Source: Pseudoalteromonas tetraodonis (GTDB lineage Bacteria; Pseudomonadota; Gammaproteobacteria; Enterobacterales; Alteromonadaceae). From it: a DNA stretch of 32,000 nt. The notes under the pieces were generated by a model. The model did no database searches. It saw only the letters and a program-made list of their open reading frames with translations, and was not told the origin of the DNA. The stretch is taken from assembly GCF_002310835.1 (NCBI RefSeq), contig NZ_CP011041.1, positions 2,400,001 through 2,432,000 on the forward strand, in the 5' to 3' direction. Below, one piece after another: positions 1 through 32,000 of this stretch (the stretch's first letter is position 1; each line of letters opens with the position of its first letter). Position numbers and translations under genes: made by a program.

Positions 1-1413
1 TGCAATTTTTTCAATCGAAACACCGGTTTGCTCTGCTGCACTAGCATTATCGGTTGCCATATCTCTTGCAGAGGTCATCGCACTTACAGATTCATTAGCT
101 GCCACACTTAATGTACTTAACAATTCACGTATTTCATTAGTTGACTGCGCCGTACGAGAGGCAAGCTCACGGACTTCATCTGCAACCACGGCAAAGCCTC
201 GGCCATGTTCACCCGCGCGTGCAGCTTCTATTGCGGCATTTAGGGCTAATAAGTTTGTTTGCTCGGCAATGGATGTAATTACATTTAATATTTGCGATAC
301 ATTTTTAGTGTCATCAGCTAACTTATTAATGGTGCTGGCCGCTATATTAATTTCATCACTTAGCGTTCGCGACGCATTTACAGACATTTTTACTTGTATT
401 CGGCTTTGATCTACTTCTTTTTCTGCGGTTTGCACGGCATTAGATGCGCTTGCAGCTGATTGTGAAATATCACCCACGCTTTGCTTCATTTCTTCCATCG
501 ACTGTTTAACAACATCTGCATCGGTGGTTTGTTTGGTGGTCGCTCTCTCCGCTCGCTCCATCCCTTGTACAAGACGGGTTGAATTTTCCATTAACGGTTC
601 ACATACCGCGATGACTTCTAAAACGGTTTCTCTAAGCAGGCTAATAAAAGCATTAAAGTTTATAGATACCTGTCCTATTTCATCCTCTGAGTTAACAGCA
701 AGCTTGGTACTTAACGACCCTTTACCACTTGCCAAAAGGCTTAAATTATTAGCGGCATCACTAGCTGATGAACCGATATTACGCGCTATCCAAATAGCCA
801 TAAGTAATAACAGTGCTAATGAAACTACCGCAACAACCAGCATTAAGTTAAGTGCGTCATCTGAGCGTGCTTTTGTATTAGCAACAAGCTGGAAAAAGCG
901 ATCATCTGCTTTTTGCTGTGCGCTTTTAAAGCTGGTTAATACGGCTTCGTATAGGCTTGTTTTAAGCTGAGCTTGTTGTTGAATTTTACTGAAATCTGCC
1001 GTGCCATTAACCATACCATTGGCAATAGTTGCAGATATTTTTTCGTAATTAGCTAGTCGTGTTTTTGTATCATTATCAATATAAGAGGTATTAATTGCCT
1101 CAATCGCACCAAGATTAGTAACCAACTGCGCATAGGTTTCACTCGCCTTTGTTACTAAGTCTTGCTCACCAAAGGTTACAGCCTGGGTGTATAATTCATC
1201 TAATTTTTCTAAAATACTTACGTTAGCCAAGGTTAATTTGGCTACTTTATAAGACGATTTCTCCATTTCATTGAGTGATATGCGATTTTCGTTCATGGCA
1301 AAGTAGTTAACCAAAACGATTACTAAGAATGCGATGATCGCTATAGATGTAATTGCATGTATTTTTTTAGTAATGCTGAGGTTTTTAAAAGAGAAACCTG
1401 AAGCCATATTCAT
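1..1413 (-). CDS. methyl-accepting chemotaxis protein; C-terminus runs off the left edge of the window
   Basis: The minus-strand frame is open from the ATG at 1413-1411 to nt 1 (471 codons). It is absent from the ORF track because it is open-ended. My translation starts [17 protein letters not shown], followed by a TM helix ([15 protein letters not shown]) and a second TM helix ([21 protein letters not shown]). It contains the MCP signalling-hairpin signature [38 protein letters not shown] at about nt 151-264, in frame with the start. GGAG lies just upstream of the ATGs at 1413 and 1407. Confidence 0.85.
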
Positions 1414-1439
1414 TTACTCCGTTTAATTATCTATAGTTA

Positions 1440-1472
1440 TTATCGGCTTAAGATGCACAAATGTTAACTTTA
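1440..1472 (-). promoter_or_regulatory. candidate FliA (sigma-28) promoter for the MCP gene
   Basis: The minus strand reads GCCGATAA (1447-1440), a perfect match to the sigma-28 -10 consensus, 27 nt upstream of the ATG. TAAAGTT lies at 1472-1466. The TAAA-to-GCCGATAA gap is 21 nt rather than the canonical 15, so the -35 assignment is doubtful. Confidence 0.35.
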
Positions 1473-1618
1473 TTTTTAACTTTAGACGCTTTTTATACAT
1501 GAAGTTAAATATACCGTAATAATCTTTCGTAAACACTAACAATTGAAATATAGAGTGTTCTACTCAATGATCAACATTAATCCTAAAAGAGTTGTTTAAT
1601 ATTTTAAATTGTAGGCAC

Positions 1619-1652
1619 AAAAAAACCAGTAACATTGCTGTTACTGGTTTTT
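1619..1652 (-). terminator. rho-independent terminator after leuU
   Basis: The stem CCAGTAAC (1626-1633) pairs with GTTACTGG (1640-1647) around a 6-nt loop. An A7 run lies on the left and a T5 run on the right. On the minus strand the hairpin is followed by TTTTTTT. Confidence 0.8.
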
Positions 1653-1657
1653 GTATT

Positions 1658-1742
1658 TGGTGCGGATGGGGGGACTTGAACCCCCACGCCCGAAAGCACT
1701 ACCCCCTCAAGGTAGCGTGTCTACCAATTCCACCACATCCGC
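1658..1742 (-). tRNA. leuU: tRNA-Leu (anticodon GAG), class II with a long variable arm
   Basis: The reverse complement reads GCGGATG-TG-GTGGAATTGGTAGACAC-G-CTACC-TTGAGGG-GGTAG-TGCTTTCGGGCGT-GGGGG-TTCAAGT-CCCCC-CATCCGC-A-CCA. The acceptor, anticodon and T stems all pair. The D-arm and anticodon arm are nearly identical to E. coli leuU as I remember it. The position downstream of secG matches the E. coli secG-leuU operon. Confidence 0.92.
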
Positions 1743-1820
1743 ATTTTTTAAGCTATTGCTTAGTGTTAAGTCCGCATGTTTATTTGAGGGAAATAAACAA
1801 CTTAACGATTTAAAACTAAA

Positions 1821-2174
1821 TTAATTTGGTACGTCAGAGCTTTGCTCTTTAGTTGATGTGACTGGCACATCTTCTTCAACTGGAGTCACTGTTTCAACAG
1901 CTGGAGCCGCTTCTAGGTTTTCCCATTCGTCAGTCTTTTTAATTTGACCGGCAGTTAGGTTACCTAACACAATACTAAGCACAAAAAAGATTGTAGCTAA
2001 TACCGTTGTCGTTTTCGTCATGAAATTCCCAGCCCCAGAAGAACCGAAAACTGTAGACGATGCGCCGGCACCAAATGATGACCCCATGTCCGCACCTTTA
2101 CCTTGTTGGATCAAAACCATACCAACAAGCGCTAAAGCTACAATTAAATACACTACTAATAAAATTTCGTACAT
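1821..2174 (-). CDS. secG: preprotein translocase subunit SecG
   Basis: MYEILLVVYLIVALALVGMVLIQQGKGADMGSSFGAGASSTVFGSSGAGNFMTK closely matches E. coli SecG. I chose the ATG at 2174, which matches the E. coli N-terminus, over the track start at 2195, which would overlap tpiA. Confidence 0.93.
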   Translation of the reverse strand: MYEILLVVYLIVALALVGMVLIQQGKGADMGSSFGAGASSTVFGSSGAGNFMTKTTTVLATIFFVLSIVLGNLTAGQIKKTDEWENLEAAPAVETVTPVEEDVPVTSTKEQSSDVPN

Positions 2175-2175
2175 C

Positions 2176-2925
2176 TTATACGGTCCCTTTTGCACTATTG
2201 CAGATAGCAGTAAATGATTCTGCTTTTAAACTTGCGCCTCCAATTAGGCCGCCGTCTATATCTGTTTGCGCAAATAATAATTCGCTATTTTTTTCATTAA
2301 CGCTACCACCATATAAGATGGTTAGCCCTTGTGCTAAATCGCTATCTAGTGCAGCAATTTTGTCACGGATAAATTTGTGAACACTTTGTGCCTGTTCAGG
2401 CGATGCAGTCTTACCTGTGCCTATAGCCCAAACGGGCTCATATGCTATCACAGATTCTTTTAGTGCTGCTACACCTAATTTATTAATTACTGCGTCAATC
2501 TGCGCAGCAACTACTTGTTCTGTTTGACCGCTTTCTTGCTCTGTTTCGCTTTCGCCAACACATAAAATAGGCGTTAGACCTACTTGTTGCGCGCGAGCAA
2601 ATTTTGCAGCAACGGTATCATTGCTTTCTTTGTATATGCTGCGTCGTTCAGAGTGACCAACCAGTACATATTTCGCACCTAGCTGCTTAATTAGCTCTGC
2701 ATCTACTTCACCAGTAAACGCACCTGGGGTATTTTCAGACACTGTTTGCGTGCCTGTTGTTACACCACTTGCAATCATTGCTGGGACTAGAGGAAACGGA
2801 GGAAATAAAACAATGTTTACTTCAGAAGATTTAACATCGTTAATAGCATCAGACAGTTGTTGAACGAGTTCTAATGAACCATTCATTTTCCAGTTGCCTG
2901 CGACCATCGCTTTGCGTGCTGCCAT
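2176..2925 (-). CDS. tpiA: triosephosphate isomerase
   Basis: TIM signatures are AGNWKMNG, VGHSERR and AYEPVWAIGTG. The ATG at 2925 is preceded by GGAGTGGGAAA (SD). The track start at 2940 adds 5 residues. Confidence 0.93.
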   Translation of the reverse strand: MAARKAMVAGNWKMNGSLELVQQLSDAINDVKSSEVNIVLFPPFPLVPAMIASGVTTGTQTVSENTPGAFTGEVDAELIKQLGAKYVLVGHSERRSIYKESNDTVAAKFARAQQVGLTPILCVGESETEQESGQTEQVVAAQIDAVINKLGVAALKESVIAYEPVWAIGTGKTASPEQAQSVHKFIRDKIAALDSDLAQGLTILYGGSVNEKNSELLFAQTDIDGGLIGGASLKAESFTAICNSAKGTV

Positions 2926-2997
2926 TTTCCCACTCCACATTAGAAAGCGGGCGAGATATTAACTCGACTCGCCCAAAGTTACAAGAGGTTATTGTTA

Positions 2998-4347
2998 TCA
3001 ATCAGTTTGTTTGCTCATAGATTCGACAACCGCTGCTATTTTCTGTGCACTATCTATTACTATTTTTTCTTGCTCAGCTTCAACCATTACTCGTACTACA
3101 GGCTCAGTGCCTGATTTACGCAGTAATACGCGCCCTTTATCTGCTAAGCTTTGCTCTACTTCAGCAACTGCAGCGAGCACTTCGGGTGCTTGGGTCGGAT
3201 CAGTACCGGCAGTGTAACGTACGTTAATCATTTTCATTGGGTACTTAGTAAAACCGGCTCCTAAGTCTTGAAGTGTACGATTTTGTGCTACCATAGCAGC
3301 AAGCACTTGTAAGCTTGAGATGATACCATCACCCGTGCTGATTAAATCTAAATTCAACACATGCCCTGAGCTTTCACCGCCAATTTTCCAGCCTTTTTGC
3401 TGCAGCAGTTCCATCACATAACGATCACCGACTTTACTGCGAGCAAAAGCAATGTTTTTTGCTTTTAACGCATTTTCAAGTCCCATATTCGACATAACCG
3501 TGCCAACAACACCACCGCCTAAATTGTCATCTTGTGCAGCTTGGCAAGCAATAATATAAACCAAATCATCACCGTCGAATACGCGGCCATTATGATCAAC
3601 CATCATCACACGGTCGCCGTCGCCATCATAGGCGATACCGACATCCGCTTTATGCTCTAGTACTTTACGCTTTAATGTATCAACATGGGTTGCGCCACAT
3701 TCATGGTTAATGTTTACGCCATTTGGCTCACATGCATGGGTGATCACCTCTGCACCAAGCTCTCGCATTACAGAAGGAGCAATATGGTATGTAGCACCAT
3801 TAGCACAATCTAAAACAATTTTAATTCCTTCAAGGGATAATCCTTGTGGAAACTGGCTTTTACAAAATTCAATATAACGGCCATCAGCGCTAGATAAACG
3901 TGTTGCTTTACCTAACTTGTCAGAAGCAACACAGGTCATAGGCTCGTCAAGCATCGCTTCAATTTGTAGCTCTACCTCATCATCTAACTTTAAACCTTGG
4001 CCATTGAAAAACTTAATGCCGTTATCATAATAAGGATTATGTGATGCGCTGATCACTATCCCCGCTTCAGCGCGAAACGTTTGCGCTAAATAAGCAACTG
4101 CAGGCGTTGGCATAGGCCCTAAAAGAATAACATCAATACCTGCTGCAATTAATCCAGCCTCTAAAGCAGTCTCCAGCATGTAACCTGAAATACGAGTGTC
4201 TTTACCTATAATGACTTTTTTAGTGCCATGAAGTGAGAGTACACGCCCTGCGGCCCAACCCAATTTCATCGCAAACTCTGGGTTAATAGGACCTTGACCT
4301 ACTAAACCACGCACACCGTCCGTGCCAAAATATTTTCTTTCTTTCAT
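2998..4347 (-). CDS. glmM: phosphoglucosamine mutase
   Basis: The N-terminus is [14 protein letters not shown]. The active-site phosphoserine loop is SASHNP and the metal site is DGDGDR. The start directly abuts the folP stop. Confidence 0.95.
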
Positions 4348-5193
4348 TTAAAGTACTCCTTGTTTGCAGGCTTGATATACGCCAAGCACATCTGCGGTTT
4401 CTTTTACATCATGCACACGAATAATGTGTGCACCGTTTTGTGCGGCGATCAGTGCTCCAGCTAAACTGCCTGCCAATCTATCGTCTGTGTCTCTATTTAA
4501 TAATTTACCAATCATTGACTTACGCGATAATCCCGCGAGCAAAGGAAGTCCCAATTTTGCATAATCGTTAAATTGAGCCAATATTTGATAATTATGCTTT
4601 AGTGTTTTTCCAAAACCAAAACCAGGATCTAAAATTAACTGGCTTTGTTTAATGCCAGCAGCTTCACATGCGGCTATTCGCTGGCTAAAAAAATCGTTTA
4701 TCTCACCCGCTAAGTCATTATAGTGAGGAGCGTGTTGCATACTACGAGGTTGCCCTTGCATATGCATTAAACACACTGCTACCTCAGGAAACTGTGCAAC
4801 CACATCGATTGCGCCGGGCTCTTGCAATGCCCGTACATCGTTGACAATATCAGCACCGGCTTCAATCGCTTGGCGCATCACCTCAGCTTTACTGGTATCG
4901 ATTGAAATAACGCAGTCACTTTGCTCACGAATAGCTTTAATAATAGGAATAACACGCTTTAGCTCATCTTCAAGGCTAACATCAGGTGCGCCTGGGCGTG
5001 TTGACTCGCCACCGATATCTAAAATGGTCGCACCATCATCAAGTAATTGCATCGCATGACTCAGCGCGGCAGTTGTATTTAAGAACTGACCGCCATCAGA
5101 AAATGAATCAGGGGTAACATTCACGATCCCCATAATCACAGGCTCTGCAAAATCAAGCGTTCGGCCACGCGCAAGGTTAATTTTATTATTCAT
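4348..5193 (-). CDS. folP: dihydropteroate synthase
   Basis: Pterin-binding domain motifs are GIVNVTPDSFSDGG, DIGGESTRPG and DPGFGFGK. The ftsH-folP-glmM order is conserved. Confidence 0.93.
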   Translation of the reverse strand: MNNKINLARGRTLDFAEPVIMGIVNVTPDSFSDGGQFLNTTAALSHAMQLLDDGATILDIGGESTRPGAPDVSLEDELKRVIPIIKAIREQSDCVISIDTSKAEVMRQAIEAGADIVNDVRALQEPGAIDVVAQFPEVAVCLMHMQGQPRSMQHAPHYNDLAGEINDFFSQRIAACEAAGIKQSQLILDPGFGFGKTLKHNYQILAQFNDYAKLGLPLLAGLSRKSMIGKLLNRDTDDRLAGSLAGALIAAQNGAHIIRVHDVKETADVLGVYQACKQGVL

Positions 5194-5242
5194 CGCTAAC
5201 CTTAATATGTGATAATTTTAGTTATTTACATCAAACTGATAC

Positions 5243-5269
5243 AAAAAAGCCCCGAACTTCGGGGCTTTT
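5243..5269 (-). terminator. rho-independent terminator after ftsH
   Basis: GCCCCG (5249-5254) pairs with CGGGGC (5260-5265) around a 5-nt loop. On the minus strand the hairpin is followed by TTTTTT. Confidence 0.75.
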
Positions 5270-5288
5270 GGATATGTTATTTTAACGA

Positions 5289-7241
5289 TTATTCAGCTTT
5301 ATCATCAAGGTTTGTTTCATCTTTTTTAGATTCATCAGCTGGTTTTTGTACTTCATCAACTGGTTTGTCTTTAGAAACATCTTCTTTTTCTGGTTTAGCT
5401 TCATGACGGTCATGCGCATCACGTGGTTCACGTACAGGCTGACGAGCCATTAAATCATCAATTTGCTTCGCATCAATGGTTTCATACTTCATTAATGCAT
5501 CTTTCATTGCATGCAGAATATCAATGTTTTCTTTCAATATTGATTCTGCACGTTGATAGTTGCGGTCTGAGAATAAACGTACTTCTGCATCAATTACTTT
5601 CGCCGTCTCATCAGACATGCTCATAGAGCGACCACCGCCGCCACCCATGTACATCTCACTTTGATCTTCAGCGTAAAGTAATGGACCTAATTTTTCGCTT
5701 AAGCCCCACTGAGTCACCATCTTACGCGCAATATCAGTGGCACGTTCAATGTCGTTGCTTGCACCCGTGGTTACTTTGTCTTCACCATAAATGATTGCCT
5801 CAGCAATACGACCACCGTAAAGGCTTGAAATCATTGATTCTAAAAGCTCTTTAGAGTGACTAACACGATCTTGTTCTGGTAAATACATAGTCACACCTAG
5901 CGCTCGGCCACGTGGGATAATAGATACTTTATAAACCGGGTCGTGCTCTGGCACCATACGACCTACAATTGCGTGGCCAGCTTCATGGTAAGCCGTCATT
6001 TCTTTCTCTTGCTCACTCATAACCATGGTCTTGCGCTCAGCGCCCATCATGATTTTATCTTTCGCAGCGTCGAATTCAGCCATACTAACAACACGTTTAT
6101 TGCCACGCGCAGCATACAAAGCCGCTTCATTTACAAGGTTAGCGAGATCAGCACCCGAGAATCCTGGTGTACCACGTGCAATCACGGCCGCTTCAACGTT
6201 ATCGCCTAATGGCACTTTACGCATATGTACTTTGAGAATTTGTTCACGACCACGAATATCAGGTAAACCGACCACTACTTGACGGTCAAAACGACCAGGA
6301 CGAAGTAACGCAGGGTCTAGTACGTCAGGACGGTTTGTCGCAGCAATAACGATAATACCTTCATTACCTTCAAAGCCGTCCATTTCAACAAGCATTTGGT
6401 TTAGAGTTTGCTCACGTTCATCATGGCCGCCCCCCATACCAGCGCCACGTTTACGCCCTACCGCATCAATTTCATCGATAAAGATAATACAAGGAGCTGC
6501 TTTTTTAGCTTGTTCGAACATGTCACGTACACGTGATGCACCTACACCTACAAACATTTCAACAAAGTCAGAACCCGAAATAGTAAAGAACGGTACTTTT
6601 GCCTCACCAGCAACCGCCTTGGCAAGTAATGTTTTACCTGTACCTGGAGGACCGACCATAAGTACGCCTTTAGGAATACTACCGCCTAATTTTTGAAACT
6701 TAGAAGGGTCACGTAAAAAGTCCACCAGCTCGGTTACATCGTCTTTGGCTTCATCACAACCAGCTACATCAGCAAAGGTCGTTTTGACTTGATCTTCACT
6801 CATTAAGCGGGCTTTACTTTTACCAAATGACATGGCGCCTTTGCCACCGCCACCTTGCATCTGACGCATGAAGAAAATCCACACACCAATAAGCAGGATC
6901 ATAGGGAACCAAGAAATAAAAATGCTTGCTAAAAACGATTGCTCTTCAGGTTTAACACCTTTAACGTTCACATCGCTTTTTAACAAATCATTTAAAATGT
7001 CTTTGTCATAAATAGGCATAATGGTTTGAAAACGCTCGCCACTATTTTTTATGCCAGTAATTGTGCCACTACCACTTTCAATGGACACTTCTTGTATAGA
7101 GCCGCTACGGGCGTCTTTTACAAATTGACTGTAACTTGTTTGACGATCAACTTGATCGCCGCCATTAAAGCTCTGAAATACTGACATAAGCACTACTGCA
7201 ATAACCAGCCAGAGTATTAGATTTTTCGCCATATCGCTCAA
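5289..7241 (-). CDS. ftsH: ATP-dependent zinc metalloprotease FtsH
   Basis: There is an N-terminal TM helix. The Walker A motif is GPPGTGKT and Walker B is IIFIDEIDA. The SRH region is present and the zinc motif is HEAGH. The acidic/lysine-rich C-terminal tail is low complexity. Confidence 0.97.
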
Positions 7242-7298
7242 GGGGTTAACCTCTTGTATCCAATTAATTTAAATTCAACTAAACGCCAAGCAACTGTA

Positions 7299-7928
7299 CT
7301 ACAGTTTGTATCCAGTCGCTACTATATATACTTCCCGAGAACGGGGACGCGAGGCATCCGGTTTACGTATCTTCACTGCTTTAAAACTATTACGTACATC
7401 TTGCAAATATTGATCAAAGCCTTCACCTTGGAATACTTTAACAATAAACGCGCCATTTTTCTTTAAAACTTGGTTGCACATATCAAGTGCAAGCTCAACC
7501 AAGTACATGCTACCTGCCTGATCAACCGAGTTATTGCCACTCATGTTAGGTGCCATATCAGACAATACCACATCTACATTTTTACCATCAATGCGTTTTA
7601 ACAATGCATCAAGTACCGCTTCTTCACGAAAATCGCCTTGTAAAAAGTCAACGCCCGCTAAAGAGTCCATAGGTAAAATATCACACGCAACCACTTGGCC
7701 TTTGTCACCCACTTTTTCAGCTAAGTATTGTGACCAACTCCCTGGGGCCGCTCCTAAATCAACAACTGTCATCGCTGGGCGCAATAACTTATCTTTGTTT
7801 TGGATTTCGTCTAATTTGAAAACAGCTCGAGAGCGCCAGCCTTTTTTTTGCGCTTCTTGAACATATTTATCATCAAAATGTTCTTTAAGCCAACGTTGTG
7901 AACTGGCTGACTGTTTTTTATTTGTCAT
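7299..7928 (-). CDS. rlmE: 23S rRNA (uridine2552-2'-O)-methyltransferase RlmE/FtsJ
   Basis: The sequence is near-collinear with E. coli RlmE: [49 protein letters not shown] and [10 protein letters not shown]. Confidence 0.95.
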
Positions 7929-7961
7929 AAATTAACACGCAACTAATTAGTAATATTCTCT

Positions 7962-7990
7962 AGATGGCGTTAGAATACCCTTAATTCAAG
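7962..7990 (-). promoter_or_regulatory. sigma-32 (heat-shock) type promoter for rlmE-ftsH
   Basis: The minus strand reads CTTGAAT (7990-7984), a 14-nt spacer, then CGCCATCT (7969-7962). The consensus is CTTGAAA-N13-14-CCCCATNT. The site ends about 34 nt upstream of the rlmE ATG. E. coli rlmE-ftsH is a known sigma-32 operon. Confidence 0.6.
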
Positions 7991-8016
7991 CCATATTCAG
8001 CAAAATTTGTAATATC

Positions 8017-8313
8017 ATGACATTATCAAACAAACAAAAGCAGTTTTTAAAAGGTCAGGCGCATAGCCTTAAGCCTGTAGTTTTACTAGGTTCTAACGGT
8101 TTAACCGAAGGCGTAGTAGTTGAAATCCAAAGCGCACTAGAAATTCACGAATTAATTAAAGTGAAGGTGCCAACAGACGATCGTGAAACCAAAAAGCTTA
8201 TTTTTGATGCTATTGTTCGCGAAACAGGGGCTACTAAATTACAGACTATCGGTCATACGATTGTGCTTTATCGTCAAAGCCCTGAGAAAAAAATTCAATT
8301 ACCTCGTGGCTAA
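8017..8313 (+). CDS. yhbY: ribosome assembly RNA-binding protein YhbY (CRM domain)
   Basis: KQKQFLKGQAHSLKPVVLLGSNGLTEGVVVEIQSALEIHELIKVKV and DRETK align closely with E. coli YhbY. The gene is divergent from rlmE, as in E. coli. Confidence 0.93.
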   Translation: MTLSNKQKQFLKGQAHSLKPVVLLGSNGLTEGVVVEIQSALEIHELIKVKVPTDDRETKKLIFDAIVRETGATKLQTIGHTIVLYRQSPEKKIQLPRG

Positions 8314-8335
8314 TAAGGCCATTTAAAGGTAAAAC

Positions 8336-8363
8336 AAAAAAACCAGCCATTGCTGGTTTTTTT
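8336..8363. terminator. bidirectional rho-independent terminator between yhbY and the phosphatase gene
   Basis: CCAGC (8343-8347) pairs with GCTGG (8352-8356) around a 4-nt loop. The stem is extended by an A7/T7 run on either side. Confidence 0.75.
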
Positions 8364-8371
8364 ATGCCTGC

Positions 8372-8860
8372 TTAAAAACCCATTGTCAGCGTTTTAACTT
8401 CATAACTATTATTTTCTAGTTTACCCACTAAATAATAATGCCCGTACTGACTCTCATCCATACTTTCAATAGCTTGGTTACTCAATAATGAAGCCAACTG
8501 CGGTGTGGTATTACTATGCCCTATTACTACCACAACGCCATTTTGTGCTAATAATTGTTTTTTCAATGTCATTAGATCAGCAGCATCATAGGTAATAACT
8601 TTAATATTATAATACGCGGCTAATGGCGCTGCCGTGTTTAGGGTACGGTTATAGTTACTGCTGAATAACGTTATGTTTGGATAGGTGTTAACTAACGAAA
8701 CCAAGTGCTCAGCACGCGCTTGGCCTTGGGCAGTTAGAAATGGATTTTCCCCTGTTTGTTTTTCGCTATGTCGAAACAAGTAAACCTGTTCAGGGACAGA
8801 AAAGGCGGGTTGGCAAATAAGTAATAATGCTATTAACAATGTTTTTATGTGGGCGTTCAT
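8372..8860 (-). CDS. secreted histidine phosphatase family protein (PGAM/SixA-like fold)
   Basis: The signal peptide is MNAHIKTLLIALLLICQPAFS. The catalytic RHxE motif is in VYLFRHSEK and the second catalytic His is in VVVIGHSNT. The start overlaps the upstream gene's stop (TAATG at 8862-8858). Confidence 0.7.
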   Translation of the reverse strand: MNAHIKTLLIALLLICQPAFSVPEQVYLFRHSEKQTGENPFLTAQGQARAEHLVSLVNTYPNITLFSSNYNRTLNTAAPLAAYYNIKVITYDAADLMTLKKQLLAQNGVVVVIGHSNTTPQLASLLSNQAIESMDESQYGHYYLVGKLENNSYEVKTLTMGF

Positions 8861-10011
8861 TATTGCTTCTCTCGTTTATATGCTAATAGGCGATTTATAA
8901 ACTCAGTTGTAAGCTCATTTATGAGTCCAGTTTCTGCATTTAAAATTAAGCTAAAGCCAACATTTAAGTGTGGAAACACAACCAAATCACTGCGATAACC
9001 TTGCACCCAACCACTGTGGTAATAAAGCGTTTCATCATCATAATCATACACACGCCAGCCTAGCCCATAGTAGGCTTCGTTCATGTGCTCTCGCCATACT
9101 CGTCTGTAGCGTTCTTTTTTAGTATGTGTATAAGGACGCGTTTGCGTGGCCAATGCATCTAAGGATAATACCGATGGATATTGCCCTAATTGCGCATTTA
9201 ACCAAATAGCCATATCTGACGCACTAGCGTTTACCCCAGCTGCCGGAGCGACTTTATAATAATTCTTTTTCAAACGGGCACTGTACCAACGCTTTTTCCC
9301 ACGCACATGAGGGTGTGCGTAGTTACTATCTTGCACCATGGCATCGTAGCCTAAACTTGCATCGTTCATTTTTAGAGGGATAAAAAATGCGTCATTGAGC
9401 CACTGAGTATAAGTTTTGTTGGTGCTTTTTAAAATCACGTCATCAATTAAACTAAACATGACATTTTGATAGCCGTAACAGTCACCGGGTTCGCATATGG
9501 GTTTTACACTTAATAGCTTTTCTACAATATCGCTATACCCCATTCGCGATTCGATTAAATTATCGTATGCATTCGGTACTAGCCCACTAGAATGGCTTAA
9601 AATATGAAAAACCTTTAAATCATCTTTGTAGTCGGTTTGTTTAAATTCAGGAATGTAATGACTAACAGGAAAATACAAATTAAGTTGTTCTTCATTTGCA
9701 AGTTTTGCCGCTAACGACCCTGCAAACGTTTTAGATACTGAGGCCAAACGAAACCGAGTGTGTGGATTAATTTTTTGCCCACTGCGCACTTTGGTATGCC
9801 CCATAGTATGTATATAGTCACGCGCTTGTGCGTTGACGATGGAAAGCGCTCCGCCCGGAATCTTTTTTACTTTTAGTTTTTTTTCTACGTAGCGTCCATA
9901 ATTTTTAACAAAAGCTTCCCAGTCAGGATCTGTGCTTGCGCTTGCCTGTAAATGCGTCCCTAAAATACATAAAGCAAAAAAATAAAAGGGTAAGGAGTTA
10001 AAATACTTCAT
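8860..10011 (-). CDS. secreted serine hydrolase, beta-lactamase/transpeptidase (class C/PBP4*-like) fold
   Basis: The signal peptide is FFALCILGTHLQASA. The SxxK motif is SVSK (in RLASVSKTF). A YxN motif (YDN) and an HSG triad (YYHSGW), equivalent to KTG, are also present. Confidence 0.75.
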   Translation of the reverse strand: MKYFNSLPFYFFALCILGTHLQASASTDPDWEAFVKNYGRYVEKKLKVKKIPGGALSIVNAQARDYIHTMGHTKVRSGQKINPHTRFRLASVSKTFAGSLAAKLANEEQLNLYFPVSHYIPEFKQTDYKDDLKVFHILSHSSGLVPNAYDNLIESRMGYSDIVEKLLSVKPICEPGDCYGYQNVMFSLIDDVILKSTNKTYTQWLNDAFFIPLKMNDASLGYDAMVQDSNYAHPHVRGKKRWYSARLKKNYYKVAPAAGVNASASDMAIWLNAQLGQYPSVLSLDALATQTRPYTHTKKERYRRVWREHMNEAYYGLGWRVYDYDDETLYYHSGWVQGYRSDLVVFPHLNVGFSLILNAETGLINELTTEFINRLLAYKREKQ

Positions 10012-10126
10012 TCTTAGCTAATTTTTCTTTTTTAGTCATAATCAGCCTCTATAATATCATGAACTTTTGCTCGGACTAACGTACAATATGTTCGATTAAT
10101 GGCTTTTGAGTGGATGTAAAATATTT

Positions 10127-10936
10127 ATGCGTTTTTTAGTTGTATCACTTTTTATTGTATTAGCTTCAGGTTGTGCCGTAGTTAAGCAGCCTGCAGAACC
10201 TTTAGCAATGCCTGCAAAACCTTTGCTTAAGAGTCAAACTTACCAACTTAAATATGAAACCGAGCATGCTTCACCGAAAGTAAAATCGGTGCAATTACCT
10301 GCACATAACATTAAAAAAAATCAGACTGTCAGAGTGATCGTAGACCGTGCAAGTGTCACCGACACATTAGTATCTCAAATTAGCCAAGCACTTAACGATA
10401 AACAACTAAAAGTTACCACAACCGATAACAGTGATTACACGTTAGCTATCCATCAAGTTGACCTTGAGTTTATAGATGATGCTAAGTACATCCTAGCGCA
10501 GCCAGAAAAACCTTATTCATTGTTTTCAAAAGTAGCACAGCAATTCCCTTCTCAACAATGCGCAAATATACTGGCACAAGTTAGTATGCGCCTTACACAC
10601 AAAGCATCGGGAGATGTAGTTTGGTTTGCCAAATCATCAATAGATAGTGCAAGCTTTCACCGTGAGCCCCTAATCTATAGCTTTACTGAAGAAAAGAAGA
10701 TCACTAACGAGTTAGAAGTTGTTGCGTTTATTCATAAACATAATACCGAACAGGCTCGGCTTAAGCGTGCTGAACTTAAAAATGAAGTAACGGCCCCTGC
10801 TTATAAAACCATTACTAAACTGAGTCGTTTAACTAAATTAAATGGGCCATGTACACGTACTGAGATAAGCGCATTAACTCCCATGATGCAATTTTACTTA
10901 AGCAGTATACTTATCGATAAAATTAAGGTTCAGTAG
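10127..10936 (+). CDS. orphan lipoprotein (no family recognised)
   Basis: MRFLVVSLFIVLASGCAVV has a lipobox, LASG-C. The ATG at 10127 is preferred over the TTG at 10106 used by the track. I recognise no catalytic motifs. Confidence 0.6.
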   Translation: MRFLVVSLFIVLASGCAVVKQPAEPLAMPAKPLLKSQTYQLKYETEHASPKVKSVQLPAHNIKKNQTVRVIVDRASVTDTLVSQISQALNDKQLKVTTTDNSDYTLAIHQVDLEFIDDAKYILAQPEKPYSLFSKVAQQFPSQQCANILAQVSMRLTHKASGDVVWFAKSSIDSASFHREPLIYSFTEEKKITNELEVVAFIHKHNTEQARLKRAELKNEVTAPAYKTITKLSRLTKLNGPCTRTEISALTPMMQFYLSSILIDKIKVQ

Positions 10937-10951
10937 TTGCAGGACGACCGC

Positions 10952-10965
10952 TACATTTTTTTACA
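10952..10965 (+). promoter_or_regulatory. RstA-box-like direct repeat upstream of mipA paralogue A
   Basis: TACATTTTTTTACA matches the E. coli RstA box consensus TACATNTNGTTACA at every specified position except one (T for G at position 9). The TACA half-sites are 10 bp apart. The box abuts the -35 position of a TATACT -10-like hexamer at 10988-10993 and lies 64-77 nt upstream of the ATG at 11029. Confidence 0.4.
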
Positions 10966-11028
10966 GATTTAGCCAAGAGTTTGACAATATACTACCCTTT
11001 TAAGCAAACTCTAATTTAGGTTCCAAGG

Positions 11029-11886
11029 ATGAAGCATTTCCCACAAAGACATTTTTTCCGTTGTACAGCCTTATTGTTTGCGCTCATTTTTAGTGGCCAG
11101 AGCACAGCAAGCAATCGTTACTATGCCGATAACACATTGGAACCCACTACAGGGTTTGCCTGGGACTGGAGTGCAGGAGCTGGTTATTACATAGAAGATT
11201 CTTATTTGGTGGGGATGAATTCTTATGATGTTGGCGCCGAGTTAGATTTAAGCCTTGCGGTTTCTTACGATAATTTTTACCTTGATTTTGATCATAATCA
11301 ACTCAGCGGTGGACTTGTTTTAGGCTATAGCTTAATTAACAAATACGATTGGGGCCTTGATTTATTAGGTACTAATTCGCAAGCCGGGTTTGACGAACAA
11401 GGCTTAGGTATTTATAACGATGGCATTATTGAGCCACTGCGCGGTATCAAAAAACGTAACTATGATTTTGATACTGGCCTTCGATTAACACGTCGATTTG
11501 AAAACTCACAAATTTCCCTTGAATACTTACATGATATATCTGGTGCTCATAATGGCTGGGTGGCAAACGTATTTTTTAGTCATATTCAGCCTTGGCGTAA
11601 TTGGGAGTTTCGCTCTGGTATTGGCCTAAGTGCCTACTCTGCAGATTTTACAAACTATTATTTTGGTATTGATAGCGATGAAGCAAACGCAACTCGCCCT
11701 ATTTATCAAACCAATGCCAGTACCAGTATTATGTTTGAATTTCATGCTGAATATCCCATTAATCAAGATTGGGTCTTTTTAGCAGGCTGGTTAACTACTT
11801 GGTTTTCAAAAGAAATTGATGACAGCCCAATTATTTCCCAAGGATATCAACACAAAGCCAAGGTAGGCGTGCGTTATGTACTTTAG
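11029..11886 (+). CDS. MipA/OmpV-family outer-membrane beta-barrel protein (paralogue A)
   Basis: The signal peptide is CTALLFALIFSGQSTA. The sequence has an alternating beta-strand pattern. Family-typical motifs are shared with E. coli MipA and with paralogue B: LHDISG, NYYFGIDS (E. coli has NEYYYGVS) and IDDSPII (E. coli has TDSPMV). Confidence 0.7.
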   Translation: MKHFPQRHFFRCTALLFALIFSGQSTASNRYYADNTLEPTTGFAWDWSAGAGYYIEDSYLVGMNSYDVGAELDLSLAVSYDNFYLDFDHNQLSGGLVLGYSLINKYDWGLDLLGTNSQAGFDEQGLGIYNDGIIEPLRGIKKRNYDFDTGLRLTRRFENSQISLEYLHDISGAHNGWVANVFFSHIQPWRNWEFRSGIGLSAYSADFTNYYFGIDSDEANATRPIYQTNASTSIMFEFHAEYPINQDWVFLAGWLTTWFSKEIDDSPIISQGYQHKAKVGVRYVL

Positions 11887-12262
11887 ATTTTTTTACTGTT
11901 TATTGTTTAGTTATTCAGGCTCTTTGCTGGCAGCCCCAGTGCAAATACCCGCTCAATTGAGTGCAGTACCTGATACCTGTGTGGCCTTACGTGAAGGACG
12001 TCACTGTTACGCCGATGTTGTTTTGTCATGGCAGCAAGTAGAAGTGGGAAATTATTGTCTACGCGATGCCACCTCAAAGTACATTATGCAGTGCTGGCTT
12101 AAACAGCGACAAGGTTCGTTTAATTATGCCTTTGACTCAACGCAAAGTATTTCGTTTGAACTATTTGACAGTAATACATCACAAGTCATTGCCGTCACAG
12201 AAGTAAAATTACAATGGGTGTATCAAAATAGGCAAAAAAAGCGGCGTTGGCGGTTATTTTAG
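11876..12262 (+). CDS. small secreted four-cysteine protein (DUF3019-like), paralogue A
   Basis: The signal peptide is MYFRFFYCLLFSYSGSLLA-AP. The Cys pattern is C-x8-C-x16-C-x11-C-W. The C-terminal tail is basic and aromatic (RQKKRRWRLF). The gene overlaps the mipA-A stop by 11 nt. The DUF3019 family name is from memory and was not verified. Confidence 0.6.
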   Translation: MYFRFFYCLLFSYSGSLLAAPVQIPAQLSAVPDTCVALREGRHCYADVVLSWQQVEVGNYCLRDATSKYIMQCWLKQRQGSFNYAFDSTQSISFELFDSNTSQVIAVTEVKLQWVYQNRQKKRRWRLF

Positions 12263-12319
12263 TCACACACTATAAACATTATGATAGCTAAACATCATTT
12301 AGGTATGCGAAGAAAGCTT

Positions 12320-13024
12320 ATGGATAATTACGGTACTATTTTACTGGTTGAAGATGATATTTCTCTTGCACAATGGGTCACTGAGTATTTAACAGAGCAA
12401 GGCTATGTTGTACATGTATGTCATCGAGGTGATGAGGTAATAAGCCAAGTAAAACGTTTAAACCCACAACTTATTTTACTCGACATTATGCTGCCAGGGC
12501 TTGATGGTATTAGTGTATGTCGTGATCTACGTAGCTTTTATCATGCCCCAATTATAATGCTTACTGCCCGCGATGAAGAAATGGATGAAGTCATTGGGCT
12601 AGAAGTCGGTGCTACCGATTATATAATAAAACCAGTACGCCCTCGCGCATTGCTTGCACGCATTAAATCTGCCTTGCGCTACAGTAGCGACACGCCTAAA
12701 ACCGATGATCAAGCAAATATGATCAATATCGGTCAATTAAGTATTAATACCGAGTCACGCAACGTTACCCTTAACCAACAGGATGTGAACATTTCAAGCG
12801 CAGAGTATTTATTACTGCATTACTTAGCCAGTAATGCAGGACAAGTTGTTTCCCGCGATGCGGTGTTTAAAGCAACCAAAGGCAGGGAATATGATGGCTT
12901 AGATAGAAGCGTTGATGTGCTTATTTCTGCCTTGCGTAAAAAGTTTAATGATGACCCACAAAAACCAGAAAAAATTAAAACCATTTGGGGACGTGGTTAT
13001 TTGTTTGTGACTACAGCGTGGTAA
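12320..13024 (+). CDS. OmpR-family response regulator, RstA-like (paralogue A)
   Basis: The receiver domain has ILLVEDD, LILLDIMLPGLDG and IKP. The winged-helix region has REYDGLDRSVDVLISALRKKF and IKTIWGRGYLFVTTAW. These align closely with E. coli RstA (YDGLDRSVDVAISRLRKKL and RIKTVRNKGYLFAPHAW). The ATG at 12320 is preferred over the track start at 12281. Confidence 0.85.
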   Translation: MDNYGTILLVEDDISLAQWVTEYLTEQGYVVHVCHRGDEVISQVKRLNPQLILLDIMLPGLDGISVCRDLRSFYHAPIIMLTARDEEMDEVIGLEVGATDYIIKPVRPRALLARIKSALRYSSDTPKTDDQANMINIGQLSINTESRNVTLNQQDVNISSAEYLLLHYLASNAGQVVSRDAVFKATKGREYDGLDRSVDVLISALRKKFNDDPQKPEKIKTIWGRGYLFVTTAW

Positions 13025-13110
13025 GTTTTAATGCCTGAGTGCTTAAAATAATTAGCGCGATAGTAATAAAAGTCACTTCAGTACACCCAGCCTATTATGG
13101 AATAGCATCA

Positions 13111-14400
13111 ATGAAAAAGTTTTATATTTCACTACTAGGCAGTGCGCTGCTTTCAATTATTGTTTTAGGTTGGCTTATTGATGCATTTAGCCAACAAGCG
13201 CATGCGCCTTTGGATGAGTTTAGCGTTCAAAGCCAGATTATTGTCGGGTTAAGTAAACAGCTCACGGCGCTTAAACCCGATGCTCGCCCGCAACAAGTAA
13301 CAAAACTAGCCGCTGACTTTGACCTTATACTTAACTACAAATTAAATCAGTCGCTGGCACTGCCCTTAGCGCTATTAGATAAAATGCAAACCCAAGGCGG
13401 ATTAATACTCGAAGACGAGCAAGGCTTTTATATGCTCTACACAAATGATGAGTTAAGTCCTTATCATTTAACCATGCGTTTAGATAAACCCTATGAGGCC
13501 ACACAACGAAACGATATTATTTTAACGCTATTATTTTACACTGGCTTATGTGTTTTTATGGGTTTTATTATTACCCCTTTAGCAAAGCGCCTTACGGTGT
13601 TAAACGAAGCAGCAAAGCAATTTGCATCTGGTAATGTTAAAGCGCGTATTACCCCCTCTCGATTTACCTATATAAAAGATGTGGAACTGACCTTTAACCG
13701 TATGGCGAGTCAAATTGAAAAGCTAGTTGCTGAAAACAAGCTAATGGCCTCCAGCTTATCGCATGATATTAGAACTCCAATTGCTTGCTTACGCTTTGGT
13801 GTCGACGCCGCTCTTGATAGTCATGACGAGAGTAAAATAAAGCATTATTTAACTCGCATGGAAACCGACTTAGACCATATGGAGTCAATGCTAAAAAGCT
13901 ATTTAACGTTTGCTACTTTAGAGCAAAATGCGAATAAGCTTACTTACTCATCAGCAAACCTTAAACAATACCTAAGTGATATTGTATTGCAACTTGAGCC
14001 TAGAATAACCTCTCGCTCGCTTAATATTTCTTTAGAATGTGATGATCATACCGTTTATGCTGACTTACATTGGCTGGCAAGAGCAATCTCCAACTTAATT
14101 AATAATGCCTGCGACTTTGCAAATCACAGCATTCAAGTAACCGCTTCAGTACAAGAACGTTTTCTGGTGGTGAACATCGCCGACGACGGACCAGGCATTG
14201 CTCAAGAAAATAATCATAAAGTATTTAGCCCATTTTTTCGTGAACGCAGCCACCGTAATCGCAGTGATAATAGTTATGGCTTGGGGTTAGCAATCGTCGC
14301 CAAAGTTGCCGATTGGCATCATGGCACCGTAAAAGTGAGTAAAAGTGAACGGCTCTCAGGCGCCTGTTTCACATTAACCATCGCTCAGTTTGAACATTAA
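13111..14400 (+). CDS. sensor histidine kinase, RstB-like (paralogue A)
   Basis: Two TM helices flank a periplasmic segment of about 130 aa, followed by a HAMP domain. The H-box is SLSHDIRTP, the N-box is LINNACDFA, G1 is DDGPGI and G2 is GLGLAIV. The ATG at 13111 (MKKFYISLLGS) is preferred over the track start at 13039. Confidence 0.85.
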   Translation: MKKFYISLLGSALLSIIVLGWLIDAFSQQAHAPLDEFSVQSQIIVGLSKQLTALKPDARPQQVTKLAADFDLILNYKLNQSLALPLALLDKMQTQGGLILEDEQGFYMLYTNDELSPYHLTMRLDKPYEATQRNDIILTLLFYTGLCVFMGFIITPLAKRLTVLNEAAKQFASGNVKARITPSRFTYIKDVELTFNRMASQIEKLVAENKLMASSLSHDIRTPIACLRFGVDAALDSHDESKIKHYLTRMETDLDHMESMLKSYLTFATLEQNANKLTYSSANLKQYLSDIVLQLEPRITSRSLNISLECDDHTVYADLHWLARAISNLINNACDFANHSIQVTASVQERFLVVNIADDGPGIAQENNHKVFSPFFRERSHRNRSDNSYGLGLAIVAKVADWHHGTVKVSKSERLSGACFTLTIAQFEH

Positions 14401-14604
14401 TCAACAATGCAAAGATGCTCAATACAGCTGATAAACGAAATATAATTAAAAAAATTGTGCTATTTATAATCAAAATACGCACGTGTTATTTATACAGCTA
14501 AATAAAACGCAATAATTGTGCAACAGAGACAAATAAGCACTTTTTATTTAATTACAATTCCAGTAGATTGTCACGGCGTCGAAAAAATAGAGAAGCAGAA
14601 TAAT

Positions 14605-15960
14605 ATGAGTGCAGTAAGAGGTGAGTTTAGCTCCCGCTTTGGTTTTATAATGGCTGCGGCAGGATCAGCTGTTGGCTTGGGTAATATTTGGGGTTTTCCG
14701 ACTCAAACAGCAAGTAATGGGGGCGCTGCATTTTTAGTCGCGTATTTAGTACTGGCTTTCTTTTTAGCCTACCCCGCTTTAATGGCAGAACTGATGATAG
14801 GTCGCCATGGGCAAGCTAATGCGGTTTCTTCATTAACTAAATTAACCACGCGACCATGGCAAAAGCAATTTGCCTTTGCTGTCGGTTTTGGTGGTATTTT
14901 ATGTGCTGGATTTATTTTAAGTTTTTATGCCATTGTTGCCGGTTGGATGTTAAGTGCCACTTTAGAACCGGTAACCACATTAGTAGGCGCTGATGCCGCC
15001 TCTTTATGGTTAAGTGAGCAGTCGCTTACTCGTAATATTCTTTTCACTGTTTTATTTATTATTTTAACTGTTGCTATTATCAGCCGCGGTGTAGAAAACG
15101 GCATTGAAAAATGGTCTAAACGCTTAATGCCCGCTCTGCTCGGTATTTTGTTTGCCTTAATTGCCTACGTGATGACTCAAGAAGGCGCTGTTGAGGGGTT
15201 AAAAGCTTACTTAGTCCCTGACTTTTCTTCTATTTTTGACCCTACATTGTTAGTGAGTGCCTTAGGCCAAGCTTTCTTTTCACTGTCACTGGGCACCAGT
15301 GTGATGATTATATATGGCTCATATATCAGTAAAAAAGAAAACCTTGTGTCCCTTGGCGCGTATGTAACCTTAATTGATGTGTTTATAGCGTTTGTAGCGG
15401 GTTTATTGATCATCCCTGCTATGTACGTGGCACAAGCGCAAGGTGTTGAAATATTCTCTTCAACTACAGGTAAACTTCTCTCTGAAGATACTCTCGTATT
15501 TCAGGTATTGCCTGCCTTATTTGATGGCATGGGTGGTGTAGGTTTATTTGTTGGCTTTGCTTTTTTTGCATTGATGAGTATTGCCGCACTAACTTCATCT
15601 ATTTCCATGTTAGAAGCGCCAGTGTCGTACACGGTAGAGCGCTTTGCGATGAAACGTGTTCAAGCAACGTGGTTAATAGGCGCTTTAATTGCCATAGTGA
15701 GCATTACCATTGTGTGTAACCTAGGCACTTTATTTGGCTTAGTGATCACCCTAACAACCAAAGTTGCACAACCTTTATTAGGGCTTATGTGCTGTATATT
15801 TGTAGGTTGGATCTGGTACAGATCGTCACTACTAAAAGCGATTCAACAAGGTAACCCTGAGGTGCATAATACGTTATTTTGGAAGATATGGCCTTGGTAT
15901 ACTAAGTTTGTATGCCCTATTGCCATTAGCTTAGTATTCTTACATTCCCTACTAAGCTAG
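14605..15960 (+). CDS. sodium-dependent neurotransmitter:sodium symporter (NSS/SNF) family transporter
   Basis: The N-terminus is MSAVRGEFSSRFGFIMAAAGSAVGLGNIWGFP, containing the NSS hallmark GLGNIWxFP. About 11-12 TM helices are predicted. The ATG at 14605 is preferred over the track start at 14518. Confidence 0.85.
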   Translation: MSAVRGEFSSRFGFIMAAAGSAVGLGNIWGFPTQTASNGGAAFLVAYLVLAFFLAYPALMAELMIGRHGQANAVSSLTKLTTRPWQKQFAFAVGFGGILCAGFILSFYAIVAGWMLSATLEPVTTLVGADAASLWLSEQSLTRNILFTVLFIILTVAIISRGVENGIEKWSKRLMPALLGILFALIAYVMTQEGAVEGLKAYLVPDFSSIFDPTLLVSALGQAFFSLSLGTSVMIIYGSYISKKENLVSLGAYVTLIDVFIAFVAGLLIIPAMYVAQAQGVEIFSSTTGKLLSEDTLVFQVLPALFDGMGGVGLFVGFAFFALMSIAALTSSISMLEAPVSYTVERFAMKRVQATWLIGALIAIVSITIVCNLGTLFGLVITLTTKVAQPLLGLMCCIFVGWIWYRSSLLKAIQQGNPEVHNTLFWKIWPWYTKFVCPIAISLVFLHSLLS

Positions 15961-15974
15961 TTAAAAGATGCATA

Positions 15975-16002
15975 AAAAAGGCCCACATCAGTGGGCCTTT
16001 TT
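15975..16002. terminator. bidirectional terminator between the convergent NSS and GNAT genes
   Basis: The sequence reads AAAAAGGCCCAC-ATCA-GTGGGCCTTTTT, a 7-bp GC-rich core with flanking A and T runs. Confidence 0.8.
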
Positions 16003-16014
16003 AGTGGAGCGATA

Positions 16015-16458
16015 CTACTGCTTTAAAATCATATCCTGATGGGGTATGCCATCTTCTATATATTCATCACCAACACATTCAAAACCGAATGCGCGATAAA
16101 AATTCAGTAGGTAGGTTTGTGCGCCAATATAAATATCGCGAGTCGGCCATTGCGCCTTACAGCATGCTATTGCTTCATTGACTAACTGTTTGCCTAATCC
16201 AGAACTTCGCTGTGATTGAGCAACCAATACACGCCCTATCGCACTGTACTGAGCATCTTTTTCATAACAACGGGCATAGGCATGCACCGATAGCCCATCA
16301 AGTAAATAGACATGATGTGTAGAGTCTGCGATATCGTGATCATCAAGTTCGGGGTAAGGACATGCTTGTTCTACAACGAATACGTCGACACGTACACGCA
16401 TGATTGAAAACAGGGTTTGGGAGTCGAGCGCAGAGAATGGCTCACATTTAAACGCCAT
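16015..16458 (-). CDS. elaA: GNAT family N-acetyltransferase, ElaA-like
   Basis: RVRVDVFVVEQACPYPELDDHD, GRVLVAQSQRSSGLGKQL and GAQTYLLNFYRAFGFECVGDEYIEDGIPHQDM parallel E. coli ElaA (CAVFVVEQNCPYQDIDGDD and GAQAHLQNFYQSFGF...EEDGIPHIGM). Confidence 0.75.
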   Translation of the reverse strand: MAFKCEPFSALDSQTLFSIMRVRVDVFVVEQACPYPELDDHDIADSTHHVYLLDGLSVHAYARCYEKDAQYSAIGRVLVAQSQRSSGLGKQLVNEAIACCKAQWPTRDIYIGAQTYLLNFYRAFGFECVGDEYIEDGIPHQDMILKQ

Positions 16459-16510
16459 TTAAATACCTTTTTTATTGCAGGGGCTTACCTAAAGTAAGCC
16501 CCTAAAGCGA

Positions 16511-17254
16511 TTAAGCAAATAATCGCTCTAACTGATCACATAACTGCGATAAATTAACATGGTCATGCTCTATGGTTAAATCAACATAGCCATCACTTCT
16601 AAACGCTCTGTCTAATTCAATCAATACATGGGTTTTATGCGCTTCAGGAATAAACGACAACTCAATTTCTTTTATGCCAAACAAACTGCGGCTATTAGGC
16701 TGATACTCAAGCTCTTGATAACACCCCGACACAGATTGAAAAGTAGGAGCACGTAAATGGCCTTGCTCTACATCGGCTTTAACTAAACTAAAACCAAGCT
16801 TTTCCATCGCTTGCATGCATGTTTTAACCGCCTCATTAGGATAAATGTGTAAATGGTCTTTATCTGTTGGATCAAGCGCAAGGTCAATATCAAGGCCTGT
16901 TTCTAACCATACATAAGATTGATTATAACCTGCATTAATTTCAGTTATAGGCGTTTCTGAGTGTAAACGGGCTTCAAACGGAATAGTTCTTACTTCACCG
17001 GGCTCAATAATACCAATATCGGTAATGCGCCACTGGTCAATCACATGATTAGTGAAATAATCACCGTCTTCACTCGCCACTTTGACACGGGTAACTAACA
17101 TTAAGTCTAAACCGGTAATTTCTTGGCTCACATCGCCTGCAGTAATTACAATTTGCGCGTTAAATAATTGCCCCGGCTGAAGATGCTCGGTCTCTAAAAT
17201 AGTATCTACTTTGGCGGCACCAATGCCTACCGATGCTAAAATCTTTTTAAACAT
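16511..17254 (-). CDS. SpoOM (Spo0M) family sporulation-control-like protein
   Basis: The N-terminus MFKKILASVGIGAAKVDTILE is characteristic of the SpoOM family, and the size of about 250 aa fits. Confidence 0.7.
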   Translation of the reverse strand: MFKKILASVGIGAAKVDTILETEHLQPGQLFNAQIVITAGDVSQEITGLDLMLVTRVKVASEDGDYFTNHVIDQWRITDIGIIEPGEVRTIPFEARLHSETPITEINAGYNQSYVWLETGLDIDLALDPTDKDHLHIYPNEAVKTCMQAMEKLGFSLVKADVEQGHLRAPTFQSVSGCYQELEYQPNSRSLFGIKEIELSFIPEAHKTHVLIELDRAFRSDGYVDLTIEHDHVNLSQLCDQLERLFA

Positions 17255-17563
17255 ATTTTCTCCTTAAGCTAAGCAACTCTAATGTTTGCTTACGCTTAAA
17301 CTCCTTCGTTATGGCATCTTAACCACATTTAAAAGCTCTTGTCAGCGAAAAACTGCTATTTACATGCTGTTTACCATAAAACTAGCCATATATGTGCGTT
17401 TTTTATACATTGAAGCTACTTTACCTCTGCATAAACTGACAGTAGCAATCATTTGATAAATACTCACTATCACGTAACTAACTGCGTTAAATAAGTAGAT
17501 TAATTGTCAATAAGCATTGTTTTTCGCTACACTACAGTGCCTAAAAAAGTGGTATTAATAACT

Positions 17564-19135
17564 ATGGAACTAATTTATTTTGCTACCGCCTTCGTCTGCG
17601 GTTTTGGTATATACCAGCTAAAATTGCCGCCACTTATCGGCTTTCTTATGGCTGGATTTATTCTTAATTTAGCGGGTTATAAAAGCACGGAACTGCTGGA
17701 AACAATTGCATCTTTAGGGGTTACACTGCTACTTTTTAGTATTGGCCTCAAGCTTAAAATTTCAAATTTAATAAAACCTCAAGTCTGGGCTCCGGCCACC
17801 TTACATATTATTCTAAGCAGCGCTTTGTTTAGTGGCTTTATGCTACTACTGGGTGTTTTTGCACTGCCATTATTCGTCGATTTAAGTTGGCAAAGTGCGC
17901 TGTTAGTTGGTTTTGCTCTGAGCTTTTCAAGCACCGTATTTGCGGTAAAAGTTCTTGAAGAGCGCGGTGAAATGGCAAGCCTGCACGGTAAAATAGCCAT
18001 TGGTATTTTAGTTATGCAGGATATATTTGCGGTTATATTTTTAGCGGTCAGTACCGGTAAGTTACCGAATATTTGGGCCTTAGGGTTAATTATTGCCTTA
18101 CCTTTATTTCGCCCTGCTATGTACTGGGTGTTAAACCGCTCTAAACATGGTGAGTTACTGCCGCTATTTGGGTTTTTCTTTGCCTTAGTAGCAGGTTATA
18201 ACGCCTTTGAATTTGCAGGTCTCAAAGGTGATTTAGGTGCTTTGATTGTAGGTATGATGTTCGCACCACACAAAAAAGCCGGTGAATTGTCTAAGTCATT
18301 GCTTAGCCTAAAAGATATATTGCTAGTTGGCTTTTTCCTAAGCATTGGTTTAAGTGCAGAGCTTACTGCCCACTCCTTAGTCGTCGCTTTAGTGCTGGTA
18401 TTAATTATTCCAATTAAAACCCTGCTTTATTACATACTAACCAACCTATTTAAACTTCGTGCGCGTACCTCTTTGTTAACAGCATTTAGCCTAGCTAACT
18501 TTAGCGAATTTGGTTTGATTGTGTGTGCAGTTGCCGCATCTACCGGCATGGTTACCTCTGAGTGGCTTGCTGTTATTGCGATTGCGGTGTCGATCACCTT
18601 TGTAATTGCTTCTCCTTTAAATAAACGCTCTAACGAGCTATACGTTAAAATTGAACGCTTTTTATTAAAGTTTGAAAGCAAAACCCGCTTAGCTGAAGAG
18701 CTCCCAGTAAACTTAAATGACACAAAAATTGTTATTTTTGGCATGGGTAGAATTGGCACAGGTGCCTATGAAACAATAAACGCAACTCATCCGGATGTTG
18801 TTGCAGGTATTGATATTAAGCCTGAGGTAGTTGATAAGCATGTAAAGCGAGGTCGCCGAGTATTAATTGCCGATGCCACCGATCCTGATTTTTGGCAACG
18901 TGTTAACCACTCCCACGTTGAAATGGTAATGCTAGCTATGCCTAAGCACATGCAAAATATTTTTGCCTTAGAGCAATTACAAGCATCGGGTTATAAAGGA
19001 CAAGTAACGGCGATTGCCAACTACCCCGATCAGCAAAAAGAATTAGAAGAAATGGGAATAGACTCTACTTACAACTTTTACTTAGAAGCAGGTAGCGGTT
19101 TTGCAGAGCATGTAAAGCAAACCCTGTTTCCTTAA
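17564..19135 (+). CDS. CPA2-type cation:proton antiporter with a C-terminal KTN/TrkA-N domain (YbaL/Kef-like)
   Basis: The N-terminal part has about 12 TM helices and begins MELIYFATAFVCGFGIYQLKLPPLIGFLMAGFILN. The C-terminal part has a Rossmann motif, IVIFGMGRIGTGAYE. The ATG at 17564 is preferred over the TTG at 17504. Confidence 0.8.
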   Translation: MELIYFATAFVCGFGIYQLKLPPLIGFLMAGFILNLAGYKSTELLETIASLGVTLLLFSIGLKLKISNLIKPQVWAPATLHIILSSALFSGFMLLLGVFALPLFVDLSWQSALLVGFALSFSSTVFAVKVLEERGEMASLHGKIAIGILVMQDIFAVIFLAVSTGKLPNIWALGLIIALPLFRPAMYWVLNRSKHGELLPLFGFFFALVAGYNAFEFAGLKGDLGALIVGMMFAPHKKAGELSKSLLSLKDILLVGFFLSIGLSAELTAHSLVVALVLVLIIPIKTLLYYILTNLFKLRARTSLLTAFSLANFSEFGLIVCAVAASTGMVTSEWLAVIAIAVSITFVIASPLNKRSNELYVKIERFLLKFESKTRLAEELPVNLNDTKIVIFGMGRIGTGAYETINATHPDVVAGIDIKPEVVDKHVKRGRRVLIADATDPDFWQRVNHSHVEMVMLAMPKHMQNIFALEQLQASGYKGQVTAIANYPDQQKELEEMGIDSTYNFYLEAGSGFAEHVKQTLFP

Positions 19136-19313
19136 TAGGGTTTAGATGCAAATAGATTGCATTTACATTCCTTTACATCTGCGTATTTTATTGGTTTAAA
19201 AATAAGGTAAAATGTCTGTGTTGGTTTAGTAAAGCTAATACCTAAGTGTGTATTTAAATAAAATATACACAACTGGACCCCTTGCTTTTAATTAACCAAT
19301 AAGATTCTCAAAT

Positions 19314-19380
19314 TAGAGGGCCTACTCCCTCTATCAATAGGCTGTTACTTGCCCGTTACAGCCTATTTTATTTCTTTATT
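19314..19380 (+). other. tandem hairpins plus a U-rich tract (orphan terminator-like structure)
   Basis: Hairpin 1 is TAGAGGG-CCTACT-CCCTCTA (19314-19333). Hairpin 2 has a 10-bp stem, AATAGGCTGT pairing with ACAGCCTATT (19336-19367), around a 12-nt loop. It is followed by TTATTTCTTTATT. The structure lies about 180-230 nt after the antiporter stop and about 35-45 nt before the next ATG. Confidence 0.4.
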
Positions 19381-19413
19381 ATCCCTTACACTTAACACCT
19401 CTACTCATAAAAG

Positions 19414-19644
19414 ATGTCAATAATGGATCCTCAACAACTTAAAGTCGCCATTAATACCATTATGCCGTTTGGTAAATATGCGGGACGCCCCTTACTTTTG
19501 CTGCCTGAGCCTTATTTAGTGTGGTTTAAACAGCAAGGCTTTCCTAAAAGCAAGCTCGGCTCTCAACTTGCAATGATGTACGAAGTGAAGCTTAATGGTT
19601 TAGAGCAAATGTTGATGCCATTACTAGAAAAAAATAGTAAATAA
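19414..19644 (+). CDS. DUF3820-like small protein (family annotated as putative quorum-sensing-regulated virulence factor)
   Basis: MPFGKYAGRPLLLLPEPYLVWFKQQGFPKSKLGSQLAMMYEVKLNGLE matches my memory of the DUF3820/QSregVF_b core. This was not verified. Confidence 0.6.
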   Translation: MSIMDPQQLKVAINTIMPFGKYAGRPLLLLPEPYLVWFKQQGFPKSKLGSQLAMMYEVKLNGLEQMLMPLLEKNSK

Positions 19645-19711
19645 ATAGAACTTTTCTATAAGTGGCCTGTCTATCTATTTGCTACTTGTTGATTTTTTGG
19701 TTTTAAACCGC

Positions 19712-19738
19712 AAAAAAGCGCCTTTAAGGCGCTTTTTA
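19712..19738. terminator. bidirectional terminator between the convergent DUF3820-like gene and kinase B
   Basis: The sequence reads AAAAAAGCGCC-TTTAA-GGCGCTTTTT. Confidence 0.75.
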
Positions 19739-19752
19739 TTGTGTGGAATTTA

Positions 19753-20985
19753 CTAGTCTAAGCTAATAATAAACTTAACCCCACCCAGTGTAGAGTCTTC
19801 AATCGTGCACTGCCCTTTATGCCATGACACAATTTTACTCACTATCGCCAGTCCTAACCCAAACCCACCGGTTTTTTTATCACGACTTTTATCTAAGCGC
19901 GTAAACGGCTTAAATACTTTTTCGCGCTCAGAGAAGGCAATGCCGGGGCCATCATCTTCAATCACTAGCAGTAACTTTTCATCGGCAGTACTTAAACTAA
20001 TATGTACACTTTTCGAGGCATGTTTAAGTGCATTACTGATTAAGTTTTGCAGCACCCGCGACATAAAATGACTATCGCATAAGTAAATAAATTGAGTGGG
20101 GAGCGTTGTTGTTAGTTTAATACGGGTATCAAAGTTTACTTTTTCAATATTAGTTTTAATTAATGCAACGATATCGCAAAGGGCTAATTGTAGACTAGGT
20201 TGCTGTGTATCTAAACGGGCGTATTCCAACATTTCAGATACCAAGGACTCCAGTTCATGAATATCCATTTGCATGTCAGATAAATACTGCTGTGCTTTGG
20301 TATCGTGAGTTTTATCCTCAAGTATTGCAATAGCAAACTTCAACCGCGCTAATGGCGTTCTAAATTCATGAGATACAGAAGAGGTGAGCTCTTGCTGAGC
20401 ACTCAGTAAAAACTCAATACGTTGCTGCATTACTTGCAATGTATCGGTGATGGGTAAGAAGAATGACTTTGAGCTATCGCTTAATTGAAAGTCTTGCGAG
20501 CCACCCACTGCCTCGCATGCATGACTCAGCTTTGCAAAGTCTCGCCACAACAAAAAGCTCCACAAACCTATTGGTAAACTTATAATAAACAACACCAGTA
20601 AATACGGTAACACAGTCCCGGAGCTGCTGTGTTTAACACCTACAGGGCCTACTTGTAGCAATTGTGAATTATTTAGCGTTACATACCAAACGATACGCTG
20701 CTGTTTATCATATAAATAAAGGTAATGGTTTTGAAATAGTTGTGCTTGCTGTTCTGGTGGGAGCACCAGATCTTGCTGGGCAATGACTTGGCTATCAAAA
20801 TTATGTTTAAGCTGCTCAAGCCCATCTGGGGTTTGTGAAAGCAGCCATAAAGACTGCCCGAATTCGTCATCTAACAATACACTTTGCTGAGATTCATCAT
20901 AGGGCCAAAACTGCTCTATAACGCCACTAACAATAAACAAAGAGGCAATAATATACACGTAAAGGCTTATAAATAGCTTTCCCAT
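19753..20985 (-). CDS. sensor histidine kinase, RstB-like (paralogue B)
   Basis: The N-terminus MGKLFISLYVYIIASLFIV resembles E. coli RstB MKKLFIQFYLLLFV. The H-box is SVSHEFRTP. EMLEYARLD resembles RstB ELLTYARLD. The N-box is LISNALKHA, G1 is DDGPGI, and FTRLDKSRDKKTGGFGLGLAIV matches RstB closely. Confidence 0.87.
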   Translation of the reverse strand: MGKLFISLYVYIIASLFIVSGVIEQFWPYDESQQSVLLDDEFGQSLWLLSQTPDGLEQLKHNFDSQVIAQQDLVLPPEQQAQLFQNHYLYLYDKQQRIVWYVTLNNSQLLQVGPVGVKHSSSGTVLPYLLVLFIISLPIGLWSFLLWRDFAKLSHACEAVGGSQDFQLSDSSKSFFLPITDTLQVMQQRIEFLLSAQQELTSSVSHEFRTPLARLKFAIAILEDKTHDTKAQQYLSDMQMDIHELESLVSEMLEYARLDTQQPSLQLALCDIVALIKTNIEKVNFDTRIKLTTTLPTQFIYLCDSHFMSRVLQNLISNALKHASKSVHISLSTADEKLLLVIEDDGPGIAFSEREKVFKPFTRLDKSRDKKTGGFGLGLAIVSKIVSWHKGQCTIEDSTLGGVKFIISLD

Positions 20986-21011
20986 TAACCTAGCCTAACA
21001 CCTTGCATTTA

Positions 21012-21704
21012 TTACATATCCCACGCATCTGATACAAATAGATAGCCTTGCCCCCATACCGTTTTAATTCGATAGGGTTTATCACTGTTATCACCGAGCT
21101 TTTTACGAATGCGTGATACACGAACATCCACCGTGCGGTCTAACCCGTCGTACTCACGCCCTATCATATGTTGATGGACATGCTCTCGACTGAGCACTTC
21201 ACCAGCATTTGAAGCCAATAACCACAGCAATTCAAATTCATGAGAAGTCAGGACAATTTCAACACCGCTTAGCTTTACAATGCGGCTGGTTTTATCTATT
21301 GATAAGTCACCAAATTGAAGTTCTTCAATCGCTTTAACACTTGGCTGTCCACGGCGAAGCAATGCACTAATTCGAGCAAGAAGTACACGCGGCTCTGCCG
21401 GTTTTATAACGTAGTCGTCAGCCCCGAGTTCTAAGCCTATGACTTGATCGAAGTCTTCACCCTTTGCTGTTAGCATTAAGATAGGGAGAGTGTATTTGTC
21501 ACGTACTTGTCGACATACGCTAAAGCCATCTTTTCCTGGCAACATTACATCTAAAATGATCAAGTCGACGTGGTTTTCACTAAGATAAGGGAACACTTCG
21601 TCACCGCGTTCTAAAACGTCAACTTCTAAGCCATTATGCTCAAGATAGTCTTTGGTTAATTGTTGCAACCCTAAATCATCTTCAACAAGTAATATCTTTG
21701 GCAT
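21012..21704 (-). CDS. OmpR-family response regulator, RstA-like (paralogue B)
   Basis: MPKILLVEDD, LIILDVMLPGKDG, FELLWLLASNAGEVLSRE, REYDGLDRTVDVRVSRIRKKLGDNSDKPYRIKTVWGQGYLFVSDAW are very close to E. coli RstA. By manual alignment, roughly half of the receiver-domain residues are identical to paralogue A. Confidence 0.88.
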   Translation of the reverse strand: MPKILLVEDDLGLQQLTKDYLEHNGLEVDVLERGDEVFPYLSENHVDLIILDVMLPGKDGFSVCRQVRDKYTLPILMLTAKGEDFDQVIGLELGADDYVIKPAEPRVLLARISALLRRGQPSVKAIEELQFGDLSIDKTSRIVKLSGVEIVLTSHEFELLWLLASNAGEVLSREHVHQHMIGREYDGLDRTVDVRVSRIRKKLGDNSDKPYRIKTVWGQGYLFVSDAWDM

Positions 21705-21718
21705 TTACTGCTCCTAAA

Positions 21719-22096
21719 TTAAAAAAAGCTCCAAGGTGAGCGTAGCCGATGTTTTTTCTTAGCGTATGCGGTTTGCACTTCTATTTGCACACTCGCTAAC
21801 GATACACCTGTATGGGGATTAATCAGGGAGTATATGGTCTCCACCTGAACACGCGCTTTATAACTAAGTTGGCCTTTTTTGACACCTTGCCAGCATTGTA
21901 ATTGTGTATCTTGTTGGTATAAACATACATCGCTAGCGGCTGACAGTTGCCACTTAAATTTTAACTCAAGATCACAAAATTCTTGTTGTTCGGAAACCAC
22001 ACAGACTTTGGGTGATACGTTAAGTGAAGAGGCTTTTGCAACGCTAGCGTTGCTAAAAAATGAAGCTGTAAGCACAACCAACATAAAACACTTCAT
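21719..22096 (-). CDS. small secreted four-cysteine protein (DUF3019-like), paralogue B
   Basis: The signal peptide is MKCFMLVVLTASFFSNASVA. The Cys pattern is C-x8-C-x16-C-x9-C-W. The tail is basic and aromatic (KKKHRLRSPWSFF). The start lies 1 nt after the mipA-B stop. Confidence 0.6.
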   Translation of the reverse strand: MKCFMLVVLTASFFSNASVAKASSLNVSPKVCVVSEQQEFCDLELKFKWQLSAASDVCLYQQDTQLQCWQGVKKGQLSYKARVQVETIYSLINPHTGVSLASVQIEVQTAYAKKKHRLRSPWSFF

Positions 22097-22097
22097 A

Positions 22098-22937
22098 TTA
22101 AAATGTATGTTCGAATCCTATAAAGGCGGTCATTGAATAGTCATGTTCAAAAAGCGGGCTGCTATCCATTGCTGAATAATCATAATAGGCTAAATGAAAA
22201 CGAAGCGCGTTGACTCCATCTACAGGCCAACGGGCGTCGATTTTAGCATAAGGTTGCCAACTACTACCAACTTCTATTTCACCGTAAATAGATTCAGCGC
22301 TATTTAAACCATAAAAATAGTTATTTAGTTGGGCTGATTTGTAATTAACGCCTAACGTCGACTTTAACGTTAATTGCTTAAACTCATGGTGATATTGCCA
22401 TTGCAACGATCCCCTGTAGCCATTATAAACACTGTTTACATCATGCAATAATTGCACAGAAAATACTTGCTGCTGCTTTACAAAAAAATAGCTGATACCG
22501 GCATCAAGTGCGACTCGTCTTTTTTGTATATTATTTATATTTACTTGACGAGGTGAGTCAGTGTGTAGCGATTCTAATATCTCGTTCTCAGCGGTTGTTT
22601 TAAAGGGGAAAATATTTTGTGGATGCCAATCAATAAAAAAGCGTGACTCAGGGTTAATTTCTGACACAAAACTAACGTTATGTTGTTTGCTTTGTAAAAA
22701 AGAATAACCAAGACGGCCATTATCAAAAAACCAATTTTGACCATAATAAGCCACTTGCGGAATAACAACTAAGGGGATGTTATCTGCACCATACAGAGGA
22801 TTTGTGATCACCCCAGCACCAACACTCACACTAAGATTAAGCTCATCAGTGGATATATGTTGCTGCTTCTGAGCAATAGCATTAGTGCTTAATAGCACTA
22901 ATAACAGGCATGTGTTTATTCTCAGATGGAACCGCAT
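22098..22937 (-). CDS. MipA/OmpV-family outer-membrane beta-barrel protein (paralogue B)
   Basis: VSVGAGVITNPLYGADNIPLVVIPQVAYYGQNWFFDNGRLGYSF parallels E. coli MipA LGAGVGVVEHPYKDYDTDVYPVPVINYEGDNFWFRGLGGGYYL. NNYFYGL and MDSSPLF are also present, and the C-terminal residue is Phe. The ATG at 22937 gives a clean signal peptide (MRFHLRINTCLLLVLLSTNAIA). The track's GTG at 22997 adds 20 residues that do not resemble a signal peptide. Confidence 0.8.
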   Translation of the reverse strand: MRFHLRINTCLLLVLLSTNAIAQKQQHISTDELNLSVSVGAGVITNPLYGADNIPLVVIPQVAYYGQNWFFDNGRLGYSFLQSKQHNVSFVSEINPESRFFIDWHPQNIFPFKTTAENEILESLHTDSPRQVNINNIQKRRVALDAGISYFFVKQQQVFSVQLLHDVNSVYNGYRGSLQWQYHHEFKQLTLKSTLGVNYKSAQLNNYFYGLNSAESIYGEIEVGSSWQPYAKIDARWPVDGVNALRFHLAYYDYSAMDSSPLFEHDYSMTAFIGFEHTF

Positions 22938-23048
22938 GAAGTTAATCGCTAGTTTATAAAGTGGCTTTGACCCTATAGTAGCAAGTAGTATGAACACAAG
23001 CTCTAGAGGGTTACAATCATTAACAAATTTGATACAAACAGAACACGT

Positions 23049-24095
23049 TTACATATCGGCCGCTATTTCGACCCGATTACGACCATGGGTTTTAGCTAAA
23101 TAAAGTGCTCTATCTGCCTTTTCAACTAATAAACAGCTTTTACTAAAAGGCTCCATTAAAGCAATGCCGAAACTGGCTGAAATATTACGTTTATTATTAC
23201 TGTCTTCTTTTTTACGAATCGTCAATTTGGCAATGCTCAAACGAAGCTGATTACAAAATGCCATCGCATCATTAATGCTTTCAAAGTAACCCGTAATACA
23301 AAATTCTTCACCACCAAAACGATAAGCTCTGTATTGCTCTTGTACACTATTTTGCACTTTTTGAGCGACTAGCTTGAGTACCTCATCGCCTTTTTGATGG
23401 CCAAAATCGTCATTAAAACGTTTAAAATGATCAATATCGAACATAATCAACACCGCTAATTTACCGTGTTCATTTTGTGAAGAGGCGTTCAAACAAAACT
23501 CAACAATGTCTGTATCAAACTTACCGCGATTAAATAATCCGGTTAAGGAATCTTTATCAACCGCTTCTTGGGTCACGCTAAGCGCTTCTTTTAAATCTTT
23601 AATTTCGTTGTACGCTTGCGCTAATTTGGTTTGGAATCCACGGGCGTAATCTTGCATCGCAATTGATTCGTCAGTTAGGCGCTCAACGCAAGAAAGGATC
23701 TCATTAAATGAGTTAATACTAGAGAGCGTTTTTAATTCATTTTGTGAATCAACTAACGAGGTAGTAAAGCTTTTCGAATATTGAATGGAGTCACTAAGAT
23801 CAAACTGCATTTGCTCTACGGTGCCATGAAACCTTTCAGACATTTGTTGAAAAAATGCAAGCTCTTCGTCATTAATATGCTTATTAAAAATTTCTTGGGC
23901 GGTTTGAGCTGAACACGTATTGTGCAAAGAGATGACTTTATCAAGCTCTGTGTTTAGTTGTGGGTTGTCGCCCTGTACATAACAGTACCAAATAGCATAA
24001 TTTATTGGCGTTACAGGCATTTTGTATTTAACCATCAACGGAATGGCTTTTTTTAAACACTGGGCAGAATGAGCAAGTGAAACCGTATTATCCAT
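23049..24095 (-). CDS. GGDEF diguanylate cyclase with an N-terminal helical/coiled-coil region
   Basis: The GGDEF domain contains DSLTGLFNRGKFD, DIDHFKRFNDDFGH and an intact active site RFGGEEF. There is no RxxD I-site at the usual position upstream of GGEEF (the residues are QEQY). No TM segment is evident. Confidence 0.85.
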   Translation of the reverse strand: MDNTVSLAHSAQCLKKAIPLMVKYKMPVTPINYAIWYCYVQGDNPQLNTELDKVISLHNTCSAQTAQEIFNKHINDEELAFFQQMSERFHGTVEQMQFDLSDSIQYSKSFTTSLVDSQNELKTLSSINSFNEILSCVERLTDESIAMQDYARGFQTKLAQAYNEIKDLKEALSVTQEAVDKDSLTGLFNRGKFDTDIVEFCLNASSQNEHGKLAVLIMFDIDHFKRFNDDFGHQKGDEVLKLVAQKVQNSVQEQYRAYRFGGEEFCITGYFESINDAMAFCNQLRLSIAKLTIRKKEDSNNKRNISASFGIALMEPFSKSCLLVEKADRALYLAKTHGRNRVEIAADM

Positions 24096-24185
24096 AATTA
24101 AAACTCTTAGACATCACAACAAGGATGTTAATAAACACATAAATATTAGCGATTTATATTAACAGTTTTTTATCATCCAACAAAC

Positions 24186-25091
24186 CTATATTATGTTTTC
24201 CCCCATATTTTGTGCAATATTCCAAAGCGCACTAATAGCAGGGTCGTTTAGTTCTTTATGTAATACAGCCAAACCAATTTTAAACCCCTGTGGTGGCTCG
24301 CCTTTATACTCTAAAACCTGAACCTTATCGTTTAGCGGACTATTATCGAGTACAATTTTTGGGATCATGGCCACGCCTAACCCTAAACTCACCATAGATA
24401 CCATAGCTTCATGCCCTGCCACTTGCGCGTAAATTTTTCCTTGCACATTATTTTTTCGCCACCACTGCTCCAACCTTTGTCTTGAAAATCCTTGTTCAGC
24501 AACAATAAATTCAAGCTCAGACCAATCAATAGTTTCGCTACTAGTGGCTAATTTTTCTGTGATCGGACATTGAATAGTGGGCGCAATTAATACCAATGGC
24601 GAGTAGCCAATATCTACAAATGCAATTTGTGCAGGTAATTTACTGGGTCTGGCTGCAATGGCCATAGATTCATGTCCATCTAACACTCGGTTAATAGCCA
24701 AGGCGGGATCGCCCGTATTTAAGGTAATTTCAATATGCTGATGCTGAGCTCTCAGTTGCTCTAAAATATGATGCAAAAAACTGTAAGACGCGGTAACGGA
24801 GCAATAAAGGCTCACATTGCCATAAATATGTTGTTGCGGTTCGTTTAAATTAGCCTTAAAGCGCTGCCAATTATTAAGCGTAGCACTGGCATACTCCTTA
24901 AATGCAACGCCTTCGCGGGTAAGCTTTACACTGCGATTATCTCGCTGGAATAACATCACCCCTACTTCATCTTCTAACTGCTTAATATTACGACTTAAAG
25001 TGGGCGCACTTACATGACATAACTCACTGGCACGAGAGAAATGAAGCGTTTTTGCCAACGCCAAAAAGTAATTTAAATGCTTATGATCCAT
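24186..25091 (-). CDS. ilvY: LysR-family transcriptional activator IlvY
   Basis: The HTH region is HFSRASELCHVSAPTLSRNIKQLE. FQRDNRSVKLTREG, YCSVTASYSFL and GHEAMVSMVSLGLGVAMIP are collinear with E. coli IlvY. The gene is divergent from ilvC. Confidence 0.9.
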   Translation of the reverse strand: MDHKHLNYFLALAKTLHFSRASELCHVSAPTLSRNIKQLEDEVGVMLFQRDNRSVKLTREGVAFKEYASATLNNWQRFKANLNEPQQHIYGNVSLYCSVTASYSFLHHILEQLRAQHQHIEITLNTGDPALAINRVLDGHESMAIAARPSKLPAQIAFVDIGYSPLVLIAPTIQCPITEKLATSSETIDWSELEFIVAEQGFSRQRLEQWWRKNNVQGKIYAQVAGHEAMVSMVSLGLGVAMIPKIVLDNSPLNDKVQVLEYKGEPPQGFKIGLAVLHKELNDPAISALWNIAQNMGENII

Positions 25092-25104
25092 AACAACACC
25101 AGTA

Positions 25105-25119
25105 TTTCATATTATGAAA
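25105..25119. promoter_or_regulatory. candidate IlvY operator (LysR T-N11-A palindrome)
   Basis: TTTCATA-T-TATGAAA is a perfect inverted repeat with 7-bp arms. It lies 14 nt upstream of the ilvY ATG, inside the 137-bp ilvY-ilvC divergent region, and fits the T-N11-A motif. Confidence 0.45.
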
Positions 25120-25228
25120 CACTTTAATTCAAATATATCATTTTACGCAAGAAAAGATTTTCCATATTGTTATTCCAAGCAAAGCAAAAGCAATGCATCT
25201 AACAAACTGAATTAATAGGAAACTTATC

Positions 25229-26701
25229 ATGGCAAATTATTTTAATAGCTTACCTTTACGCGAACAATTAGCGCAATTGGCACAATGTGAATTTATGGGC
25301 GCAGACGAATTTAACGACGGTGTTGCTGCACTTAAAGGTAAAAAATTGGTAATTGTAGGCTGTGGCGCACAGGGCCTAAATCAAGGCTTAAACTTACGTG
25401 ATTCTGGTTTAGATGTAGCCTATACACTACGTGATTCAGCCATTGCTGAGCGTCGTCAGTCATTCTTAAATGCATCTGACAATGGTTTTAAAGTGGGTAC
25501 ATATGAAGAGTTAATCCCAACAGCCGATGTAGTACTTAACTTAACACCTGATAAACAACATACTGCAGTTGTTAATGCCATCATGCCATTAATGAAACAC
25601 GGCTCAACCCTTGCCTATTCACATGGCTTTAATATTGTTGAAGAAGGCATGCAAGTTCGTGAAGACATTACCGTTATTATGGTTGCACCAAAATGCCCGG
25701 GGTCAGAAGTACGTGAAGAGTATAAACGCGGCTTTGGTGTACCTACATTAATTGCGGTTCACCCAGAGAATGATCCTCAGGGCCATGGCTTGGCACAAGC
25801 GAAAGCCTATGCAGCAGGTACGGGTGGTCATCGCGCGGGGGTACTTAAATCATCATTTATCGCTGAAGTGAAATCTGATCTGATGGGCGAGCAAACTATT
25901 TTATGTGGCATGCTACAAACTGGCTCTATTTTATGTTTTGACAAAATGATTGAAAAAGGAATTGATGCCGGTTACGCCTCAAAACTTATTCAATATGGCT
26001 GGGAAGTGATCACAGAAGCACTTAAATATGGCGGTGTGACAAACATGCTTGACCGCTTATCAAACCCTGCAAAGGTTAAAGCGTTTGAGCTAAGTGAAGA
26101 GCTTAAAGTAATTATGCGTCCTCTTTATAACAAACACCAAGATGACATTATCGATGGCACATTTTCACGTGTAATGATGGAAGACTGGGCAAATGATGAC
26201 GCTAACTTACTAAAATGGCGTGCTGAAACTGCAGAAACTCATTTTGAAAAAACCCCTGCAGGCGATGTAGAAATTGCTGAGCAAGAATTTTTTGACCACG
26301 GTATTTTAATGGTGGCAATGGTAAAAGCGGGTGTAGAACTGGCATTTGAAACCATGACAGCGGCCGGTATTATTGCAGAATCTGCCTATTATGAGTCACT
26401 GCATGAAACGCCGCTGATAGCCAATACTATTGCACGCAAAAAGTTATTTGAAATGAACCGCACTATTTCAGATACCGCTGAGTACGGCTGCTATTTATAT
26501 AACCATGCCTGTTTGCCGCTTCTACAAGAATTTATGCAAGGTATTGATACTGATGTTATTGGTAAAGGCTTAAATGAGCAAAGTAATCAAGTTGATAACC
26601 AAACTTTAATTCAAATAAATACGGCTCTACGTGAGCACCCTGTTGAGAAAGTAGGCGCAAAATTACGCGGCTACATGTCCGCAATGAAAAAAATAGTTTA
26701 A
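25229..26701 (+). CDS. ilvC: ketol-acid reductoisomerase, class II (490 aa)
   Basis: [23 protein letters not shown] and [26 protein letters not shown] are nearly identical to the N-terminus of E. coli IlvC. Confidence 0.96.
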
Positions 26702-26736
26702 TTCTATAATCCTAGAACTTTCACTTGTTAGAAACC

Positions 26737-26768
26737 AAGCCCACTTGCATTTTGCTGTGGGCTTTTTT
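26737..26768 (+). terminator. rho-independent terminator after ilvC
   Basis: AAGCCCAC (26737-26744) pairs with GTGGGCTT (26757-26764) around a 12-nt loop, and the T run continues to 26768 (TTTTTT counted from 26763). Confidence 0.7.
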
Positions 26769-26856
26769 AAGTGCAAATTAATCATCAATAGCTGAAAATA
26801 AATAATGTGCTAAAATAATTCCCCTCATTGCCTCAGTTGTAAATATAAGCACTATC

Positions 26857-28776
26857 ATGACGATACAAAATCTCTCTATTACTCAAAAAATAACAGCCCT
26901 TGGAAGCATTATTGCTATTTGTGTTGCTGTATTAATTGGTTTGACGTCTTTGCATAACTCAAAGAATATTATTGAGCAACGCATGATCGAATCTGAACTG
27001 CCAAGTAAATTGCAAACAATCAGTAATCATATTGGTGGGGAGATCAATGAACTTCTTGGTGCAGCACAGCAGCTTTCGGCAAATACCTTTATTTTAGATT
27101 GGGCAAATGCTGGCAACAACAACGACACGCTATTACTTAAAGAGCTCAATCGTTTGGTTGACCAATACGATCTTGCCACGGCTTCGTGGGCGAATAAAAA
27201 CACTGCACAATATTGGAATCAAGATGGCTTTTTACGTGTTTTAAAAAATGATGCCGCAGATGGCTGGTTTTTTGCTTTTACACAATCAAAGCAACCTTAC
27301 TCAATTAGTATTTATCAAGAGTCTGAAAACGATGTAAAAATGTTTGTTAACCACCAACAACCTAATGGTTTAGGCTTGGCAGGCTTAGCAAAAAGCATTA
27401 CAGATATGCAAAAGCTGCTACAACAATTTAAAATTGAGCAATCAGGGTTTGTGTTTATTGCCGATAAAAACGGATTAATTCAGTTACATAAAGATGCAGA
27501 CAAAGTCGCTAAGGTTAATATAGATAGTATTTACAGCGCTAATATTCATAACAAATTACTTAATAAAAACGGCTTCGCTTTAGAGGAAGTAAATATCAAC
27601 GGGCAAGCCACACTCATTGCAGCCACACCGATTAAAAACACTGACTTATTTGTCTTAGCTCAAGTCCCAAAAAGCGAAGTCTTTTCTAGTGTAAATACCC
27701 TAGAGTGGCAAATATTCACTTTCACTATCATCACTGCGCTAATCGCAAGCGTGATCAGTTACTTATTAGCTCGCTCTTTAGCTTCACCGTTATCAACAAT
27801 GGCTGAGTTATTTTCGCGTTTAGGGCGTGGCGATGCAAATTTAGCCTATCGCTTACCAACATCTCCCCAACCTGAGCTAAATAATTTAACCACCGGCTTT
27901 AATCAATTTATTGAAAAAATAGAAACCGCTATTGTGCAAGTAGCTAATGAGAGCCACGGTATTCGCCACAGCTCAGATCATGTATTTTCGCAAGCCAAGC
28001 AAAACTCTTTAGCGCTTGATAAGCAAAAAGAGCAAACTATTTCAGTTGCAGCAGCCATTAATGAAATGGGCGCTACAGTGCAAGAAATAGCGCAAAGTGC
28101 TGCCAATGCAGCTAAGTTAACCAACGATAGCCGCGATAACACCAAGCAAAGCCATCAACAAGTGTTACAAAGCCAAACGACAATCTCAGCCCTTGCCAGC
28201 GACATTGACGGCATAACCGAGCAAGTTGCTTTGCTTTCTAAAAAGACTATTGATATCGCTAGTATTGTGGATTCAATTAGAGGTATATCTGAACAAACTA
28301 ACTTACTGGCTCTTAATGCAGCCATTGAGTCTGCTCGTGCTGGTGAACATGGACGAGGCTTTGCTGTAGTTGCTGATGAAGTAAGAGCGCTGGCGAATCG
28401 TACCTCACAATCGACCACTGAAATTCAATCAATGATTGAAGAACTCACTCATATTTCAGATGACGTTGTCAGCGATATCGGTCAATCAAAAGATAAAGCA
28501 CAACAAAGCGTAAGCGCAATGCAAAACTCGGTTGAGTTACTTAATACCATTACTGAAACAGCCAATGAAATTAACGATATGGCGACCTTAATTGCCACCG
28601 CCACCGAACAGCAAAGTAGCGTTGTGAATGATGTAGGTCGTAGTATTGAGCAAATAAGTGAGATCAGTGATAAGTCAATGAGTGAACAAATCAATACAGA
28701 ACAAGCAATTCGTGATTTAGCCACCAGCGCACAAACACTTGATGCACTCGTTGCAACGTTTAATCAGCAACGTTAA
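26857..28776 (+). CDS. methyl-accepting chemotaxis protein with a large periplasmic (Cache-like) sensor domain
   Basis: TM1 is [19 protein letters not shown] periplasmic region of about 250 aa is followed by TM2 and a HAMP domain. The MCP signature is [38 protein letters not shown]. Confidence 0.9.
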
Positions 28777-28799
28777 ATAGAGTGTTACATTAAAAAATA

Positions 28800-28850
28800 A
28801 CCTCTGTACAAAATAACCACTATACTTAAGTGTGTTTTTTGTACAGAGGT
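28800..28850. repeat. 14-bp perfect inverted repeat (hairpin) between the MCP gene and the TPR lipoprotein gene
   Basis: ACCTCTGTACAAAA (28800-28813) pairs perfectly with TTTTGTACAGAGGT (28837-28850) around a 23-nt loop. The right arm contains the GAGG SD (28846-28849), 5 nt before the ATG at 28855. No U-tract follows on the plus strand. TTATTTTTT follows on the minus strand. Confidence 0.7.
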
Positions 28851-28854
28851 GTGT

Positions 28855-30045
28855 ATGAATGCTCTCCAAGGTAAACATTATTTACTGATTGTGTGTCTGC
28901 TGGCTCTGTGTGCTTGTAGCACCACAGATAACGCCAATATAAGCGTGCCAATCCCCACTATTACTCCTCCCATGCAATTACAACAGCAGCTGGTAGAGTC
29001 TGAGCAACAAATATTTCAACTCGACGATAGCCTCAAACAGCAATTAAATGCTTACGTGCAATCGAGTAAATCAGTTAATGAAATAGCGTATAGCCTACTT
29101 AGTTTTTTACTCACAAATGGCGATAGCGCTTTATCTTATCAATCCACCACGACACAAACCGCATCTCAGAGCTATCAAAACTTAAACGCCAATTGCTTGT
29201 CACTATCAATTTTAGCATATAGTTTAGCTGAGCATTTAGGGCTTAAAGCTCGCTTTCAAAAAGTACACATTCCGGAGTATTGGTCACTAAATCAGGGATT
29301 TAATTTACTCACGGGGCACATCAACCTTGCCATAGACAATAAAACGAAACTCAAAGACAGCTCACTTGTTTATCAGCGTAATAAGCGTTTAATCATTGAT
29401 TTTGATCCCAATAGCCGACAAGCCCGTTTTGCAACCTCATTGCTTTCAAAAAAAAGAGTGACCGCCATGTTTTATAATAATAAAGGGGGTGAGGCACTGG
29501 TAAATAAACACTATGATTTAGCGTTTAGCTATTTCAAAGCAGCAATCAATACGGACGCTTCATTTAGTGCTAGCTGGGGCAATTTAGGGGTACTCTTTAA
29601 ACAATTAGATGATTTAAAGCAAGCGGAGCAAATGTATCGCTATGCTATTGCCTTAAATACTGATAATAATACTGCACAAGGTAACTTAGCATTATTATAC
29701 ACACTCACAGATAGAGTGGCCGAAGGCGAAAAGCTATTGGCTGAGCTTGACAAAAAACGCCAAGAAAATCCTTACTATCATATCTCGCTTGGTAACAGTG
29801 AGTATGTAAGTGGTAATTTTACAGGCGCAATTAGCCACTATAAAAAAGCGAACGCTATTTCACCAACCTTACATGAAAGCCACTTTGGACTGGCGCGAAG
29901 TTACTTTGAGTTAAATAATATAGCTAGGGCGGAATTTCATTTGCGTAAAGCCAGAAAAAAAGCAGACTTTACACATGACAAACAACGCTATGATAATAAA
30001 CTCATCGCATTAAAATCACTTATCGTTAAGGCGAATCATTATTAA
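28855..30045 (+). CDS. lipoprotein with an N-terminal transglutaminase-like (Cys-His-Asp) region and C-terminal TPR repeats
   Basis: The N-terminus is MNALQGKHYLLIVCLLALCAC-S, a signal peptide with a lipobox-like LCAC. NANCLSLSILAYSLAEHLGLKAR ... TGHINLAI ... IIDFDP has the C/H/D spacing typical of transglutaminase-like cysteine peptidase folds. There are at least 4 TPR-like repeats (for example ASWGNLGVLFKQLDDLKQAEQMYRYAIALN). Confidence 0.65.
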   Translation: MNALQGKHYLLIVCLLALCACSTTDNANISVPIPTITPPMQLQQQLVESEQQIFQLDDSLKQQLNAYVQSSKSVNEIAYSLLSFLLTNGDSALSYQSTTTQTASQSYQNLNANCLSLSILAYSLAEHLGLKARFQKVHIPEYWSLNQGFNLLTGHINLAIDNKTKLKDSSLVYQRNKRLIIDFDPNSRQARFATSLLSKKRVTAMFYNNKGGEALVNKHYDLAFSYFKAAINTDASFSASWGNLGVLFKQLDDLKQAEQMYRYAIALNTDNNTAQGNLALLYTLTDRVAEGEKLLAELDKKRQENPYYHISLGNSEYVSGNFTGAISHYKKANAISPTLHESHFGLARSYFELNNIARAEFHLRKARKKADFTHDKQRYDNKLIALKSLIVKANHY

Positions 30046-30958
30046 ATTATTTAGCTTAACCTGCATTGTATTTTTTATAAGTTGGAGTGGACTCTCAAAG
30101 CCGATTGAGCCGCAGTTATTCACTGATTTAACAACGCTAACCAGCTCTAAATTAGCAGGCAGAAAAACGAATAGTCACTCGGCTTTACTCACCAGAGAAT
30201 ATTTAAAAGCACGCTTTAAAGAGCATCAACTGACGGTTATTGAACAACCTTTTACTTATCCATCAGGGCTGTTTTCTAAGGCGCAAGGCGTAAATATTGT
30301 TGCGACCAAAACAGCAAAAAATTTGCCTGTTATTGTTATTACAGCGCATTACGACCATTTAGGCCTAAAAGCCGGAAAATTACATCCTGGTGCTAACGAT
30401 AATGCCTCGGGTGTTGCCGCATTACTATACTTATCGAACGCTTTAAAGGTGCAATCATCCTATGGTTTTGTGTTTGTTGCAACAGACGCTGAAGAAAACG
30501 GTTTACACGGCAGTGAGCACTTTGCCAAAACAATGCGCCAGTCTCCTATTGCTTTAAATATTAACTTAGATATGTTGGCAATTAAAAAATCGCATAAGCG
30601 GTTATACGCGCTAACAAGTCGTTCGTTAAAAGGTCAACTCACTCCACTATTTAGCCAAATAAAAAATACGAGTGTCGAATTAAAGCCCGTTTATTCATCA
30701 CGAAAAATGAGTCGACTCACCAACACGAAACAAATAGACTGGCACAGAGCCAGCGACCATTATTCATTCGCTAAACAAAAAATTCCGTATGTGTACTTCT
30801 CGATGGGCGCCGATAACTATCATCACACAGCAAAAGATACGCTCGAAAATATTAACACTGCTCTTTATCAAGAAGCAGTATTGCTAATTGAGGCATTTAT
30901 TAATCAGCTTTTGACAAACCCTGAGGTATTCAGTCCCCCCTTAAAAGCAGCAACGTAA
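30041..30958 (+). CDS. M28-family zinc aminopeptidase; start codon uncertain (no ATG/GTG/TTG before the catalytic domain)
   Basis: M28 metal-ligand motifs are AHYDHLG, GANDNASGVAALL, DAEENGLHGS, NLDM and SDHYSF. The track starts at the TTG at 30323, but the same frame is open back to 30014. That upstream stretch encodes typical M28 N-terminal sequence (LAGRKTNSHSALLTREYLKARFKEHQLTVIEQPF...GVNIVATK) and a signal-peptide-like KLFSLTCIVFFISWSG. The only plausible initiators are the ATT codons at 30038 and 30041, with AAGG 6-9 nt upstream. Confidence 0.6.
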   Translation: MKLFSLTCIVFFISWSGLSKPIEPQLFTDLTTLTSSKLAGRKTNSHSALLTREYLKARFKEHQLTVIEQPFTYPSGLFSKAQGVNIVATKTAKNLPVIVITAHYDHLGLKAGKLHPGANDNASGVAALLYLSNALKVQSSYGFVFVATDAEENGLHGSEHFAKTMRQSPIALNINLDMLAIKKSHKRLYALTSRSLKGQLTPLFSQIKNTSVELKPVYSSRKMSRLTNTKQIDWHRASDHYSFAKQKIPYVYFSMGADNYHHTAKDTLENINTALYQEAVLLIEAFINQLLTNPEVFSPPLKAAT

Positions 30959-31245
30959 GCCTCTTTTTTTGCCCGTGGAAGTTTTTTAATCGCATATTCT
31001 AATTTACTTGCGTCGCTTTTAGTCCCAACTTGTTGCTGATGAATGAGCACCAGCGGTCCTTTCCCTTTGAGGTTTTTTGCCCCTTTACCCGCTTGGTGCG
31101 TTGCTAAACGACGCGCTACATCAACTGTAATGCCGGTATACCAATGACCAAACCGTGTTTGCACAATATACAGTGACCAAACAGCCGGTTTAATTTTACT
31201 ATTGCACAACTCATCGTTTAAACTTTTTTGATTATTAATGGTCAA
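30904..31245 (-). CDS. yhbQ: GIY-YIG nuclease family protein, YhbQ/UPF0213-like
   Basis: WSLYIVQTRFGHWYTGITVDVARRLATHQAGKGAKNLKGKGPL parallels E. coli YhbQ [43 protein letters not shown]. The start is a TTG (31245), preceded by AAGGCGAGG. The 3' end overlaps the M28 gene by 55 nt. Confidence 0.75.
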   Translation of the reverse strand: MTINNQKSLNDELCNSKIKPAVWSLYIVQTRFGHWYTGITVDVARRLATHQAGKGAKNLKGKGPLVLIHQQQVGTKSDASKLEYAIKKLPRAKKEAYVAAFKGGLNTSGFVKS

Positions 31246-31351
31246 AACCTCGCCTTAACGCGCTAAACAAAAACAATTACTCAAAAGGGTTTTACCTTGA
31301 GTGACTAATCGGTATCATGCAGACTATAAAAAATAAGGATCACAACTAACA

Positions 31352-31711
31352 ATGCAGTCGTTAAAAACTTTTTCTCTTTGGCTTATCGTCGCTTTAACGC
31401 TTAGTTCAGCCGCAGGTTGTTCTAGCTGGGTGTACAGAATCAACATCCCTCAAGGTAACTTTTTAGAACAATCAGACGTTGATAAGCTTCGCGTTAATAT
31501 GACTCGCGAGCAAGTAATTTATGTACTAGGCAGACCGATTGCCGAAGACGCCTTCGATAAAAATACTTGGCGTTACGTTTATAGCTTTAATAAAGGGCGC
31601 GCTAATGAACAATATAAATCATTAGTATTAAACTTTGAAAATGAAAAGTTGGTGACGGTCTCTGGTGACTATGAGCAACCAGAAAACTTTACAACCCCTT
31701 TAGAGCAATAA
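31352..31711 (+). CDS. bamE: outer membrane protein assembly factor BamE (SmpA/OmlA lipoprotein)
   Basis: The lipobox is LSSAAG-C. VYRINIPQGNFLEQSDVDKLRVNMTREQVIYVLGRPIAEDAFDKNTWRYVY aligns with E. coli BamE [51 protein letters not shown]. Confidence 0.92.
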   Translation: MQSLKTFSLWLIVALTLSSAAGCSSWVYRINIPQGNFLEQSDVDKLRVNMTREQVIYVLGRPIAEDAFDKNTWRYVYSFNKGRANEQYKSLVLNFENEKLVTVSGDYEQPENFTTPLEQ

Positions 31712-31729
31712 GCCATTTGGGTTTAATTT

Positions 31730-31757
31730 AAAAAGGTGAGCATAGCTCACCTTTTTT
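31730..31757. terminator. bidirectional terminator between the convergent bamE and rnfH-family genes
   Basis: The sequence reads AAAAAGGTGAGC-ATA-GCTCACCTTTTTT. Confidence 0.8.
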
Positions 31758-31761
31758 GTAT

Positions 31762-32000
31762 CTAACGATCTAACGGTCGGCCACCGGTTACTTTATTTGC
31801 GCGGCCCTCTTCTTTGGCTTTTTCGGCGCGCTTTCTGCGGGCATCTTTAGGGTCGGCAATTAATGGGCGGTAAATTTCAACTCTATCGCCGTCTTTAAGC
31901 TCATGATTAAGCTTTACCGTTCTGTTCCATACACCTAAAGTTAAAGCGGTTGCATCAATTTCAGGGCACTTCTTAATAATACCTGATTGGATCACTGCTT
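31762..32000 (-). CDS. RnfH family (UPF0125, RatB/YfjF-like) protein; N-terminus lies beyond the right edge of the window
   Basis: [25 protein letters not shown] matches E. coli RatB [25 protein letters not shown]. The frame stays open to nt 32000. The GTG at 31995 used by the track is internal. Confidence 0.85.
   Translation of the reverse strand, partial: [78 protein letters not shown]

Follow-up and report, generated by a model that had tools for sequence, protein, structure and literature searches.

A putative PBP-type serine hydrolase and an optional histidine phosphatase encoded beside a MipA/two-component gene cluster in Pseudoalteromonas

Responses to polymyxin or envelope stress repeatedly bring together MipA barrels, two-component systems of the RstAB/CarRS type and genes of the beta-lactamase fold (PMC10936184, PMC12012098, PMC9426598, PMC12064563). 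In Pseudomonas aeruginosa, MipB (PA1797) is a lipoprotein of about 600 aa in which SxxK is lost and YxN and KTG are degenerate; its gene is co-transcribed with mipA, and contact with MipA is made by two 8-stranded barrels at the C-terminus (about 220 aa); in Achromobacter, a 'shorter serine hydrolase' adjoins mipA (PMC10936184). The carRS-ompV-virK and RstAB-dgkA-eptA systems of Vibrio, found in marine gammaproteobacteria, are polymyxin-responsive, with almEFG, vexAB and eptA as outputs (PMC12012098, PMC12064563), and BesRS of Burkholderia thailandensis senses envelope disturbance and controls one gene for a beta-lactamase and another of the MipA/OmpV family (PMC9426598). MipA barrels beside two-component systems are emerging as sensors of polymyxin or outer-membrane damage in Pseudomonas, Vibrio and Burkholderia; how such sensors relay their signal, and to which outputs, is the question on which the locus described here bears. 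For clusters of this kind in Pseudoalteromonas, no literature on polymyxin or cationic-peptide induction or binding was found.

The window, i.e., the whole stretch of DNA that was analysed, comprises 32,000 nucleotides of Pseudoalteromonas tetraodonis (GCF_002310835.1 NZ_CP011041.1:2400001-2432000). Cassette A lies on the plus strand and encodes an outer-membrane-type lipoprotein (10127..10936; lipobox LASG-C), a MipA/OmpV-family outer-membrane barrel (11029..11886; PF06629, E 1.9e-34; OmpV model, E 1.7e-22, below cut-off), a DUF3019 protein with four conserved Cys and a signal-like N-terminus (11876..12262; PF11456, E 4.3e-28, and alignment), an RstA-like response regulator (12281..13024) and an RstB-like histidine kinase (13039..14400). 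RstA (242 bits, cut-off 330) and RstB (199 bits, cut-off 478) are the best NCBIfam matches of the latter two, below the equivalog cut-offs. PF06629, Response_reg/Trans_reg_C and HisKA/HATPase_c domains are thus encoded in one co-directional cluster, and this MipA-plus-two-component arrangement is conserved in 54 loci. Pfam and NCBIfam matches confirmed four neighbours named in the earlier note (MipA, 4-Cys protein, RstA-like and RstB-like proteins). For the lipoprotein, the ATG at 10127 (MRFLVVSLFIVLASG followed by the lipobox C) was preferred to the TTG at 10106 of the mechanical ORF list; with this start, the 115-bp gap to the divergent genes that the note had given is correct. The lipoprotein is restricted to the genus (28 matching clusters only, among 1.8 billion representatives), and its AF2 model (pLDDT 91.7) has a PelC/LptE/CsgG/TraT-like fold.

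Divergent from cassette A, on the minus strand, lie a serine hydrolase gene (8860..10011; 383 aa; PF00144 Beta-lactamase by Pfam search) and a histidine phosphatase gene (8372..8860; 162 aa; PF00300 His_Phos_1 by Pfam search). They constitute a two-gene operon, supported by overlapping stop and start codons and a hairpin terminator. The TAATG overlap that had been noted from hydrolase to phosphatase was read directly (8862-8858, minus strand), and the 1-nt stop/start overlap recurs in the P. tunicata locus. The terminator scan placed the hairpin (14-pair stem, then a T run; 8334..8365, minus strand) 3' of the phosphatase gene, between it and the convergent yhbY.

The hydrolase matches PF00144 over residues 41-361 (E 1.9e-55; 188.8 bits, gathering cut-off 27) and ends 22 residues beyond this domain. 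Its catalytic motifs had been given as SVSK, YDN and HSG. The outer two were retained (S91-V-S-K94, DNA 9741-9730; H332-S-G334, DNA 9018-9010); the second was reassigned to Y181-Q182-N183 (DNA 9471-9463), the register being set by alignment to AmpC (YAN), AmpH (YSN) and Flp (YSN), in which Y149-D-N151, present and invariant as it is, does not fall at the canonical second motif. Judged from these alignments, retention of all three catalytic motifs holds despite the correction, and SxxK, YxN and HSG, as well as C173 and C178, are invariant in the alignment of 31 orthologues. With its Pfam score and its motifs in canonical register, the protein belongs to S12/PF00144 (AmpC/PBP fold). By inspection, the N-terminus MKYFNSLPFYFFALCILGTHLQASAS contains a hydrophobic signal-like segment with an AXA-type site, no lipobox of the form L-[AS]-[GA]-C was found in it, and the AmpH alignment begins directly past the predicted cleavage site. 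Flp, Pab87, AmpH and AmpC come closest to it, at about 22-25% identity. E. coli AmpH is colinear over the full length (22% identity over 369 aa); identity with AmpH was rejected at this level of identity and at 79 bits for NCBIfam PRK10662, under the equivalog cut-off of 266. Orthologues of the hydrolase make up a group of their own, with members in Pseudoalteromonas and Flocculibacter only, and the protein looks like an exported, catalytically intact PBP-type S12/PF00144 enzyme.

The phosphatase belongs to the branch 1 histidine phosphatase superfamily (PF00300) by Pfam score (26 bits, gathering score 21.7), RH...R...H core and fold; its AF2 model (pLDDT 91.7) has the histidine-phosphatase fold, and Foldseek gave probability 1.0 to PGAM5, PFKFB, SixA and MutT1-C, with a TM of about 0.6 to SixA-like structures. 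Both motifs reported earlier, RHSE (R30-H31-S-E33) and GHS (G114-H115-S116-N-T-T-P), proved invariant among homologues, and R30, H31, R72 and H115 are invariant in the family alignment. The signal peptide was likewise upheld by inspection, as a hydrophobic N-terminus with an AXA-type site, and a signal-like or lipobox segment stands at the N-terminus of 38/38 aligned relatives. Kinship with Ais/PmrG, pointed out earlier for the superfamily, and with SixA goes no further than that level (hhalign against Ais, 95.5% probability, 92 columns); the Ais/PmrG models NF011945 and NF052369 gave no match even at E <= 10, whereas E. coli Ais, as control, scored 392 and 146 bits. Relatives carry the NCBI label 'SixA phosphatase family protein'; identity with SixA was rejected on the N-terminal segments and on the hhalign probability against E. 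coli SixA (74%, lower than against Ais). At least 589 metagenomic matches were obtained for the exported 'GHSNTTP' mini histidine phosphatase family, for which no characterised member was found; the phosphatase belongs to a widespread, uncharacterised subfamily that is predicted to be secreted. Purifying selection acts on the phosphatase as well, though about 6-fold less strongly than on the hydrolase (dN/dS 0.21 versus 0.033).

In 55/55 Pseudoalteromonas loci (53 genome-scan loci plus L062 and L063), the hydrolase gene stands back-to-back with the lipoprotein/two-component cluster; in L062, MipA and DUF3019 are missing and the hydrolase, lipoprotein and two-component genes are still together. 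The phosphatase gene is present in 29 of the 52 scorable loci, no remnant of it was found in the other 23, the closest genome in the collection included, and its presence and absence require at least seven changes on the hydrolase tree. Conservation of the pairing in related genomes, as asked of the earlier note's proposal, was found for hydrolase and cassette; the phosphatase is, within Pseudoalteromonas, an extra that the hydrolase gene may have or lack. Outside the genus, neither MipA nor cassette-type two-component neighbours were found at the Flocculibacter hydrolase or at 81 phosphatase relatives (4 + 77 loci); in Flocculibacter the orthologue (59% identity) lies by itself, with gshB and rsmE on either side. 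The flanks, rlmE-yhbY and SNF-acetyltransferase-Spo0M, are syntenic across Pseudoalteromonas no less than the hydrolase and cassette genes; conserved adjacency alone is no proof of a functional unit, because rlmE, yhbY and SNF are equally syntenic.

Hydrolase gene and lipoprotein operon are separated by a divergent control region of 115 bp (10012..10126); across the main Pseudoalteromonas clade the spacing varies from 103 to 126 bp and in most cases falls at 111-117 bp. Within it, a footprint in 44 sequences delimits a nearly invariant 37-bp core (10051..10087) made of two blocks, ATAATATCATGAACTTTT and GACTAACGTACAAT, both unique within the window. The same 23-nt register of the core is kept in deep clades; in P. 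tunicata, L051 and L062 the core could not be recognised. We infer that it is consistent with a -35-like ATGAAC, a 17-bp spacer and a -10 TACAAT for the lipoprotein operon; on the opposite strand, a TATTAT precedes the start of the hydrolase by about 40 bp. An E. coli-type RstA box is matched only in part within the footprint, and the partial match is not conserved. Ordinary core promoter elements could account for the conserved core, and no shared regulator need be invoked.

The reading we tentatively prefer, at a little under an even chance, is that of a periplasmic PBP-type hydrolase with an optional phosphatase, the hydrolase being coupled in transcription to the lipoprotein-MipA-DUF3019-RstAB-like sensor as an envelope-repair output. 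The catalytic intermediate of the hydrolase would be an acyl-enzyme at Ser91, Lys94 and Tyr181 providing the base system, and the hydrolase may trim D-Ala-terminated peptidoglycan stems or a related envelope D-aminoacyl amide or ester; in the phosphatase, His31 would be the nucleophile, with Arg30, Arg72 and His115 completing the site. Coupling would pass through the short control region with its 37-bp core, common to hydrolase and sensor cluster in most lineages. Such co-regulation is plausible from the genomic arrangement: the position of the hydrolase is fixed in the genus, the control region is conserved, and L062 keeps the hydrolase, lipoprotein and two-component genes. The precedents for MipA with a two-component system and a beta-lactamase-fold gene (PMC10936184, PMC9426598, PMC12012098, PMC12064563) also speak for this reading. 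The regional synteny could, against this, be plain vertical inheritance. The two genes would then be mere neighbours by descent, a housekeeping or scavenging periplasmic operon with its own promoter, unrelated in function to the MipA/two-component cluster and kept adjacent since this core chromosomal region was not rearranged within the genus; we hold this quite possible, at distinctly less than even. The equal synteny of every flanking gene speaks for it, as do the occurrence of both genes without the cluster outside the genus, the free loss of the phosphatase, whose family elsewhere adjoins unrelated housekeeping genes (sthA, prfA, carbonic anhydrase), and the paralogous cassette B in the same window, with no comparable hydrolase/phosphatase partner. 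It is harder to reconcile with a tight intergenic length and a near-invariant core across species with saturated synonymous sites, with L062, where MipA and DUF3019 were lost and the remaining arrangement was retained, and with the serine-hydrolase genes that adjoin mipA independently in Pseudomonas and Achromobacter.

Three further readings were considered. A self-contained, genus-wide envelope surveillance-and-repair unit is unlikely: here a complex of the outer-membrane PelC/LptE-like lipoprotein, MipA barrel and DUF3019 protein would signal to the RstAB-like system, which would directly control the active PBP-type hydrolase via an overlapping bidirectional promoter and, in some lineages, also an exported Ais-like phosphatase that would remove LPS or lipid A phosphates. 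If true, the locus would stand to the non-catalytic MipB arrangement as its enzymatic counterpart. A role in resistance or scavenging, with the hydrolase acting on exogenous compounds as a weak beta-lactamase or an esterase of the family-VIII type, is rather improbable; envelope disturbance might then induce the hydrolase, as it does PenL through BesRS, and the phosphatase would free phosphate from the same substrate class. The BesRS regulon is a precedent (PMC9426598), the closest relatives of solved structure include AmpC, and the best NCBIfam match is the class C beta-lactamase model (bla_class_C); its 89.1 bits are nevertheless far under the cut-off of 415, motif 3 is HSG instead of KTG, the top profile matches (Flp and Pab87) are peptidase-type proteins, and no mobile or resistance context is present around the gene. 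A class C beta-lactamase was rejected on the score and the third motif. Most doubtful, and indeed very improbable, is a co-sensor like MipB, a beta-lactamase-fold protein that binds MipA and takes part in reporting polymyxin or outer-membrane damage to the kinase, the role proposed for MipB with MipA and ParRS. As in P. aeruginosa, a beta-lactamase-fold gene adjoins mipA and a two-component system; the likeness to MipB suggested by the earlier note was nevertheless not borne out, for the 383-aa hydrolase has no lipobox, keeps SxxK, with SxxK/YxN/HxG intact and invariant, and lacks the two C-terminal barrels that form the MipA interface. Its gene is, moreover, divergent and outside the mipA operon, and the 'MipB slot' upstream of mipA is filled by the unrelated PelC/LptE-like lipoprotein, which in its AF2 model supplies no MipB-type C-terminal barrels either.

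In Pseudoalteromonas, a PBP-fold enzyme with intact motifs is kept back-to-back with a MipA/two-component sensor whose locus also encodes a DUF3019 partner and a lipoprotein not yet studied. As a simple genetic system, this arrangement lends itself to the question of whether peptidoglycan or envelope trimming is a direct sensor output. Natural presence and absence of the phosphatase in one genus offers ready-made comparisons for finding its substrate. Should the genes be neighbours by descent only, the locus is ordinary.

Compared with ParRS-MipB-MipA of P. aeruginosa, the locus likewise brings a gene of the beta-lactamase fold into one neighbourhood with a two-component system of OmpR type and a MipA barrel, all products being envelope proteins; unlike MipB, the hydrolase is 383 aa long, soluble and exported-looking, with intact motifs, and transcribed divergently from mipA, and in Pseudoalteromonas a PelC/LptE-like lipoprotein and a DUF3019 protein accompany MipA. 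With V. cholerae carRS-ompV-virK and Vibrio RstAB-dgkA-eptA it shares an RstAB/CarRS-type system clustered with a MipA/OmpV barrel or envelope-remodelling genes; the Vibrio loci are without a PF00144 hydrolase, a histidine phosphatase, a DUF3019 protein and a lipoprotein of the Pseudoalteromonas type. The beta-lactamase of the BesRS regulon, PenL, is of class A, and the genes there do not form a divergent pair (PMC9426598). As to the enzymes themselves, E. coli AmpH, S. aureus Flp/FmtA, P. abyssi Pab87 and Streptomyces R61, all S12/PF00144 enzymes of DD-peptidase type, have the same fold and catalytic motifs as the hydrolase, and the third motif of Flp is HSG as well. The corresponding motif is HTG in the R61 DD-peptidase and KTG in class C beta-lactamases. 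Like Ais/PmrG, the LPS core heptose(II)-phosphate phosphatase, the phosphatase is a small branch-1 histidine phosphatase that looks exported, with sequence likeness in LFRH(A/S)E and SSN..RT..(S/T)A; its mature protein is shorter than Ais, it has GHSNTTP versus THNHC, and no arn/pmr genes adjoin it. SixA is similarly compact (phosphatase about 160 aa) but is cytoplasmic and acts on phosphohistidine proteins, whereas the phosphatase family carries signal peptides or lipoboxes. The locus is a variation on the known MipA/two-component theme.

The window is a segment of a Pseudoalteromonas chromosome (gene order folP-ftsH-rlmE-yhbY ... SNF); its named close homologues are all from Pseudoalteromonas, and a marine metagenome contig (L067) matches it at 99–100% protein identity across the locus. 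The serine hydrolase gene (8860-10011, minus strand; 383 aa; PF00144, E 1.9e-55) and the phosphatase gene (8372-8860, minus strand; 162 aa; PF00300, His_Phos_1, 26 bits, gathering score 21.7) share a TAATG overlap, have a hairpin with a 14-bp stem and a T run on their 3' side (8365-8334), and form a two-gene operon. A five-gene cluster, cassette A, opens 115 bp upstream of the hydrolase on the opposite strand and comprises a lipoprotein gene (start ATG 10127, plus strand; lipobox LASG|C), a MipA gene (plus strand; PF06629), a gene for a DUF3019 protein with four conserved Cys (plus strand), an RstA-like regulator (12281-13024) and an RstB-like kinase (13039-14400); for the last two the top NCBIfam matches are RstA and RstB, each with a score below the equivalog cut-off. 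The kinase ORF is listed from GTG 13039 (plus strand), yet its alignment to the RstB model begins only at residue 27; the true start is probably an internal Met (MKKFYISLLG...) about 24 codons further on (13039-13110). The Rfam scan of the window for RNA elements returned nothing besides a tRNA gene (1661-1742, minus strand). The coordinates, overlap and gap reported in the earlier note were correct; one of its motifs was assigned to the wrong position, and in essence its observation stands.

A scan with the DUF3019 protein, over one genome per species, gave 54 loci, all from Pseudoalteromonas; conservation was scored by tblastn over these and the other fetched loci. In each of the 53 cassette-A loci the hydrolase gene is adjacent to, and divergent from, the lipoprotein-MipA-DUF3019-regulator-kinase-SNF cluster, and two further metagenomic lineages (L062, L063) retain the hydrolase-lipoprotein arrangement. 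In L062, MipA and DUF3019 are gone and the lipoprotein, regulator, kinase and hydrolase are kept, which suggests that the stable core beside the hydrolase is the lipoprotein plus the two-component system rather than MipA. Over positions 3922-8191 of this Pseudoalteromonas-like locus, lipoprotein-regulator-kinase-SNF still lies back-to-back with the hydrolase.

The distance between the hydrolase and lipoprotein genes in the main clade is 103–126 bp, mostly 111–117 bp. Two blocks in this control region, 10051-10068 (ATAATATCATGAACTTTT) and 10074-10087 (GACTAACGTACAAT), are nearly invariant among 44 sequences; neighbouring bases vary, and for the more distantly related of these species the flanking genes show saturation at synonymous sites. 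The elements ATCATGAAC and ACGTACAAT lie within 10040-10095. Deep clades (L053-L059, L055, L063) keep both blocks in the same 23-nt register, near the hydrolase start and at varying distances from the lipoprotein start; in P. tunicata, L051 and L062 the blocks cannot be recognised. The simplest reading is a putative sigma-70 promoter for the lipoprotein operon (-35-like ATGAAC, 17-bp spacer, -10 TACAAT). A TATTAT on the other strand, about 40 bp ahead of the start of the hydrolase gene, would interleave with it to give two overlapping back-to-back promoters, a layout that would allow co-control or mutual exclusion and proves neither. No response-regulator site could be defined in the control region. 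An E. coli-type RstA box (TACATNTNGTTACA) was rejected: it matches about 9 of 12 specified positions by hand count, overlaps TACAAT, and its 3' half differs between species. An upstream ORF of 13 codons in the leader of the hydrolase gene is not conserved and was likewise set aside. The blocks were also sought across the window, upstream of cassette B (the paralogous cluster) included, and no other copy was found; as a regulon motif they were rejected for want of a second occurrence there.

The genus-wide link and the conserved control region are compatible with co-regulation of the hydrolase and the sensor, a reading that, from sequence comparison, we hold tentatively and at a little under even chances. 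That the link is mere inherited adjacency, the genes having simply stayed neighbours, is a serious competitor to which we give rather more than one chance in three. The earlier note had proposed a self-contained unit that senses envelope damage and remodels the envelope. That proposal is supported in part: the hydrolase-sensor link across the genus, with its conserved control region, is compatible with co-regulation; the likeness to MipB did not hold, the likeness to Ais holds at the level of the superfamily, and the phosphatase is not a fixed component.

The hydrolase motifs S91-x-x-K94, Y181-x-N183 and H332-S-G334 are invariant among 31 orthologues (54–80% identity), as are C173 and C178. 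The canonical motif 2 is Y181-Q-N183, by alignment the counterpart of YAN in AmpC and of YSN in AmpH and Flp; YDN at 149-151, the only one of the previously named motifs to need correction, is also invariant, though not motif 2. NCBIfam scores are 89 for class C beta-lactamase (cut-off 415) and 79 for AmpH (cut-off 266); E. coli AmpH is 22% identical and colinear over the full length. Against solved structures, the orthologue profile ranked S. aureus Flp (1e-29) and P. abyssi Pab87 (2e-29) at the top, followed by AmpC enzymes (about 1e-23), ClbP and the R61 DD-peptidase (3e-19). The third motif of Flp is HSG, the same as in the hydrolase, whereas class C beta-lactamases have KTG; R61 presumably has HTG at this position. 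MipB is a lipoprotein in which SxxK is lost, with two extra 8-stranded barrels as the modelled MipA interface (PMC10936184). Compared with these published features, the hydrolase has none of them, and the proposed analogy fails on every testable feature (lipoprotein nature, lost SxxK, C-terminal barrels). The hydrolase is predicted to be an active S12-type enzyme and, functionally, no homologue of MipB.

The cassette-A lipoprotein (10127-10936, plus strand) was unannotated and has only 28 matching clusters among 1.8 billion representatives, no Pfam match and no PDB sequence match. Its AF2 model (pLDDT 91.7; library representatives as sequences) has a fold like the outer-membrane lipoproteins PelC, LptE, CsgG and TraT (Foldseek E to 5e-5, probability 1.0, partial TM), and the Rv0907-type barrel (4WHI) is not among its structural matches. 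A 'split MipB', with the lipoprotein as C-terminal barrels and the hydrolase as beta-lactamase domain, was rejected on this alpha/beta fold, because a PelC/LptE-like protein is not the source of the barrels missing from the hydrolase; the model suggests instead a barrel-associated partner for MipA. Distant proteins of 370–430 aa (P0323-P0334) match the C-terminal half of the lipoprotein only and have no convincing Pfam domain, with one weak sub-threshold GNA1162-like match. The lipoprotein-mipA spacer (10937-11028) varies in length among close relatives (157 gap columns against L009, metagenome-assembled genome M30B23). A candidate promoter-like site lies ahead of mipA at 10960-10988, so mipA may be transcribed in part separately from the lipoprotein gene.

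Of the 53 cassette-A loci, 29 carry the phosphatase gene, 23 lack it and show no remnant, and one could not be scored; where it is lacking, the yhbY-hydrolase gap is only 59–306 bp. Parsimony on a neighbour-joining hydrolase tree requires at least seven changes of presence or absence, and since the basal P. tunicata and L051 lineages have the gene, the simplest account is repeated loss of a dispensable passenger. Its dN/dS against L008 is 0.21, that of the hydrolase 0.033; the phosphatase is under purifying selection, with a constraint clearly weaker than the hydrolase's. L009 is the genome of the species collection closest to the window; it lacks window positions 8380-8872, exactly the phosphatase gene, and the genes flanking this gap have 96–100% protein identity. 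DNA identity there is 84–89% over the hydrolase-lipoprotein-mipA segment and 93–99% on the regulator-kinase-SNF side, which hints at recombination or faster evolution of envelope-exposed genes.

All 38 aligned phosphatase relatives have an N-terminal signal-like segment, some with lipoboxes, and R30, H31, E33, K34, R72, G114-H-S-N-T and P120 (full-length numbering) are invariant. Foldseek placed the AF2 model (pLDDT 91.7) among branch-1 histidine phosphatases; normalised for length, it fits compact SixA-like domains best (MutT1 and Rv2985 C-terminal domains, TM 0.70–0.72; SixA and alr0221, about 0.6). By hhalign the family matches E. coli Ais (95.5% probability, E 1.6e-8, 92 columns) and E. 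coli SixA (74%, E 2.7e-5). The NCBIfam Ais and PmrG models, which give 392 and 146 bits for E. coli Ais, do not match the window phosphatase even at E <= 10, and it lies outside the Ais family. Ais is a small exported branch-1 enzyme with LFRH(A/S)E and SSN..RT, features common to the phosphatase (its export being predicted), so the Ais/PmrG analogy of the earlier note is reasonable at the level of the superfamily and does not extend to family membership. Among the papers listed by a literature search on exported SixA-like histidine phosphatases, none described a characterised member of this family.

A metagenome scan with the family signature gave at least 589 phosphatase relatives. These exported RH(A/S)EK ... 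GHSNTTP mini histidine phosphatases make up a large family, spread over marine gammaproteobacteria and other phyla; their genes usually stand alone, next to housekeeping genes such as sthA or prfA. The relatives in Colwellia, in Shewanella and on two further gammaproteobacterial contigs lie among unrelated genes. MipA, the lipoprotein and DUF3019 were near phosphatase relatives in 0 of the 77 non-Pseudoalteromonas metagenome loci kept; a convergent PF00144-like gene lay about 1.2 kb away in three. The commonest neighbours of the 77 were sthA, a small lipoprotein, prfA and carbonic anhydrase; the neighbours elsewhere (sthA, prfA, carbonic anhydrase, fabR-like TetR) are clade-specific housekeeping genes and give no functional clue. 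The Flocculibacter hydrolase orthologue (59% identity) stands alone between gshB and rsmE, and for the DUF3019 cluster the genome-collection scan and a word-indexed protein search gave only Pseudoalteromonas. Cassette B (19753-22997, minus strand), a paralogous MipA-DUF3019-regulator-kinase cluster, has in front of it a gene for a GGDEF diguanylate cyclase (23049-24095) and one for a LysR protein; no hydrolase, phosphatase or lipoprotein gene adjoins it in the window. Its DUF3019 protein is 21% and its regulator about 50% identical to those of cassette A, and it lies about 6–8 kb from cassette A in most Pseudoalteromonas loci.

The literature search returned no paper on DUF3019 and none on the Pseudoalteromonas hydrolase/MipA locus. 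In P. aeruginosa ParRS-MipBA, the mipB-mipA linkage is confined to Pseudomonas; a shorter serine hydrolase adjoins mipA in Achromobacter, and a two-component system flanks mipA in most species (PMC10936184). V. cholerae has a carRS-ompV-virK cluster (PMC12012098), the B. thailandensis BesRS regulon includes a beta-lactamase and a MipA/OmpV gene (PMC9426598), and Vibrio RstAB controls dgkA-eptA and colistin resistance (PMC12064563). The Pseudoalteromonas locus fits the theme of ParRS-MipBA, carRS-ompV, BesRS and RstAB with a different parts list, as predicted from its genes: a divergently encoded, active PBP-type enzyme, a PelC/LptE-like lipoprotein, DUF3019 and sometimes a putatively exported mini phosphatase.

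Follow-up and report, generated by a model that had tools for sequence, protein, structure and literature searches.

The window analysed here, a 32,000-nucleotide stretch of Pseudoalteromonas tetraodonis DNA, carries two cassettes, A and B, each of which strings together four genes, whose products are, in order, an outer-membrane barrel of the MipA family, a DUF3019 protein, a response regulator of the RstA type and a sensor kinase of the RstB type. That these genes make up a conserved, autoregulated four-gene module is highly probable. Our full explanation, to which we assign a probability of roughly 55%, is that each cassette is an autoregulated operon for a barrel-DUF3019-RstA-type-RstB-type unit that is conserved beyond this genome, and that the barrel and DUF3019 act with the kinase in envelope sensing.

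Composition of the two cassettes

Cassette A, on the plus strand, consists of mipA_A (11029..11886; a MipA/OmpV-family outer-membrane barrel of 285 aa with a signal peptide), DUF3019_A (11876..12262; a secreted protein of 128 aa with a predicted Ig-like β-sandwich core), RR_A (12281..13024; an OmpR-family, RstA-like response regulator) and HK_A (13111..14400; an RstB-like sensor kinase of 429 aa from the ATG at 13111). Cassette B, on the minus strand, consists of mipA_B (22098..22937; a MipA/OmpV-family barrel of 279 aa from the ATG at 22937), DUF3019_B (21719..22096; a secreted protein of 125 or 121 aa), RR_B (21012..21704; an RstA-like response regulator) and HK_B (19753..20985; an RstB-like sensor kinase of 410 aa). 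All eight open reading frames lay where an earlier note on this DNA had placed them, and the junctions were as it described, with mipA_A and DUF3019_A overlapping by 11 nt and mipA_B and DUF3019_B separated by 1 nt. The spacer of unrelated genes between the cassettes measured 5352 bp (14401-19752) and held five genes, for an SNF transporter, a GNAT acetyltransferase, Spo0M, a KefB-like exchanger and QSregVF_b. Gene callers chose the same mipA_B start (22937) as the earlier note; they started DUF3019_B at 22084 or 22096, HK_A at 13111 rather than at the longest-ORF GTG at 13039, and, in some cases, RR_A at 12320.

A Pfam profile search, which the earlier note had proposed, assigned both barrels to MipA (PF06629; E=1.9e-34 for mipA_A and 3.6e-30 for mipA_B), both small proteins to DUF3019 (PF11456; 4e-28 and 4e-27), both regulators to Response_reg+Trans_reg_C and both kinases to HisKA+HATPase_c. 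The LHD, NY(Y/F)(F/Y)G and D(D/S)SP motifs that had been picked out in the barrels proved to be invariant columns of the mipA_A/mipA_B alignment. The window barrels scored 80 and 46 bits against the OmpV equivalog model (cut-off 400) and were distant from E. coli MipA (30% identity over 88 aa and 22% over 228 aa), and the barrel model was unusable (pLDDT 38.7). Module barrels had a median net charge of −12, and mature mipA_A one of −17, but this acidity is not module-specific, as mipA_B and E. coli MipA are both at −7.

The single Cys framework claimed for the two small proteins was recovered as four cysteines (positions 35, 44, 61 and 73 in DUF3019_A) that are invariant across the DUF3019 family. 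With a predicted signal peptide, DUF3019 models as an Ig-like β-sandwich of ~105 aa that probably contains two disulfides and carries a cationic tail ending W-R-L-F, the core being modelled confidently and the tail at low confidence. The tail reads ...RQKKRRWRLF in DUF3019_A and ...KKKHRLRSPWSFF in DUF3019_B; across the family the C-terminal Phe is invariant and the median tail charge is +5. Tail charge and barrel charge were weakly correlated (rho = −0.25, phylogeny ignored). A Foldseek search with the DUF3019 model gave no match to NlpE, and the searchable literature held no mention of DUF3019.

The RstA/RstB-like character attributed to the two-component systems held at the level of the best family, although every score fell under the equivalog cut-off: RstA was the best NCBIfam model for RR_A and RR_B (242 and 245 bits; cut-off 330), and RstB for HK_A and HK_B (199 and 244 bits; cut-off 478). 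Enterobacterial RstA/RstB (E. coli, K. pneumoniae; PMC4117788) is thus the best-matching family for both proteins. RR_A and RR_B are 42% and 44% identical to E. coli RstA, and the kinases 29-30% identical to E. coli RstB, HK_B (30%) being aligned over its full length. Both regulators end in GYLFV..AW, as had been noted, and K. pneumoniae RstA ends similarly in GYLFAPHAW. Their DNA-binding domains matched solved RstA DNA-binding domains best (86-109 bits), whereas others, OmpR included, reached at most 68 bits. The recognition helix of RR_B, DRTVDVRVSRIRKK, retains all three RstA specificity residues (R199, V203 and R207), and that of RR_A, DRSVDVLISALRKK, keeps two of the three, with Ala at the R207 equivalent. 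The periplasmic loop of HK_A, a kinase with two TM segments, measures ~106 aa and has a net charge of −4; the HK_B loop has a net charge of −7, and the topology of the window kinases is that of enterobacterial RstB. Together with the RstA box described below, the best family match and the similarity of the DNA-binding domains support the view that the system is RstAB-like.

Linkage of the four genes and divergence of the copies

A metagenome scan seeded by one peptide pattern yielded 90 DUF3019 genes. This sample is biased, since 40 of them fell into one 70% cluster, whereas the family comprises ~1080 clusters at 50% identity. Among informative cases, a MipA gene lay immediately upstream of DUF3019 in 70/73, a regulator gene downstream in 74/76 and a kinase gene downstream in 54/55; counted per 70%-identity cluster, the figures were 18/20, 21/22 and 18/19. 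Pfam-annotated gene calls on independent contigs gave the identical four-gene order. The fixed linkage that the earlier note asserted is near-obligate across the sampled DUF3019 genes. The exceptions were a barrel gene disrupted by an IS, a rearrangement in one case, and a surplus barrel-DUF3019 pair adjoining a full cassette; wherever a DUF3019 gene lacked a regulator of its own, a full cassette stood next to it. The four-gene unit is widespread in marine Gammaproteobacteria and often multi-copy: genomes with 2-4 module copies occur, and in other species a second replicon bears an additional two. Both cassettes are conserved over 69 Pseudoalteromonas loci, and cassette B is missing in at least one Pseudoalteromonas (L022).

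Protein alignments bore out the proposal that all four members form A/B paralogous pairs. The barrels are 24% identical over 83 aa (E=1e-9), the DUF3019 proteins 22% (E=4e-10), the regulators 52% (E=2e-80) and the kinases 28% (E=3.5e-39); the earlier manual estimate for the regulators, made on the receiver domain, was about half. DNA similarity between A and B, by comparison, was essentially nil, and each window copy was nearer to modules from outside the genus than to its sister copy, which together rule out a recent duplication. The wording that the linkage had been "kept through a duplication" is therefore misleading, because A and B branch deeply within the module family; judged by these alignments, they are anciently diverged deep paralogues. 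The four proteins of each copy had congruent nearest relatives, indicating that the module was inherited as a block. Divergence was greatest in the envelope-exposed parts (15-28% identity; within the kinases, 15% for the periplasmic loop and 29% for the cytoplasmic part), which suggests that the two copies may be two insulated channels with different inputs.

The upstream box and other regulatory elements

Ahead of the barrel gene, 48/59 distinct modules carry the canonical E. coli RstA box, TACATNTNGTTACA, whose consensus was checked against published sources (PMC4117788, PMC5385354); shuffled controls gave a mean of 1.4 and a maximum of 5. The box was mostly the exact TACATTTTGTTACA on the gene strand, so that the TACA-N6-TACA box of most modules is identical to the E. 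coli RstA consensus. The excess over the 1.4 expected argues for RstA-type autoregulation. Recognition-helix residue 207 co-varied with box position 9, a single lineage event.

Upstream of cassette A, an RstA-box-like direct repeat, TACATTTTTTTACA (10952..10965, plus strand), matches TACATNTNGTTACA at 13/14 positions and is the most conserved block of its intergenic region among 49 distinct Pseudoalteromonas sequences. It shares its position and strand with the exact boxes of the 48/59 distant modules. A candidate promoter of the sigma-70 type, TTTACA-17-GACAAT (10960..10988, plus strand), has its −35 element partly within the second half-site of this repeat; its 9/12 agreement with the consensus is not in itself a sign of function. 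No canonical RstA box was found on the gene strand upstream of cassette B. A conserved repeat block there, TGTATCAAATTTGTTAATGATTGTAAC (23010..23036, minus strand), has TACA-type half-sites at a spacing of 10-11 bp in an orientation inverted relative to the gene, and its core, TTGTTA..ATTGTAAC, is also present in an out-of-genus B-lineage locus (L083). Directly past the HK_B stop codon lies an intrinsic-terminator-like hairpin, GCGCC-TTAAA-GGCGC followed by T6 (19712..19734, minus strand), which was read directly from the sequence and was not listed by the terminator scan. In one module elsewhere, the next gene downstream encodes an EptA-type lipid A phosphoethanolamine transferase and is preceded by a TACA-repeat cluster, a hint that it may be an output of the module.

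Possible roles of the module and related systems

In the explanation that we favour, the acidic barrel would sense, in the outer membrane, compounds that are cationic or that perturb membranes, by analogy with MipA-MipB/ParRS and CarRS-OmpV. DUF3019, as a disulfide-stabilised Ig-like periplasmic domain with a flexible cationic tail, would form the bridge between the barrel and the kinase, at the latter's acidic periplasmic loop. The phosphorylated regulator would then bind the upstream box and raise transcription of the whole operon, creating positive feedback. Given the analogy, we put the odds that barrel and DUF3019 act upstream of the kinase as co-sensors slightly short of even, and the proposal that the signal is a cationic peptide or outer-membrane damage is more tentative still.

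In V. cholerae, the carRS-ompV-virK operon is induced by its own system, CarRS (VprAB), the RstAB homologue; CarR targets ompV directly, and the OmpV barrel has been proposed as a polymyxin or defensin sensor (PMC12012098, PMC9178039). As in the window, an RstAB-like system and one extra small-family protein share an operon with a MipA/OmpV-family barrel, and CarR binds an RstA-box-like site. However, the order there is regulator-kinase-barrel-accessory, rather than barrel-accessory-regulator-kinase; the accessory protein is VirK (VirK/YbjX family, predicted cytoplasmic), whereas DUF3019 is secreted; and the synteny is limited to V. cholerae and close relatives, unlike the widespread DUF3019 module. 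The window barrels are not OmpV equivalogs. In P. aeruginosa, MipA binds polymyxin and co-purifies with MipB, and loss of mipBA lowers ParRS output (PMC10936184). This arrangement, a MipA barrel with a dedicated envelope partner beside an RstA/ParR-like system, is the logical scheme that the earlier note put forward, but mipBA is an operon separate from parRS, and MipB is a ~600-aa lipoprotein with a β-lactamase fold that no longer has SxxK, plus two 8-stranded barrel domains, in contrast to the ~105-aa Ig-like sandwich of DUF3019. PF00144 genes beside some DUF3019 modules have SxxK intact and do not have the extra domains of MipB.

The polymyxin-inducible BesRS regulon of B. thailandensis includes a MipA/OmpV gene (PMC9426598). 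BesRS resembles the module in having an RstA-like regulator, with 45% identity to the E. coli protein, and in responding to envelope disturbance, including polymyxin; its barrel gene, however, is unlinked, DUF3019 plays no part, and the half-sites of its operator are TGCG/TGCA, unlike the TACA of the modules. NlpE-OmpA-CpxA is a functional analogue in which an outer-membrane-associated protein signals across the periplasm to the kinase loop (PMC10936184), but its proteins belong to unrelated families, their genes do not share an operon with the kinase and NlpE is a lipoprotein. E. coli rstAB has neither a barrel nor a DUF3019 neighbour, in line with the earlier note, and E. coli mipA is unlinked and has no RstA box above chance.

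It is also conceivable, though rather unlikely, that the RstAB-like kinase loop senses alone and that barrel and DUF3019 are the main outputs, binding, sequestering or excluding cationic compounds or repairing the envelope, in which case first place in an autoregulated operon would maximise their induction. The RstA box precedes the barrel gene and would drive it first; it is common for an operon to start with effector genes and to continue with the two-component system that controls them (mdtABCD-baeSR, for example), and this order is also typical of pure output modules. Moreover, the B. thailandensis barrel gene is known solely as a regulon member, and mutation of ompV by itself sensitises V. 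cholerae to antimicrobials. Linkage of effector and regulator, however, is seldom as near obligate as in the metagenomic counts, and neither the block inheritance of all four proteins nor the confinement of regulator-less DUF3019 genes to the neighbourhood of full cassettes favours this view. The envelope parts and the kinase loop co-diverge fastest, as would be expected for interacting partners in need of insulation where a genome has 2-4 copies, and in P. aeruginosa deletion of mipBA reduces ParRS output.

E. coli MipA scaffolds MltA and PBP1B, the interaction for which it is named, and a response to cell-wall damage rather than to cationic peptides, with barrel and DUF3019 organising or monitoring murein enzymes, can be envisaged on that basis. 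A PF00144 (penicillin-binding/β-lactamase-family) gene adjoins cassette A and lies directly past the kinase gene in 13/38 distinct downstream neighbours, Photobacterium RstAB affects penicillin tolerance and cell shape, and BesRS reacts to β-lactam-induced envelope disturbance. We consider this improbable, because the PF00144 neighbour is limited to one DUF3019 clade and Pseudoalteromonas and is thus not a core member, the core unit has no murein enzyme, the window barrels are distant from E. coli MipA, whose gene has no RstA box above chance, and the experimentally studied barrel systems with RstAB/ParRS react to polymyxin. That the synteny has no function, being a neutral leftover of local duplication or the hitch-hiking of neighbours within one genus, is highly improbable. 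Inside the genus Pseudoalteromonas, synteny is just as strong for the unrelated genes on either side as for the cassettes themselves, so genus-level conservation by itself proves nothing; in distant lineages, however, the four-gene order recurs amid entirely different flanking genes, the start/stop junctions are tight or overlapping, and the copies are too diverged for recent duplication. The metagenomic linkage counts and the shared RstA box contradict such an origin.

The earlier note had regarded the signal and mechanism of the unit as undescribed. This stands for the DUF3019 component, but the idea of a MipA-family barrel and an accessory protein that feed a kinase of the RstAB/ParRS type was published in 2024-2025 for P. 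aeruginosa (PMC10936184) and V. cholerae (PMC12012098, PMC9178039). Whereas barrel-assisted polymyxin sensing is already in the literature, what is new here is DUF3019, in place of VirK or MipB.

Families and features of the eight proteins

The two cassettes, A (11029-14400, plus strand) and B (22937-19753, minus strand), each carry the genes for a MipA barrel, a small protein, a response regulator (RR) and a histidine kinase (HK) in that order, and all eight ORFs described in the earlier note were found in the window. That note had treated the barrels and the small proteins as paralogous pairs, and profile HMM searches placed each pair in a common family: both barrels in MipA (PF06629; 120.2 bits for A and 106.2 bits for B against a gathering cut-off of 24.2, profile positions 2-220 and 1-221 of 221) and both small proteins in DUF3019 (PF11456; 98.3 and 95.1 bits against a cut-off of 25, profile positions 1-102 of 102). 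Both regulators consist of Response_reg and Trans_reg_C domains and both kinases of HisKA and HATPase_c domains, with Pfam scores well over the gathering values. The description of these proteins as RstA-like and RstB-like agrees with the top-ranked NCBIfam models, which were RstA for both regulators and RstB for both kinases, although the scores lay below the equivalog cut-offs (NF007977, 242 and 245 bits against 330 for the regulators; NF007898, 199 and 244 bits against 478 for the kinases). The barrels likewise gave only partial matches, of 80.2 and 45.7 bits, to the Vibrio OmpV equivalog NF045789, the cut-off of which is 400. The claimed barrel motifs, the shared four-Cys framework of the small proteins and the barrel/DUF3019 junctions (an 11-nt overlap in A and a 1-nt gap in B) were also borne out, as was the GYLFV..AW end of both regulators, which is common to K. 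pneumoniae RstA as well.

Both barrels begin with a hydrophobic N-terminal leader. MipA_B ends in Phe and MipA_A in ...RYVL, and most module barrels end in ...YVF. The net charge of the linked barrels has a median of −12 (MipA_A, −17; MipA_B, −7), and this acidity is not specific to the module, since E. coli MipA also has a net charge of −7. The periplasmic loops of both kinases are acidic (−4 and −7), that of HK_A spanning residues ~28-133 as counted from the ATG at 13111. An AlphaFold2 model of the barrel, built from the two window paralogues only, had a pLDDT of 38.7, which is too low for use, and a PDB sequence search returned no solved homologue of the barrel.

Both DUF3019 copies carry a signal peptide. 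Family alignments show little or no variation at the four Cys residues, the Trp that follows the last of them and the C-terminal Phe, and both copies conform to the family pattern of a basic tail closing in W-x-x-F. Among 36 cluster representatives the tail ended in WRLF in 22, WKLF in five and WSFF in five; the 16 C-terminal residues are positively charged, with a median of +5. AlphaFold2 predicted a confident β-sandwich core (residues ~27-114, pLDDT above 90) followed by a low-confidence tail. Foldseek comparison of DUF3019 with the PDB gave generic Ig-like matches only (SoxY, E=2.8e-3, TM about 0.5) and no functional lead; a sequence search of the PDB found no DUF3019 relatives, and a literature search for DUF3019, PF11456 and IPR021559 found no mention of the family. 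A profile search recovered ~1080 DUF3019 clusters at 50% identity.

Linkage and inheritance of the four-gene module

Across 69 Pseudoalteromonas loci the two cassettes keep their synteny, as do the unrelated genes that separate them, and cassette B is absent from at least one species of the genus (locus L022). These loci came from a genome-collection scan that was seeded by one narrow DUF3019 peptide pattern and matched Pseudoalteromonas only, and which thus informs genus synteny rather than breadth. Because synteny within a genus says little by itself, loci beyond Pseudoalteromonas were examined. On contigs encoding divergent DUF3019 members, the collection's own Pfam annotation gave the order MipA–DUF3019–RR–HK, and the flanking genes differed from contig to contig; these look-ups used ~8 divergent proteins from a search that returned mostly Pseudoalteromonas. 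A metagenome scan, seeded with a tighter 11-sequence alignment subset and therefore biased to one sub-family, added 80 loci, in which gene roles were called by HMMs built iteratively from the window proteins. The co-occurrence anticipated in the earlier note was found: MipA lay directly upstream of DUF3019 in 70 of the 73 informative genes, a regulator lay downstream in 74 of 76, and the kinase came next in 54 of 55. Since the sample is skewed by the single seeding pattern, with 40 of the 90 DUF3019 genes in one 70%-identity cluster, the counts were also taken per cluster and were 18/20 for MipA, 21/22 for the regulator and 18/19 for the kinase. The taxa returned by cluster look-ups for 20 proteins were Pseudoalteromonas species, Thalassotalea fusca and unclassified Gammaproteobacteria MAGs only.

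The exceptions to linkage fit the general four-gene picture. In the metagenomic loci L162 (466-663 and 2214-2873) and L163, an IS3-like transposase fragment lies upstream of DUF3019, and the extended DUF3019 ORF opens with a C-terminal MipA remnant (…ITDSP…); because this barrel remnant is kept, we regard this as a decayed module in which the barrel gene was disrupted. The others were an additional barrel–DUF3019 pair that sits just before a full cassette, and one rearranged contig. On one metagenomic contig (L121, 1578-7700, and L122) a lone MipA gene, a MipA–DUF3019 pair and a complete cassette follow one another on one strand, so that the envelope pair has expanded locally while the two-component system is single.

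The identity between A and B is 24% for the barrels, 22% for DUF3019, 28% for the kinases and 52% for the regulators, with essentially no similarity at the DNA level. Divergence is greatest in the envelope-exposed parts (kinase loop, 15% identity; DUF3019, 22%; barrel, 24%) and identity is less eroded inside the cell (29% for the cytoplasmic part of the kinase and 52% for the regulator). All four copy A proteins scored higher against modules of other organisms than against copy B; MipA_A, for example, gave 150 bits with the out-of-genus module L079 and 44 bits with copy B, and the corresponding values for HK_A were 291 and 133. The modules nearest to copy B were L083 and L084. The relationships of the four genes agree, and the module was therefore inherited as a block, A and B being deep branches of one module family. 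A recent duplication within the genome is excluded as the origin of the pair by the high divergence and the nearer out-of-genus relatives; thus, of the proposal that fixed linkage was kept through a duplication, the fixed linkage stands, but the duplication is not a recent one.

Additional copies occur within the genus. Pseudoalteromonas sp. NC201 (NZ_CP022523.1, L165) carries two further complete cassettes in tandem (8154-11281 and 13561-16792) on a 1.24-Mb second replicon, and the same is seen in P. piscicida (NZ_CP074588), so that in some species the copy number exceeds the two on chromosome I. No annotated features are listed for the NC201 tandem stretch in the PLSDB gene table. Matches in the plasmid collection were to Pseudoalteromonas chromids only.

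A candidate RstA box and the neighbouring genes

In 49 distinct Pseudoalteromonas sequences, the most conserved block upstream of mipA_A was TACATTTTT..TTACAG. In the window this block reads TACATTTTTTTACA, an RstA-box-like sequence at 10952-10965 that overlaps a −35-like hexamer. The direct repeat TACA-N6-TACA was present on the gene strand in 48 of 59 distinct distant upstream regions, compared with 1.4 on average and at most 5 in shuffled sequences. Most of these boxes read TACATTTTGTTACA, which matches the RstA box of E. coli exactly. The E. coli consensus is TACATNTNGTTACA, a direct repeat of TACA (PMC4117788, PMC5385354). Within the window alone the repeat was not significantly enriched (4 matches against 1.7 expected), and the case for an operator is therefore built on where the repeat lies, on how well it is conserved and on its recurrence in distant loci. 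Upstream of cassette B, conserved TACA-type repeats that are inverted and degenerate (23010-23036) were found, and these also occur in the out-of-genus B-lineage module L083. The upstream region of E. coli mipA held no RstA box above chance, and we found in it no evidence of an ancient RstA-mipA link outside operonic modules.

The DNA-binding domains of RR_A and RR_B match solved RstA DNA-binding domains best. Of the K. pneumoniae RstA specificity residues R199, V203 and R207, RR_B has all three, and RR_A has R199 and V203 with Ala at 207. Across loci, modules with Arg207 mostly have G at position 9 of the box (13/14), and those with Ala or Ser there mostly have T (7/8). The pairing amounts to one lineage event, and it would fit a scheme in which each regulator reads the box of its own operon. 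Together these observations suggest that the modules are autoregulated through the candidate RstA box, to which the regulator of the same operon would bind.

A second TACA-N6-TACA sequence, TACATTCCTTTACA, lies between the cassettes at 19164-19177 (plus strand) and closely resembles the cassette A box. It is situated ~240 nt upstream of a QSregVF_b gene (19414-19644) and is kept in 21 of 47 distinct Pseudoalteromonas sequences. A QSregVF_b gene also adjoins the B-lineage module of L083, and this gene may be a member of the regulon. In one metagenomic module (L102), an EptA-type lipid A phosphoethanolamine transferase gene (Sulfatase + EptA_B_N; 8674-10476, plus strand) directly follows the kinase and is preceded by a cluster of four overlapping TACA-N6-(T/A)ACA repeats (8667-8740); the arrangement hints at a lipid A modification and cationic-peptide resistance output in that lineage, as in polymyxin-resistance regulons.

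Two neighbours of cassette A were considered as additional members of the module and rejected. The first, a PF00144 β-lactamase/penicillin-binding-family gene, lies divergently upstream (8860-10011, minus strand) and encodes a secreted protein with an intact SVSK motif. A PF00144 lipoprotein gene (lipobox LLTAC, SAGK intact) comes immediately after the kinase gene, in the same orientation, in 13 of 38 distinct metagenomic modules (L089, L107, L124, L130, L136, L139, L141, L143, L147, L150 and L152 among them). This neighbour recalls P. aeruginosa MipB, which has a β-lactamase fold, but all 13 modules belong to one DUF3019 clade, and a gene confined to one clade plus Pseudoalteromonas is not a core member. 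The other is the ORF at 10106-10936 (plus strand), a predicted lipoprotein of 276 aa (lipobox LASGC, no Pfam match) that immediately precedes cassette A in all Pseudoalteromonas loci. None of the metagenomic loci has a homologue of it, and it lies upstream of the operator; given also a conserved upstream block of its own, it is genus-specific and probably outside the operon.

Genes of cyclic-nucleotide signalling recur at the module borders. A GGDEF protein gene lies directly upstream of cassette B (23049-24095, minus strand), the 31 distinct upstream neighbours elsewhere include four GGDEF proteins and four adenylate/guanylate cyclases, and 4 of 38 downstream neighbours are GGDEF-EAL proteins (loci with such neighbours: L076-L078, L081, L086, L087, L091, L093, L100 and L114). 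The closest out-of-genus module to cassette A (L079) has genes of DUF2860, another family of unknown function, on both sides (268-1266 and 4783-5790, both minus strand).

Relation to known systems and proposed role

RstAB-type systems have a bearing on virulence, efflux and resistance to antimicrobial peptides in several pathogens, and we know of no established natural signal for the RstB kinase. E. coli rstAB has no barrel or small-protein neighbours, as the earlier note stated. In V. cholerae, carR-carS-ompV-virK is a polymyxin-induced operon, and the MipA-family protein OmpV has been proposed to bind polymyxin (PMC12012098). CarSR is taken as the counterpart of RstAB; CarR binds a site resembling the RstA box and targets ompV directly (PMC9178039). 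In P. aeruginosa, the genes for MipA and for MipB, a lipoprotein with a β-lactamase fold, adjoin parRS; the two proteins co-purify and bind polymyxin, and full ParRS output requires them (PMC10936184). The regulon of the RstA-like B. thailandensis BesRS takes in a MipA/OmpV gene (PMC9426598). Both P. aeruginosa MipA and V. cholerae OmpV have been predicted to form barrels of 12 strands that open laterally and have an electronegative lumen. The cassettes resemble the P. aeruginosa MipAB-ParRS and V. cholerae CarRS-OmpV-VirK systems in that a MipA-family barrel is genetically coupled to an RstA/ParR-like two-component system. Unlike in both, the accessory protein is DUF3019, an Ig-like sandwich of ~105 aa, and not VirK or MipB; the latter is a β-lactamase-fold lipoprotein with two C-terminal barrels, whereas the PF00144 genes near some DUF3019 modules keep SxxK. 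The idea of a trans-envelope sensing unit is thus reasonable, but as a concept it has published precedents in V. cholerae and P. aeruginosa. What is new here is the DUF3019 partner, the fixed barrel-first operon, the breadth and the multiplicity.

Our preferred reading is that the module is an autoregulated RstAB-type envelope-stress unit. In it, the barrel and DUF3019 would act as co-sensors ahead of the kinase, and the compounds that they report may be cationic or may perturb membranes. The main alternative is that the barrel and DUF3019 are protective outputs of the two-component system rather than its inputs. An interaction is favoured both by the linkage, which is close to obligate, and by the way the envelope parts have diverged together, although these fall short of proof. 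A cell-wall-related role of the module is a weaker alternative, to which the PF00144 genes beside some modules lend some support, but these neighbours are restricted to one clade.

Within the co-sensing model, one could envisage DUF3019 as a periplasmic signal carrier that works by tethered-ligand displacement, a specific route that we consider unlikely. The invariant cationic, Trp/Arg-rich DUF3019 C-terminus (…KKRRWRLF-COOH) would sit in the acidic lumen of the cognate MipA barrel, and cationic antimicrobial peptides that reach the lumen from the outer membrane would displace this tail by competition. Once released, either the Ig-like domain or the tail would bind to the acidic loop that the RstB-like kinase exposes in the periplasm. 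If true, this would be the first defined input route for RstB-type kinases and would explain why a genome holds several insulated copies with fast-diverging envelope parts.

A MipA-family barrel and a partner feeding RstAB/ParRS-type kinases have been put forward in two recent proposals, each for a narrow strain group (PMC10936184, PMC12012098). The DUF3019 modules represent a far more widespread, self-contained version in marine Gammaproteobacteria, with a fixed gene order, a canonical RstA box, frequently several copies per genome and the uncharacterised DUF3019 as the partner, and a domain of unknown function thereby gains a context-based function. As compact four-gene units they could be moved into a reporter strain to follow the path from an event at the outer membrane to a kinase in the inner membrane, and the naturally diverged paralogue pairs are suited to specificity-swap work.
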